From an uncultured Gemmatimonadaceae bacterium (lineage in GTDB: Bacteria > Gemmatimonadota > Gemmatimonadetes > Gemmatimonadales > Gemmatimonadaceae), in contig CAWAGQ010000013.1 in the NCBI GenBank assembly GCA_963781585.1, positions 320,001-384,000 on the forward strand: DNA of 64,000 bases. The letters run 5' to 3'. A program made the translations under genes and the position numbers. Below, piece by piece: positions 1 to 64,000 of this stretch. The first letter of the stretch is position 1, and every line of letters begins with the position of its first letter. The notes under the pieces were generated by a model. It was not told where the DNA came from and did not search any database. It saw only the letters and a list, made by a program, of their open reading frames with translations.

Positions 1-197
1 TCGGCGTCGTTCGGCAGCCCGATGAGGGAACGGCTGCACATATCTGGCAGCTGCTCATCGGCGGGCAACTGCCGATCGTGGCGTTTTTTGCGATCAAGTG
101 GCTTCCCCGCGCTCCGAGGCAGGCGTTGCCGGTCCTGGGGCTGCAGGCCGCGGCCGGACTCGCGGCCCTTGCGCCGGTCTTTCTTCTGCACCTTTAG
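1..197 (+). CDS. 3' part of a small conserved membrane protein (partial at window edge)
   Basis: Frame 3 reads GVVRQPDEGTAAHIWQLLIGGQLPIVAFFAIKWLPRAPRQALPVLGLQ...HL*; hydrophobic; not in the ORF track because its start is outside the window. Confidence 0.7.
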   Translation, partial: GVVRQPDEGTAAHIWQLLIGGQLPIVAFFAIKWLPRAPRQALPVLGLQAAAGLAALAPVFLLHL

Positions 198-371
198 GCA
201 ACGACTCCGCGAGCGACGCGCGCAGGAGTCGCCGGGACGGCTTCCGATCGAAGCCGTCGGCCGGCAGCGTTACGACATCAGAACCGGCATGACGAAGCGC
301 GCCGCCTGGCGCTGATTCCGGGTTGCACGCCGGTGCAGGAGTACCGGTAAGCCAGGGACTGGCGCCACTTC

Positions 372-389
372 CTGCTGAGCAGTATAAAT
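372..389 (+). promoter_or_regulatory. Putative leaderless promoter/operator of padR (CTGCT-G-AGCAG inverted repeat followed by TATAAAT)
   Basis: Short inverted repeat 372-382 directly followed by an AT-rich -10-like element 4-5 nt before ATG 394; no RBS. Confidence 0.4.
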
Positions 390-393
390 CGCC

Positions 394-756
394 ATGGCCA
401 CGCGCGCGCTCGGCGAAGCCGAACAGCTCATCCTCTTCGCGCTCGTCGCGCTCCCCGCCGAGGAGTGCTACGGCGTCCCGATCCGCGAGCTGATCGAGCG
501 GCGCACCGGTCGCTCGATCTCGGCGGGTGCCGTCTACACGGCGCTCGATCGCCTGGCCGCGCGCGGCTTCGTCTCCAGCCGGCTGGGCGATCCGACCGCG
601 CAGCGTGGCGGACGGCGCAAGCGCCTCTACACTCTGGAGCGGGCCGGCGCGCAGGAACTGTCGCGGTCCTACCAGAAGCTCTCGGCGATGTCGCAGGGGC
701 TCGTGCGCCAACTCGAGCTGCGCGCGGCGAGCCCGGCGCGCAACCGGAAGCGCTGA
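394..756 (+). CDS. padR: PadR family transcriptional regulator (ADOP-associated type)
   Basis: LGEAEQLILFAL...YGVPIRELIE...GAVYTALDRL...GGRRKRLYTL wHTH pattern; directly upstream of an ADOP permease. Confidence 0.92.
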   Translation: MATRALGEAEQLILFALVALPAEECYGVPIRELIERRTGRSISAGAVYTALDRLAARGFVSSRLGDPTAQRGGRRKRLYTLERAGAQELSRSYQKLSAMSQGLVRQLELRAASPARNRKR

Positions 757-758
757 TC

Positions 759-3455
759 GTGACGACGCCGTCCCCGCTCCCGGCATCGCGCCTGCCGGCG
801 CTCGCGCGTGCGATCTCGGCGCTCATTCGAGGGCCCGACGCGGATGTCGTGCGCGGCGACCTCGAGGAGACGTATCGGCGGAGGATCGCCATCGAGGGAC
901 CGTCGTGGCGCGCGCGCCTCGCCTGCATCGCCGACGCCGCGGCGTCGCTGCTCCACTGGTGGTCGCCGGCGGCCGCGGCCCGCCGCCGCATGCAGGCGCC
1001 CACGGACCCCGCGGGAGAGAGGATGACGACAATCGGGCACGACCTGAGACTGATGCTGCGCGCCCTCGCGCGGCGTCCCGGCTATGCCGCCACCGTGGCG
1101 ATCACGCTCGGACTCGGCGTCGGCGCGACCACGTCGATCTACAGCGTCATCGACGCGATCCTGGTCCGTCCGCTTCCCTACGGCGCCGCGAACCGGCTGG
1201 TGCTCATCGGCAACACGGTGCCCGGCCGCGAGTGGCTCGAGGGACACGAGGGACTGCAGCGACTCGGCCCGGTGTCGCTCGAGGCCCTCCGCGACCTGCG
1301 GGCGCGGACGCACGCGATCGACGCGGCCGCCGCGATCGACCGGGCGGGGTCGCTCGTCCAGACGCCCGACAACGGCGCGGAGGCGATCGACCTCGCCGTC
1401 GTCCAGCAGGGTTTCTTCGACCTGCTGTCGGTGAAGCCGTTTATGGGACGCCTGCCGCGGGACGGCGACCAGCGCGGCCCCGACGGTCCGGCAGGCGTGG
1501 CAATCAGCTATGCCGGCTGGCAACACCGCTTCGGCGGCGATCCCGACATCATCGGAAAGCGATACGGCGGCTTCACAATCGTCGGCGTCTTGCCGCGCGA
1601 TTTCGTCCAGCCGGCCGCGCTCGTCGGCACCGACGTCGAGTTCTGGCGTCACCTCGATCCCACGGACCCGCGCTACGCCGGTTCACGCCAGCGGGGACTC
1701 CAGGTCCTGGCGCGCCTGGCCCCGGGCGTATCGGTTGACGGGGCGCGTCGCGAGCTCGCCGCGGCGCAGCGGCAGCTCGCCGAGGAGCACCCGGGGGAGA
1801 ACGAGGGCAGGGACGGAGTGCGGCTGGGCATCGGCGTGAATTCCCTCCGCGACGCCACAATCGGCAGCGGGGCACGTCCGGTGCTGATCTTTCTCGGGGC
1901 CGCGGTGCTCCTGCTTCTGCTCGCTGGCACCAACGCCGCAAACCTCCTCATCGTTCGCGGCCTGGAGCGGGACGGTGAGCTCTCGCTCCGGCGTGCGTTA
2001 GGCGCCGGGCGAGGCCGCCTTGCGGCGAGCGTCGTGGGCGAGAGCGTGGTGCTCGCGCTGGCCGGCGGGGTGGTGGGCCTCGCGATCGCAGTCGGAGGCG
2101 TCGCTGCCTTCCGCCGTTTCGGACCGCAAACGCTGCCGCGCATGGGCGAGGTCGCCGTCAATGGCCGGATCGTCGCGGCGGGAGCACTGCTCTCCCTGCT
2201 GGTCGGCATCGTCGTCGGCGTCATGCCCGCCGCGCGGTCGAGTGGGGCCGACCTGCTCTCCAATCTCCGCTCGTCGCTCACGGCGATCTCGCCGCGCGGC
2301 ACGCGGCTTCGTACGGCGCTCGCCGCCACGCAACTGGCCATCGCCCTCGTGCTTGGAGTGGGCGCGAGCCTGCTGTTCCGCTCGTTCGTGGAACTCCGGT
2401 CGCAGCCGCTGGGTTTCTCGCCCGATCGGACGGTCACGTTCTCGGTGCTCTTCAAGAGCCGGAACATGTCGGAGATGTGGGACCAGGTGCTCGACGTGGT
2501 TAGGCGCGTGCCGGGCGTTTCGGCGGCTGCCGGCGGATCGAACCTGCCGTTCGAGAGCCCGATCCTCGCAATGCGGCTCGCCCCGATCGACCAGTCGCCC
2601 GGCGCTCCCGTCGAGAGGGTTGCCACGTACGGCGTGACGCCGGGGTACTTCGCGGCGATGCACATTCCCGTGCTGCGCGGCCGCGACTTCGACCTGACCG
2701 ACAAGGCGGACTCGCGACGCGTCGTGCTCGTGAACGAGAGCTTCGCGCGGTCCGCCTTCGGCGATCGCGATCCGGTGGGCCAACACCTGCGTGTCCCCGA
2801 CGACGATACGGGCGACAGCCCCGAGGTTGTGGGCGTGGTGGGCGACGTGGTGCAGGCGCGCGTCGAGGATGGTATGCGTCCCGCGATCTACGTCCCGTAT
2901 ACGCAGACGATGGCGCTGGTGCACGTCGTGGCGACGACGCGTCGCGATGCCGAGGGAACGGCGCGTGACGTGCGGCGCGCACTGAGCGGCGCGGGCATCG
3001 TCGCGCCCGTCGTCGACCCGACGACGATGAGCGCCCGGGTCACGGCATCGCGCGCGGTGCCGCGGTTCCAGATGCTGCTGCTCGGCGCGTTCGCCGTCGT
3101 GGCGGTGCTGCTCGCGGCGATCGGGCTCTACGGCACACTCGCCTTCACGGTGCGATCACGCCTCCGCGAGATCGGCATCCGCATGGCGATGGGGGCCACG
3201 CAAGAGCAGATCTTCGGACTCATTCTTCGGCAGGGGCTCGCGGTGCTGGGCATCGGCCTGACGGCCGGCGTGCTCGGCGCGATCGCCTTGACACGCTTGA
3301 TGGTGGCGTTCCTCTATCGCGTCCACCCGGTCGATCCCGCGTCGTTCCTTTCCGCGCTCGCGATCCTCACGGTGGCGGTGCTCGTCGCCGCGCTGCGTCC
3401 CGCGCGGCGCGCGGCGCGGGTCGATCCGGTGACGAGTCTGCGCGCCGAGTGGTGA
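759..3455 (+). CDS. ADOP family duplicated ABC permease (MacB_PCD/FtsX x2)
   Basis: TLGLGVGATTSIYSVIDAILVRPLPY, ELSLRRALGAGR, REIGIRMAMGA, RAARVDPVTSLRAE; GTG start at 759 inferred just after the padR stop. Confidence 0.92.
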   Translation: MTTPSPLPASRLPALARAISALIRGPDADVVRGDLEETYRRRIAIEGPSWRARLACIADAAASLLHWWSPAAAARRRMQAPTDPAGERMTTIGHDLRLMLRALARRPGYAATVAITLGLGVGATTSIYSVIDAILVRPLPYGAANRLVLIGNTVPGREWLEGHEGLQRLGPVSLEALRDLRARTHAIDAAAAIDRAGSLVQTPDNGAEAIDLAVVQQGFFDLLSVKPFMGRLPRDGDQRGPDGPAGVAISYAGWQHRFGGDPDIIGKRYGGFTIVGVLPRDFVQPAALVGTDVEFWRHLDPTDPRYAGSRQRGLQVLARLAPGVSVDGARRELAAAQRQLAEEHPGENEGRDGVRLGIGVNSLRDATIGSGARPVLIFLGAAVLLLLLAGTNAANLLIVRGLERDGELSLRRALGAGRGRLAASVVGESVVLALAGGVVGLAIAVGGVAAFRRFGPQTLPRMGEVAVNGRIVAAGALLSLLVGIVVGVMPAARSSGADLLSNLRSSLTAISPRGTRLRTALAATQLAIALVLGVGASLLFRSFVELRSQPLGFSPDRTVTFSVLFKSRNMSEMWDQVLDVVRRVPGVSAAAGGSNLPFESPILAMRLAPIDQSPGAPVERVATYGVTPGYFAAMHIPVLRGRDFDLTDKADSRRVVLVNESFARSAFGDRDPVGQHLRVPDDDTGDSPEVVGVVGDVVQARVEDGMRPAIYVPYTQTMALVHVVATTRRDAEGTARDVRRALSGAGIVAPVVDPTTMSARVTASRAVPRFQMLLLGAFAVVAVLLAAIGLYGTLAFTVRSRLREIGIRMAMGATQEQIFGLILRQGLAVLGIGLTAGVLGAIALTRLMVAFLYRVHPVDPASFLSALAILTVAVLVAALRPARRAARVDPVTSLRAEW

Positions 3456-3647
3456 AACTGACGTCCGCTTCCCTCGCGAGACGAAGTAACTCGTCCCCAC
3501 GCGGCACCCCGGTCCAACCGGGCGATCGAACCATCCCGCGGGCGGCGACGGTGCGCGACGACGGGCACCGACCCGGGGAACCCTTTGCCCCTGGCGCGTG
3601 GTCCAAAGAAGGCACGACACGCGTAGATTCCAGCAACTGAGACGCCG

Positions 3648-5213
3648 ATGGAAACCGTGCCCGCACGTGACCCGGGTCTCCGGCAGCATGCCGGTGCCCC
3701 GCAGAAACCAACCACCCCGAATCGAAGCCGGGCGCGTCTGCGCGGCACACTTGCCGCCGCTGCCCTGCTCGTGTTGCCGCTCGCTGCGGCGCAACACCGG
3801 TGGCAGCCGCCCACCTCCCTCTCCGACGCCGAGTTCTGGAACGTCTTCACCACCATGTCGGAGCCGGGCGGGTCGTTCGCGTCAGAGAACTTCGTCTCGA
3901 ACGAGGTCTCGTTTCAGGAAGTCATTCCAACGCTGCAGCGATCGCTCACCGCCGGCGGCGCGTATCTCGGTGTCGGTCCGGAACAGAACTTCACCTACAT
4001 CGCGAACCTCCGCCCGCGTCTGGCGGTGATCTTCGACATCCGGCGTCAGAACGCGATGCAGCACCTGATGTACAAGGCGCTCTTCGAGCTGTCGCCGACC
4101 CGCGCCGAGTTCGTCGCGCGGCTCTTCTCGCGTCCCGCCGTGGCGCGGCTCGACACGAGCGTGAAGGTGGAGGCCCTGTTCGATTCGGCCACCCGGTCCG
4201 CGCCGAGCGATTCCGCGTTCCACGCGAATCACGACGCGATCCTGAATACGCTGACCCGGAAGCACGGATTCGCGCTCTCGCCCGACGATGTCGCAATGAT
4301 CGAGCACGTGTACGACATCTTCTGCACCGCCGGGCCGGACGTGAGTTACGGGACGCGATCAACGGGGTCGTGGATGGGTCGCGCGGGCTACCCGACGTAC
4401 GGCGCGCTGCAGTCGGGGACCAACGCGGACAGCGTGCAGATGGCGTTTCTGGCCAGCGAGGAGAACTATCGCACCGTGCGTGAGCTCGAGTTGCGGAACC
4501 TGATCGTTCCGGTGGTCGGCGATTTCGCCGGCCCGAAGGCGATCCGGGCCGTGGGTGCGTACCTGCGCGAACTCGGCCTCACGGTGACCGCGTTCTATGT
4601 CTCGAACGTGGAGCAGTATCTGTTTCGCCAGGCCGGTGCGGCCGACGCGTTCTATGGCAACGTCGCCTCGCTCCCGATCGACACCACGAGCACCTTCATC
4701 CGGTCCGTCCCCCGTGCCGCGTCTCCCTTCAGCGTCAGCTGGTTTGGCGGCGGCAGCGCGGGAACGCTCGCTGCCGGCGGGGTGGTGGTGAGCGTCATCG
4801 ACAGCGGCGGTGTGCGCACCACGCGCATGGTGCGTGACAGCGCGGGTGTGCAAGTGGTACAGGTGACGGTGGACAGTACGGCACGCCTGGGGAGGGCAGC
4901 GGTGCCAACGGCTCCCGGCTGCGCGACTTCGCCAACCGCCCCTTGTACGCTCTCGATCGACTCGTCGCGCACCTCAACAGCTGCGCGGCAGGACAGCATG
5001 CTCGCGTCGATGTTGCGGACGCTGATGGTGCGACGGGACAGCATCATGGCGCTCCCCGGCGGGCGGAGCCTCGTGGGCCCGTCGCGCGTGATGATGCTGG
5101 GTGGGCTGCTCACATCCGGACTGGCGTCGATGCGGGAAACGCTGGACGCGTTCTTTGCCGGTACGGTGCACAACTACGACGACGTCATTCGCATGACGAA
5201 GCCGGGTGGCTGA
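3648..5213 (+). CDS. Secreted conserved hypothetical protein (LIC_10091-like)
   Basis: Signal-like N-terminus; MSEPGGSFASENFVSNE, GGAYLGVGPEQNFTYIA and FYVSNVEQYL motifs; long ORF. Confidence 0.7.
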   Translation: METVPARDPGLRQHAGAPQKPTTPNRSRARLRGTLAAAALLVLPLAAAQHRWQPPTSLSDAEFWNVFTTMSEPGGSFASENFVSNEVSFQEVIPTLQRSLTAGGAYLGVGPEQNFTYIANLRPRLAVIFDIRRQNAMQHLMYKALFELSPTRAEFVARLFSRPAVARLDTSVKVEALFDSATRSAPSDSAFHANHDAILNTLTRKHGFALSPDDVAMIEHVYDIFCTAGPDVSYGTRSTGSWMGRAGYPTYGALQSGTNADSVQMAFLASEENYRTVRELELRNLIVPVVGDFAGPKAIRAVGAYLRELGLTVTAFYVSNVEQYLFRQAGAADAFYGNVASLPIDTTSTFIRSVPRAASPFSVSWFGGGSAGTLAAGGVVVSVIDSGGVRTTRMVRDSAGVQVVQVTVDSTARLGRAAVPTAPGCATSPTAPCTLSIDSSRTSTAARQDSMLASMLRTLMVRRDSIMALPGGRSLVGPSRVMMLGGLLTSGLASMRETLDAFFAGTVHNYDDVIRMTKPGG

Positions 5214-5297
5214 GGGCCCGGAGGCCGTCACCGGTTCGACGCGGAAGCGATCCGGGCGAACGGCGGCGCCAGTGATCGTCACCCAATCCCGGACCCA

Positions 5298-5809
5298 ATG
5301 CGACTCGTTCTTCCCGGCCTCATTCTGACTGCTGCCTGCCCGTCCTCGCGGGCGCCGCTACGCCGGGCGTGCGCGTGGCGCATTGCCGGGTGCGCGGGGT
5401 GATCGGGAGCGCGACGCGTTTCGAACTCCTCCTGCCTGACGATTGGAACCGGCGATTCGCGATGGGTGGGGGCGGCGGGTTCGGCGGCTCGGTCGAGAAC
5501 ATGGCGGAATCCAGCGTCAACTCCGGGTACGCCACTGTCGGGACGGACGCGGGTCACGAGGCGAGTGGCCTCTCGGCGAGCTGGGCGCTGCACAACGAGG
5601 AGCGGTTGACCGACTACGGGTACCGTGCCATCCACCGCACGGCGGAGGTAGCCAGGCAGCTCATTCGCGCCTATTACGGGTCGGCGCCACTCAAGTCGTT
5701 CTTCCTCGGATGTTCCAACGGCGGGCGCGAGGCACTCATGGAGGCGCAGCGGTTCCCGACGGACTTCGACGGGATCGTTGCCGTCGCGCCGTGTCCAGTA
5801 TCAGCGTGA
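5298..5809 (+). pseudogene. Tannase/feruloyl esterase family N-terminal fragment
   Basis: HCRVRG...LPDDWNRRFAMGGGGGFGG...GTDAGH...GCSNGGREALMEAQRFPTDFDGIVA, then abrupt stop; apparent frameshift near the start. Confidence 0.8.
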
Positions 5810-6138
5810 GCAGCGACGATGACGGCTCCACCATACAGCGGTGCTATCACTGCCCTGACGAGCCGCTTCGCATCGTGCAAGTGCGCGAGAATGGCCGCCG
5901 CCTCCGCCGGAACGTCGTGGAAGCACAGCGACGTCACGAGCTTTGCGGCGTCTGCAGCAAATCATGTTAGCCAGCGTCCGCCTCGTCATTTGGAGAATGG
6001 ACCCGAGCTCGTCAAATCCAATGCATCTGAAAGTCCCCACCATCGCCTGAGGACGACGGCACGGAGGAGACAGACGACCTCGTCAGGCGCATCAAGACGG
6101 CGGGCGCGGTGCCGGCGATGTTCACGACGTACGCGTAC

Positions 6139-6259
6139 GGGCAAGCTCGCCGACTTCGTGATGCTCGCCGACGATCCGCACGCGGTAGATGCGGGGAAGA
6201 TCAAGGACATCGAGATCGTGCGGACGGTGGTGGGCGGGGGGACGGCGTACCAGGCGTGA
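6139..6259 (+). pseudogene. C-terminal fragment of an amidohydrolase-3 family protein
   Basis: GKLADFVMLADDP...IKDIEIVRTVVGG; no matching upstream part. Confidence 0.7.
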
Positions 6260-6430
6260 GCGGCCGGCATCGCGCCCCTGGCGAAACGCTGCGGGCATTC
6301 CGGCTGTCCCACCGTGGTTCCCGGCCTGGCACGAACCGGGCTTTTGGCTTGCCTGGCGTGAATCTCCTGGTCATGCGGGTCGACCCGGTGCGCGCGGAGC
6401 GGCTCTCCGCGTCGTCGAAGAAGCGACCCA

Positions 6431-6726
6431 GGAGCACCCACGAGATCGGCGTGCGGATCGCGCTGGGCGCGACGGCGCAGCGCATCGTCGGCCTGGTCGT
6501 CGGGCGCAGCGTGGGGCTCGCCGTGGCGGGGCTCGTGGTGGGTCTGGGACTGGCACTCTGGGGAAGCCGCTACCTCGACGGGCTGCAGTTCGATACGTCC
6601 ACGCACGATCCAGCGGTCTATGGCATCGCGTCCGCGACGCTGCTGCTCGTGGCGGTGGCGGCGAGCGTCGTCCCGGCACTGCGCGCGCGGCGGGTCGATC
6701 CGGTGCGGTCCCTGAAGGCGGAATAG
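6431..6726 (+). pseudogene. C-terminal FtsX fragment of an ADOP permease
   Basis: THEIGVRIALGA...PALRARRVDPVRSLKAE with the remainder of the gene absent. Confidence 0.8.
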
Positions 6727-6755
6727 TCGCCGGCACCCGGGCAACCCTTCAGGGG

Positions 6756-6786
6756 CATAGAGCATCTATGGCATAGATGCTCTATG
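6756..6786. promoter_or_regulatory. Double palindromic operator upstream of an ADOP permease
   Basis: CATAGAGCATCTATG-G-CATAGATGCTCTATG: perfect 15-bp inverted repeat; each half is itself CATAGA-N3-TCTATG. Confidence 0.7.
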
Positions 6787-6856
6787 GCCGTGTGGCCGGC
6801 GCCGTTGTGGCGGCGCCCGGTCGTCCGGCGAGAGCGGCTTCCCGGGAGAACCACAT

Positions 6857-9481
6857 ATGCGCGCGTTCCTGGCCCGATTGCTCGACTGGCTCCGTCGCGA
6901 CCGGATCGACGGCGAATTGCAGGAGGAGCTGACCTTTCATCGCCAGCGGCTGGAGCGCGATGCGCGCGATGCCGGCGTTCCGGAGGGACGCATCGCCGCC
7001 GCGAGCCGGCGTGCGCTGGGCTCCACGACGCGGACTCGCGAGGCCGTCCGGGAGGGCGCCTCGCTCCTCTGGCTCGACCACCTCGCGACGGACGTGCGCA
7101 TCGGCCTGCGGGCCCTGCGCCGGACACCGACGTTCACGGTGGCGGCGCTGGGGACCCTCGCGCTCGGCATCGGCGCAACGACCGTGATCTTCAGTGTCGC
7201 GTGGGCCATCTGGCTGCAACCACTTCCGTATCGCCAGCCCGATCGCCTGGTGTCGCTCGGCGACGCGTTTCGTGGCGGATCTGGCGGGACGATTTCCGTA
7301 CCGGAGGTCGACGACTACGCCCGGACCGGTGTCTTCGATGGCGTGGCGGCCTTTCAGTACGGCGCGACCATCATGAAACCGGGAGATGAACCGGTGCGGG
7401 TCCTCTCCTTCACGGTCTCGCCGAATCTCTTCGACGTGCTCGGCGTTTCTGCCCGGCTCGGTCATACGTTCACCGGTCGCGACACGATCGGCGCCGAGGC
7501 AGAGACGGTCGTGCTGAGCGATCGCCTGTGGCGGCAACGCTTTCATGCCGATACGGCCATCCTGGGACGCTCGATCGAGGCGTTCGGTGGCCTGCTGACC
7601 GTGGTCGGCGTGATGCCTGCCGAGTTTCGCTTTCCCGAGTGGCTGCCAAGCGAGATGTGGGTGCCGCGCAACTTCCGGTCGGAGGGCGGGAATCGCGGCA
7701 CGCGGTTCCTGAATGCGGTGGCCCGCCTCCGCGACGACGCGACACCCGGGCAGGTCCAGGCGGCGATGTCGGGGCTGACCCGTCAGCTCGCCGCGGATCA
7801 TCCTGACGCCAACCGGGACTGGGCCGCCACCGTCTCCCCACTGGTCGAGGGCACCGTGGGCGCCTACCGCGGCGCGTTAGGCTTCCTGCTCGGCACGGTG
7901 GGCCTGTTGTTGCTCATAGCCTGCGCCAATATCGCGAGCCTGCTCCTCGCCCGCACCACCGCGCGACGGAAGGAACTCGCCGTGCGCGTCGCGCTTGGTG
8001 CCGATCGCGCGCGCGTGACGCGTCTCGTCCTCACCGAGAGCACGCTCCTGGCCGTGCTGGGAGGAGGGCTCGGCATCCTGCTCGCCCGTCTGGGCGTTCC
8101 CCTGCTCGGAGCGCTCTTTCCGTCCTCGATCCCGCGCGCGGATCTCGTCGCGGTCAGCGCGCCGGTCATACTCTTCTCCGCACTGCTGTCGCTGGCGACC
8201 GGGATCGTGTGCGGGCTGGCACCGTCGTGGCGCGTCTCCGCGCTTGCGCCCGCTGAGGCGCTGCAGTCGGCGGGGCGCGCGATCATGGGAGCGGGCCGGC
8301 ACGGATTGCAGGAGATGCTCGTCGTGGGCGAGGTCGCCCTTTCGCTCATGCTGCTCGTCGGCGCGGGGATGATGTTGCGAAGCTTCCTCGCGCTCACGGC
8401 GCGGGACCACGGGTTCGCTCCCGCTCACGTGCTGACGATGCACATCACGCTGCCCTTCGACCGCTACGGCGACGCCAACGCCCGCCGGCAGGCGTTCGAG
8501 GATCTTGCGGCGGGGGTCCGCCGAGTGCCGGGTGTGGCGGATGCCGCCGAGGTCACCGGCTATCCGGGAAGCTCGCTCGGCTACCTGGGCGGCGGCCCGA
8601 TCGGCCCCGATCCGGGAGATCCCGCCCGGCAGGTGGTCGTGAGCTACCGCGCAAGCGGGCCGGCGTACTTTCGCACCATGCAGGCGACGCTGCTTGCGGG
8701 TCGCGACTTCGACCAGGGCGATCGCCCGGGATCGCCGAGTGTGGCCATCGTAAACCGGGAGCTCGCGGCACGCCTCTGGCCCGGTGAAGATCCGGTCGGC
8801 AGGACGCTCCGGCTTCCGGCTTCGCTGACGAACTTCCTGCCCTCGTCGTCCGTCGAGGTCGTCGGCGTGGTCGGGGACATGCGCCTCGGCGCGAAGCCCG
8901 CGGCCGACCTGTTCGTGCCGCTCGCACAGGTCCCGATGTTCTGGAGCGACCTGGTCGTGCGCGTTGCCGGCGATCCGGAAACGCACGCGAACGTGGTTCG
9001 GAGTGCGCTGCGTGCGATCGAGCCTGACCTACTCATCGAGGACGTGGCACCCATGCAACGCATCCTGGCGCGGCAGATTGCCCTGCAGCAGGTGCAGAGC
9101 GTCATCGCCGCGGTGCTGGGCGTGCTCGGATGCGTCCTCGCCGATCTCGGTCTCTTCGGATTGCTGTCGTACCTGGTAAACCGGCGGATGCCAGAATTCG
9201 GAGTGCGCATCGCCCTGGGAGCCACGCGGGCGCACATCTTCACCGCGGTACTGCATCGCGGACTGTCGCTCACCGGGGCCGGCATCACGCTCGGTGCCAT
9301 TGGCGCGTTCGGCCTGGTTCACCTGTTGCGCAATCGCCTGTTCGGCCTGCAAACGACCGACGTGCGCGTCTTCGCAGCGGCGGCCTGCTGCATGACAGCC
9401 GCTGCCATTGCCGCCTGCTGGCTCCCGGCCCGTCGTGCCACGCGCGCGCATCCCGTCGCGGCGATGCGCGTGGACGCCTGA
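6857..9481 (+). CDS. ADOP family duplicated ABC permease
   Basis: ELQEELTFH N-terminal prefix, TLALGIGATTVIFS, LLIACANIASLLLAR, PARRATRAHP; RBS GGGAGA. Confidence 0.93.
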   Translation: MRAFLARLLDWLRRDRIDGELQEELTFHRQRLERDARDAGVPEGRIAAASRRALGSTTRTREAVREGASLLWLDHLATDVRIGLRALRRTPTFTVAALGTLALGIGATTVIFSVAWAIWLQPLPYRQPDRLVSLGDAFRGGSGGTISVPEVDDYARTGVFDGVAAFQYGATIMKPGDEPVRVLSFTVSPNLFDVLGVSARLGHTFTGRDTIGAEAETVVLSDRLWRQRFHADTAILGRSIEAFGGLLTVVGVMPAEFRFPEWLPSEMWVPRNFRSEGGNRGTRFLNAVARLRDDATPGQVQAAMSGLTRQLAADHPDANRDWAATVSPLVEGTVGAYRGALGFLLGTVGLLLLIACANIASLLLARTTARRKELAVRVALGADRARVTRLVLTESTLLAVLGGGLGILLARLGVPLLGALFPSSIPRADLVAVSAPVILFSALLSLATGIVCGLAPSWRVSALAPAEALQSAGRAIMGAGRHGLQEMLVVGEVALSLMLLVGAGMMLRSFLALTARDHGFAPAHVLTMHITLPFDRYGDANARRQAFEDLAAGVRRVPGVADAAEVTGYPGSSLGYLGGGPIGPDPGDPARQVVVSYRASGPAYFRTMQATLLAGRDFDQGDRPGSPSVAIVNRELAARLWPGEDPVGRTLRLPASLTNFLPSSSVEVVGVVGDMRLGAKPAADLFVPLAQVPMFWSDLVVRVAGDPETHANVVRSALRAIEPDLLIEDVAPMQRILARQIALQQVQSVIAAVLGVLGCVLADLGLFGLLSYLVNRRMPEFGVRIALGATRAHIFTAVLHRGLSLTGAGITLGAIGAFGLVHLLRNRLFGLQTTDVRVFAAAACCMTAAAIAACWLPARRATRAHPVAAMRVDA

Positions 9482-9543
9482 GGTCGCGGCCGTTGCGCGT
9501 TGATGCCTCACGACGCCGCGGGCGGGCGGGGCTGTCGGGGATA

Positions 9544-11012
9544 GGGGATAGGAAATTCAATCGCGCAGCGCCCGGAAGGTTGCGTCGGCAACTGCGGTGG
9601 GAGAGCCGCGGGTGGGGAACGCCGCGCGCGGAGGGCGCGCCGGACGCGTCCGCGGCGCGTCTGAGACGCGAGCGGGACGGGCGGTGGCGGCGACGCGCGT
9701 CGGGCGTGCCACGGTCGCGCAACCCACGCGTCCCCACGGCACTCAGCCTGAGTCATGGGGGAACGGGCAAACAGGGGTAACGCGTTAGGCGCTTTGACGC
9801 GCGGGGCGTGCCGACGCGCGGCGCGCTGTCGTGCGCGCCGTCGGCGGCGGCCCGCGGGCGGCCTCGCGGGTCCGGCGCATGTGGTCGAGGATCCGGTCGA
9901 TCCCGGCGCGCTGCGTGATGAAGGCGACGATGCGCATCTCGGCGCCGCACTGGGGGCACCGGAGCGGATCGACCTCGAAGAGCTGCCGCAGTAACTCGGC
10001 CCAGCGCCGCCGCGCCTCGCGGAGCGGGAGCGGCACCGCCTCAGCGATCGTCGTCGGTGGCGCGTCCGCGGTCGCCGCGCGCCGGGCACCGCGCACGCGA
10101 TTGGCGTAGTAGCCGTAGTAGCGCGTCATCACCTGGTGCTTGTTCGGCACGTGCGCCAGCACCCGCGCGAGAAACTCCAGCGGATCCACCGTGTCGGTCC
10201 CCGCCGTCGGCCCGTCCGCCTTGTCGGAGCGGTAGCGCACCTGGCGCGCCGGCGCATCGTACTCGAGCCGGTCGAGCGCCACGGGATTGCGCGCGCAATA
10301 CCGCGCCAAGCGCAGCGCGAAGGCCGTGTCGCCATCGGGGACCAGCACCGCATCGTGCACGTGAAAGCCCGAGTGCGGCCAGGCCAGCATCCCCTCGGCA
10401 TCTTCGTGCTCGAACAGCCCGCGCCGCACGAACAGCCGGAGCACGGCGCGACGAAACGCTTCGGTGAGCTGGGCCGTGTCGTGCGCGGGCCATGGCACGA
10501 AGGCGCCATCAGAACGGAAGCCCCCGTCGGTCGCAATCATATGAATGTGCGGATGCCAGTTGGCGAGCGATCCGTGGGTCTGGATGCAGCCCACGATGCC
10601 CACGGCGAGCGTCGGCTCTCGGGTCAGTGCGCGCACGGCGGCGGTCACCGTGCGCGCCGCGACGCGGGCGAGATCGCCCAGGAGCGAGCGGCGGTAGAGA
10701 CACCACGCGCGGAGGCGCTTGGGGATCGTGAGCACCACCTGGCGGTGCGGCACGCCGGGCGCAAGGAGCGAGTCTTCGAGCCACAACGTCCAGAGCGCCA
10801 AGCGCTTGGCGTGACAGCTCGGGCAGAAGTAGCGCGCCTTGCACGAGAAGGCGAGCAGGTACTCGTGCGCGCAGGCGTCGCAGCGCACGCGCGCGAATCC
10901 GTGCTCGAGCACGCCACACGCGAGGAACTTGTCGGCGACTTCGCGCACGACCGGGCGCCAGTCGCCATAGGTCGCGGCGAACCGCTCTTCGTACGCGGCG
11001 TGCATGCCGTTC
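9544..11012 (-). mobile_element. IS91/ISCR-family element, copy 1 (5'-truncated or internally deleted)
   Basis: 9544-11002 appears identical to 13460-14918 (offset 3916); minus-strand end GCGATTGAATTTCCTATCCCC resembles the ISCR/IS91 oriIS. Confidence 0.88.
9785..11005 (-). CDS. IS91 family (Y2/HUH) transposase, N-terminally truncated
   Basis: CDAC...SCKARYFCPSC zinc-binding domain, HPHIH HUH motif, RYCAR, RYYGYYANR; lacks about 33 N-terminal residues of copy 2 and has a new ATG with GGGAGA RBS. Confidence 0.85.
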   Translation of the reverse strand: MHAAYEERFAATYGDWRPVVREVADKFLACGVLEHGFARVRCDACAHEYLLAFSCKARYFCPSCHAKRLALWTLWLEDSLLAPGVPHRQVVLTIPKRLRAWCLYRRSLLGDLARVAARTVTAAVRALTREPTLAVGIVGCIQTHGSLANWHPHIHMIATDGGFRSDGAFVPWPAHDTAQLTEAFRRAVLRLFVRRGLFEHEDAEGMLAWPHSGFHVHDAVLVPDGDTAFALRLARYCARNPVALDRLEYDAPARQVRYRSDKADGPTAGTDTVDPLEFLARVLAHVPNKHQVMTRYYGYYANRVRGARRAATADAPPTTIAEAVPLPLREARRRWAELLRQLFEVDPLRCPQCGAEMRIVAFITQRAGIDRILDHMRRTREAARGPPPTARTTARRASARPARQSA

Positions 11013-11318
11013 TCCCTGAGCGTGCTCTGTCGTCCCGGAGGTTGCCGGTGTGCCCGAGCAGCCCGCAAGGGGCGGCAGGCATGTCCGCGAACCTGCCTCA
11101 GCGCCCGTTCCGGTCATTCGCGGCAGCCGCGCGTCCAGCCGACATAAGCAATCTGGCGTTAACGGTGCGCATTGCCGGATTGCCCTGCGCGGTTCGCCGC
11201 AACATGATGCTGCCAGCGGCGAGCGAGTGAAGGCGACGGGCTCATTCTGCTGGAGAGGGATGCATGCCCGCCCCGTCCATCCTGGCTGCGAATGCTTCGT
11301 CGATCAACGGGAGATATC

Positions 11319-12716
11319 ATGGGCAAGAGACTCCGCTGCATCGTCGCGCTGTCGGCCGGCATGTGCCTCGGCTGCCGGGGCGCGGCCCCGCCTGCGGCCA
11401 GCGTCGCCATTACGCACGTCACCGTGATCGACGCCAGCGGCGCTGCCCCATCCCCGGATGTGACCGTGCTGATCTCGGGCAATCGCATCCAGTCGATCGG
11501 ACACGAAGCGGCGCCTGCAGGCGCCACGGTGGTGGATGGGTCGGGCAAGTATCTGATCCCGGGCCTCTGGGACATGCACATGCACGTTTCACTGCTGCGC
11601 GGACCCGCGATTCTTCCCCTCTTCCTGGCCTGGGGCATTACCGGCGTGCGCGACATGGGCTCGCCGGATTCGATCTTCGTCTGGCGCGACGAGATTGCGG
11701 CCGGCAGACGCGTCGGACCCCGCATCGTGGCTGCCGGCCTGGCGTTCGTGAACCATGCGACCGGTGCGATCACGCCCAGCACCTGGGGTCAGGGGATTAC
11801 CGATGCGGCGGCCGCGCCGCAGGCTGTAGCGCGCGTTGCGGAACACGCCGACTACGTGAAGATCCAGGATTCGTTCATGCGCAGGGACGTGTGGCATGCG
11901 CTCGCCCGCGAGGCCAGGGCACGTCGCATGCCGATTGCCGGCCACGTGCCGTTCGGCCTCGATCTCGAGGAAGCGATCGACAGTGGCCTGACCAGCATCG
12001 AGCACTCGCTCGGCCTCGCGCCCGCCTTCACGAATCGCGAGAGGGATCTGCGCAATCGCGTGCTGGTACAGAAAGACGATGCCCAACGGTACAACGCGCT
12101 GTATGCCGCGGACGCGGAGGCCGTGGCGCACATCGACAGCACGCGCGTCCGCGCGCTGGCTGCGCTCATGGTGCAGCGGGGTGTGGCGCTGGATGCCACG
12201 CTCAAGGATCTGGAATCGGAAGCCTTCGCCGCGTCCGGCCGCTGGAACGACGATCCGCGTCTCGAGGACCTGGCGCCGGACCTCGTGAACGACTGGCGCA
12301 ATCAGGGCGCCCACGATTTCAATGCGACGAGCACCGCGGATCTGCGTGTGACGTTTGCGGCCATGCCGGCACTCGTTGCACGGCTGGAGCACCTCGGCGT
12401 CATGATTCTCGCCGGTACGGATGCGGGCGCGATGTTCGATTTCCCCGCGACCGATCTGCACCGCGAGCTGGAGCTCCTGGTCGAAGGCGGGCTCACGCCC
12501 GTGGAGGCGTTGCGATCGGCCACGCTCGATCCGGCCCGTTACCTGGGACTCGCGGACTCGCTCGGGGTCATCCGCGCCGGCTACGTGGCCGATCTCGTAC
12601 TCCTCGATGCCGATCCCCTGCAGGACATCCACAACACCCGGCGCATCGCTGCGGTCATCCGCAACGGCCACGTGCTGGACCGCGCCGCGTTGGCTGGCAT
12701 GCGCGAGCGCCGGTGA
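11319..12716 (+). CDS. Amidohydrolase family protein (putative lipoprotein)
   Basis: PGLWDMHMH, GITGVRDMG, AGTDAG, ADLVLLDADPLQDI; lipobox-like LGC. Confidence 0.9.
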   Translation: MGKRLRCIVALSAGMCLGCRGAAPPAASVAITHVTVIDASGAAPSPDVTVLISGNRIQSIGHEAAPAGATVVDGSGKYLIPGLWDMHMHVSLLRGPAILPLFLAWGITGVRDMGSPDSIFVWRDEIAAGRRVGPRIVAAGLAFVNHATGAITPSTWGQGITDAAAAPQAVARVAEHADYVKIQDSFMRRDVWHALAREARARRMPIAGHVPFGLDLEEAIDSGLTSIEHSLGLAPAFTNRERDLRNRVLVQKDDAQRYNALYAADAEAVAHIDSTRVRALAALMVQRGVALDATLKDLESEAFAASGRWNDDPRLEDLAPDLVNDWRNQGAHDFNATSTADLRVTFAAMPALVARLEHLGVMILAGTDAGAMFDFPATDLHRELELLVEGGLTPVEALRSATLDPARYLGLADSLGVIRAGYVADLVLLDADPLQDIHNTRRIAAVIRNGHVLDRAALAGMRERR

Positions 12717-12757
12717 TGCCGTGACCGGCAGCCCGCGACGGGTCTAACCGTATACTA

Positions 12758-13459
12758 TCAACGCGCCAGCAGGCGGACGGACAATCCGCCGTTCGAGGTC
12801 GCGAACAGCTCGAGCAGTGCCGGGTCGGGAGGCAGTCGCTCGGGCTGGAGCAGTGCGAGCCGCCATTCGCGCAGGGGTCCGCGCTCCAGCGCGTTCAGCT
12901 CAGCGAGCACGGCGAGGGCCGTGTTGCGCTCGCCCGTGCGCACGCCGTAGGGCGGGTTGGTGACCAGCCAGCCGGGCTCTGCGGGCGCCACGACGGCGGA
13001 AAGCGGTCGCACCGCGAACTCGATGTCATCGAGCACACCGGCGCGCGCGGCATTCTCCTTCGCCGCCCGGATGGCCCCGCCGTTCCGATCGGAGGCGACG
13101 ATACGCGTTCCGCTCCGTTCCCGCACCTGCGCTCTCGCATCGTCCACCACCTGCCGCCAGAGCGCAAGATCGAAGCCCGGCCATTGCGTGAAGGCGAACG
13201 CGCGCGGCTGCCGCTCGGCGCCGGCGATGCCGGGCGCAATGTTGCGGGCCAGCAGCGCGGCCTCGATGGCGATCGTGCCGGAGCCGCAGAGCGGGTCGAG
13301 CAGCGGCGCGCGCGGATCCCACGCCGAGGCCAGCAGCATCGCAGCGGCCAGCGTCTCACGCAGTGGCGCTTTCGCGAGTGCCTGACGGTACCCGCGCCGG
13401 TGCAGCAGCGCGCCCGACGCATCCGCGCGCACGAGGCAGCGGTCGCGCAGGAAGCGGAC
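12758..13459 (-). pseudogene. THUMP/RlmL-like RNA methyltransferase, 3' part only (truncated by the IS91-like element)
   Basis: LLHRRGYRQ...APLRETLAAAML...DPLCGSGTIAIEAA...VTNPPYG; homology starts exactly at the oriIS junction 13459/13460. Confidence 0.88.
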
Positions 13460-15109
13460 GGGGATAGGAAATTCAATCGCGCAGCGCCCGGAAGGTTGCG
13501 TCGGCAACTGCGGTGGGAGAGCCGCGGGTGGGGAACGCCGCGCGCGGAGGGCGCGCCGGACGCGTCCGCGGCGCGTCTGAGACGCGAGCGGGACGGGCGG
13601 TGGCGGCGACGCGCGTCGGGCGTGCCACGGTCGCGCAACCCACGCGTCCCCACGGCACTCAGCCTGAGTCATGGGGGAACGGGCAAACAGGGGTAACGCG
13701 TTAGGCGCTTTGACGCGCGGGGCGTGCCGACGCGCGGCGCGCTGTCGTGCGCGCCGTCGGCGGCGGCCCGCGGGCGGCCTCGCGGGTCCGGCGCATGTGG
13801 TCGAGGATCCGGTCGATCCCGGCGCGCTGCGTGATGAAGGCGACGATGCGCATCTCGGCGCCGCACTGGGGGCACCGGAGCGGATCGACCTCGAAGAGCT
13901 GCCGCAGTAACTCGGCCCAGCGCCGCCGCGCCTCGCGGAGCGGGAGCGGCACCGCCTCAGCGATCGTCGTCGGTGGCGCGTCCGCGGTCGCCGCGCGCCG
14001 GGCACCGCGCACGCGATTGGCGTAGTAGCCGTAGTAGCGCGTCATCACCTGGTGCTTGTTCGGCACGTGCGCCAGCACCCGCGCGAGAAACTCCAGCGGA
14101 TCCACCGTGTCGGTCCCCGCCGTCGGCCCGTCCGCCTTGTCGGAGCGGTAGCGCACCTGGCGCGCCGGCGCATCGTACTCGAGCCGGTCGAGCGCCACGG
14201 GATTGCGCGCGCAATACCGCGCCAAGCGCAGCGCGAAGGCCGTGTCGCCATCGGGGACCAGCACCGCATCGTGCACGTGAAAGCCCGAGTGCGGCCAGGC
14301 CAGCATCCCCTCGGCATCTTCGTGCTCGAACAGCCCGCGCCGCACGAACAGCCGGAGCACGGCGCGACGAAACGCTTCGGTGAGCTGGGCCGTGTCGTGC
14401 GCGGGCCATGGCACGAAGGCGCCATCAGAACGGAAGCCCCCGTCGGTCGCAATCATATGAATGTGCGGATGCCAGTTGGCGAGCGATCCGTGGGTCTGGA
14501 TGCAGCCCACGATGCCCACGGCGAGCGTCGGCTCTCGGGTCAGTGCGCGCACGGCGGCGGTCACCGTGCGCGCCGCGACGCGGGCGAGATCGCCCAGGAG
14601 CGAGCGGCGGTAGAGACACCACGCGCGGAGGCGCTTGGGGATCGTGAGCACCACCTGGCGGTGCGGCACGCCGGGCGCAAGGAGCGAGTCTTCGAGCCAC
14701 AACGTCCAGAGCGCCAAGCGCTTGGCGTGACAGCTCGGGCAGAAGTAGCGCGCCTTGCACGAGAAGGCGAGCAGGTACTCGTGCGCGCAGGCGTCGCAGC
14801 GCACGCGCGCGAATCCGTGCTCGAGCACGCCACACGCGAGGAACTTGTCGGCGACTTCGCGCACGACCGGGCGCCAGTCGCCATAGGTCGCGGCGAACCG
14901 CTCTTCGTACGCGGCGTGAAACGCGCGGAAGTGGTCGCTCACGAGGCGAAACAGCGGCGAGGCCTGCGGGCGGCGCGGCTTGTAAACGCCCGGCGCCACG
15001 CATGCGGGGACCGCGGACATCGCGCACGGCGCTCCGAAGCACGGGAGCGCCGAGCATACGCCCATCGCGGGCGGACGCCGTCACCAGAAGGTCGCGCGCA
15101 GTGCCGTTC
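13460..15109 (-). mobile_element. IS91/ISCR-family element, copy 2 (apparently complete)
   Basis: oriIS-like end at 13460; full transposase; candidate terIS end TGCCGTTC (GAAC on the tnp strand) at 15102-15109; no terminal IRs or target duplication. Confidence 0.85.
13701..15020 (-). CDS. IS91 family transposase (zinc-binding domain + Y2_Tnp)
   Basis: VYKPRRPQASPLFRLV N-terminus, CxxC zinc motifs, HPHIH, catalytic Tyr region, C-terminal CPQCG. Confidence 0.93.
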   Translation of the reverse strand: MSAVPACVAPGVYKPRRPQASPLFRLVSDHFRAFHAAYEERFAATYGDWRPVVREVADKFLACGVLEHGFARVRCDACAHEYLLAFSCKARYFCPSCHAKRLALWTLWLEDSLLAPGVPHRQVVLTIPKRLRAWCLYRRSLLGDLARVAARTVTAAVRALTREPTLAVGIVGCIQTHGSLANWHPHIHMIATDGGFRSDGAFVPWPAHDTAQLTEAFRRAVLRLFVRRGLFEHEDAEGMLAWPHSGFHVHDAVLVPDGDTAFALRLARYCARNPVALDRLEYDAPARQVRYRSDKADGPTAGTDTVDPLEFLARVLAHVPNKHQVMTRYYGYYANRVRGARRAATADAPPTTIAEAVPLPLREARRRWAELLRQLFEVDPLRCPQCGAEMRIVAFITQRAGIDRILDHMRRTREAARGPPPTARTTARRASARPARQSA

Positions 15110-15128
15110 CAGCGCATGTCGCGCCGCG

Positions 15129-15219
15129 GCCTAACGGTGCTTGCTGCTGACGAGCGGCTTGCGGAGACTCGCTGCGCTCGCGATGATGTGACCGCTCGCA
15201 GCAGAAGCTGGCGTTAGGC
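15129..15219 (+). other. Integron attC site 1
   Basis: R'' GCCTAAC ... R' GTTAGGC; arms TT[G]CTGCTG[A]CGAGCGG / CCGCTCGCAGCAGAA pair perfectly apart from two extrahelical bases. Confidence 0.9.
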
Positions 15220-15332
15220 ACACGACTCATCGGCGCGGGTGCGATCCCGAAAGAGTTGACAGGGGAGGCGGCGGCATCGCCTTCCCAACTGTGCCGGACC
15301 GCTATATTACGGTAGTCTCACCGGAGCGCGTC

Positions 15333-15569
15333 ATGACTGCCCCCGCCCGCGTAATCCATAGCGATCCCCAGATCTTGGGCGGCACGCCTGTGTTTGTCGG
15401 TACTCGCGTGCCGGCTCAGTCCCTCTTTGACTACCTTGAGGGGGGCGAGACCCTGGACGAGTTTCTGCGCCAGTTTCCGTCGGTAACCCGGGAGCAGGCC
15501 GTGGCGGCCCTGGACCTGGCGCGTGACACCCTCCTCGCCGCCGTTCCGGCCGGTGCGCATACTCCTTGA
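15333..15569 (+). CDS. DUF433 family antitoxin
   Basis: IHSDPQILGGTPVFVGTRVP...GETLDEFLRQFPSVTREQ. Confidence 0.92.
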   Translation: MTAPARVIHSDPQILGGTPVFVGTRVPAQSLFDYLEGGETLDEFLRQFPSVTREQAVAALDLARDTLLAAVPAGAHTP

Positions 15570-15873
15570 TGAGAACCTGCCCGTCGATTTGGCGAAGGAG
15601 TTGCCTGGCCACACCGTAGATACCGTCCGGGCGTTGGACTGGAGCGGGGTGGCGAACGGCGAGTTACTCCGACGGACCGCGGAGAACCACGAGGTCTTCG
15701 TCACGATGGACCGAAATCTCGAGCACCAGCAGCGGATTCAGGCGTTTCCGTTTGGGATCGTGGTGATCCACGCCGCCTCGAACCAGCTCAAGCACCTCCG
15801 GCCCATGCTCCCAGAGCTGCTCGCGGTCTTCCAGACCGTGCGCCCGGGCGAGCTGGTGCGGGTCGGTGCCTAA
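15553..15873 (+). CDS. DUF5615 family PIN-like toxin
   Basis: VRILLDENLP...WSGVANGELL...FVTMDRNL; overlaps the antitoxin; stop codon lies inside the attC2 R'' box. Confidence 0.9.
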   Translation: MRILLDENLPVDLAKELPGHTVDTVRALDWSGVANGELLRRTAENHEVFVTMDRNLEHQQRIQAFPFGIVVIHAASNQLKHLRPMLPELLAVFQTVRPGELVRVGA

Positions 15874-15962
15874 CAGACAAATGCAGACTGCCGGCGGTTG
15901 CTGCGTAGCGGCTTTGCCGCTCTGATGATAGAAACCGCCGCACTTGATTCGTAGCGTTAGAT
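15868..15962 (+). other. Integron attC site 2
   Basis: GCCTAAC ... GTTAGAT with imperfect arms (CGGCGGTT/AACCGCCG core); GTGCCTAAC complements the cassette start GTTAGGCAC at 15213. Confidence 0.85.
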
Positions 15963-16055
15963 AGCCACACGGCTTCTACGTTATACGGCCAGTTAACTCA
16001 TTGCCTCTCCACTCTGCCTCTCTATAGTACTCGCATGATCTCACCAGGGGATCCA

Positions 16056-16466
16056 ATGAAGGCTCAACGGCTATTGGTATCGCTCACCATCGTCAATTTC
16101 GCGTTGCTGCTGGTCACACTCGCTCACGAGGTTCGTCCGGCGGCAGCGCAGCAGGCGGCGCCAATGCTTCGAGGCCGCGGGCTCGAGATCGTCGATGATC
16201 AGGGCCGCGTGCGGGCGAGCATCACCGTCATGCCGCCGACGAACACGACGGGCGCCGACCGCGGAGCCGAAACCGTGCTCTTGCGGCTGATCACCGAGCG
16301 CGGACGTCCGTCCGTCAAGATCGGCGCATCGGAGCAGGTCGCGGGATTGAGCTTTAACGGTCCCACCGGGACGACCGATACGTACGTCATCCTGCAGTCG
16401 AAGGGGCGCGAAAGCACGCTCACGCTGCGGAACGAGGACGGCAAGGAGCAGATCGTGAAGCCTTGA
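16056..16466 (+). CDS. Hypothetical exported/membrane-anchored protein
   Basis: N-terminal hydrophobic helix; LRGRGLEIVDDQGRVRASI beta-rich body; first gene after attC2. Confidence 0.75.
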   Translation: MKAQRLLVSLTIVNFALLLVTLAHEVRPAAAQQAAPMLRGRGLEIVDDQGRVRASITVMPPTNTTGADRGAETVLLRLITERGRPSVKIGASEQVAGLSFNGPTGTTDTYVILQSKGRESTLTLRNEDGKEQIVKP

Positions 16467-16803
16467 CCGTAGGCGATCCAAGGAATGCCCGGCGCTCGAT
16501 CCACGGCCAAAGCCGCATGGGAACGACGCGCGATTCTTGGGCTCGGCGCTGGCGTACTGAATGTCTTGGGGCAGCGCTTGTCACGAAAGCCGAGCGTACC
16601 CGTCCGCCGCGCGGGTTTGCCGCGCTCTCCCCTAGCCATCACCCTGCTCGGCTGGGCCTGGGCGCACCTCAGGACGCGACCGGCGCGGAACGCTGCGCCG
16701 TGAGCGTGGGACCCGTCGATCGAATGTTCGCGACTCCGCCCGATAGCCCCGGCCAGTGTGAGCCGGGACCATCGGACGACCGACCGCGAGATCCACGTTT
16801 CTG

Positions 16804-17322
16804 TTACTGTCCCGAGCTCTCACCCAGGGCGACGAGAAGCTCGTCCAGCTGATCGAACGTCTCGACCATTGCATCGGCTGCTCCGGTGCCGGCAGCGTCG
16901 AGCGCTTCCTTCGAAGGATAGCTCTCGCGCAGGACCACCAGCGTCTTGCCGCCCTTTTCCTCGAAGGTCACCGTGGTGACAGGCCCGCCCTCGCCACCTT
17001 CTTCATTGGTCCACGCGAGGCGCGAGTACGGCTTCACTTCGACATATGAGCCGAAAAACGCGGCAGGCTCGGGGCCACCGTGGTCGAATACCAATCGGTA
17101 CTTGCCTCCGACACGAGCATCCACCTCGCAGGACAGCAGGGTCATTCCCATCGACTTGGGCACCCACCAACGCTTGAGCAGCTCGGCCCTGGTAAATGCC
17201 TCGAACACGATTCGCGCCGGGCCGTTGATGGTCCGCGTGACAACCACCTCGCGGTCCGACTTCCGTTCCACCGTGGTGCGGTTCTTCACGGGGCCGGGCT
17301 CACTTTCGATTCTTGCGTTCAT
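16804..17322 (-). CDS. SRPBCC/AHSA1 family protein
   Basis: SDREVVVTRTINGPARIVFEAFT...CEVDARVGGKYR...FDQLDELL. Confidence 0.9.
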   Translation of the reverse strand: MNARIESEPGPVKNRTTVERKSDREVVVTRTINGPARIVFEAFTRAELLKRWWVPKSMGMTLLSCEVDARVGGKYRLVFDHGGPEPAAFFGSYVEVKPYSRLAWTNEEGGEGGPVTTVTFEEKGGKTLVVLRESYPSKEALDAAGTGAADAMVETFDQLDELLVALGESSGQ

Positions 17323-17665
17323 CGCTCTTCTCCTTTCGTGTCAGTTCCTCGACAACCTTGTCCAACGCGTCGAAGCGTTCGTCCCAGCGCTGCCGGTACC
17401 TCTCGAGCCACAGCGTCTCTTCCTCCAATCGGCGCGGGCCCAGCTGGCACGTCCGCACGCGCCCGATCTTCTTCGTGGCGACCAGCCCCGCCTGCTCCAG
17501 AACGCCGACGTGCTTCTTCATGCCCGTGAGCGTCATGTGGAACGTCTCGGCAAGGTCCGTGATCGAAGCGTCGGCTCGTCCGAGCTGCTCCAGAACGCCA
17601 CGCCGCGTGGCGTCCGAGAGCGCGGCGAACGAAGTATCAAGTCGGGTCGTCACATACTGAACCAT
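17300..17665 (-). CDS. ArsR/SmtB family transcriptional regulator
   Basis: LDTSFAALSDATRRGVL...KHVGVLEQAGLV...GRVRTC; overlaps the SRPBCC gene. Confidence 0.92.
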   Translation of the reverse strand: MVQYVTTRLDTSFAALSDATRRGVLEQLGRADASITDLAETFHMTLTGMKKHVGVLEQAGLVATKKIGRVRTCQLGPRRLEEETLWLERYRQRWDERFDALDKVVEELTRKEKSDERKNRK

Positions 17666-17679
17666 ATGGTTCAGTATGT
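17652..17679. promoter_or_regulatory. ArsR operator (perfect 28-bp palindrome over the start codon)
   Basis: ACATACTGAACCAT|ATGGTTCAGTATGT. Confidence 0.85.
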
Positions 17680-17820
17680 AACGCAGGCGTTGCGGCATGG
17701 CAAGGGGTGGCCGCGAAAAACGATGCGTCCTACGATCTCCGCAGAGCGCGCGCATCCGTGACCGGTCAGACCACCATCGCTGCCTCTACTGCGACGACGT
17801 CCCCGCCGAACGGCCGCATC

Positions 17821-17940
17821 GTGACGGCCCTCTTTGCCGGCGCCCCGTTTCTCGGTGCGTTCCTGTTTTCGTGCTCGAGCCGATGGTGGCCAAGAGCATC
17901 CTGCCCACGCTCGGCGGCACACCGATGGCGTGGAACACGC
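17821..17940 (+). pseudogene. Fragment of a fused MFS/spermidine-synthase-like gene
   Basis: LFAGAPFLGAFL.. / VLEPMVAKSILPTLGGTPMAWNT split over two frames. Confidence 0.55.
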
Positions 17941-17942
17941 GC

Positions 17943-18102
17943 CTCCGTGGCACTGAGGTCGTGGACCTTGTTGAGGCCGAGGCGGCGCGGGATGACCGGT
18001 TCACGTGGGCGCTCGGCATTTGGATTGTTTCCGAAGGGTTTGCCGCCCGATGTCGTGGAGCGCATTGTCATCGCTGGTGGCAATGCCATTCGGCCAGCTT
18101 AG
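17943..18102 (+). pseudogene. Possible DUF6869-like gene remnant at the 3' end of cassette 2
   Basis: GTEVVDLVEAEAARDDRFTWALGIW followed by frameshifted LPPDVVERI; ends just before attC3. Confidence 0.4.
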
Positions 18103-18131
18103 TCCACGTAAGTCTGAATCTCGTGCTCGCT

Positions 18132-18229
18132 ACCTAACGACGTTGCAGCTGACAAGCGATCTAGTGGTTGCGCGTGGTTTTGCCACGCGCTCTTATTGAC
18201 TCGCTTGCAGCTGAACTTTGGCGTTATGC
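18132..18229 (+). other. Integron attC site 3
   Basis: ACCTAAC ... GTTATGC; arms GTT[G]CAGCTG[A]CAAGCGA / TCGCTTGCAGCTGAAC; terminal hairpin GCGCGTGG/CCACGCGC. Confidence 0.9.
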
Positions 18230-18301
18230 CGACTGTGTACTCTGCGGCAGTCCCCGACGACCTCCAATGTTTGGCGATGTCTCCGTCACCTCCAGTGTGA
18301 G

Positions 18302-19645
18302 ATGAGCCTCTTGATTGGCTTCGTTCTCTCTGCGGTTCTCCTTCTCACCGCCGCCTGCTCGCCCGGAGAGGCGCCCGCTCGGCGGACTGCGATCACCGCG
18401 GCCGCAACAGGTGCCTCTCCCGCCGGCACGGCCAGCCGGACACCGAACCACGTCGCCGTTTCCCTCGTTGAGCCATCGGCGTTTTCCGGGGCCAGCGCTC
18501 GCCGGTACGTCGATCAACTGGCAGGGAGCATCGGTGCGCGGCCCGCCGGGAGCGATCAGGAGCGGACCGCCGCCGCGTATCTGGCCGCGCAATTGACGAA
18601 CTGGGGGTACCACGTCGAGCAGCAGCCCTTCTCGTTCACGACTGTAGTAGACCACTCCGTGCTGCAGGTCCTTACCGGCGGTCCCAGGCAGGTCCCGGCA
18701 TCGCTGATCACCCGCTCCGCTCAAGGAATGGTTCGCGGTCCGCTGGTCGACGGCGGGTTGGGGAATACCCTGACGCTCGGCAGCGTTGGCGGACGCGTGG
18801 CACTCCTGGAGCGCGGCCAATTCACCATCGAGGAAAAAGTCAGCAGCGCGGCTCGCGCGGGTGCAATCGCGGTGCTGATCTTCAACAACAAGCCCGGCAG
18901 GTTCGGCGGGGCGGTGCCGAATCCGTCGACCATACCGGGGCTGACCATCTCACGTGAGGACGGGCTGCGGCTGCGTCAGGCCCTCAGCACTGGCGGCGTC
19001 CAGGTGGAGGTGCGGGCGAGCGCGGAGGTCATCACTCTCCAGAGTCAAAACGTCGTGGCGCAGGCCGGTCGAGAGTGCGCTGTGATCGTCGGCGGACACT
19101 ACGACACATTGGCCGGAGTCGCCGGTGCCAATGACAACGCCTCCGGGACCGGCGTAACGCTGGAAGCAGCGCGGGTCCTGGCTCCCCTGGCCGCCGCGGG
19201 GAAGCTCTGCTTCGTGGCGTTTGGGGCCGAGGAGACAGGCACAAACGGGAGCCAAGCGTTTGTGGCCAAGCTGGATGCCGGCCAGCGCTCGGCGATTCTG
19301 GGGATGATAAACCTCGACATGGTCGGCGTGGGCACGAGCTGGCTCGACGTGGTTGGCTTACGGACGAGCTGGAAAATCTTCGGCGATGCCGGTCTGGCGG
19401 GCATGGCGCGTGACGCCGCGAACCGGGCGAGCGTGCGGACGAGGCTCGACACCACACGGGGTGCAGGGGGAAGCGATCATCTGAGCTTCACCCGCGTGGG
19501 GATCCCTGCCGTGTTCATCCACCTTAACAACGACGCGATGTATCACACGCCACGGGACACGCGGGACCGCGTGGACCCAGCCAACCTGGAGTCGGCGGGA
19601 AGGATCGTCGTGATCCTGGCGCAGAACCTGATGAAGAAACGGTGA
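18302..19645 (+). CDS. M28 family aminopeptidase with PA domain (putative lipoprotein)
   Basis: LTAAC lipobox, ALLERG PA motif, GGHYD, GANDNASG, GAEE, NLDMVG, SDH, YHT. Confidence 0.9.
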   Translation: MSLLIGFVLSAVLLLTAACSPGEAPARRTAITAAATGASPAGTASRTPNHVAVSLVEPSAFSGASARRYVDQLAGSIGARPAGSDQERTAAAYLAAQLTNWGYHVEQQPFSFTTVVDHSVLQVLTGGPRQVPASLITRSAQGMVRGPLVDGGLGNTLTLGSVGGRVALLERGQFTIEEKVSSAARAGAIAVLIFNNKPGRFGGAVPNPSTIPGLTISREDGLRLRQALSTGGVQVEVRASAEVITLQSQNVVAQAGRECAVIVGGHYDTLAGVAGANDNASGTGVTLEAARVLAPLAAAGKLCFVAFGAEETGTNGSQAFVAKLDAGQRSAILGMINLDMVGVGTSWLDVVGLRTSWKIFGDAGLAGMARDAANRASVRTRLDTTRGAGGSDHLSFTRVGIPAVFIHLNNDAMYHTPRDTRDRVDPANLESAGRIVVILAQNLMKKR

Positions 19646-19697
19646 CGAATCACTCGCCGCGAGGGCGCAAGGGGATGAGGCCAGTCTCTTGACGTCA

Positions 19698-19752
19698 TCG
19701 AGGAGTTGTGCACTCCCGACCCGGCCACGCAGCAGAACCCTGATCGTTGGGC
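19698..19752 (+). other. Half attC site (terminal hairpin, L' and R' only)
   Basis: GGAGT/ACTCC hairpin, then CGCAGCAGAA (same as the attC1 right arm) and GTTGGGC; left arm and R'' not recognisable. Confidence 0.65.
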
Positions 19753-19784
19753 TGCACTCGACGCACTGGTGGGCGGCCCGAGCG

Positions 19785-19803
19785 GTGATTACTTTGTAAT
19801 CAC
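19785..19803. promoter_or_regulatory. TA operator palindrome
   Basis: GTGATTAC-TTT-GTAATCAC immediately before RBS GGAGG and the antitoxin start. Confidence 0.8.
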
Positions 19804-19814
19804 GGAGGCTCGCT

Positions 19815-20066
19815 GTGAAGACCCGCATCGTCCGTATCGGTAACTCACAAGGCGTCCGGCTGCCGCGCCCGCTCCTCGAACAGGCCGGCCTCGGCGAGGA
19901 TGTCGTGCTGCGCGCGACGCCGGGGCGCATTGTCATTGAGGCCGCCCGCGAGCCCCGCGCGGGGTGGGATGACGCGGCACGGGCCATGCACGCTGCCGGC
20001 GAGGATGCCCTCCTTGATGCCGCGAACGCGACGCAGTTCGATCGAGACGAGTGGGAGTGGCGGTAA
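19815..20066 (+). CDS. mazE: AbrB/MazE family antitoxin
   Basis: KTRIVRIGNSQGVRLPRPLL...PRAGW...EWEW. Confidence 0.92.
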   Translation: MKTRIVRIGNSQGVRLPRPLLEQAGLGEDVVLRATPGRIVIEAAREPRAGWDDAARAMHAAGEDALLDAANATQFDRDEWEWR

Positions 20067-20386
20067 GTCCGAAGCGGGGGGACGTCGTGTTGGTCCAACT
20101 CGATCCCACGCGGGGCAGGGAGATTCGCAAGACGCGACCATGTGTCGTGATCTCGCCCGACGAATTGAATCGGCATCTGCGCACGGTCATCGTCGCGCCC
20201 ATGACCACGGGCGGCCATACGTACCCGTGGCGCGTCGCCTGCCGGTTTCAGAAACGCGACGGCTTCATTGTCCTCGATCAAGTCCGGACCGTTGATCGCG
20301 AGCGCCTGGTGCGCAAGCTCGGGCGCCTCGCCCCACCGGCGGTCGCTGCAACCCTGGCCCTACTCCACGAATTGTTCACCCCCTAG
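20051..20386 (+). CDS. mazF: PemK/MazF family toxin
   Basis: RGDVVLVQLDPTRGREIRKTRPCVVISPDELN...DQVRTVDRERL. Confidence 0.93.
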   Translation: MGVAVSPKRGDVVLVQLDPTRGREIRKTRPCVVISPDELNRHLRTVIVAPMTTGGHTYPWRVACRFQKRDGFIVLDQVRTVDRERLVRKLGRLAPPAVAATLALLHELFTP

Positions 20387-20402
20387 TCCGCGCACCCGTG
20401 CA

Positions 20403-20496
20403 GTCCAACATTGCTTGCAGTTGGCAGCCGATCAGTGGGATGCGCGCTATGCTCGCGCGCGTTTGATTCGGCTGCAGTTGAAGCTGGGCGTTAGGC
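20403..20496 (+). other. Integron attC site 4
   Basis: GTCCAAC ... GTTAGGC; arms TT[G]CAGTTG[G]CAGCCGA / TCGGCTGCAGTTGAA; GTGCAGTCCAAC complements the cassette start GTTGGGCTGCAC at 19746 (11/12). Confidence 0.88.
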
Positions 20497-20532
20497 CGCC
20501 TGACATCCTGTTGCCTTGCGAAGGAGGTTCTC

Positions 20533-21129
20533 GTGCGAATCGACCCGAGCCACGCCGCTATGACCGAATCTGAAGTGAACCGGCGGGACTTCGTCTTTGG
20601 TGCGGCGAGTGCCGCGGTGAGCGCCTGGCTGGCCACACACGGCGCCGAGTTGCACGCCACGGCAGCCTACGCTGCATCCGCCACCTCTCAGCAACCGTAC
20701 GAGTTCTTCACTGCCGATGAGGCGCGCGAGTTCGACGCGATCAGCGCGCAAATCGTGCCAACGGACGACACGCCGGGCGCGCGCGAGGCACACGTGGTCC
20801 GCTTTCTCGACCACTACCTGGCCACTGTCTTCTCGAACGGCCAGTCCGACTTCCGGAAAAGCTTGACGCAGCTCAGCGACGCGGTCGCGGCCAGCGGGGC
20901 GGGACACCGCTCATTCGCGACGTTGAGCGACGCTGACCAGATCGCGCTCCTCCTCAACTTCGAAAAGAGCAATCGGGCGTCGTTCAATGTGTTTCGGGGG
21001 GCCACTATGACCGGCATGTTTTCGGACCCGGTGCACGGCGGCAATTTCAGGAAGGTGGGCTGGAAGCTGAACGGATACGAGGACCGCTACTCCTGGACCC
21101 CACCCTTCGGGTACTACGACCGTGTCTGA
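20533..21129 (+). CDS. Gluconate 2-dehydrogenase subunit 3 family protein (Tat signal)
   Basis: NRRDF twin-arginine motif, IVPTDDTPGA, FSDPVHGGN...GWKL; RBS AAGGAGG. Confidence 0.9.
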   Translation: MRIDPSHAAMTESEVNRRDFVFGAASAAVSAWLATHGAELHATAAYAASATSQQPYEFFTADEAREFDAISAQIVPTDDTPGAREAHVVRFLDHYLATVFSNGQSDFRKSLTQLSDAVAASGAGHRSFATLSDADQIALLLNFEKSNRASFNVFRGATMTGMFSDPVHGGNFRKVGWKLNGYEDRYSWTPPFGYYDRV

Positions 21130-22795
21130 TCAGACACGCGGCGACGCCGCGGCGGCCTTGCCGCCCATGAAGACCTATCGGCCAAGCGACGAGGTGGATT
21201 TCGTCATCGTCGGCTCCGGTGCGGCCGGCGGCGTCATGGCCCATGAGCTCGCCCGATCCGGCTTTTCCGTCGTCGTGCTCGAGCAGGGCCCCTGGCTCAC
21301 CGAGAAGGATTTCAGCCACGACAGCGACTATGTTCCCCCCGAGAAGCAGCTCAGCTACCGCCCGCCGACGACCCGCCGGGCCAACGAGGGCGAGAAGGCC
21401 GAGCTGGGCAATCACATCGACTACGGACGTCTCGTCGGCGGCGGTACGGTCCACTTCACCGCCAACTACTGGCGCCAACCGGAGATCGAGTTCGAGCAGG
21501 CGACACGACTCGGCGTCCCTGACGGCTCGAGCGTTGCCGATTGGCCGATCAGCTACCGGGAGCTCGAGCCGTACTACACCAGGGTCGAGTGGGAAATTGG
21601 AGTCTCCGGCAAGGCTGGAAACCCCTTTGAACCGTGGCGAAGCAAGGGATACCCCCTTCCGCCGCTCCCGATCAAGTCAGAAGGCGTGCTGTGCGAGCGC
21701 GGCGCGAAGAAGCTCGGCTGGCACGCCTGGCCGGCGCCAATGGCGATCCTCTCGCGTCCGTATCGCGGTCGTTCAGCCTGCGTGGCGTGTGGCATGTGCG
21801 CGGGTTACGGCTGCGAGGTGCGGGCCAAGTCGAGCACACTGGTGGCGATGATTCCCGGCGCCGTGGCCACCAAGCGGTGCGAGATCAGGCCCAACAGCTA
21901 TGTCCGCAAGGTCGAGTCGGGATCGAACGGCCGGGTTACCGGCGTCACCTATTTCGACGCGAGAAGGCGGGAAATCTTCCAGCGCGCGAAAGCGGTCGTG
22001 CTGTCGGCCAACGGCGTCGAAACGCCCAGGTTGCTGCTGCTCTCCGCGAGCGGTGCCTCTCCGGCCGGGCTCGCCAACTCGAGTGGGCAGGTCGGACGCA
22101 ATCTGATGAACAATCCGGGGACCGGCTCGGTCGCCCTGTTCGAGCATGAGGTCAACAGCTGGAAGGGCGTCAACACCTCCCGCGTGGTCTGGGATTTCTT
22201 CGAGACCCCAAGGGCACTGGGTCTTTACGGTGGCGGCGGGATCGACATGCGAAAAGCCAGCAGCGGGAGAAGCGGCGGTGGCTGGCCCGGCGAGCCAACC
22301 TGGGGACGCGAGTGGAAACGACGGGCACGGGCTTACGCCTGTAACAGGGCAGCGACCAACTCCCATCAATCGATGCTTCCGGTGGTGAGCAATCGGGTTG
22401 ACCTCGATCCGGAGGCGAAGGACGCCTGGGGACTTCCGGTGCCGCGCATTACTTCCACCGATCACCCGCTGGACGTCAAGCTGAAGCAGTTCTTCGCCGA
22501 TCGCGCGCGCGACCTGTTGGAAGCGGCTGGTCCGGAACAGATCTCCGATCCCCAGGTCGCGCGTCCCGCAGGAGGTGGTGGTGAGCATCTGCTCGGCACC
22601 TGCCGGATGGGCAACGATCCCGGGACTTCGGTCATCAACGCGGACCACCGCGCACACGACGTGCCCAACCTCTTCCTGGTCGACGGGAGCAGCTTCGTTA
22701 CCTCGGGTCGCGGTCAGCCGACGATGACCATCCAGGCGCTCGCGTTCCGCGCTTCGGATCGCATCGTCCATTTGGCGAGGACACGCGGCATCTAG
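21122..22795 (+). CDS. GMC family oxidoreductase
   Basis: VGSGAAGG, VGGGT, CxxCGxC, HLLGTCRMG, PTMTIQALA. Confidence 0.93.
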   Translation: MSDQTRGDAAAALPPMKTYRPSDEVDFVIVGSGAAGGVMAHELARSGFSVVVLEQGPWLTEKDFSHDSDYVPPEKQLSYRPPTTRRANEGEKAELGNHIDYGRLVGGGTVHFTANYWRQPEIEFEQATRLGVPDGSSVADWPISYRELEPYYTRVEWEIGVSGKAGNPFEPWRSKGYPLPPLPIKSEGVLCERGAKKLGWHAWPAPMAILSRPYRGRSACVACGMCAGYGCEVRAKSSTLVAMIPGAVATKRCEIRPNSYVRKVESGSNGRVTGVTYFDARRREIFQRAKAVVLSANGVETPRLLLLSASGASPAGLANSSGQVGRNLMNNPGTGSVALFEHEVNSWKGVNTSRVVWDFFETPRALGLYGGGGIDMRKASSGRSGGGWPGEPTWGREWKRRARAYACNRAATNSHQSMLPVVSNRVDLDPEAKDAWGLPVPRITSTDHPLDVKLKQFFADRARDLLEAAGPEQISDPQVARPAGGGGEHLLGTCRMGNDPGTSVINADHRAHDVPNLFLVDGSSFVTSGRGQPTMTIQALAFRASDRIVHLARTRGI

Positions 22796-22816
22796 CACAC
22801 TCTTCGCGATCAAGAT

Positions 22817-22996
22817 TGAACAGCCGGAGACATTGGTAACATCGTCAGGTCTCCGATCGGACGGGTTTCGCGCGAAGGTGCACACCGAAGACGTGGCCTT
22901 CGCATTCGTTCAGCTGTCCCAGCAGGTGGGTGTAGCAGTACAGGGCCCAGAGCCCATCGGCAGCCTCCTCGAAGCCGACATCTTCTCTGGGACCCT
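22817..22996 (-). mobile_element. Probable IS481-family remnant (transposase C-terminus and end motif)
   Basis: EDVGFEEAADGLWALY...LLGQLNE fragment followed by TGTTACCAATGTCTCCGGCTGTTCA on the minus strand. Confidence 0.5.
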
Positions 22997-23898
22997 CACG
23001 CTCCACGCCCGGTGAGCACGGACGACAGATTGTTGCTGGCCGCGAGCTCGCTGATGCGGCCCTGGACACGCGGGTAGATCGTGTTCGCCTCGGACTGGAA
23101 GCGCGCGAACAGGGCGCGCAGGTCCTGACTGCTCAGCCGCCGGCCCTGCGCATAGTATTGGTCGGTCGCCTTGCCGAGCGCGTAGGTGGTCGCGAACGTC
23201 ACGGCCGCTCCGGCAGCCAGGCCAGCGGTACTGCCTAACAAGCCGCCCAGCAGCCCGCGCCCCACGCCGCGCGCGAATCCGCGGATGACTCCTTCCACCA
23301 CGTGACCGGCGGCACCGATGCCGAACACCGCCGCCAGATCCTTGACCTGCGCCATGTCGAGCTGCTGTCCGTGACGCTGGCCGATGCTGTACGCCATCCG
23401 CAGCTGCAGCGGCAGGATCGCCATGCCGGAGAGGCTGCCCGGGAGGATCGAACAGGCAGCGGTCAGCATGGACTGGTCGAGGATGAACGCGTCGAGATCC
23501 GTAGACGGAGGCCCAGCGCCTTGTCCCGTGGAGGAGGAGGCGGCGGCTGCCCCCATCGCGGCAGTCGCCTCTGGTGAGGCAGCAGTACCACCCAGTGCAC
23601 GCGAGAGCTCCGCGAGAAAGGCGGACTCGCCCGCGTTGGGGATTCCGTCGGCATGGCAGACGGCGGCCGCGGCATCATACGCTGCCAGACGCGCTTCGTC
23701 GCTGGAGAGGGTGGCAGCGAGCGCTTGCAGGTCGACCTTTCCCCCGGCGGCGCGTTCCAGCAGCGCATCGTCGAGGTTGAAGCCGAGACGGCTGGCCGCG
23801 CCGGCGATGTTGGTGCGCTCGGCGTCCGACTGCTGGCCGTCGGCGGTGGCAGCGAGGGTGGCGATGGCGATGATGGTCTGAGCGTCCTGGGTGTTCAT
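22996..23898 (-). CDS. TerB-like/DUF533 + DUF697-type protein
   Basis: AATADGQQSDAER, VCHADG...E..FL, AILPLQLRMAYSIG, FATTYALG. Confidence 0.75.
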   Translation of the reverse strand: MNTQDAQTIIAIATLAATADGQQSDAERTNIAGAASRLGFNLDDALLERAAGGKVDLQALAATLSSDEARLAAYDAAAAVCHADGIPNAGESAFLAELSRALGGTAASPEATAAMGAAAASSSTGQGAGPPSTDLDAFILDQSMLTAACSILPGSLSGMAILPLQLRMAYSIGQRHGQQLDMAQVKDLAAVFGIGAAGHVVEGVIRGFARGVGRGLLGGLLGSTAGLAAGAAVTFATTYALGKATDQYYAQGRRLSSQDLRALFARFQSEANTIYPRVQGRISELAASNNLSSVLTGRGA

Positions 23899-24106
23899 GG
23901 CAGCGGGTGGGTGAGGAGTCCGGCGGAGGGTCGTGGCTTGGCGTTCGTGAGGGTAGCCCGATGAAACCTAAATTGGCAGGTTGCGCAGCGGATATCCTCG
24001 GCACGCACCTCCATGACGAGGCGAACACGCCGAGCCGACTCGGCCGACCTCCAAACCATAGCCTCCGGCTTGCGATCTAACCCTCAACGTCCGACAGGGA
24101 TCTGCA

Positions 24107-26668
24107 ATGGCTTGGAATGACCGTATTGCCTCAGACGTCAGCGGGGAGTCCGGAAGCCGGCACGGGGAGGGGGACGGCGAGCGCGACAAGAGGGGAAGCA
24201 GGCTGCTCGACGGGTGGAACGACGTCCGATTTGCTCTGCGTTCGCTGCGCCGGCGCGCCGGGTTCACGACCGTCGCCACGATCACGCTCGCACTGGGAAT
24301 CGGGGCAACCACGACGCTCTTCGGAGTGGTGAAACAGGTCCTCCTCACGCCGCTCCCCTACGGCAATCCCGACGGCATCGCCGTGGTGTGGAGTGCGTGG
24401 AAGGGATTCGATCAGACATGGCTGTCCTACGATGAGTGGGAGGGGTGGCGCGCGCGAATTCCGGCGTTTGCCGACATCGGTCTCTGGACGGACGGCTCGG
24501 TCACCTTCGACGATGACGCTCCCGAGCGGATCCGGTCGGCCAACGTCCACGCCAGCGTCTTTCCGATTCTGGGCGTGCAGCCGATGATCGGTCGATCGTT
24601 CACTTCCGAGGAGGACCGTCCCGGCGGGCCGCGGGTCGTGATGCTGGCGTACGGGCTGTGGCAGCGGCGGTTTGGCGCCGATCCCGCCGTCGTCGGTCGC
24701 GACATCCGGATTTCGGGCCGGACAGCGACGGTGGTGGGCGTCATGCCACCCCGATTCCGGCTGCCGCTCGACTTCGGCGCGAACGGCCAGTCCGAAGCCT
24801 GGTTTCCGCTCGCAACCGACGCGGCCGCCGAGGGCGCCGTGCCGGGTCCCGCCTTCCCCAAGGGCGGGTCCAACCACGGATTTTACGCGGTCGCGCGGCT
24901 CGCCCCCGGTGCGAGTGCGGCGATGGCCAACGCGCAGCTGCGGGCGCTGGTCGCCGAGCTGGAGCAGTATGGCTACATGGCCAACGTGGGCTTTCACGCG
25001 TTCGCCGTTCCGATCGCCCAGCAGATTACGGGGCGCGTGCGACCGGTGTTGCTGGTCGTCTTTGCCGCGGTGGGACTGGTGCTGCTGATCTCCTGCGCGA
25101 ACGTCGCGGGGTTGATGCTGGTGCGCGGAGAAGGACGGCGACGGGAGCTTGCGGTGCGGGTCGCGCTCGGCGCGGGCGCTTTCCGCCTGACGAGACTGTT
25201 GCTGGCCGAATCGACGGTCCTCGCCGCGCTGGGTGGGACGTTAGGCGTGGGACTGGCGATCGTCGGCGTGCGGGTGGTTCGGGCGAGCGCTCCGGCGGCA
25301 CTTCCGCGCGTCGGCGAAACGGCGATCGACGGAGGCGTGCTGGGGTTCGCGCTGGGCGTTGCGGCGCTGGCCGCCGTGCTGGCGGGGATCCTTCCCGCGC
25401 TGCAGGCGCGGCAGGTCGCGCCGGCGGGCGAGTTGCGCGAGGGCGGCCGGGGGGCGACCAGCGGCCGGGCACGGCTCCGCTGGCGGCAGTCGCTGGTGGC
25501 TGGCGAAGTGGCCCTGGCCGTGGTCCTGGTCGTTGCGGCCGGACTGATGATCCAGAGCGTGCGCAATCTGCTCACGATCGACGCCGGTTTCCGCCCCGAC
25601 GGCGTGATCACGATGCGTCTGTCGACGCCTTCCACCTGGTATCCGGATTCCATCCGAGTGGCCGGGTTCTGGGACGAGCTGCAGCGGCGCGTGGCTTCGC
25701 TCCCGGGCGTGCAGGCGGTGGGCGCGGTGGGGGGGCTGCCGCTGGCGACCGAGATGGGGGACTGGGGGCTCCGGATCGCCGGATACACGCCACCGCCGAA
25801 TCAGGGGGCTCCGGGCGACTGGCAGGTTGTGACGCCGGGATACTTCGAGGCGATGGGGCTCAAGTTGCGAGAGGGGAGGGTGTTCGACGCGCGTGACGAC
25901 ATGGCCGCCCCGCTGGCGATGGTGGTGAACCAGGCATTCGAGCAGCAGTACTTTGCGGGTCGTCAGGCGCTGGGCGGTCGGGTGCGCGTGAGCGGCAGCG
26001 ACAGCTCCCAGATCTACACGATCGTGGGGGTGGTGGACGACGTGCACCACAACGCCCTGGTGGGCCGGCCCAAGCCGGGGTTCTACGCCACGCTCGGGCA
26101 ATACGCACGGGCGCCGGGGCTGACCCGGCGCAGCATGAGTCTGGTGATCCGGGCGGCCGGAGATCCGGCGACGCTGGTGGCTCCGGTGCGGGCACTGGTC
26201 CGCGAGATCGATCCGCGGCTCCCCATCTCCGAGGTGCGCACGATGCGGGACGTGGTGTACGCGGCGGTGGCGGGGCCGCGGTTCGCGATGGAGCTCCTCG
26301 AGCTGTTCGGCGTGCTGGCGCTGGTTCTGGCGGCGATCGGTATCTACGGGATCGTGTCGCAGGTGGTGGCCTCGCGGGCGCAGGAGTTCGGGATCCGGGC
26401 CGCGTTAGGCGCCTCGCCGCGTGAGTTGATGGCACTGAGCCTGCGAACCGGAATGCGGCAGGCGCTGGGCGGGCTTGTGATCGGCGGGGCGATGGCGCTC
26501 GGGTTCACGCGGCTGATGACGTCGCTGCTGTACGGGGTGCGGCCCTTCGATCCCTGGACGTTCCTGGGTGTCGTGCTGGTGACTGGCGCGGTGGCGGTGG
26601 CAGCCAGCGCGGGCCCGGCGCGGCGGGCGGGACGCACGGATCCGGCGCGGGTGCTCGGCGGGTCCTGA
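24107..26668 (+). CDS. ADOP family duplicated ABC permease
   Basis: DVRFALRSLRR, TLALGIGATT, LLISCANVAGL, EFGIRAALGA; start uncertain. Confidence 0.9.
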   Translation: MAWNDRIASDVSGESGSRHGEGDGERDKRGSRLLDGWNDVRFALRSLRRRAGFTTVATITLALGIGATTTLFGVVKQVLLTPLPYGNPDGIAVVWSAWKGFDQTWLSYDEWEGWRARIPAFADIGLWTDGSVTFDDDAPERIRSANVHASVFPILGVQPMIGRSFTSEEDRPGGPRVVMLAYGLWQRRFGADPAVVGRDIRISGRTATVVGVMPPRFRLPLDFGANGQSEAWFPLATDAAAEGAVPGPAFPKGGSNHGFYAVARLAPGASAAMANAQLRALVAELEQYGYMANVGFHAFAVPIAQQITGRVRPVLLVVFAAVGLVLLISCANVAGLMLVRGEGRRRELAVRVALGAGAFRLTRLLLAESTVLAALGGTLGVGLAIVGVRVVRASAPAALPRVGETAIDGGVLGFALGVAALAAVLAGILPALQARQVAPAGELREGGRGATSGRARLRWRQSLVAGEVALAVVLVVAAGLMIQSVRNLLTIDAGFRPDGVITMRLSTPSTWYPDSIRVAGFWDELQRRVASLPGVQAVGAVGGLPLATEMGDWGLRIAGYTPPPNQGAPGDWQVVTPGYFEAMGLKLREGRVFDARDDMAAPLAMVVNQAFEQQYFAGRQALGGRVRVSGSDSSQIYTIVGVVDDVHHNALVGRPKPGFYATLGQYARAPGLTRRSMSLVIRAAGDPATLVAPVRALVREIDPRLPISEVRTMRDVVYAAVAGPRFAMELLELFGVLALVLAAIGIYGIVSQVVASRAQEFGIRAALGASPRELMALSLRTGMRQALGGLVIGGAMALGFTRLMTSLLYGVRPFDPWTFLGVVLVTGAVAVAASAGPARRAGRTDPARVLGGS

Positions 26669-26835
26669 CCGACCGGCCGCGATCGGGTCAGCGCGCGCGA
26701 CTACGGTGTGGCGACCGTGGTGCCGTGCCGCGCGCGGAGTGATACTTTCTCCGCCAGCAGAACGTGCCGGGTCGGAAGGTAGCCCGGTCCTTCATCTGTC
26801 GCGCAGATCACGCTCCGTTGACCGGGCCGCCCATC

Positions 26836-29800
26836 GTGACCAATCCCCTCCGCGACCAGCTCCAGACCACGCTTTCGGGCAGCTACACGCTCGGCCGCGA
26901 ACTCGGTGGTGGAGGGATGTCGAAGGTGTTCGTCGCCGAGGAGCACCGGCTCAAGCGCAAGGTGGTGGTAAAGGTGCTCTCGCCCGAGTTGGCGCAGGGC
27001 ATCAGCATCGAGCGGTTCGAGCGCGAGATCCAGACGGCCGCAGCCCTGCAGCAGGCGAACATTGTACCGGTTCTTTCAGCCGGCGACACGGATGGGCTGC
27101 CCTTCTATACGATGCCATTCGTGGAGGGCGAGTCGCTGCGCTCCCGGCTCGCGCGCGGGCCGCTTTCGGTGACCGAGGTGATCGGCGTGGTGCGAGACGT
27201 GTCGAAGGCGCTCGCCTACGCACACCGGCAGGGTGTGGTGCACCGCGACATCAAACCCGACAACGTGCTTCTCTCCGAAGGCACGGCGGTCGTGACGGAC
27301 TTCGGCATCGCCAAAGCCCTCAGCGCCGCGCGCACGGCGAGCGGAGGGGCGACGCTCACGCAGATTGGCACCTCGATCGGCACGCCGGCATACATGGCGC
27401 CGGAGCAGGCTGCTGGCGATCCCCAGATCGATCACCGCGCCGACATCTACGCGCTCGGGGCGATGGCGTACGAACTCCTGTCAGGCAAGGCTGTCTTCCC
27501 CGGCCGGACGCCGCAACGGATGCTCGCGGCGCACATGAGCGAAGCGCCGCAGCCGATCGCCGAGCTCCGCGCCGACCTGCCGCCCGCGCTCGCGGACGTC
27601 GTCATGCAGTGTCTGGCCAAGGACGCGGACGCGCGCCCGCAGAGCGCTGCCGACATCACGCGCGTGCTCGAGACGATCACGAGCGGCAGCGGCATGCAAT
27701 CGTTGCCCGCGGTGCTGCGCGGGGGACCGGGAATGTTCCGCAAGGCCCTGGCGCTGTATGCGGGGGCCTTCGTCCTCGTGGCGGTTCTGGCGAAGGCCGC
27801 GATCGTGGCGATCGGACTCCCCGCCTGGGTCTTCCCGGGCTCGCTGATCGTGATGGCGCTCGGGTTGCCGGTGATCCTGTGGACCGGCTACGTGCAGCGC
27901 GTGGCGCGACGCGCCCTGACCGCGACGCCAACGTACACGCCGGGCGGCTCGCCGAGTACGACCGCTCGCGGGACGATGGCCACGATGGCGCTCAGGGCGG
28001 CGCCGCATGTGAGCTGGTACCGCACTGTACGCGGCGGGATGTACGCGATCGGCGGTTTCATCGCGATCATCGCGGTATTCATGGGCATGCGCGCCTTCGG
28101 CTTCGGGCCATTCGGTTCTCTTCTGGCCACGGGCGCGCTGCGACAACGGGAGCCGGTGATCCTCACGGACTTTCGCACGACGAACACGGATTCCACGCTG
28201 GGACGAGTGGTGAGCGACGCGGTGCGGGCAGGGCTGTCCGGCTCGTCCGCGTTCACGCTCGTGTCACCCGCCGAGGTGGTGGCGGCGCTGGAGCGGATGC
28301 GGCGGCCAGTGACCACGCATGTGGACTCGGCGGTCGCGCGCCAGATCGCCCTGCGCGAGGGGATCAAGGCGGTGGTGGACGGCGACGTGACGGGCGTTCC
28401 GGGTGGATACATCGTGTCGCTCCGATTGGTGCGCGCGGACTCGGGGACCGAGCTGGCATCGTTCCGCGAATCGGGCGACGGCCCGCGCGGACTGATCGAC
28501 GCGGCAGACAAGCTGGCGCGCGAACTGCGGAGCCGCGCCGGCGAATCGCTCCGATCGGTGAATGCTACTCCACCGCTGGTGCAGGCCACGACCAGCTCAC
28601 TCGATGCACTGCGGAAGTACAGTGAAGCCGTGCGGGCCAACGCCCAGGGCGACCCGCGCTCGATCGGCCTCGCGCGCGAGGCCGTTGCGCTGGACTCGAC
28701 GTTTGCCACGGCGTGGAATGCGCTGGCCGCGACGCTCTCGAATTACGGGGCGCCACAGAGCGCCATCGATTCGGCGACCCTGCGGGCGTACCAGTACCGG
28801 GAGAAGCTTCCTGCGCGTGAACGCGACCTCATTGTCGGCCGGTATTACTCGCTCGGCCCGGGGCGTGACCGCGCGAAAGCGATCGCCGCCTACGAATCCA
28901 TCCTGCAGCGCGGCGACAGCATTCCCGCGGCGGTTAATCTGGGGGAGTCGCTCCGCGAGCGGCGTGAATTCGCGCGCGCGGAGTCGCTCAACCTGGCAGC
29001 GGCGCGAATCTCGCCCGGCAACGGCACCGCACTTGGCAACGCCGTGGAAATGCAGCTCGAATCAGGGCAAGCTGAAGGAAGCGGCTGCGACGGTTGAAGA
29101 TCTGTCGAGGGTGTCACCCGGATACGGATCGGCCCGACATGTGAACCTCCTGTTCGCCAATGGAGAATTCGAGTCGCTAGGGCGCCTGGCGGACAGTCTG
29201 TCGCAGCTGACCGCGCCCCAGGCGCGGTCCGTGGGGTTGTCCGTCAGGCGCTCTCTCGCGGTCCGTGGGGGCCGGCTCCGCGAGGCGCGACTCGGGGATA
29301 CGACGCAGATCGCGTACGGGCCGAGCCGTTCTGGTGTGGAAGCCACCATCGAGGACGCCTTGATCGAAGCCGCAATCACCGGACCGTCGGGAGCCCGCGC
29401 TGCGCGCCTCGCCGCGCGCGTCGATACTGCGGCGGCAGCGTTCAGCGAGATGCCGTTGGTGGATCGGCCATATCTCCTTGCCGCGGTGGCGCTCGCCGCA
29501 ATCGGAGATGTCGAACGGGCGCGCGCGATGATCGCGCGATACCGCACCGAGGTCACCGATACGTCGCTGCGCCGGGTGGACCAGGCCGACCTGCACGAGG
29601 CGCTGGCCGAGATTGCGCTGGCCGCGCACCAGCCACGGGAGGCGCTGGACGAGTTCCGGCGCGCCGACGTGGGATACGACGGCGCGCCGGCGAACGAGTG
29701 CGCGCCTTGTCTTCCATTCAACCTCGCGCGCGCGTACGACGCCGCGGCCATGCCCGATTCTGCGATCGCGATGTACGAACGGTATCTCGCCACGCCGTTC

Positions 29801-30022
29801 TGGCCGAAAATGGATGCGGTCCTGGACCCGACCAGGGTGCCGTTCATTCACGAACGACTGGGGCAGCTCTACGAGGAGGCGGGCAACGTGCAGAAAGCGG
29901 CCGAGAATGATCGCGCGTTCATCGGACTCTGGAAGAACGCCGACCCCGAGCTCCAGCCGCGCGTGGCCGCGGCACGCGAGCGGCTGCGGAAGCTCGCGTC
30001 GGTAGAGAAGGTTCCACGATAG
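26836..30022 (+). CDS. Membrane Ser/Thr protein kinase with C-terminal TPR region; +1 frameshift near 29059
   Basis: LGGGGMSKV, VVVK, HRDIKPDN, DFG, GTPAYMAPE; TPR-like C-terminus (LWKNADPELQPRV) continues in another frame after an extra G. Confidence 0.85.
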
Positions 30023-30146
30023 GCAGGTTTGTCCAGGAATCCGTATTGGTGCGTTCGGTCGGGACTTGCGCAGCGGGCCGACTCTCCAGTCGCGCCGCCA
30101 CCATCCACGAATCGCTGAGCGGACGTTGCGCCGAGGCCTTGACCGT

Positions 30147-31071
30147 ATGAGATCGCCATCCACCCAGGAGCAGTTCACCGAAGCGGTCGCCGCTCTGATC
30201 GAGACGGTGAAGGGCGATCGCTTCGATTCTGGCAGCGATCCTGTGCGGCAGCCTCTCGCACGACGTGGTGTGGGAGAAGTCCGACGTCGACCTCGTGTTC
30301 GTGACGACCGACGATCGCACAACCAGCGAACCGGACGTCGCGCTGAATGCTGACGGCGTGAACGTGCACGCGCTGCTGATGCCGCGCAGCGAGTTCCGGC
30401 GACTTGTCGAAGGATCGCTACGCAACTCGTTCGTGCATTCGTTCCTCACCCGGGGAAGGCTCGTCTACACGCACGACGAGACGATCGCCGACCTCTGCGC
30501 CCACCTGGGCGAGATCGGCGAGCGCGACACGGCGGTGCAGCTGCTCCGCGCCGGCACGTACGCGCTGCCTCCGATCTACAAGGCGCACAAATGGTTCGTG
30601 ACCCGCGGTGATCTGGAATACACCGCGCTGTGGATTCTCTATGCCGCCACCGCGCTGGCGCGGATCGAGGTACTCGGCGCCCGGCTCCTGGCCGACCGCG
30701 AAGTGATTCCCCAGGCGATGAAGCTGAATCCCGCCTTCTTCACCATCGTATACGCCGACCTGCTCAACGAGAAGAAGACCGTTTCGCGCATGAAGGCGGC
30801 GCTCGACGCCGTCGACGCGTACATGGCGGAGCGCGCCCGGTCACTCTTTGCGCCGGTGCTGGAGCACCTGCGCGAGGTGGGCGAGGCGCGGTCGAGCCGC
30901 GAGATCGAAGACTGGTTCCAACGGCACTTCGACGTGTCGGGTGCGACCACCGCCTGCGAGTATCTCGCCGACCAGAAGCTCGTTGGCAAGGCGTCGACGG
31001 CCGTGCGCCTCACGAAGCGCAGCAACGTGTCGGTGCAGGAACTGGCGTTCTACGCGCTCCCGTCATCGTGA
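30147..31071 (+). CDS. Nucleotidyltransferase-domain (Pol-beta-like) protein; +1 frameshift near 30222
   Basis: Restoring the frame gives ...[28 protein letters not shown] (hGS...DxD motif). Confidence 0.7.
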
Positions 31072-33998
31072 AACGCGGGAGCCGCCGGCAGGAAAAGCCG
31101 TCTCCGCGCACGACGATCGCCGTGCAGGGCGCGCGCGTCCATAATCTGAAGGACATCTCGCTGGAGATCCCGCGCGATCAGCTGGTGGTCATCACCGGCC
31201 TCTCGGGTTCCGGGAAATCCAGCCTGGCGTTCGACACCATCTACGCCGAAGGCCAGCGGCGGTACATGGAGTCGTTGTCGAGCTACGCGAAGCGGTTCGT
31301 CTCCCAGGTCGCCAAGCCGGACGTGGACTTCGTCTACGGACTGTCTCCGGTGATCTCGATCGAGCAGAAGACCATCGCCAGCAACCCGCGCTCGACGGTC
31401 GGCACGATGACCGACATCTCGAGCTATCTCAACCTGCTCTACGCCACGATCGGCGAGCCCCATTGTCCGCGCAGCGGCGAGCCGGTGCCGAGCCGATCAT
31501 CGAGCCAGATCCTCGAGGCGATCCTCGCGCTGCCCGAAGGGACGGAGATCGAGCTGCTGGCGCCCGTGTTCGCGCTGTACGGTGAGGATCTGAACGTCCT
31601 GTTCACCGAAGTGCGCCGGAAGGGCTGCCGGCAGATGATCATCGACGGCAAGCGCGTGGACCTCGCCGACCAGGCCGGCTCGGTGGAGAGCAGGGACGAC
31701 GACCAGCCGGAAGGGGATGCCGACGTCCCGGAGATGGATGCCGTGGTCGACCGGCTGATCGTGAGCCGGCGACACGAAAAGGCCCTCAAGGCGGCGATCG
31801 CCGCTACGCTCCTGGTGGGAGATGGACTCATGAAAGTCCACGTCACCAGGGGCGCCACCAGGGAGGAGTCGCGCCGCTTGCAACGGGCGCTCACGAGCGC
31901 CACGCACCACCTCGTGTATGGCGACATCGGGCCCGAGTACTTCGTGTTCAACAACCCCGAGAGTGCGTGTCGAACGTGCGGCGGACTCGGCGTCGACAAG
32001 CTCACGCATCCCGAGTTGCTGGTTCCCGATCCGGATCGGAGCATCCGCGGCGGCTGCTTCGTGCGCGAGGCCTACCGCTACAACCCGGACACGTGGGACG
32101 GCCGCATGATGTACAGTCTCGCACAGGCCGTCTCCTTCTCCCTGGATGCGCCCTGGCGCGAGCTGCCTGAGGCGGCGCGGAACGCGGTGCTGTACGGCCT
32201 CGACCGGAAGGTCGCGATGCGCCTGCCACCCGACGCGAAAGACCGGCGCGCCGCGGAGTGGGAAGGGCGCGAGGTGGGATTTCACGGCATCGCCCGGCGC
32301 ATCGAGCGCCACTACCGGCGCTATCGGCAGCGCGGCGAGGCGAACAGCCGCATGGAAGCGTGGCTCGACAAGGTCATGGTGGAGCGCACCTGTCCCGACT
32401 GCCGAGGCGCGCGTCTCCGGGCAACGCGCCTCCTGTTCACGGTAGCCGGGCGGAGCATCCACGAGGTCGGCCAGCTCCACTTCGATGAACTCTACGAGTT
32501 CCTGGGCACGCTGAAGCCCGCCGGACGGGGTGCGGATGCCGGCCGGCAGGTCATCAGCGAGATCCGGCGCCGGGTGAAACTCCTGCTCGGCATCGGCCTG
32601 GATTATCTCAACTTCAACCGGAGGTCGGGCACGCTCTCGGGCGGAGAGTCGCAGCGGATCCGGCTGTCGACGCAGATCGGATCGGGACTGATGGGGATGC
32701 TGTACGTGCTCGACGAACCGAGTATCGGCCTTCATCCGAAGGACAACGTGAAGATGATCGACACGCTCCGGAGTCTGCGCGACATCGGCAACACGGTGAT
32801 CGTGGTCGAGCACGATGAGGACACCATCCGGGCCGCCGATCACATTGTCGAAATGGGACCGGGACCGGGCCTGCATGGAGGACGCGTGGTGGTGCAGGGG
32901 ACGCTCGATGCCCTGCTGCGGAGCAAGGCGTCACCGACCGGTCAATTCCTCTCCGGCAAGCGGTCGATCGCGACTCCGGGACGGCGGCGCCACGGAAGCG
33001 GCAGGACGCTGGTGGTGCGCGGAGCACGGGAGAACAATCTCAAGTCGGTGGATGTGACGTTTCCCCTGGGCGCGCTGGTCGCGATCACCGGCGCCTCGGG
33101 TTCCGGGAAGAGCACGCTCGTGAACGAGATCCTCTACAAGGCGCTGTGGAAGCGGCTGGTGGACACGCGCACGCTCCCCGGCGAGCACGATCGGGTGGAA
33201 GGGACGGAACACGTGCACAACGTGGTGAATATCGACCAGTCGCCGATCGGCCGAAACAGCCGGTCCAACCCAGCCACCTATATCGGATTCTACGACAACA
33301 TCCGGGACCTCTTCACGCGCACGCCGCTCTCGCTGGAGCGCGGCTACAAGGCCGGCCGGTTCAGCTTCAACGTGAAGGGCGGGCGGTGCGAGGAATGCCA
33401 GGGCGAAGGCGTGATCACCACCCAACTCTACTTCATGCCCGATGTGGAGGTGCTGTGCGGCGCGTGCAAGGGGGCGCGGTTCAACAGCGAGACCCTCGAG
33501 GTGACGCTCCGGGGCAAGACGATCGATGACGTCCTGAACATGTCGGTGGAGGAGGGAGAGGGGTTCTTCGCCACCGAGCCCGCGATTGGCAAGAAGATCC
33601 GGGTGCTGAACGAACTGGGGCTTGGCTATCTCACGTTAGGCCAGTCGGCCACGACGCTCTCGGGCGGCGAGGCGCAGCGGGTGAAGATCGCCACCGAACT
33701 GTCGAAGCTCCAACGGACCCGGCATACCGTGTACATCCTCGACGAGCCGACCACCGGCCTGCATCTCGCCGATATCGAGAAGCTGCTCGGGGCGCTCGCG
33801 CGCCTGGTGGACGCGGGGCACACGGTCCTCCTGATCGAGCATCATATGGATGTGATCAAGACCGCGGATCACGTGATCGACCTTGGGCCCGAAGGCGGAC
33901 ATGCCGGCGGCGAGGTGGTGGTGGCCGGCACTCCCGAGGAAGTAGCCGCCTGCCGGGCGTCGTACACCGGGCGGTTCCTCAGACCACACCTGAAGTAG
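31068..33998 (+). CDS. uvrA: UvrA family excinuclease ATPase (probable paralogue)
   Basis: [42 protein letters not shown], second ABC domain; GTGA overlap with the upstream gene. Confidence 0.93.
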
Positions 33999-34165
33999 GC
34001 GTGGTCGCGCGCTCTGGCATCCTGACGCCCACGGCGTCATCATGGGTGCTCCGGCTCGTAAGGCGGCGACCGGACGGTGTCGATCATCCCGAGTGCGACC
34101 TCGTGCGGTCCACTGTCTCAACGCGCCGTCCGATGGGCGCCTGCCGAACTCGAGGAGCGTGAGCC

Positions 34166-34561
34166 ATGTCTGCCAAGCCAAAAACCGTGGAAGGATACCT
34201 GACCGCTCTGAACGCCGGCCAGCGCGCGGCGCTCATCAGGCTTCGCACGACCATCAGGGCCGCGGCGCCGGACGCCGAAGAGTGCATCAGCTACGGCATT
34301 CCGGCCTTCCGGCTGCACGGCAGATTCTTCGTGGGCTTCGGAGCATCGGCGCGCCACTGCGCCTTCTATCCCGGAGCCGCGCCGATCGCGGCCCACCGCG
34401 CGGAGCTCCGGGCCTATGACACAAGCAAGGGCACGATTCGCTTTCCGGCGGACAATCCGCTGCCGGCAGCGCTGGTCCGGAAGCTGATCAAGACGCGGAT
34501 TGCGGAATACAGCGAAGCGCCTCGAGCCAGGAGACGTGCGCGCCGCGGAAAAGCCCCGTGA
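34166..34561 (+). CDS. DUF1801/YdhG-like protein
   Basis: TVEGYL...LRTTIRAAAPDAEECISYGIPAF...SKGTIRFP. Confidence 0.88.
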   Translation: MSAKPKTVEGYLTALNAGQRAALIRLRTTIRAAAPDAEECISYGIPAFRLHGRFFVGFGASARHCAFYPGAAPIAAHRAELRAYDTSKGTIRFPADNPLPAALVRKLIKTRIAEYSEAPRARRRARRGKAP

Positions 34562-34570
34562 GCCTCGACC

Positions 34571-36649
34571 TCAGCCCCCGAAAGCTTTCTGGAACAACTG
34601 CGCAATGCGCTGTCGCGCGTCGAAGCCGTGCCACGGTTCCGGGCTCGGCCCCCCGCTGATGTTGCGACTGAGCGGACCGTGGTTGTCGCGGGGGTAGGTG
34701 ACGAGTTGGACGGGCGCGCCTGCCTGACGCAGCGCGCGGTACATCTCGAGCGACTGTCCCAGCGGATCGGTCGTGTCGTCTTCACCCTGCAACAGCAGGA
34801 ACGGCGTCTTCGCCCGGTTGGCGCCGGAGAGCGGGCTCTGACGCCACGCGTCCTCGACGTGCTCCCACGGTTTGCCGAAGAACCAGCGGTCGTACCACGA
34901 GCCGCCTTCGGTGCCATACTCGCTGAACTGATCGATGACCGGTGCGGCCGACACGATCGCCTTGAAGCGCGTGGTCTTCACCTCGACGAAGCCGGCCATC
35001 TCGCCACCGTAGCTGTAGCCATACAGCCCGAGCTTGGTCGAATCGATCGGGAAGTGCGCGATCACGAAATCGACCCCGGCCATGATGTCGCGATAGTCGC
35101 CGCCCCCGAGGTCGTTCTTGTTCGCCGCCGAGAACTTCACGCCGTAGCCGGTGCTGCCGCGCGGATTCGGCTGCAGCACGGCCCAGCCGTGGCCGACCAG
35201 AAACTGCACGAAGGGCGCGTAGCTCTGGAGCCACCCGCCGGTCGGTCCGCCGTGGACGTCGACCACCAGCGGGACCCTGCCTGACGAGGCACCAGGCGGC
35301 AGGTACAGCAGGCCCTCGATCGTCAGACCGTCGTTCTTCCACTGCACGACGCTCGCCTTGACCGCGCGCCAATCGGATCCCGCGCTGGCGGGGGTCGCGA
35401 GGCGCTTCCCGGCGGCGTCGAGCGAGGTCGCGAAGTAGAGCGCTGCCGGCTCGTCGGTGCCGGCCCGCGCGTACACCCATCCAGTACGCCGCTCGTTGGT
35501 GGTCAGCTGGCCGACCACACCGCCGGGGATCGGGATCCTCGTCACCCTTCCGCTTGCGACGTCCAGGCGCGCATACCCCGCCTCGGAACCGACCGTGACG
35601 GCCGCGATCACGGTGTCGTCGCCCTCCGCCAGCGCCGGGCCATTCATGCTCCCCCGGAAGCCCTTCGAGAGATTCCTGAGGCTGCCGTCGGCGAGCGTGA
35701 GCGCGTAGACCTCGCCGTACCCCGGGGGCGCGTCGTCGTCCGACTGGGCATCGAGAAAGAGGCGCGTGTCGCCGCCGGACCAGACGACGTCGCCGGTGGT
35801 GGGTGGCGCCTTCATCACCTGCTGCGGTGCCCCGGGATGCTGCGGGTCGACGATCCACAGCTTGTTGTCCGGCCCCAGGTCGCTGGCACGGTTCATGGGC
35901 GTCGACAAGATGGCCAATCGGTCGGAGCGGTGCGACCAGATGATATCCGCAACGTTAGGCGCGACGCCGACGGGCGTGATCTGCGACGTCTGCAGGTCCA
36001 CCAGGTAGGCGCGGCTGCCGTGCTGATCGTGGTCGACGAACTGCGCATCCGCCTTGTCCTCCTTCTGCTTCGCTTCCCCGGGCGTCTCCGGATCGCGCGC
36101 GACGATCGCCACCGCGCGCCCGTCGGGGGAGAGCGCGTAGCTCGAGACGTTGACCTCGATCGCATCGGGCGAGGCTTTGGGCTGCGACCCGTCCACCGCG
36201 CCGGGCTCTGTCGAGGCGTCGACCGGCGGTACCACCTTCACCACGAGCGGCTGGGCTTCGCCGCCGTTGAGCGGCAGACGGAACAGCTGGGTGTGCTTGC
36301 CGCGGTGCGCGGTGAAGAACACCGATTGGCCATCGGGCGCCCACCGCCCCTGGCCCTCGCTGCTCTTCGTTCCGGCCGGCGCGAAGGTGATCTGGCGGCT
36401 CGTGTTCCGATCGAGGTCCACCAGCCAGAGGTGAGTGGACGCCCCGTCAACGGTCGGTTCGGTGACGCTCAGCAACACGAGGCGACCGTCGGGTGACAGC
36501 TGTGGCCCGCTGACCGCGCGGGTGTGCCGCAGATCCTCGTTGGTGGGGAAGTGCGGCGCCTGCGCCTGGGCTTCGGCCCCGAGCAGCATGAGGGCGGCCG
36601 ACGTGAGACGGAGTGCCGTCCCGACCGCGGCACAATGGGCGGAGATCAT
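34571..36649 (-). CDS. S9 family peptidase
   Basis: Beta-propeller repeats, VHGGP, PNPRGSTGYG, GYSYGG, catalytic D and H. Confidence 0.93.
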   Translation of the reverse strand: MISAHCAAVGTALRLTSAALMLLGAEAQAQAPHFPTNEDLRHTRAVSGPQLSPDGRLVLLSVTEPTVDGASTHLWLVDLDRNTSRQITFAPAGTKSSEGQGRWAPDGQSVFFTAHRGKHTQLFRLPLNGGEAQPLVVKVVPPVDASTEPGAVDGSQPKASPDAIEVNVSSYALSPDGRAVAIVARDPETPGEAKQKEDKADAQFVDHDQHGSRAYLVDLQTSQITPVGVAPNVADIIWSHRSDRLAILSTPMNRASDLGPDNKLWIVDPQHPGAPQQVMKAPPTTGDVVWSGGDTRLFLDAQSDDDAPPGYGEVYALTLADGSLRNLSKGFRGSMNGPALAEGDDTVIAAVTVGSEAGYARLDVASGRVTRIPIPGGVVGQLTTNERRTGWVYARAGTDEPAALYFATSLDAAGKRLATPASAGSDWRAVKASVVQWKNDGLTIEGLLYLPPGASSGRVPLVVDVHGGPTGGWLQSYAPFVQFLVGHGWAVLQPNPRGSTGYGVKFSAANKNDLGGGDYRDIMAGVDFVIAHFPIDSTKLGLYGYSYGGEMAGFVEVKTTRFKAIVSAAPVIDQFSEYGTEGGSWYDRWFFGKPWEHVEDAWRQSPLSGANRAKTPFLLLQGEDDTTDPLGQSLEMYRALRQAGAPVQLVTYPRDNHGPLSRNISGGPSPEPWHGFDARQRIAQLFQKAFGG

Positions 36650-36749
36650 CGTTTCACCTTCCTGGTTTCCGTCGCGCCGGTCGTGAAGGACGGGGCACAA
36701 GAGACGACTATCGCCGGTGACCGGACTTCCTCGATCGCACCACGGCGTA

Positions 36750-36925
36750 TGGGACCAGACCCGGTTTCCACTCCGGCAAGATTCCGGGCCGCGGCGGACG
36801 CTGTCAAGAAACGGCAAGCCGAGGCGACGGCGATGCACCGGTGCCACGGAAATCGAGTCTGACCCCACGTCCCGGAAATCGAGTCTGATTCCATTTCCCG
36901 AAAATCGAGTCGGACCCCGCTTTCC
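36750..36925. repeat. 26-bp tandem REP-like repeats (3 direct copies + 1 inverted degenerate copy)
   Basis: CGGAAATCGAGTCTGACCCC-type units at 36847, 36873 and 36899; inverted copy at 36750-36769 (16/20). Confidence 0.8.
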
Positions 36926-36998
36926 GCGCCGCGACTCGCTGAAGCATCCCGGTGCGACTACATTGCGCGCACCGTCGTCTGCTCTCCTCGGGAGATCC

Positions 36999-38780
36999 AT
37001 GAGGTTTTCGCGCCCCGCGCTATTCCTGTTCGTCGGCCTCCTGGCCGCGGCGAACGCACGGGCGCAATCCTCGCGCCTCGACAGTCTGGACGCATTTGTG
37101 CGGACACAGATGGCGCGGCGCCATCTCGCCGGCCTCTCGCTGGCCATCATCGACAGCGGACGAATCACCGCCGCGCGCGCCTATGGCGTGACCGACGACA
37201 GCACGCACGCGCCGGTGACCACCGCGACGTTGTTCCAGGCTGGTTCCATCAGCAAGCCGGTGTCGGCGTTGGCGGCCCTGCACCTGGTGGAGGCCGGTCG
37301 ACTCTCACTCGATGGCGACGTGAACGCGAGTCTCACCAGCTGGAAGGTCCCGGAGAACCGGTTCACCACGACGGAGAAGGTCACCCTGCGGCGGCTCCTC
37401 TCGCACAACGCCGGCATCACGGTGCACGGCTTCCCCGGTTACGACGTGCGCGACTCCGTTCCCTCGCTGGTTCGCGTCCTCGACGGTGCGGCCCCGACCA
37501 ATACACCTCCCATCCGCGTGGACACCACGCCGGGTTCGATCTGGCGCTACTCGGGGGGTGGCTTCACGATCATGCAGCAGCTGCTGATCGATGCCACCGG
37601 GGTGCCGTTCCCGCAGTTTCTGCAGCAGACGGTGTTGGGCCCGATCGGCATGAAAAGCAGCTCGTACGAGCAGCCACCGTCGCCGCCGCGCGCGGCACTC
37701 ACCGCCAGCGGCTACTACGCCGACCGCACGCCGGTGCGTGGACGCTGGCACGTCTATCCCGAGATGGCGGCGGCGGGACTCTGGACGACGCCAACCGACC
37801 TGGCGCGTTTCGCGATCGAGGTTCAGCAGACACTGGCCGGGAAGGGGCACGGCGTGATTTCGTCAGCGATGGCGCGCCAATATCTCACCGAGCAAATCGG
37901 TGGAAGCGGCCTGGGCATCGGGGTCGCCGGCACCGGGCACGCGCTGCGGTTCTCGCACGGCGGCCGCGACGAAGGGTTCGACGCCCAGCTCATTGCCTTC
38001 GCCGAGACGGGCCAGGGAGTCGCCATCATGATCAACGCGAACGACAATTCGCGATTCATGGGGCGCGTGGTGGAGTACATCGCGCACTTGTACAACTGGC
38101 CGGCGGGCGTCCCGGCCGCGGCGCCCGCGGCCACGCGGGCTGCGCCCATCGCCGCGCGGCTCGTCGCGACGTACGGTGGCTTGTACGAGGCGGCGGAGAA
38201 TCAGATGATGGCCCTGGTTCCCGATGCGCAGGGCGCCGGCCTGCAGACGCTGGCCGACGGACTTCCCGACGAGGAATTCCTCGCGATGGACAGTACCCGC
38301 TTCGGGTCCACCGAGCGACCGGTACAGCTCAACTTTTCCCGCGATGCGCAGGGCGAGATCAATGCCCTCCTGTGGAGTCCGAGGAACGCACCGGCACCGC
38401 GCCGCATGCCACGAATCATCCCGCTGCCGTGGTCGATGTCGGCATCCCCGGATCCGGACGCTGCCCTCAGCGAGCGGATCTCGGCTGCGCTCGAGGCGTT
38501 GCGACAGGGCGGGGCAGCACTGGCGAGTGCACCGGGTGTCACACCGGGCGCCAAGGCGGATTTCGGTCCCGGGATCGGCTCAGCACTCGGTGACCTGGGA
38601 ACGCTCGGCTACGTATCGACGGTGGATGTCAGCGGCCGGGGCATTCATCGCCACGGCGGCGACGTGTCGCGGGTGCGGGTGTACCGCATCACCACCGCGG
38701 CGGGTGCGCAGTACCTCCTGGTGCACCTCACCGTGGAGGGACTGGTGACGGACATCGACGTGGTGGGGAGGCCGGGCTAG
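36999..38780 (+). CDS. Serine hydrolase, beta-lactamase class C-like family
   Basis: FQAGSISK (SxxK), LLSHNAG, YSGGG, HGG; signal peptide. Confidence 0.9.
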   Translation: MRFSRPALFLFVGLLAAANARAQSSRLDSLDAFVRTQMARRHLAGLSLAIIDSGRITAARAYGVTDDSTHAPVTTATLFQAGSISKPVSALAALHLVEAGRLSLDGDVNASLTSWKVPENRFTTTEKVTLRRLLSHNAGITVHGFPGYDVRDSVPSLVRVLDGAAPTNTPPIRVDTTPGSIWRYSGGGFTIMQQLLIDATGVPFPQFLQQTVLGPIGMKSSSYEQPPSPPRAALTASGYYADRTPVRGRWHVYPEMAAAGLWTTPTDLARFAIEVQQTLAGKGHGVISSAMARQYLTEQIGGSGLGIGVAGTGHALRFSHGGRDEGFDAQLIAFAETGQGVAIMINANDNSRFMGRVVEYIAHLYNWPAGVPAAAPAATRAAPIAARLVATYGGLYEAAENQMMALVPDAQGAGLQTLADGLPDEEFLAMDSTRFGSTERPVQLNFSRDAQGEINALLWSPRNAPAPRRMPRIIPLPWSMSASPDPDAALSERISAALEALRQGGAALASAPGVTPGAKADFGPGIGSALGDLGTLGYVSTVDVSGRGIHRHGGDVSRVRVYRITTAAGAQYLLVHLTVEGLVTDIDVVGRPG

Positions 38781-38834
38781 GCACCGCCGTTCGATTCGCG
38801 CGGCAACTGATGTCCGGCGCACTCGCAACGCCGG

Positions 38835-40340
38835 TCAGCGTCCGACGCGCGACTCGAGCGTGATTTCGGGAAACTCCTTTCGAATAGCCTGGTCGGGGAA
38901 CGGCCGCGCGCCACTCAGGTGTGCGTCGAAGAACGCCACCACCAGTCGGCCGAGGATCGCCTGCATCCGGCGTGGATCGATGCCGCCCAGAACGCGGCGG
39001 CGCACGCTCGCGGGTGCGATGAATCCGATTTCGGTGAAGTCGGGATGCGTGGTGTGGGGGATGATCGCCCGATAGACCGGGGCCGTCGCCCAGCGGTAGA
39101 AGAGCTCGAATTCACTGAAATGGCCGTCGCTGGACAAGTACAGAAACGGCCTCGGCATCGGTCGGCGCGCGATCGCACCGAACGCCAGACCGTCCAGCGT
39201 GACCCCGGCGCCGCAGGATGGCTCGAGGATGCAGAACTCGGTCGCGAGCGCGCCGCCCAGGGACCATCCGATAATGCCGATCGAGTCGAGTGCCATTGCC
39301 GCGGGGCGACCCGGGAACAGACTGTCCGGACCCTGCGCGTTCAACGTGCGAAGTTGACCGAGCGTGAACCGTGTGTCCTCCATCCAGGCGTCCATGACTG
39401 GTTGGCGGATGTCGGAAATGTGCGCAAGCGTGTCGAGAAGGGCCGCCTGCCCTTGCGGGTCTGCCTGCTTGAAGGTGCTGAGCACCGTGCCGGCGGCCCG
39501 CTCGAATGCGGTCAACAGCGGATTGCTTTGCTCTCCTGCAACGACCCGCCCGTTCGGGAATACCACGATTCCGGCATACCGCGGGTGCGCCGTGCTGGCC
39601 ACGATGTAGCCGTGGCTCGCCAGCGCCTCCATCAGGAGGACATTCTGCGACTCGAAACCACGGGCGCCACTGCCGTCGGAGAACAGCACCACCGGGTACC
39701 GGGAGGCGGCACGCGAAAGGGGAACTTCGGCGTAACTGTGCGTCGGTACCCGCGCGGCATAGCGGAAGGCGAATCCCGGCAGCCGCGAGATTGTGGCGAG
39801 GTGTCGCGCGACCGGCAATGGCCAGAATGAGACAGGGGATCCGGTGACCGAATCGGCAGGATACCACAGGCGCACCAGCAGCGTTCGGTAGGAACCGGGC
39901 GTCGAATCGTTCCGCGTCGAGTCGACGAGGACCAGCCAGCGGGTGCCTACGCGGTAGGTGCCCGTCGGCGCCGGAAGTCGCGGGAAGGCGAACACCGAAG
40001 AGAGTGCTCCCGCCGCGGCCACGAGCAGAATGGCCGCAGCGGACGCACCGCCCAGGAGCCAGCGCCTCGCGCGCGCGGCATTCGGGCGGGGTTCGCTCGA
40101 CCGTGCGCTCCTGCGCCCGGTTTGCCGCCACGACGACGTGACGGTGAACAACACGACCAGTCCGGCGACCAGGTACGCCGGCGCCATCGTCCACCGTGGT
40201 ACGTCGTGCCACAGGTGCAGTCCCAGGGCCATCACCACAGCGGCCGACAGCAGCAGCCGTACGCGCGCTGCCGCGCCCGCGGCCAGCACTACCACCGCGA
40301 GGGCGGTGGAAATGAGGAGAAGCAATTCGTAGCGTTGCAC
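38835..40340 (-). CDS. Membrane-anchored alpha/beta hydrolase (PAF-AH-like)
   Basis: N-terminal TM helices, PTGTYRVG, LASHGYIV, GWSLGG, LDG, HPDFT; GTG start inferred. Confidence 0.8.
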   Translation of the reverse strand: MQRYELLLLISTALAVVVLAAGAAARVRLLLSAAVVMALGLHLWHDVPRWTMAPAYLVAGLVVLFTVTSSWRQTGRRSARSSEPRPNAARARRWLLGGASAAAILLVAAAGALSSVFAFPRLPAPTGTYRVGTRWLVLVDSTRNDSTPGSYRTLLVRLWYPADSVTGSPVSFWPLPVARHLATISRLPGFAFRYAARVPTHSYAEVPLSRAASRYPVVLFSDGSGARGFESQNVLLMEALASHGYIVASTAHPRYAGIVVFPNGRVVAGEQSNPLLTAFERAAGTVLSTFKQADPQGQAALLDTLAHISDIRQPVMDAWMEDTRFTLGQLRTLNAQGPDSLFPGRPAAMALDSIGIIGWSLGGALATEFCILEPSCGAGVTLDGLAFGAIARRPMPRPFLYLSSDGHFSEFELFYRWATAPVYRAIIPHTTHPDFTEIGFIAPASVRRRVLGGIDPRRMQAILGRLVVAFFDAHLSGARPFPDQAIRKEFPEITLESRVGR

Positions 40341-40447
40341 GTTGTCGAGACGGTGAGAGCGAAGCACCGCGCTCCGGACGCGGCGCCGTTCAATGGAAAG
40401 GCAGGCGTGCAGACTGTCAATCGAATCAGTCCCTGCATCACGAGGGC

Positions 40448-41356
40448 TCAGGGGCGCCCCGTGAGATAGCCGACCGCCTCCCCGGCGCTCCAGCACACCA
40501 GCAGCAGGAGCATGAGGGGCGCGGCGGCCAGAAACCGGCCCCGGTGCCTGCCCTTGGCCCACGTCGCCCGGAACTGCCTGACGAATACCACACCAGGAAT
40601 GAGCGGGGCCGCTGCCACCCAGCCCAGGCGCCTGACGCCTGAAGCCGAGCGTACCCGGGTGTACGCGAACAGGCGTCCCCAGCCGAAACGCTCGCGCATG
40701 ATGCGCGGAAGCGTGGTCTGTGTCCGCATCTGGCTCGTCACCAGCTCGGGCGTGAGGAACAGGGTTTCGCCGCGTTGCGACAGCGCGCCGTGCACTATCG
40801 GCTCGTGGTATCGCTCCCGCCACAGGTCGCGGGTGTCGTCGAGCGCGCGCCGCTTGTACGAAACGTTCACATCCGTTACCCAGACGGCGGGTCCCGCCGC
40901 GAACGGTGGCGCGTAACGCGTGAAATCGCAGAAGTACAGCGCCCAATTGGCCAGGTGATCGACCCCGTTTTCCACCGCCCCGCCGATCACCGCGTGCGGG
41001 AGCTCCGCGTGCAGGCGCATCACGCGACTCGTCCAGTCGGTAGTGGGGATGCCACGATCCTCCAGGATCGCGATGATGTCACCGGTGGCCGCGAGCAGGC
41101 CGGCGCTCCGCCTCCGATCGAACAGCTCGTGCTGTCCGCGTGGGCTGGTCGGGACGGCCATGGTCGGCACCGCTCCCATGGGGAGGAAGCGCACGCGCGG
41201 GAAGCGCGCCGCAATTGACGCAATGCCCGTCACGGTGTCGTCGAACGGGACCAGCACTTCCATTCCGGTGGGATCGATCTGGGCGTCGAGCACCTCGAGA
41301 CAGCGTGCGAGCGACGCGCCGCCTTCGACAATGGTGACGACGACCGACAGCTTCAT
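40448..41356 (-). CDS. GT-A/GT2-like glycosyltransferase
   Basis: KLSVVV, GDIIAILED, GGAVEN, NVSYKR, C-terminal TM segment. Confidence 0.75.
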   Translation of the reverse strand: MKLSVVVTIVEGGASLARCLEVLDAQIDPTGMEVLVPFDDTVTGIASIAARFPRVRFLPMGAVPTMAVPTSPRGQHELFDRRRSAGLLAATGDIIAILEDRGIPTTDWTSRVMRLHAELPHAVIGGAVENGVDHLANWALYFCDFTRYAPPFAAGPAVWVTDVNVSYKRRALDDTRDLWRERYHEPIVHGALSQRGETLFLTPELVTSQMRTQTTLPRIMRERFGWGRLFAYTRVRSASGVRRLGWVAAAPLIPGVVFVRQFRATWAKGRHRGRFLAAAPLMLLLLVCWSAGEAVGYLTGRP

Positions 41357-41384
41357 CCCGGTCGGGCGCGAGTCGGCACCGTCC

Positions 41385-42464
41385 TCATGACGCCCGCGTC
41401 GCGGGCGCGGGCGAAGCCGTTCTCGGAGATTCGAGGGTCACCGCCGATCCGGAGGTGGTAGAGCGGTAGACCGCCTGCGCGATTTCGTTCGCCCGGAAGC
41501 CCGACCAGCCATCGGCGAGATCGACCGCGGTGTCGCCGCCGACCAGCCGCAGGAAATCGCGCAGCTCGTCGTCGAACGAAAGCTGCGACGTCGTTTGCCA
41601 GCCCTTCAGCTTCTCGCGGAGAATGATCTCCGGATAGAACCGGTAGGACTTCCGGCGCGCGGCGCCCGGACGTTCGTGCGTGACGAGCAGGTTGAACATC
41701 GGCGCGTAGGAAGCACGCACCATGCCGAGTGTGCCGTAGACGTCCACGATCCACTTGTAGCCGCGCCATTCATCCCAGGTGGCCTGATAGATGACGGGAA
41801 TGCCGCCGGCGGTCCGCATCACCGCAACCGCATTATCCTCCGAGCCCGCAACGTTCCAGATCCGGTTGCTGGCGAATCCGTAGACTTCGGTGATCTCGCC
41901 CGCCACATAACGAGCGAGATCGGTCATGTGAATGCCCACGTCCATCATCGCGCCGCCACCCGACAGCTCGCCTTTGTACTGCCAGTCGGCGCGGAAATTG
42001 TGCAGGCCGTCGTGTCCGCCGAAGACGCGCAGATGGTCGATCTCGCCGATGCGCGACGCGGCGAGCGCTTCCTTGAGGAACTTGATGGCCGGATAGAAGC
42101 GATGATTGAAGCCCACGGCCAGCGCCCGTCCGGCCTCGACCTGCGCCTGAAGGATATTCCCGCAGGCCGGCAGCGAATTGGCGAAGGGTTTCTCCACGAG
42201 CACGTGGCATCCCTTGCCGAGGGCGTGACAGCACATCTCCTCGTGCAGCGTGACCGGCGACGAAATCATGACGCCGTCGGGTGCAAGCTCGTCAATCAGC
42301 TGTCGATAGTCGGCGAATGCCTTGGTGTTGAACCGGCCGGCGACTTCCACCGCGCTCACGCGGTTCACGTCGGCCACCCCAACCAATTCCGTCTCTGGAT
42401 GATCGTGGATAGACCGGGCGCGAAGCCGGCCGATGACACCCGTGCCGATGACTGCAAGACGCAT
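41385..42464 (-). CDS. Gfo/Idh/MocA family oxidoreductase
   Basis: MRLAVIGTGVIG, HVLVEKP, GFNHRF, GGGAMMDVGIH. Confidence 0.92.
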   Translation of the reverse strand: MRLAVIGTGVIGRLRARSIHDHPETELVGVADVNRVSAVEVAGRFNTKAFADYRQLIDELAPDGVMISSPVTLHEEMCCHALGKGCHVLVEKPFANSLPACGNILQAQVEAGRALAVGFNHRFYPAIKFLKEALAASRIGEIDHLRVFGGHDGLHNFRADWQYKGELSGGGAMMDVGIHMTDLARYVAGEITEVYGFASNRIWNVAGSEDNAVAVMRTAGGIPVIYQATWDEWRGYKWIVDVYGTLGMVRASYAPMFNLLVTHERPGAARRKSYRFYPEIILREKLKGWQTTSQLSFDDELRDFLRLVGGDTAVDLADGWSGFRANEIAQAVYRSTTSGSAVTLESPRTASPAPATRAS

Positions 42465-42513
42465 GGTCGCCAAATTTACCTGCTGAGACTCTGGTGAGCT
42501 ACGGATCGCCGAT

Positions 42514-43410
42514 ATGCCCGACGTCGAACTCTCGGTAGTCGTTCCCGCGGTCAACACGCTGCTGGACCTCACGGGGTGCCTCGAAGCGTTGGACGCGCAG
42601 CGCGGCGAAGTGCAACTCGAAGTCCTCGTCATGAATCGGCTGGGCGCCCCGATTCGCGAGGCACTGCCGCGGCTGTTTCCATGGGTGCGGGTGCTCGACG
42701 TGCCGGCCGACACCACGATTCCCGAAATGCGAGCCGCGGCATTCCGCGCCGCCCAGGGCCGCGCGGTGGCCGTGATCGAGGATCACGTGGTCGTGCCGCG
42801 CGGCTGGGCGCGGCAGATGCTCGCGGCGCTCGGCGAGGGGAAGGTCGTGGTGGGTGGCGCGGTGGAGAATGCGGCGACCGGCACCCTCATGGACTGGGCC
42901 GCGTTTCTGTGCGAGTACAGTCACTGCATCCCGCCTATCGAGTCGGGCGCGGTGAGCTGGCTGACCGGCAACAACGTGGTGTACGACCGGCGACTGCTCG
43001 ACGCCCATCGCCAGGTCCTTGAGGCGGGCAAGTGGGAGAACTACCTCCATGATACGCTGCGTGCCGAAGGGATCGAGCTGACCTGCCATCCGGAAATCGT
43101 GGTGGGCCACAAGAAGCACTACTCGTTCGGCGAGTACCTCTCGCAGCGCTACCTCTACGCGCGCTCCTACGCGGGCGCGCGGGTGGCTGGCGCCCCGCTC
43201 CCCAGGCGCCTCGCGTACGGGCTCGCCGCGTTGGCGTTGCCGCCGCTGCTCCTGTATCGCACCGTGTCACGCATTGCCCGAAAGGGGAGATACATGGGAA
43301 CGTTGGCCAAGTCGATCCCTCTGATCGCGGCGTTCGTCGTCTCCTGGGGGGTGGGCGAGGTGGTGGGGTATTGGGTTGGTCCGGGCGACGCACTCAGCAA
43401 GGTGTGCTGA
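42514..43410 (+). CDS. GT2-like glycosyltransferase
   Basis: LSVVVP, AVIEDH, GGAVEN, NNVVY; paralogous to 40448-41356. Confidence 0.78.
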   Translation: MPDVELSVVVPAVNTLLDLTGCLEALDAQRGEVQLEVLVMNRLGAPIREALPRLFPWVRVLDVPADTTIPEMRAAAFRAAQGRAVAVIEDHVVVPRGWARQMLAALGEGKVVVGGAVENAATGTLMDWAAFLCEYSHCIPPIESGAVSWLTGNNVVYDRRLLDAHRQVLEAGKWENYLHDTLRAEGIELTCHPEIVVGHKKHYSFGEYLSQRYLYARSYAGARVAGAPLPRRLAYGLAALALPPLLLYRTVSRIARKGRYMGTLAKSIPLIAAFVVSWGVGEVVGYWVGPGDALSKVC

Positions 43411-43429
43411 CCCGCAGCAGCTTCGCTTC

Positions 43430-44821
43430 TCAGGCGTTGCGGTCGATGCAGGTATTGTTGCCGATCGGCAGGTTGGGATTGTTCTGTTCGGCCTGCGGAA
43501 CCGGGATCGTGACGTCAGTACCGTAGTTGCCACCCTTGTGCCACGCACCGGTCGGGAACACGGCATCGGCGCCCCGCCCGTACTGCCGGATGAGTCGGCG
43601 CAGATCGCCCACCCGGTGGCCGGTGGAGAACATCCAGAACCCCCGCTCGCGGAATAGCTGATCCACGCGCGCCGCGTCGCTGCCCGCGTCGCTGAGCGGC
43701 GTGAGGCCGGACACCGTGGTGCGTGCGGCGTTGAGGGTCGCGAGCGACCCGCCGGGGTTGCCTGCCTTCAGCTGCGCCTCGGCTTCGATCATTCGTGCCT
43801 CGATCCCGCTCACGATGGTGACAGACGCGTCGCGGGTCGCCCAGATCCGCTGCACGTAGATCGGTGTGGTGAGATCGTCGCGAACGGTCTGGGTGACGCC
43901 GATCGCCTTGCACACCGCGTCGCCGCCCTGGCAGGTGGGAAGACGCGGGTCGTTCGCGGTCGCGAAGTTGAGCCCGTTGGTCCCCTCGCCCGTGCTGACG
44001 CTGTACCGCCGGGCGCTGTTGTTGTAGGACCAGATCTGATTGCTGTTCGTCGTCTGGGCATGGAACATCTGATAGACGAACGACGTCGAGACGCCGGCCA
44101 CGGCGGTCGCGGCCGAGGCGTACTGGTTCATGTTGAGCAGGATCCGCCCTTTGATCACTCGCAGTGCGCTCGCGACCTTGACATCGCTCGCGGTCGTACC
44201 CGTGATCAGGGCCAGCCCCGAATCGGCGTGCGCAAGCGCCCGCTCGAACGTGGCTTCCACCGTAATCGGCTCTCCATACTTCTCAGCCCCGTCCACCACC
44301 GTGCTGAAAATGATGCCGTTGCAGTAGTCCTCGCCCATGATGTTCTCGACGAACGCCTCCACGAAGTACATCTCGGCGACGTTGGCGTGCGGAGCGCTCG
44401 GGTTGTACTGGTCGAGCAGCTGGATCGCCTGCTCCGCGGACAGCCGCGCGCGATGCATCGAACGGTTGGCGCTGGTGAGAAAGTTGTTCTGGATCGTGAT
44501 GGTTCGTTCGTCGATCTCCTGACGGGCGATGAAGGAGTCGCCGTTGTTCCACTCGTCGGCGAACAGCCCGCCCAGAAGGAAGATCCCCTCGTCACCCGAC
44601 GAACCGCCGCTGGTGGCGGAGTTGAGCCGGGCCAGTGCGCCCAGGCGCACCGCGTCGGCCCCGGCGGCGGACGCGACGTTCCCGGGATTGATGATGTCGG
44701 GGTCGGTGACCCCCAGAATCTCATCCGGTGTCCTGCAGGCGCTCATCGGCAGCGCCGCAAGCGCGATCACCGAGAGGAGGTAGCGCGCCGTACGCGCTCT
44801 CTTGATGGTATGTGCGTGCAT
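43430..44821 (-). CDS. susD: RagB/SusD family outer-membrane lipoprotein
   Basis: Lipobox MSAC, EARMIEAEA, LFRERGFWMF..GHRVGDLRR, PVPQAEQNNPN. Confidence 0.88.
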   Translation of the reverse strand: MHAHTIKRARTARYLLSVIALAALPMSACRTPDEILGVTDPDIINPGNVASAAGADAVRLGALARLNSATSGGSSGDEGIFLLGGLFADEWNNGDSFIARQEIDERTITIQNNFLTSANRSMHRARLSAEQAIQLLDQYNPSAPHANVAEMYFVEAFVENIMGEDYCNGIIFSTVVDGAEKYGEPITVEATFERALAHADSGLALITGTTASDVKVASALRVIKGRILLNMNQYASAATAVAGVSTSFVYQMFHAQTTNSNQIWSYNNSARRYSVSTGEGTNGLNFATANDPRLPTCQGGDAVCKAIGVTQTVRDDLTTPIYVQRIWATRDASVTIVSGIEARMIEAEAQLKAGNPGGSLATLNAARTTVSGLTPLSDAGSDAARVDQLFRERGFWMFSTGHRVGDLRRLIRQYGRGADAVFPTGAWHKGGNYGTDVTIPVPQAEQNNPNLPIGNNTCIDRNA

Positions 44822-44828
44822 GCGTGCC

Positions 44829-47933
<3,105 letters not shown>

Positions 47934-48481
47934 AGGCACTCTCCGAGGAGGATCCGTGAATGTGGCAGGGAACCAGGGCGCCGGGTCGCGGGCCACCATG
48001 CACTGTCGATGGCTGGCGATCACGTCGGCGCCGCTCCGCCCCGATGTTCGCGGCGGCGCGTGCGCAAACCCCGACCGCCGCCGGTGACTACGGCGTGCGG
48101 TCCATCGGTTCGCGTTAGGGTGCGGAGGCAGAATCCGCGACTGCTGCGTCATTCGTGCATCTGGGGTCGAATAAGCTGCGACGTCCCCTCCGGATTCACA
48201 ATGGCGATTCAGCGGACACGGTGACCGGGCGACCGCGCGCCGGGACAAGCCGCGTATCGACGGCCTCGACTGTGCCGAATGCCTCCAACGGAACCGGCTA
48301 CCGCGCCGCTGGCGGTCGACTTGTGAACGGGAGGGTGCCGACACGGATTGCTCGACGCACGAGGTCCGTCCGCGACGCCGGCGCTGGGTGTCCGGGTGGC
48401 AGAGTCGGGTCCTTGCATCTGAAGGCCTTGACGTCGTTCGAGAGAGCCACGATCGTACCGGCGGCGACGATCCGCGCCGAA

Positions 48482-48593
48482 CCTCTCGAAGACTCCGCCC
48501 CAGCCGGAGTCCTGTGCGAGGCAAAGGGGGGGCATACTCCCGGATCTGTATCGTCGGTCCTTTGCGTCGCCATGGCGCGCTGCTGGGGAGAGG
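48482..48593 (+). ncRNA. Candidate structured cis-regulatory RNA with pseudoknot (unassigned family)
   Basis: CCTCT/AGAGG closing stem; GACTCCG/CGGAGTC hairpin whose loop CCCCAGC complements GCTGGGG (48582-48588); GCGAGGCAAAGG/CCTTTGCGTCGC stem. Confidence 0.5.
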
Positions 48594-48621
48594 CCATGGT
48601 GCGCCCAAAGGAGACACGACG

Positions 48622-49341
48622 ATGCCGATCAACAAGGATCTCAAGCGCCTGGTTCGCGCTCGCATGAGAAAGACGGGCGAAGCCTACACCGCCGCCCGCG
48701 CGCAGATCATCAGGAAGGGCAGGGCGCGGACCGCTCTGTCGACCGCCGACGCCACGCCCCCCCTCGCATCCGCTCCCGCGCCAAAGGACTACGCGAAGCT
48801 CGCCGGCACGAGCGACGCGGCCCTGAAGGCGAAGACGGGATGCACCTGGGAGCGCTGGGTGCGCTCGCTCGACCACCATGGCGCCGACAGGATGACGCAC
48901 CGCGACATTGCCGCGATGGTCCGGTCGAAGTACAGGATCGATGGATGGTGGTCGCAGACGGTCGCGGTCGGGTACGAGCGCATCAAGGGGTTGCGCGCGC
49001 GCGGCCAGCAGCGCAACGGGACGTACGAGATGACCAAGTCGCGGACGTTCGGGGTACCGGTGACGACTTTGTTTGCAGCCTGGGCCGATGCGGACATCCG
49101 CCGCCGTTGGTTGAATGGCGCGTCCGTGAGGGTGCGCCGGTCCACGGCGCCCAGATCGATGCGGCTCGACTGGACTGACGGGAGCATCGTTGCCGTCGGG
49201 TTCATGTCAAAGGGCAGGTCGAAGAGTTCTGTGGCCGTCGCGCACACGAAGCTGCCCGATTGGGAGACGGCGGACCGGCTCCGGAAGGAGTGGGCCGAGC
49301 GGCTGGAGGCGCTGGGGAAGGCCGTGGGCCAGACGTCATAG
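48622..49341 (+). CDS. Protein with basic N-terminal helix, DUF4287-like domain and SRPBCC-like C-terminus
   Basis: KDLKRLVRARMRKTGEAYTAARAQI; AKTGCTWERW...GWWSQTVAVGYERIKG; RBS AAAGGAG. Confidence 0.8.
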   Translation: MPINKDLKRLVRARMRKTGEAYTAARAQIIRKGRARTALSTADATPPLASAPAPKDYAKLAGTSDAALKAKTGCTWERWVRSLDHHGADRMTHRDIAAMVRSKYRIDGWWSQTVAVGYERIKGLRARGQQRNGTYEMTKSRTFGVPVTTLFAAWADADIRRRWLNGASVRVRRSTAPRSMRLDWTDGSIVAVGFMSKGRSKSSVAVAHTKLPDWETADRLRKEWAERLEALGKAVGQTS

Positions 49342-49650
49342 GCCAAAGGCCATGGGCCAGAGGACAAGGTCACAGCCCAAGGGTCACAGGCCATGAAAGG
49401 ACATGGTTCGCCGCCTGACCCGGGATCGCCGCATCGGGTCCCGGGTCGGGCATCCCAGCCGTACGCAGCCCAAACCCTGAGCCATGATTGCGTTGTCCGG
49501 TCGCGAGATGAAGAGCTCGAAGCCGAAGCAGACGGTTGCTGCCGCTGCCCCATCCACGGCAGGGCCTAACGGGTTATGAGCAGGCCGCGCGGGAACTCGT
49601 CAGGCACTATCACCGTATCGTGGCCACCGATGCCAGTGCTGCACGTCCGG

Positions 49651-49710
49651 GTGGGGCGCCCTGGCGCCGGCTGGTGCGTGTTGGCGCCGGCTGGTGCGCC
49701 CTGGCGCCGC
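49651..49710. repeat. Short 10/20-bp tandem repeat (CTGGCGCCGG-CTGGTGCGCC)
   Basis: Six consecutive related 10-mers in intergenic DNA. Confidence 0.6.
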
Positions 49711-49719
49711 AAGGGTGCG

Positions 49720-52143
49720 CTACCCGGCCGAGAGGCTCTTCCGTGCGTCGACACGCATGGCGCGGATCGCCGATGGCGCCGCAGTCAGGGCTGCCAGCCC
49801 GAGTACACTCAGGCTGACTGTCGCGAATACCAGGAGCGATCGCGGTGCGATCCCGAACACGAACGCCCGGAGGGCGCCCGCCAGCAGCCACGCCCCGACC
49901 AGTCCGGCCGCCACGCCGGGAATCGTCAGGCGTGCCGCCTGCGCGAGCACCGCGCGGCCCAGGTCACCCGGTGCGGCACCGAAAATGAGCCGCAACGCGA
50001 ACTCGCGCTCACGGTTGGCCACGAGCTGCCGCATGACTCCGTAGCTGCCCAGTCCGACAATGGCGACTGCCATCAGCGCGAATCCAAGCAGCACCAGGGC
50101 CCGCAGCCGGGCCAGGGCGTTGGCCTGCGCAACGAGTGTGTCGAGCGTCGTCGTCGCACTTGCCGCAACGATTGGATCGGTGGCTTTCAGCGCCCGCCGA
50201 AGTGCCGCGAGCGCGGCGCCCGGCGCGCTTCCGGATTCCACCACGATGGAGAGTCGCGACACCGACGTCTGCGCGAACGGCACATAGACCGTCTGGCCCT
50301 CCGGCGCGTTGTATCCGGCGTCCATCACATTGCCTGCGATGCCGACGATCTCGAGTGTCTGCGGAGGCGCCGTGCTGCTGGCGATCCGGAGGATCCGTTT
50401 GCCAACCGCGTTTTCTCCCGGCCAGTACCTGGCTGCCAGCGCGGCGCTCACGATCGCCACCGGCCTGGACGCGGAATCGTCGTGCGCGTCGAATGCCCGA
50501 CCGCGCAACACGGGGATTCCCATGGCGTGCAGATAGCCGGGTGAGACGCGGCGGAAATTGAACAGTGTCGGCTCGCCGGACGTGGAGCCGTCCGGGGCCG
50601 GAACCAGGAACCGCCCACCCCAAGGGACGTCGCCGACCGGCAGGGTGTTGGTGAAGCCGGCCATGCGCAGCGATCCGTCGCGTGCGAGGTTGGCCAGCAA
50701 CGCGTTACCGAAGGCGACCCTCGTCGCGTGCGATGGGTATTGCGCGTCAGGCAGCGTGATGCGTGCCACCACCTTGTGTGCCGAGATGAATCCGTCGGGC
50801 ACGTTGGCGAGATTGCGGAACGTGACGGCGATGAGTGCCGCGCTCGCGAGCACCACCACCGACAGCGCAGACTGCATGACCACCATCGCTTTCTGCCACC
50901 GGAGGGCCCCCGACGAAAGCGTCATTGCACGCGACGAGGCCCGCAGCGCCTCCACCACGTTGCTGCGGCGGCTGAACCAGACCGGCAGCGTGCCGGCAGC
51001 GAGCGTCGCGACCGCCGCCACGGCGGCACTGAGGAGGAGAACCGTGCCATCGAGGCGCAGGTTCGCCAGGAAGTAATCCGAAGACGTACCGACGTTCATC
51101 TGGCGCGCCGCCGAGACCGCGAGGAAGGCGACGACCGTGCCAAACATGAATCCCATCGCAACCACCACAGCGCTCTGGGTCAGGAGCAGCCGCATCACGC
51201 GATGCTGCCGCGCCCCCAGCGCCACGCGCACCGCCATCTCGGGCGCTCGCTCGAACCCCCACGCCATCAGCAGTGATGCGAGGTTGAGCACGGCGAGCAC
51301 CAGCAGCACGGCAGCACCCGCCTGAATGAGCAGGACGGTGGCGTCAGCGCCGGACAGGAGCTGCTCGCGCAGCGTCTGCGGCACGTAGTGATAGTCGCGG
51401 TTGTCGGGCGGGTTGGCGTCGCGCGTGCGACGGGTGAACTCCGCGAGTTCGGCCCGCACGGCCTCGCCTGATCTCCCGTCGGCGACGCGGCCGAACACGG
51501 TGAGGAGACGACCGCCGTTGATGGCCGCTCGCTGTGCCGGAGGAAGGTCGAACGGCTGCCAGATGTCCGTGGGTGCGGGCTGGGCAAAGCCCTCGGGCAT
51601 CACCCCGATGACGGTGGTGCGCACCCCGTTGATTGTGAGTGCGCGTCCGATGACGGACGAATCGCCGGCGAGCGCGCCGTTCCAGAACGCGTGACTCACC
51701 ACCACGACCGGCGCCGGTGACGGCCCCTCCTCCGCCGGCGTGAACGCGCGGCCGAGGATGGGCTGGACACGCATTGTCGGGAAGAAGCTGGCGGTGGCGA
51801 GCGTGGCCTGCAACGAACGAACTTCACCGTGGTCATCCCAGCTCGCGATGTTCGAGACGAGGCAGGTCACGTCGGCGAACGCGCGCTGCGTTGCGCGGAT
51901 GAGTTGGTAGTTCGGGTACGCATCGTTGAAGAGCACCATGCCGCGCCCCGGCAGGTCGCGCTCCGGGGCGATCACGATCAGCCGGTCGGGCTCCGGGACC
52001 GCGAATCCCGCGAACAGGAAGCCGCGGACAACGGAAAAGGCCGTGGTGTTGGCACCTAACGCGCCGGCCATGGTGAGCACGGCGACTGCCGCGACGGTCC
52101 GGCGGCGGGCCAGGAAGCGGATACTGGCGATGAGATCGTTCAT
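49720..52143 (-). CDS. ADOP-like duplicated ABC permease
   Basis: LTMAGALGANTTAFS, EMAVRVALGA, REFALRLIFGA; ATGA overlap with the upstream CGNR gene. Confidence 0.88.
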   Translation of the reverse strand: MNDLIASIRFLARRRTVAAVAVLTMAGALGANTTAFSVVRGFLFAGFAVPEPDRLIVIAPERDLPGRGMVLFNDAYPNYQLIRATQRAFADVTCLVSNIASWDDHGEVRSLQATLATASFFPTMRVQPILGRAFTPAEEGPSPAPVVVVSHAFWNGALAGDSSVIGRALTINGVRTTVIGVMPEGFAQPAPTDIWQPFDLPPAQRAAINGGRLLTVFGRVADGRSGEAVRAELAEFTRRTRDANPPDNRDYHYVPQTLREQLLSGADATVLLIQAGAAVLLVLAVLNLASLLMAWGFERAPEMAVRVALGARQHRVMRLLLTQSAVVVAMGFMFGTVVAFLAVSAARQMNVGTSSDYFLANLRLDGTVLLLSAAVAAVATLAAGTLPVWFSRRSNVVEALRASSRAMTLSSGALRWQKAMVVMQSALSVVVLASAALIAVTFRNLANVPDGFISAHKVVARITLPDAQYPSHATRVAFGNALLANLARDGSLRMAGFTNTLPVGDVPWGGRFLVPAPDGSTSGEPTLFNFRRVSPGYLHAMGIPVLRGRAFDAHDDSASRPVAIVSAALAARYWPGENAVGKRILRIASSTAPPQTLEIVGIAGNVMDAGYNAPEGQTVYVPFAQTSVSRLSIVVESGSAPGAALAALRRALKATDPIVAASATTTLDTLVAQANALARLRALVLLGFALMAVAIVGLGSYGVMRQLVANREREFALRLIFGAAPGDLGRAVLAQAARLTIPGVAAGLVGAWLLAGALRAFVFGIAPRSLLVFATVSLSVLGLAALTAAPSAIRAMRVDARKSLSAG

Positions 52144-52766
52144 CGGTCGCCTCGTCGGCGCCGGGCGCGCCGGTGGTAGGTGGCCATCTTGGCTCGGATG
52201 CCGCAACGCGCCATGCTGCACCAGCGCCGACTGTGGTTCTTCGTGCCGTCGAGAAAGAAGATCACGCACGCCGGATCGCTGCATTGACCGACGCGCTCCA
52301 GTGTGCCGCCGGTGAGCAGATCGCGGATCGAGGCCGCAATCGGTGCGAGTGGGCGGCGCGGGTCGCCGCCCGCAACCCGGTCTTCCGTCCGGAAGCGCCC
52401 GTGGTGCCAGACCAGGGTCGGAAGCAGGGGCCGGGTGGCGATGAGGTCGTTGGTCAGTGCGCCGAGCCGCCGGCATGCGCCGTCTTCGACGGCCGCTCGC
52501 GCCGTGACCCTCCCGAGAACGCGGCGCAACGCCCGGCGCAGGTCGCGTGCCGCGCGCAGCACGGTGCGGGCGTCCCGCTGCCGCCATCCGCGGACCGCGG
52601 CGCGCAGGTCAGGGGACGCGAGCACCCCCGCGGCGTCGAGCCAGCGCACCAGATCACGCGGTCCCTCCAGCCGGTCGACCGCCCGGCCGCCCGACATCAG
52701 CTCGGTGTTCGCGAAGTCGAGGCAGAGGACCCCACCGTCGAACACGAAACCGTCGCGATCCGCCAC
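52140..52766 (-). CDS. CGNR zinc finger / ABATE domain regulator
   Basis: [38 protein letters not shown]. Confidence 0.9.
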
Positions 52767-52803
52767 AGCCCCTCCACGCAAGGTTGCCCCGGTCGCCGCT
52801 AGT

Positions 52804-52830
52804 TACCGGCAAAATAGTCTTTTGACGGTA
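52804..52830. promoter_or_regulatory. Putative CGNR operator
   Basis: TACCGGCAAAA-TAGTC-TTTTGACGGTA (10/11 inverted repeat), AT-rich, about 40 bp upstream of the CGNR gene. Confidence 0.7.
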
Positions 52831-53073
52831 GTGCCCCCGGGCCACCACGTCAATCCCCGCGGTCGCGCGCGCGGCGCCGTCGACCGCTGCACGGCGTGTG
52901 CTGCCGGTGAGGAGGAGGCCAGCGCGGAGGCCGGCGCGCGCCGCCGGCGACGCATCGAAATCCCACCCGCATCCGTCCCGGACCAGACCGGGGGGGTGTC
53001 GGCGACCCCAGGGGTGCCCCATCATGCGCGTCCAGTGGCTCGTGCAGATTCGTGCGTTCACCCCGAGGCCCGC

Positions 53074-53706
53074 ATGGCAGCGCCTGGACCATCGCCCGAC
53101 ACCCGGCACCCTGTTGCCGGCGTCACCCGCATGGGATTCCTGCGGAATTTCATCACCCGCCCGAACATCATTGTCGGCGACTACACGTACTACGACGATC
53201 CTCGCGGTCCGGAACAATTCGAGCAGAACGTCCTCTACCACTTCGACTTCAATCACGATCGGCTCGTGATTGGCAGGTTCTGCTCCATCGCTGCCGAGGT
53301 GCGGTTCATCATGAATGGCGGGAACCACGCAACCACCTGGATGACGACCTACCCGTTCCCGATCTTCGGCCAGAGGTGGGAACTAGCGCTGCCACCTTCC
53401 TGGCCGAACAAAGGTGACACGACGGTCGGCCATGACGTGTGGCTGGGATACGGCGCGCTGATCATGCCGGGCATCACCATCGGTAACGGCGCGATCATCG
53501 CGAGCGCGTCGGTCGTCACCCGGGACGTGCCCGCATACGCCGTGGTGGGAGGCAACCCGGCCCGAGTACTTCGCCGCCGCTTCGACGACGCGACAATAGC
53601 GCGGCTCGAAGCGTTGCGCTGGTGGGATTGGGATGCTCGGAAGATTGCGCGGAACGTGGCGGCGCTGTGCAGTAGCGATGTCGACGCGCTGGAACGCGCG
53701 AACTGA
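53074..53706 (+). CDS. Vat/CatB-related xenobiotic O-acetyltransferase
   Basis: [26 protein letters not shown]...[17 protein letters not shown] hexapeptide repeats, LRWWDW. Confidence 0.9.
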
Positions 53707-53814
53707 TCGCCACGCCTTCGCGCCAACGCCTGACGGCTCCCGCGAAAGTACGACTCAATCTGCTTGCGCCCCGGCCGCGGGCCGACACCGGAGGTGCCAG
53801 CCCGCCTCAACGCG

Positions 53815-54243
53815 CTACTTGGTGGCCCCGCTGATCTGTTGCACCAGCGTGTCGATGTCGAAGTATTGCCGGATGGACTTCGCTTTGCCGTCCGCAACCT
53901 CGATGATCTGGCAAGCGCGAAGCTCGATCGGGCGCCCGGTGGCTGCGATGTCGCCACTCGGCATCTTGAGGGACCCCTTCTGGTGGCCGCGCCACGTCAG
54001 TTCCAGCGTCACGGTGTTGCCGCTCGCCGTGGCTGACTCGAACGTCGCCGTCGAGTCGGGAATCGCCTCGGCCCAACCTTTCCACGCAGTAATGACGTCG
54101 TTTGCGCCGGTGAGTCGGCGGTGGGTGCCGACCTCGTCGTACACAACAGTCGGAAGGATCGTCTCTCGCACTCGGTCCCAATTCTTGGCGTTGTACGCCT
54201 CCACCGAGGCCTTCGCAATGTCGATGGGATTCTGCGTTGCCAT
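53815..54243 (-). CDS. SnoaL-like ester cyclase family protein
   Basis: EAYNAKNWD...WRGHQKG...ATGRPIELRAC...RQYFD. Confidence 0.85.
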   Translation of the reverse strand: MATQNPIDIAKASVEAYNAKNWDRVRETILPTVVYDEVGTHRRLTGANDVITAWKGWAEAIPDSTATFESATASGNTVTLELTWRGHQKGSLKMPSGDIAATGRPIELRACQIIEVADGKAKSIRQYFDIDTLVQQISGATK

Positions 54244-54453
54244 GATCTACCTCCAGAGAAACTTGGACAACGCGAACGTATCGCCGCGACGCGGATCGCG
54301 ACAGCCCGGATACGAACTCGCTGCAAGTTCGTTGTCTCGCGGGGCCGGCACGGTTGCATTCCACTCTGCGCGTGCACTCCGACGTCCAAGCGCACGAGCC
54401 GATGAGAGCGCCGCACTCAGTGATGCTGTTCAGTGCGACGTCGACGTGGCCGG

Positions 54454-54481
54454 TTGACATCGCGGCAATGCGGGCCACATT
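54454..54481 (+). promoter_or_regulatory. Possible sigma70 promoter
   Basis: TTGACA-N16-CACATT upstream of the FAD oxidoreductase. Confidence 0.4.
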
Positions 54482-54539
54482 GGGAGAAAGGTCGCTGGCG
54501 AGCGATCGGACATGCCCGACGCCGGAATCCGGAGGCGAG

Positions 54540-55952
54540 ATGGCCAGCAGTCAATCTGCCGCCGTCGTGCTTGGGGCCAGCATCAGCAGGCTGCTCGCGG
54601 CGCGCGCATTGAGCAGACACTTCGAGAACGTGACGGTCGTCGAGCGCGATGTCCTGCCGGACGCCGAGGTGATGCGCAAGGGTGTCCCGCAATCCGGTCA
54701 TGCGCATGGCCTGCTCGCCAGCGGGTACCGGGTGATGGATGCGTATTTCCCGGGTCTGATGGATGGGCTGGAGGATCGCGGTGCGCCTCGCGGCGACGTC
54801 ACCGGAGATTTCCTGTGGTTCCAGTTCGGTCGATGGAAGCTGCGCCACCATTCGGGGATTCGCGGAATCACCGTAAGCAGGCCCTGCCTGGAGGCGGCGG
54901 TCCGGCGACGGGTCAAAGCCATACCGAACGTGACATTTCTCGAGGGCGTCGACGGCATTGGTCCGGTGTTCGACGAGACCCGCGGGCGAGTGCGCGGCCT
55001 GGTGGTGCGCGCGCGCGAGACCGACACGCGGCGAACCGTCGACGCCGACCTGGTGGTGGACGCCTCGGGCAGGGGATCAAAGTCGCCGGCGTGGCTCGAG
55101 GCCTCCGGATTCGAGCGCCCGCGGGAGGTCGCGGTTCGGGTCAACGTCGGTTACGCCACCCGGATCTTCGAGCGGCAGGCGGGCGACCTGTTCAGCGCCA
55201 TGGGCGCCATCGTGGCGAGTACGCCGCCGGCGGGAACCCGCGCAGGCGCGGTCCTCGGTGCCGAAGAGGAGCGCTGGATCGTGACCCTCATCGGAACGGT
55301 GGGGGATTATCCACCGACCGACCCGGACGCGTGGAATTCGTTTGCCGCCACCCTCCCGACAGGCGCCGTCCACGACCTGGTGACGCACGCCCGGCCTCTG
55401 ACGGACATCGTCAGCTATCGATTTCCCGAAAACCGCCGTTTGCTGTACGAGCGCCTGAAGCGGTTCCCTCGTGGGTATCTCGTGATCGGCGATGCCGTGT
55501 GCAGCTTCAACCCGATATACGGGCAGGGCATGTCGGTCGCCGCCACCGAAGCGCAGGCGCTCGACGACTGCCTGGAACGCGCCGAGGGACTCGACGGACT
55601 CCAGCGTCGCTTCTTCAGTCGCGCGCGACGGGTCGTCGATGTTCCCTGGACCATCGCGACCGGCGAGGATCTGCGATACCCGCAGACGGAGGGCCAGCGT
55701 CCGTTCGCATCGCGCGTTCTCAACGGTTACCTCGAGCGGGTGCACGCCATCGCGTCGACCGACGCGGTCGTTTGCGACCGATTCTTCGACGTGCTCAATC
55801 TATTGGCGCCCCCGGAGTCGCTGCTGTCACCGCCGGTGCTATGGCGCGTGCTCACGCACCCGAAGCCACCGCGCGAGGGCTCACCGTGGGGCACGCTGCC
55901 CCCAGAGCGGGCGGAGCACCGCGCGCGCGAGATGCAGGGCGGTACGCGCTGA
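54540..55952 (+). CDS. FAD-dependent oxidoreductase/monooxygenase
   Basis: AVVLGASIS, RKGVPQSGHAH, DASGRGS, GDAVCSFNPIYGQGMS. Confidence 0.88.
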   Translation: MASSQSAAVVLGASISRLLAARALSRHFENVTVVERDVLPDAEVMRKGVPQSGHAHGLLASGYRVMDAYFPGLMDGLEDRGAPRGDVTGDFLWFQFGRWKLRHHSGIRGITVSRPCLEAAVRRRVKAIPNVTFLEGVDGIGPVFDETRGRVRGLVVRARETDTRRTVDADLVVDASGRGSKSPAWLEASGFERPREVAVRVNVGYATRIFERQAGDLFSAMGAIVASTPPAGTRAGAVLGAEEERWIVTLIGTVGDYPPTDPDAWNSFAATLPTGAVHDLVTHARPLTDIVSYRFPENRRLLYERLKRFPRGYLVIGDAVCSFNPIYGQGMSVAATEAQALDDCLERAEGLDGLQRRFFSRARRVVDVPWTIATGEDLRYPQTEGQRPFASRVLNGYLERVHAIASTDAVVCDRFFDVLNLLAPPESLLSPPVLWRVLTHPKPPREGSPWGTLPPERAEHRAREMQGGTR

Positions 55953-55968
55953 TCAGCCCTGGCGCCGC

Positions 55969-57297
55969 TCAGGGTGATCCGAACCGGAATGCCGCGCGCA
56001 TGTCCGCGGCACGTGCATCGCGCGTGGACAGCGGCCGGAGACCGAAGCGGTGTTCGATCAGGGCGAGAATCGAGGTCGTGTCGTAGATCGTGTGATCCAC
56101 GAACCCCTGTCGCGCGAACGGCGAGATGACGATTGCCGGAACCCGTGTCCCGGGTCCCCAGCGATCGACTGTCGGCGGCGCGACGTGATCCCAGAAGCCG
56201 CCGTTCTCATCATAGGTCACGATGATGGCGGCATCCTTCCAGTCCGGGCCGTTGCGTACGACATCGATCAGCGAGTCCACGTGCCGCTCGGCGTTCAGTA
56301 TGTCGCTGTATCCGGGATGCTCGTTCACCTCGCCAAGGGGTTTCACGAACGACACGGCCGGCAGCGTCCCGGCGGCGGCGCGACGGAAAAACTCGGTTTC
56401 ATCGAGCAGATGCTCGGAGCGCGCCTGCGAGCTGTCGGCGAAGGTGGCGAAGTAGGCGAACGGCTGGTGGTGAAACTGGAATGACGGATCGGGTCGTCCA
56501 GCCTCGGCGTCGTCCCAACCGCCCGAGAACCACGCCCAGCTCACTCCGGCGTCGTTCAGGCGGTCGCCGATGGTCGGGAGATGAACGGGCGGCACGAGTT
56601 GGTCGGCCGGCACGTTCGCCGGGTGTGGGGAATACGCCGAGAAAGCGGTGTTCACCACGAACCCCTCGGGCATCACCGCGCCGTCGACGCGGAGAAATCC
56701 CGCCGAGTCGATCACGGCGCGCATGGTGGGCGGCGCGTCGAGCCAGGTCGGAGTGGCGGCGGCCACCAGCCAGATATGATTGAGGAACGACCCGCCGAAC
56801 GCGGCGTGGAAGAAGTGGTCGCACAAGGTGTACCGCGTCGCTTCGGCCGCCAGGGGAAGTCCAGCTGTGGGGTAGTAGCCCATCACGAGTCCTTCGGCGT
56901 CACTCACCACCGCGAACCGGTCCATTCGTCCCCCGTTGATCTGCGCCCTTTCCTGGTAGTAACGGTGGACCAGGTCCCGGGTGGGCCGGTCGGCCGGGAC
57001 GTACCGGGTGATGTCGAAGGGCGCGTTAGGCAGGTCGCGCGGGAACGGGGTATCGTCTGCCTGGGGGAGGGTGGGGTACGGGGTTCCTGACAGATCCACC
57101 TGAGGCGCTGCCCCCCGGGCCTGCGCGAGCCCGTCGGCACCGGGGAACTGGCCATACAGGTTGTCGAAGCTGCGATTCTCGAGGTAGATGACGACGATGT
57201 GTCCGATGTTGGCGAGGCCCGCCGGCGGCGATGCCCCAGCATGGGGGCGTCCGCACGAGGCGAGCGCAACGAACAGAACGGTCAGCATGCGCGTCAT
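55969..57297 (-). CDS. Phosphoesterase family acid phosphatase (AcpA-like), putative lipoprotein
   Basis: [50 protein letters not shown]. Confidence 0.92.
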
Positions 57298-57634
57298 GCC
57301 GCGCGCATCCCGCGTTGTCGGGATGGCTGTCGGAACCCGGGATTTCGTCACAGCGTGCGGTGGGAGATTGGGGAAGGGTGAGTTCCTGGCGCCTCTCATG
57401 ATAATCGATGGGGGCCGCTGCTCGTGGCGGGGCAATAACAACTTCGCGCTCGGGCGCGAAAGCGTTGGGTGGGGCGCTGTCACGGTGCGCACAAGAGAGA
57501 TCGTCGCGCCATGCCGGAAGCCAGAGGGAAGGCGAGCCGGAGCCGACGCGAAAAGCGCTCCGGCGGTCGCGCCTCTTGTGGGACTCCGGTCGGTCGCGCA
57601 TTAACCCTGCCAACCCCTTTCCCGGAGTCGCGCC

Positions 57635-59881
57635 CTGGCTGTTGAGGTCCGCCTCAGCCGCGAACTACGGCTGATCGACGTCACGCTCATTGGTGTCGGC
57701 GCCATGATTGGCGCCGGCATCTTCGTGCTCACGGGCATCGCCGCCGGTGTAGCCGGGCCCGCACTGATCCTCGTCTTCGCCCTGAATGGTCTGGTGGCGA
57801 TCGTCGCCGCCATGTCCTATGCGGAACTTGGAGGGGCGATCAGCGGCGCCGGCGGCGGCTACCTGTACGTCAAGCGCTCCCTGCCCAACCCGAGCGGATT
57901 CCTGGCCGGGTGGGCGAACTGGTTCGCGAACGCGGTGGCCTGCTCGCTCTACGCTCTGGGTTTCGGCGCCTACTTCAGGCAAACGCTCGAAGTCGTCGGC
58001 GTCCGGAACGTCACCACGCCGTTCGTGCCAGTCGAGGTGTGGATCGCGGTCGCGGCCTGCCTGATCTTCGCCGTGATCAACTTTCGTGGTGCATCGGAAG
58101 CGGGAAAGGCCGGCAACGTGGTGACGATAGGGAAGATCGTCATCATCGGTCTGTTCATCGTCGCCGGACTGTGGACCATGGCGCGACGTACGGGATGGCA
58201 GGGGTCGTTCTCGCCGTTCCTGTCGAGGGGCTGGAGCGGTGTGCTGGCCGCCATGGGTCTGACCTTCATCGCCTTCGAGGGCTACGAGATCATCGCCCAG
58301 ACCAACGAAGAGGTGGAAAATCCGAAACGCAACGTGCCGATGGCGGTGATGCTCTGTCTCCTGATCGTCATCCCGATCTATTTGCTGGTCGCGTTCGTCG
58401 CGGTGGGGGCGACCGTGCCCCCGTCGGGCACGTCGGTCACGCAATTCCTCGGCGAACAGAAGGAGACGGCCCTCGTGACGGCGGCCAACCAGTTCGTCGT
58501 CGGTGGGGGCCTGGTTGTTCTGGTAGGCGGGCTGTTGTCCACTCTTTCGGCCTTGAACGCCACGATCTTCTCATCCTCCCGGGTGGCGTTCGCCATGGCG
58601 CGCGATGCCAGCCTCCCACACGCGCTGGCGCGGGTCCACTCGAAGCGCGGTACGCCGTACGTCGCCATCGTCGTCTCGGCCGCGCTCATCATCGTCATGG
58701 CAGTGGCGCTGCCGATCGAAGATGTCGCGGCATCGGCCAGCGTGATGTACTTCCTGCTGTTCGCCGCCGTGAGCGTCGCCGTCATCCGGTTGAGGCGCAC
58801 GCATCCCGACCTCGATCGCGGATTCCGGGTACCCTTCGTGCCGGTGACGCCGCTGTTGGGGCTGGTGGCGATGCTCTTCCTGGCCGCGCTGACGTACAGG
58901 TCGTATCCCGTCGCGTGGGCGGCAGCCGGGGCCTGGATTGGCGTCGGTGTAGTCGTCTACTACGGCTACAGCCGGAGGCGCGAAACCGCCTTCCAGGCGC
59001 GGACGTCCTGGATGGAGCGCATCGATCGGGACGAGTACCGCGTGCAGGTGGCCCTCTCGAGCCTTCGCACACTCCCGTCGCTCATGGAGGTCGGGCTTGG
59101 CATCGCCCACGCACACGGCGGAGAGCTGGTCCTCGTGCACGTGATTGAGGTGCGTGATGGCGAGCCGCTGGAAGCACGACGGGATACGCCGGCGGAGGTG
59201 GAGGAGCTGCTGGAGCAGGGCGTCGAGTACGCGCGCGTACGGGGCGTCACCGCCCGCCCGGTCATCCGGGTCGGCCACCGCATCAGCCACGCGCTGGTTC
59301 AGACGGCGCGCGAAGAGGCGTGCAATTTCCTGGTCACCGGCCAGCCGCAGCAGCAATCGATCTTCGAGCGGTTCGTGTCTTCCATCGTGGAGCGGGTCTT
59401 GCAACGCGCTCCATGTCAGGTGGCGGTGGTGTACGGCACCATCGATCGCGACACGCTGTCCGGTCTCACCGTGCCTGTCACGTCGGGGCGTAACTCGGAG
59501 CTGGCCGCGCGACTGGCCCCCGCGCTGGCCGGCTGGTTCGGCGTCGACATGCGCGCGATTACAATGCTGGACAAGTCGATGAGTGACGAGGACGCCGAGC
59601 AACTGGCGCAGGATGCGCGAGCGACGCTGCAAGACGCCGAATTCGCGCGGGAGCTCGAAACCATCCATATTCCGGCGACCGAGCGCGGATTTCTGCTGGC
59701 CGTCCCGCCGCGCGAGCTGGTGCTGATTGGCGCGCCCACGAGCGGACCGGTGGTTCCGGTGCTCGGAGATACCCTTCCCGCGGTCATCGCCCGGCACAAC
59801 CGCAATCCGGTCATCGTGGTGCGGGCGGTAGAGGAACGTCAGGCCCGACGATTCGAACGCGCGTTCTTCGCGAGGGCATAG
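57635..59881 (+). CDS. APC amino acid permease fused to universal stress protein domains
   Basis: LSRELRLIDVTLIGVGAMIGAGIF, FIAFEGYE, USP-like C-terminus; probable CTG start at 57635. Confidence 0.88.
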   Translation: MAVEVRLSRELRLIDVTLIGVGAMIGAGIFVLTGIAAGVAGPALILVFALNGLVAIVAAMSYAELGGAISGAGGGYLYVKRSLPNPSGFLAGWANWFANAVACSLYALGFGAYFRQTLEVVGVRNVTTPFVPVEVWIAVAACLIFAVINFRGASEAGKAGNVVTIGKIVIIGLFIVAGLWTMARRTGWQGSFSPFLSRGWSGVLAAMGLTFIAFEGYEIIAQTNEEVENPKRNVPMAVMLCLLIVIPIYLLVAFVAVGATVPPSGTSVTQFLGEQKETALVTAANQFVVGGGLVVLVGGLLSTLSALNATIFSSSRVAFAMARDASLPHALARVHSKRGTPYVAIVVSAALIIVMAVALPIEDVAASASVMYFLLFAAVSVAVIRLRRTHPDLDRGFRVPFVPVTPLLGLVAMLFLAALTYRSYPVAWAAAGAWIGVGVVVYYGYSRRRETAFQARTSWMERIDRDEYRVQVALSSLRTLPSLMEVGLGIAHAHGGELVLVHVIEVRDGEPLEARRDTPAEVEELLEQGVEYARVRGVTARPVIRVGHRISHALVQTAREEACNFLVTGQPQQQSIFERFVSSIVERVLQRAPCQVAVVYGTIDRDTLSGLTVPVTSGRNSELAARLAPALAGWFGVDMRAITMLDKSMSDEDAEQLAQDARATLQDAEFARELETIHIPATERGFLLAVPPRELVLIGAPTSGPVVPVLGDTLPAVIARHNRNPVIVVRAVEERQARRFERAFFARA

Positions 59882-59887
59882 GCCATC

Positions 59888-60556
59888 ATGCAGACCCCAA
59901 CCGGCGGCACGGTCGCCGGATTCCAGACTCAGGTCATCGACTACCTCCCTACGCTAGCCGCCGGCCTGATCGTCCTGGTCCTGGGCGTTCTGGTGGGATG
60001 GCTGGTGAAGCGCGCCGTGGTGCGGATGCTCACGTGGGCGCGATTGGACCGGCTTGGCGGCCGGCGCGCATGGCGCGCGGCGTTCCGGAAGGGGGACGTC
60101 CGCTCCGCCCTCTACGACATTATGGGCAATGTGGCCATGGTGCTGGTCACGCTCCTGTTCGTCGACAATGCCACGGAGATCTGGGGTCTGACCGTGGTCA
60201 ACCGACTTATCGACGGGCTGCTCTTCCAACTGCCGAATCTCGCGCTGGTGGCGCTCATTGTCGGCGTCGGGCTGTTGCTGTCGAACACACTGGCCAGTCG
60301 GATCGAGGACGCGCTGGAGGAGGAGGACGTCGCGTACCCGCGCCTGATCGCGAAGGCGATCAAGGGAGCGCTTCTGGCCATCGTCGGAGCACTCGCGTTA
60401 TGGCAGCTCAACTTCGCCCGGCAGATCGTCCTGGCGGCGTTCCTGATCGCGTTCGGCGCCATCGGCGTCGCATTCGCCCTCGCGGTCGGACTTGGTGCGT
60501 CACGAGCCATTCAGCAGGGCTTGCAAGGTTTGTTGGACAGGAAGAAGAACGGCTGA
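59888..60556 (+). CDS. Mechanosensitive channel-associated TM-helix repeat protein (CmpX-like)
   Basis: YLPTL/QLPNL repeats, ALAVGLG. Confidence 0.8.
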   Translation: MQTPTGGTVAGFQTQVIDYLPTLAAGLIVLVLGVLVGWLVKRAVVRMLTWARLDRLGGRRAWRAAFRKGDVRSALYDIMGNVAMVLVTLLFVDNATEIWGLTVVNRLIDGLLFQLPNLALVALIVGVGLLLSNTLASRIEDALEEEDVAYPRLIAKAIKGALLAIVGALALWQLNFARQIVLAAFLIAFGAIGVAFALAVGLGASRAIQQGLQGLLDRKKNG

Positions 60557-60573
60557 CCCTCGCGCAGCCCGTA

Positions 60574-62337
60574 TCATTCCGGAGCGACTGAATCGGACGT
60601 TTCGTTTCCCGTTACCACGAGTGGCTCGTCACGCGGGCTCCGGGGGGAGACGCTGGTGCCGGGGAAAATGCGGAAGTACTCCGCGATCGTCGGCGACGTG
60701 CCGCAGATGGAGACGATGTCCCCCGGCTGCAGCCTGAATGTGCCGTCGAACTCCACGTACACGTCGTCGGCGCGTTCCACGGCCACCACCGAGCAACCCG
60801 TCCGCTCACGGATCATCCGGGTCGCAAGGGGCTGGCCGACGAGGCTCCCGGGAGATGTCGCTACCAGCTTGATCTCGGCCTCGAGCGAGACGGATTCCTG
60901 ACCGAGCAGGTGGAAAGCGAGGAGCTGACCGGCCACCTGGCCGAGGGAAAGCGCGAAGTCGGCACCGGCACGATGGATCCGCGACACATTCTCGGCCCGG
61001 CGGGCACCGGCCACGATGAGCACCTCGGGCGCGAGGCTTCGTACGACTGCCGCAGCGAACAGGGTGGCGCTGTCCGACTCCAGCGTCAACACCACAGCCC
61101 GTGCCTCCGCCGCACCGGCGCGCGTCAGCGCCTCGGGGTCGAGCGGGTCGCCCACCACGTCCGCACGACCCGTCGGGTCCTCGTGCACGACCAGGACTTC
61201 CTCATCGGCGAGCCGGAGAAATTCAGCCGCCTTGACCCCGAGGAGGCTGCTGCCAAGGACGAGAATGGGTCCCGGCCGGTGCACCGGGGTGGCAAGCTCG
61301 CTCAGTCGCGCGATCCCCTGCTGGCTCCCGACTGCCACGACAATGGTACCCACCTCCAGACTCGTACCGAGATTCGGCTGGCTGATGAACTTGCCCGCGA
61401 TCCAGAGGCCGACGATGGTTGCCCCGGTGCGTGATCGGACGTTCGAATCGCGAATGGAATGACCGGCGAGCGCGCTGGCGGCATGGATCCGCAGTTCGGC
61501 CACTTCGAGATGTTGGCCGAGATGCCGCACGCCGGAGATGCGCGGGCTGAGTCGATTGCTTGCCCGCGCGGCGATGGCGGCTGCCAGTACGTGAGTCGGC
61601 GTGAACGCGGTGGTCGCGCCGGCGCGGAGCATGGCCGTGCGTCGGACGGGATTGTCGACCATCGCCAGTATCGGACCGCTGAAACCGTTGTACCGCGCGC
61701 TCAGCGCCATGGCGGCGTTGTCCTCGTCGTCGCCGTTGGCAACCACGGCGCGCGCCCCGGCCAGATTCCGCAGGTCAGGATCATCCTGCTCCAGACTTCC
61801 CAGCACCACGCGGTGTCCCTGCTCGTGCAAACGGCGCGCGGTGGCCTCGTCCTCCTCGAGAATCACGACCGGAACGCCGGCCTGGTCGAGCTCGTCGAGC
61901 AGTGACGTGACCGCGGGTCCGTATCGATAGACGACCACGTCGCCCGAGAGCGGTGGCAGCGTGCCGGGAAGCCGGGCCTGGAAGCGTTCCTCGAGAAAGG
62001 GAATCACGAATACCGGGATTATGAGAAAGATCATCGCGACGCCGGCGAACTCGGCGACGACGACGTAGGCTTCCATGAGGGGGTGCGTCCAGGTCGTGTC
62101 GCGCCCGAAGCCGGTCGTGGTCATCGTGGCCACCGCCCACTGCAGGCTTTCCCCGAGGCTGCGCGGCGCGTGCTCCAGGTGCGCCATCCCGAGTTGGTAG
62201 AGCACTGCCAGGACGAACGCGACCAGGGGCAGCGCCAGGAGCAGCAGGGTGAGTCGGCGGACCGACCGGGGTATCTGGCGTAGCACCGGGTTCGGACGGC
62301 TGAAGGAGCGAGCAAGGCCTCGATGAGGCCGGCCCAT
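60574..62337 (-). CDS. Potassium channel protein with tandem TrkA-N/TrkA-C (RCK) domains
   Basis: ATMTTTGFG pore motif, two RCK pairs; start uncertain. Confidence 0.88.
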   Translation of the reverse strand: MGRPHRGLARSFSRPNPVLRQIPRSVRRLTLLLLALPLVAFVLAVLYQLGMAHLEHAPRSLGESLQWAVATMTTTGFGRDTTWTHPLMEAYVVVAEFAGVAMIFLIIPVFVIPFLEERFQARLPGTLPPLSGDVVVYRYGPAVTSLLDELDQAGVPVVILEEDEATARRLHEQGHRVVLGSLEQDDPDLRNLAGARAVVANGDDEDNAAMALSARYNGFSGPILAMVDNPVRRTAMLRAGATTAFTPTHVLAAAIAARASNRLSPRISGVRHLGQHLEVAELRIHAASALAGHSIRDSNVRSRTGATIVGLWIAGKFISQPNLGTSLEVGTIVVAVGSQQGIARLSELATPVHRPGPILVLGSSLLGVKAAEFLRLADEEVLVVHEDPTGRADVVGDPLDPEALTRAGAAEARAVVLTLESDSATLFAAAVVRSLAPEVLIVAGARRAENVSRIHRAGADFALSLGQVAGQLLAFHLLGQESVSLEAEIKLVATSPGSLVGQPLATRMIRERTGCSVVAVERADDVYVEFDGTFRLQPGDIVSICGTSPTIAEYFRIFPGTSVSPRSPRDEPLVVTGNETSDSVAPE

Positions 62338-62445
62338 GACGGCGATCCCGACGCGGCCGGGCCATCACCGACATCGCTATCCCGGGCCGGCCGTGCGTCT
62401 CCTACAGTGCCGGCGAATCCGCGCCGGCGCCAGCGCTGTGTCGCT

Positions 62446-63360
62446 CTATCCGAACAATCCCTCCACCGACAGATACCGCTCGCCGGTGTCGTAGCAGAAG
62501 GTCAGCACGCGGCTCCCTTTCGGAACGTCGGGAATCTTCTTCGCGACGGCCGCCAGCGCCGCGCCTGACGAGGGACCCACGAAGATCGCCTCCTCCTTCG
62601 CGGCGCGTACGGCGTACGCGAATGCCTCCTCCTCTGTCACCTGCACCGTCCCGTCGAGCACTTTCGTGTTGAGGATGGCGGGAATGAAGCCCGCCCCGAT
62701 CCCCTGGATCTTGTGCGGGCTGGGGCTCCCGCCGGAAATGACCGCCGACTTGGCCGGCTCCACGGCGAACGCCTTGAGCTTCGGGAACTTCTCCTTCAGC
62801 ACCTCGGCCACGCCGGTGATGTGGCCACCGGTGCCGACGCCGGTGATGAGGAAGTCGAACCCCTCGGGGAAATCGGCCAGGATCTCCCGGGCGGTGGCAC
62901 GACGGTGGATCTCGGTATTCGCCGGGTTCTCGAACTGTTGCGGCATCCAGCTGCCCGGCGTCTTCGCGATCAGCTCCCTGGCGCGCTCGATCGCGCCGGG
63001 CATCCCTTTCTCGCGCGGCGTCAGGTCGAGCTCGGCGCCGTAGGCGGTCATGATGCGCCGGCGCTCGATGGACATCGACTCCGGCATCACGAGGATCAGG
63101 CGATACCCTTTCACGGCGGCGACCATCGCCAGCCCGATTCCCGTGTTCCCGCTGGTCGGTTCGATGATCACCGTTCCCGCCTTGATGACGCCGCGTCGCT
63201 CGGCGTCCTCGATCATCGACAGCCCGATGCGGTCCTTGATGCTGCCTCCCGGATTGGCGCGCTCGAGCTTGAGCCACACTTCGACGCTCCGGTCGAAGAG
63301 GCGATTGATGCGCACGTGAGGGGTGCCGCCAATCGTATCGAGAATCGTTGCCGCCCGCAT
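62446..63360 (-). CDS. cysK: Cysteine synthase A
   Basis: [43 protein letters not shown]. Confidence 0.96.
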
Positions 63361-63398
63361 GTCCCGTCCCCGTTAGGTGTTGATGGTTGATTGTCAGG

Positions 63399-64000
63399 TC
63401 AAATGTTGTACTCCAGCTGCGGCTCGTCAGGCGCGCGCTGTCGCTCCACGGTGGCGGCGTGCGTCACCACGGATCCGGGAGGCACGCTGTGGGTGAGCCA
63501 GACGTTGCCGCCGATGACGCTGCCCGCGCCGATCACCGTATCGCCACCGAGGATGGTCGCGTTGGCATAGATCACCACGTCATCCTCGATCGTGGGGTGG
63601 CGCTTCTGTCGCGCCAGCTCCTTGCGCACGCTCAGGGCGCCGAGGGTCACCCCCTGATAGAGGCGGACGCGATCGCCGATGCTGCTCGTCTCGCCAATCA
63701 CTATCCCCGTGCCGTGGTCGATGGCGAGCGACCGGCCGATGCTCGCTCCGGGATGGATATCGATCCCCGTCGTCCGATGCGCGAATTCGGTGATCAGACG
63801 TGGCAGCAGCGGGATGCCCTGCTCGCACAACGTGTGGGCGATGCGAAAGCAGGCCAGCGCGAAGAAGCCCGGGTAGGCGAGGATGACTTCGTCGACGCTC
63901 TTGGCCGCCGGGTCTGCTTCGCAGGTGGCACGCGCGTCCAGGGTGAGGGCGTTGCGAAGCGCGGGAAGCGCGCGGGCAAACGCGTCGGCGTCTGTCTCGG
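63399..64000 (-). CDS. cysE: Serine O-acetyltransferase (partial, starts beyond the window)
   Basis: [39 protein letters not shown]. Confidence 0.93.

Follow-up and report, generated by a model that had tools for sequence, protein, structure and literature searches.

The window analysed here, a 64-kb stretch of a Gemmatimonadaceae genome (C13:320001-384000), contains an IS91-type element at the head of a cassette array (Table 1). Comparison with related loci shows that attC1 belongs to the element rather than merely adjoining it: this attC site is an integral and conserved feature of the terIS side, on the strand opposite to the transposase gene (tnp). On the same basis, conservation was shown to end at the integron crossover point, the GTT of R', with different DNA beyond. 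I consider it somewhat probable that the element delivers a portable attC on which a host integrase, acting in trans, then builds the array.

Table 1. Features of the IS91-type element and the cassette array (positions are those of the 64-kb window).
Feature	Position	Strand	Remarks
IS copy A	9544..11002	-	oriIS end and transposase gene without its first 47 codons (ORF 9785-11068); Pfam Zn_Tnp_IS91 and Y2_Tnp
Passenger DNA between copies A and B	11003..13459		2.46 kb
Amidohydrolase gene in passenger	11292-12716	+	Pfam Amidohydro_1
RlmK/L-like methyltransferase gene, 3' part	12758-13459	-	UPF0020 match; cut exactly where the copy B oriIS end begins
oriIS end region, copy B	13460..13700	-	tnp-strand terminus ...ATTGAATTTCCTATCCCC; start common to both copies
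IS91-family (Y2 HUH) transposase gene of copy B	13701..15065	-	Complete, 454 aa
terIS-side conserved leader, transposase start to R''	15066..15128	-	Aligns in relatives
attC1, element-borne	15129..15219	+	R'' GCCTAAC; stem TGCTTGCTGCTGACGAGCGG...CCGCTCGCAGCAGAAGC; R' GTTAGGC; 97.4 bits
Cassette 1	15220..15962	+	DUF433 gene 15291-15569 and PIN-like (DUF5615) gene 15523-15873 (Pfam), then attC2
attC2	15869-15962	+	72.7 bits
One long cassette or fused cassettes	15963..18229	+	Ends with attC3; no attC in between
Hypothetical gene in this cassette	16035-16466	+	
AHSA1/SRPBCC gene	16804-17322	-	Pfam
ArsR-type HTH gene	17300-17755	-	Pfam
attC3	18133-18229	+	83.5 bits
M28 peptidase cassette	18230..19752	+	PA domain; gene to 19645; degenerate attC at end; Pfam
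Half site	about 19725-19752		L' and R' alone recognisable; GCAGCAGAACCCTGATCGTTGGGC
MazE and MazF/PemK cassette	19753..20496	+	MazE 19815-20066, MazF/PemK 20051-20386; Pfam
attC4	20403-20496	+	Last attC of the array; 95.6 bits

As a sequence-only reading of this DNA had proposed, the element is IS91/ISCR-like, with its oriIS downstream of tnp. The copy B transposase matched Pfam Zn_Tnp_IS91 (E 2.1e-19; profile positions 5-90 of 90) and Y2_Tnp (E 4.8e-27; positions 1-179 of 183) and passed the NCBIfam IS91-family equivalog (177.2 bits against a cut-off of 125). HPHIH and YYGYY motifs are visible in its translation, and an in-frame ATG at 15020 may be the true start. Its score with the ISCR clade Ia model, 145.2 bits, is far under the cut-off of 925 and places it outside that clade. 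The element works like an ISCR without belonging to ISCR clade Ia. Its relatives, with transposases 62-90% identical, were found in Gemmatimonadales MAGs and in soil or lake metagenomes, and the comparison shows that it is a member of a Gemmatimonadales-centred IS91-family lineage, ISCR-like in oriIS. The oriIS is of the ...TTCCTATCC... type, which I take to resemble published ISCR oriIS sequences. The end motif GGATAGGAA(A/T)TTCAAT is kept at the oriIS end in relatives, and the flanks are unrelated. No terminal inverted repeats of the element were found among the repeat pairs listed, and no target duplication was seen. The target and termination tetranucleotides of the IS91 family are GTTC/CTTG. 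Here, the oriIS flanks are GGAC in copy B, GATA in copy A, GTTC-like in three relatives (L040, L061 and L027) and other words elsewhere, with the first base of the element placed approximately. These flanks are ordinary, varied DNA, and the oriIS ends are intact.

Copies A and B are direct repeats; 9544-11002 is 100% identical to 13460-14918 over 1459 nt. Both begin on the + strand with GGGGATAGGAAATTCAA, so that the start coordinate given earlier, 9544, agrees with the shared start of the copies. The truncation of copy A on the terIS side is what is expected from premature termination or a recombined circle. The truncated copy A, the passenger of 2.46 kb and the complete copy B would form an ISCR-typical 'sandwich', in which a rolling-circle product ending inside the methylase gene may have recombined with a resident copy. 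From 13459 on, the methyltransferase fragment aligns with a C9 paralogue (residues 157-385); the initial 156 residues of the interrupted methyltransferase were found nowhere in the assembly. The relatives are too distant for a synteny comparison with this locus.

attC sites recombine as folded single strands. The four attC sites of the window align as R''-L''...L'-R' with 24 predicted pairs, eight of them with compensatory changes, and their R''/R' cores (GCCTAAC/GTTAGGC, GCCTAAC/GTTAGAT, ACCTAAC/GTTATGC and GTCCAAC/GTTAGGC) fit RYYYAAC/GTTRRRY in inverse orientation. In the predicted bottom-strand fold of attC1, the R stem is accompanied by an asymmetric internal loop, and the '' arm bears two single-base bulges. 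In a covariance-model scan of 9000-26000 with filters off, the four sites scored 72.7-97.4 bits; the next match (18.3 bits) was the reverse strand of attC1, and all others were at or below 12.4 bits. A broader attC model found no attC beyond the four in the whole window, and the half site has no matching left half. Thus, four attC sites and a half site do lie on the tnp-upstream side, as had been described. The four sites are only 57-68% alike. Nothing in the cassette cargo is unusual: it comprises two toxin-antitoxin pairs, one peptidase, one unknown, and an SRPBCC protein together with its regulator.

The integron-integrase model gave 16 matches in the genome and none in the window, in agreement with the earlier statement that the window holds no tyrosine recombinase. 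The nearest tyrosine-recombinase gene (C13:309021-309851), 10 kb before the window start, is part of another IS. One true IntI is encoded at C7:185885-186829 (434.5 bits against a cut-off of 265) in a 349-aa open frame without a stop, and it is the only match above the cut-off. With four attC sites in 5.4 kb and no integrase nearby, the array is a CALIN and not a complete integron (intI beside attI and an array), since no integrase-model match lies in the window.

Is the attC found at the same place in relatives? Related loci were drawn from other genomes and metagenomes; 95 of them have the transposase N-terminus, and at least 170 nt upstream was available in 86. A covariance-model attC (E <= 0.1) lies 55-100 nt before the tnp start, mostly 59-67 nt, in 23 of the 86 and is on the strand opposite to tnp in 23 of 23, counts that are not independent events because many loci come from related MAGs and same-campaign metagenomes. 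A tally of hit tables gave 22 attC matches elsewhere in the same 621,184 bases of loci. The association of attC and element is not due to chance: many relatives have it too, in the same orientation and at a fixed distance. The junction near 15110 is not a misassembly, since independent assemblies show it as well, and so do contigs from two soil runs that belong to different studies.

An end-region profile matched 71 loci, including by construction the 18 carriers used to train it, and homology enters the attC in 42 of the 71. The homology ends at R' in 26 loci, within the attC in 16 (four of which are contig ends), at R'' in eight, 8-15 nt before R'' in ten and earlier in 11. Family homology therefore reaches R'' itself and spans the whole attC in many relatives, and the former view that the element ends about 19 bp before attC1 has to be given up. 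In copies without an attC, homology stops in or just before R''. The 24 element-adjacent attCs have one common, near-invariant stem sequence and a variable loop. attC1 and the same-place attCs of L017, L029, L035 and L046 show 92-96% identity, and the tnp DNA of these loci is 75-86% identical to that of the window. The 20-nt left arm (up to three changes) occurs twice in the 5.7-Mb genome, in attC1 and at a decayed IS end (C13:314646), with the IS leader at both; it occurs 27 times in the related loci, in each case on the opposite strand from tnp. The genome's 17 other attC hits all lack the attC1 stem type. Between leader and R'' the spacing differs by a few nt among loci, a pattern that small indels during descent would produce.

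In the tree, attC carriers are basal in one clade and present in a second clade too, a placement which suggests an ancestral attC with later decay. The model found no full attC in 63 of the 86 relatives; hence the attC is dispensable for persistence or often lost. Several recent copies exist in some attC-less lineages (e.g., L019, L021 and L027). Further attCs are present on the R' side in six of the 12 carriers with at least 1.5 kb there, and on the oriIS side in two of the 13 with that length on this side. In six of the 12, no second attC lies within 1.6-2.7 kb.

GCCTAAC is the R'' of 21 out of 25 sites. Past the GTT of R', the next four bases complement R'' (AGGC) in just seven of the 25, with 16 different tetramers. 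The first base after this GTT is a purine in all 25 sites and the tetramers still fit RRRY; such varied RRRY words would be the outcome of crossovers at G|TT with other R' sites. Four of the 25 R' variants (GAGG...) stem from an IS1182-family element abutting R' and not from cassette exchange. DNA homology to the window stops at 15219-15224 in relatives and at 15217 in two soil contigs. No locus has DNA past the R' of the first attC in common with the window or with another carrier, except for two mutually alike soil contigs.

How might such an array arise? The Y2-HUH transposase would move the unit from oriIS by rolling-circle transposition; in the assembled contigs of public runs, neither circle junctions nor an empty site were seen. 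The persisting unit would end at the GTT of R' and bring a ready-made attC to each landing place. The integron integrase encoded on C7 may then act in trans, adding cassettes to the element's attC by attC x attC exchange with crossover at G|TT. Exchange of this kind on an element-borne attC would let an integrase-less array grow away from the element, here attC1 and then five cassettes. I infer that the element's attC is used by IntI and served as the base of the array. More tentatively, the IS91-type lineage with this integral attC may serve as a portable-attC vehicle, each transposition planting a site for array assembly by IntI in trans. With its single attC, the circular intermediate would formally count as a gene cassette, so that integrons could capture and spread the transposon. 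The hairpin may double as a replication terminator, in which case two recombinases of single-strand DNA, unrelated to each other, would read it.

HUH enzymes often act next to hairpins, which counts in favour of a different view of the attC-like hairpin: it would be the element's own terIS, read by the transposase in the displaced strand and cut at the GTT of its 3' base, integrons being uninvolved and the likeness to attC being convergent or an ancient capture. I regard this as rather unlikely. It would fit with stems whose conservation exceeds that of the 62%-identical leader, with a conserved unit that stops at GTT, with the GTTC-like words that end some oriIS flanks (cf. GTTC/CTTG above), and with fold energies of attC1, -32.8 kcal/mol for the displaced top strand against -27.6 kcal/mol for the bottom strand. 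However, random target DNA would not supply the RRRY fit and the invariant first purine after GTT, half of the carriers have real cassette arrays after the attC, as the window does, and the ends of the hairpin-less copies are tightly clustered, at R'' or shortly before it, which suggests a separate terminus. A terIS hairpin is compatible with a portable attC, and the two do not exclude each other.

ISCR elements replicate from oriIS through tnp, and upstream DNA is co-mobilised when terIS is read through, as in complex class 1 integrons. In the IS91 model, the displaced strand runs from 5' oriIS to 3' terIS; the bottom strand of attC is the strand recombined by integron integrases. The sequence-only reading had the HUH transposase read through terIS, mobilise the whole array and supply single-stranded attC substrates, which now looks improbable. 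Read-through of terIS by IS91 and ISCR elements is established, going by passages of two reports (PMC7923331, PMC12772301); the first attC at least travels with the element, and the A-passenger-B sandwich shows that foreign DNA is carried by it. In contrast, none of the 147 related loci has a cassette past the first R' in common with the window, and the displaced strand, going by the IS91 model and the uniform orientation in the 23 carriers, would be the window + strand, that is, the top, non-recombinogenic strand of attC. Mobilisation of the array is only weakened by this, because IntI could later have shuffled shared cassettes away.

Just as improbable is preferential insertion of the element beside resident attC hairpins, the other option of the sequence-only reading. 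A different IS91-type element of the same genome, bearing a tyrosine recombinase and a transposase, has three identical copies inserted exactly at R'' of three attCs, and at least four attC loop variants occur at the same junction in the TnpB family. The attCs adjacent to the window element have, however, an element-specific stem that is absent from the other attCs of the genome and is better conserved than tnp between genomes. Moreover, the oriIS flanks, L040 excepted, contain no orphan R'' or cassette end, and the spacing before R'' varies as descent would have it. That the element is a passive passenger, with IS and attC forming an ordinary gene cassette shuffled by integron integrases only, as has been suggested for ISCR28 (PMC12772301), is very improbable: although the L040 unit fills exactly one slot (preceding attC R', 15 nt, oriIS, element, its attC, next cassette), an oriIS-side attC is confined to two of 13 carriers, the copy B oriIS flank is a broken methylase gene, and intact oriIS ends with varied flanks are as after transposition.

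Integrase-less attC clusters are common among bacteria. If the portable-attC explanation is true, a functional attC on a transposon would be a route to CALINs, with transposition first and recruitment of cassettes by a trans-acting integrase afterwards. It would join HUH rolling-circle transposition and integron recombination, both of which work on single-stranded, hairpin-forming DNA, and this link would differ from the known association of ISCR1 with class 1 integrons, as well as from the mere insertion of elements into attC. Published remarks on ISCR28 next to sul4, brief as they are in the passages at hand, suggest that resistance contexts of clinical relevance may have the same arrangement.

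Like IS91, IS801, IS1294, ISPps1 and ISCR1-28, the window element has a single Y2-HUH transposase with a zinc-binding N-terminal domain, an oriIS downstream of tnp, and 5'-truncated copies that retain oriIS. Its sandwich of copy, passenger and truncated copy resembles ISCR28-armA-deltaISCR28, as that locus is described in part of a report (PMC5620268). Unlike them, it has a transposase at most 37% identical to that of any plasmid-borne relative (about 30% to ISPps1) and a conserved attC at the terIS side. In the portions of the literature covered, such an attC was found described for no named IS91/ISCR member, and the supplements of the ISCR28 and ISShvi3 reports may bear on it. ISCR28 beside sul4 and ISShvi3 in a Shewanella integron are set apart by their descriptions, which, in the portions covered, are remarks in passing without sequence analysis and do not give the end, the orientation or the conservation of an attC. 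The recombinase-bearing IS91 type, whose transposase is 28.6% identical to that of the window, is likewise tied to attC in a fixed orientation, but it inserts into resident attCs that differ from copy to copy, whereas the window element brings its own. The IS1111-attC group and group IIC-attC introns insert into resident attCs in a fixed orientation. Both groups are mentioned in the part of a report covered here (PMC9229058). Like other CALINs, the window cluster has attCs with cassettes, here four sites and a half site, and no integrase in the window; intI lies elsewhere in the genome. Unlike them, it begins with the attC of a transposable element, which suggests one route by which such clusters originate.

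The IS91-family element in the window carries an integral attC site (attC1), and the array that follows its complete copy begins with this site. The sequence-only reading had described an ISCR-like element standing directly before an attC array, and this observation was confirmed. There are two direct copies of the element, a 5′-truncated copy A and a complete copy B, and beyond their shared segment they differ on either side. The transposase has the Pfam domains Zn_Tnp_IS91 and Y2_Tnp. It passed the NCBIfam IS91-family equivalog (177.2 bits; cut-off, 125) and reached only 145 bits with the ISCR clade Ia model (cut-off, 925). Identity to its plasmid-borne relatives is 37% at best, and to ISPps1 it is about 30%. 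The left boundary common to both copies, read on the strand of the transposase gene (tnp), is ...ATTGAATTTCCTATCCCC and lies about 240 nt past the tnp stop codon. In many relatives, too, homology ends at a ATTGAATTTCCTATCCCC-type motif and the DNA beyond is unrelated. Thus, this boundary is the oriIS end, where rolling-circle replication starts. In several relatives (L027:4257-4294, L021:4497-4587, L025:4376-5273, and L069:4591-4608), the oriIS end has its first 17-90 nt repeated in tandem, possibly as a trace of re-initiation or of abortive rolling-circle events. A promoter scan of 13300-15400 found none with a consensus that may not suit this phylum.

The four attC sites past copy B lie on the + strand and have R″/R′ cores and 24 consensus pairs, eight of them with compensatory changes. 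A covariance model built from these sites gave them 72.7-97.4 bits and gave at most 18.3 bits to the rest of 9000-26000, while a broader model built from 21 attCs found only the four sites in the whole window. Covariance models were used in place of a strict pattern and hairpin scan of the genome, whose 198 candidates were mostly chance palindromes and too noisy. The cassettes carry a DUF433/PIN-like gene pair, one unknown gene, an SRPBCC gene accompanied by an ArsR-type regulator gene in the same reversed orientation, an M28 peptidase, and MazEF. In or just upstream of the reversed ArsR-type gene, in the third cassette, there is a near-perfect palindrome, which is likely an operator.

No tyrosine recombinase, intI included, is present within the window, as had been noted earlier. 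Contig C7 encodes an intact integrase, the only true integron integrase of the genome (434.5 bits; 349-aa open frame), and another attC array adjoins it. The attC sites of this complete integron lie on the same strand as intI; hence, the array runs in the direction of the integrase gene. Small attC clusters are found elsewhere, and single attCs lie on contigs C2, C4, C6, and C11 and at C13:14814.

Features of the window, which is C13:320001-384000, and of the source genome (C, contig; L, fetched locus)
Feature	Position	Strand	Remark
Duplicated MacB_PCD/FtsX permease	6857-9481		874 aa
Copy A ORF	9785-11068	-	first 47 codons absent
Copy B ORF	13701-15065	-	454 aa
Segment shared by copies A and B	9544-11002 = 13460-14918		100% identity over 1459 nt
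attC1	15129-15219	+	element-borne
attC2 to attC4	15869-15962, 18133-18229, 20403-20496	+	
Palindrome	17648-17683		18+18 nt, 94% complementary, no spacer
Right-half site L′+R′	~19725-19752		
Decayed junction	C13:314471-314743		20 kb upstream
Second IS91-family element	C13:307514-310089 (L014:7514-10089)		10 kb before window
Second IS91-family element	C7:172170-174744		
Second IS91-family element	C7:182856-185352		
Integron integrase	C7:185885-186829		
Complete integron	C7:164959-186829 (L015, L016)		intI + at least 7 attC sites
Small attC clusters	C7:418193-420641, C13:309989-314743		
IS1182-family element	L172:2099-3913 (C2:241099-242913)		DDE_Tnp_1_6 + DUF772, 527 aa

Is the attC found at the same place in relatives of the transposase? 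The loci that I collected came from genome contigs (67, most of them in Gemmatimonadales MAGs) and from metagenome contigs (80). The N-terminus is present in 95 loci, 86 of which have at least 170 nt upstream. The suspected link of attC to the tnp 5′ end was borne out: an attC lies 55-100 nt before the tnp start (mostly 59-67 nt) in 23 of these 86 loci, counts that include related MAGs and samples and are not independent events. With the attC model, the attC directly before tnp is always on the opposite strand to tnp. By a tally of the match tables, the remainder of the 621,184 bases of the loci has 22 attC hits. Distant relatives at 39-41% identity (L059, L063, and L066) gave no attC match. 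A DNA search of the genome revealed a second, decayed junction, in which the tnp-upstream leader (about 170 nt, ~70% identity) continues directly into an attC 83% identical to attC1. Public runs holding the element (shares of at most 0.19) were examined as contigs, and habitat labels were excluded from the evidence. These contigs showed no circle junction or joint, and no meaning attaches to stretches that they leave uncovered. In two soil runs, from different studies, contigs span tnp and the attC as far as 15217, beyond which the sequence is unrelated. Thus, the junction near 15110, for which misassembly had been considered, is not an assembly artefact.

An end-region sequence profile, trained on 18 carriers (loci with an element-adjacent attC) that match by construction, matched 71 loci. 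The homology ends at R′ in 26 of them, inside the attC in 16 (4 cut by the contig end), at R″ in 8, 8-15 nt before R″ in 10, and earlier in 11. One stem, GGCCTAAC-GaTGCTTGCTGCTGaCGAGCGGaCC ... GGTCCGCTCGCAGCAGAAGCtGGCGTTAGGC, is common to all 24 element-adjacent attCs, with a variable loop. Those of the window, L017, L029, L035, and L046 are 92-96% identical, and the DNA across these loci is 75-86% identical to the window; the leader between attC and tnp has a mean identity of 62%, and the four attCs of the window are only 57-68% identical to one another. The 5.7-Mb genome contains the left arm of this stem type at two places, attC1 and the decayed junction, and the stems of the other 17 attC hits of the genome differ from it. 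The fetched loci have 27 occurrences of the left arm, none of them on the tnp strand. Divergence of attC and tnp among the 24 carriers gave a Mantel r of 0.17, with 52 of 2000 permutations as high, a signal so weak that co-divergence is not proven. Judging from these sequence comparisons, the attC belongs to the element.

A transposase tree of 26 rows places carriers at the base of one well-supported clade, in which the attC of derived members is degenerate or absent. A further carrier falls in a second clade, and no attC is present in a third clade or in three distant relatives. The simplest reading is an old acquisition of the attC, long retention under constraint, and repeated decay. Upstream of tnp in L135 (~2300-2430), the position of the attC stem after an R″ (GGCTAAC) is taken by a tandem array of about 13 GCATGAC copies. 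Separately, an IS481-family element abuts the terIS boundary, the rolling-circle end, of the IS91-type element in L092:1526-2190, L093, and L145:1230-2436. Its end has repeated CATAGGTAACAC words, and it adjoins two different transposase lineages where the attC would begin.

Homology between carriers ends at the GTT of R′, and integron integrases cross over between the G and the TT of R′. Of 25 sites, 21 have GCCTAAC as R″. The tetramer after GTT is the complement of R″ in only 7 of 25 and takes 16 different forms, which still fit RRRY, with a purine as the first base in all 25. Such a pattern would be the trace of repeated attC × attC or attC × attI exchange, unlike random target-DNA junctions. 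Four variants (GAGG...) are explained otherwise, by an IS1182-family element whose end abuts the R′ GTT. This junction, GTT|GAGGYTGTAG, recurs in L098, L143, L161, L099/L131, and perhaps L119, and the element is possibly another IS targeting attC at the crossover point. Past the element-borne attC, more attCs were found in 6 of the 12 carriers with at least 1.5 kb there; on the oriIS side, attCs were found in only 2 of 13. In L040, the unit occupies one cassette slot, with the R′ of the previous attC and 15 nt ending in GTTCA preceding oriIS. No intI was found within the 2.5-3 kb flanks of the relatives, which have only fragments of the recombinase of the second IS91-family type (L117 and L055).

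The window element thus represents an ISCR-like lineage of the IS91 family that has an attC built in, and it stands at the head of an attC cluster without integrase (CALIN). The element would transpose by the rolling-circle route, carrying the attC along, and the integrase would then add cassettes at this attC, so that an integrase-less array grows from the element end. According to the IS91 model, the 5′ end at oriIS is bound by the transposase, and displacement of the strand proceeds to terIS. Since oriIS is 3′ of tnp, the displaced strand is the tnp antisense strand, that is, the + strand of the window with the attC top strands. In the main rival explanation, which is compatible with cassette addition at the element-borne attC, the displaced strand has the top-strand hairpin at its 3′ end, and this hairpin may act as a terminator. 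The sequence-only reading held up as to the ISCR-like element heading a CALIN and was not supported as to HUH read-through supplying the integrase with its substrate: integron integrases recombine the folded attC bottom strand, which read-through would not provide. Its proposed mobilisation of the array is not supported either, as no cassette is common to any two carriers, although later shuffling could mask sharing.

The DNA between copies A and B contains an amidohydrolase gene and a methyltransferase gene of which the 3′ part is present, cut exactly at the copy B oriIS. The fragment aligns with residues 157-385 of a paralogue, and the 5′ half (first 156 residues) was not found anywhere in the 93.5%-complete assembly. 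In the proposed reading, a rolling-circle product from oriIS ended within a methylase gene elsewhere, which would also account for the absent 5′ half. Recombination of this product with a resident IS copy would have given the two-copy structure, and the original insertion would lie between the permease gene (ending at 9481) and the dehydrogenase genes (from 20533). A synteny search in 30 relatives with the passenger segment and the genes past the array found only paralogue-like pieces of 65-78% identity and no reconstructable empty site; the relatives are too distant for the insertion history to be reconstructed. The permease itself is ordinary, with no ATPase gene adjoining, and is of the 'orphan permease' type common in Acidobacteriota and Gemmatimonadota.

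No analysis of attC as part of an IS91/ISCR element was found in the literature searched (subscription journals and ISfinder/TnPedia were outside its scope). The printed mentions of a comparable arrangement that were found amount to two passing remarks, on ISCR28 beside sul4 and on ISShvi3 in a Shewanella integron. The sandwich layout of copy A, passenger, and copy B is the same as that published for ISCR28-armA-deltaISCR28 (PMC5620268).

The genome also has a second, unrelated IS91-family element, in three copies of 99.9-100% identity, which encodes a 301-aa tyrosine recombinase and a 389-aa transposase. The recombinase resembles an integron integrase without its extra domain (201 bits; cut-off, 265). 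Each copy is located exactly at an attC R″, and its oriIS side is marked by an orphan G(T/C)CTAAC. The element's own end, ...GAGTTCAAC, replaces R″ and gives a new R″ before the remainder of the attC. The whole downstream attC up to GTTAGGC is common to two copies, and one copy separates the true intI from its array. Unlike this family, the window element has no recombinase, and the two transposases are only 28.6% identical. Moreover, while the recombinase-bearing family inserts at the R″ of an attC, the window element has ordinary oriIS flanks and an attC of its own.
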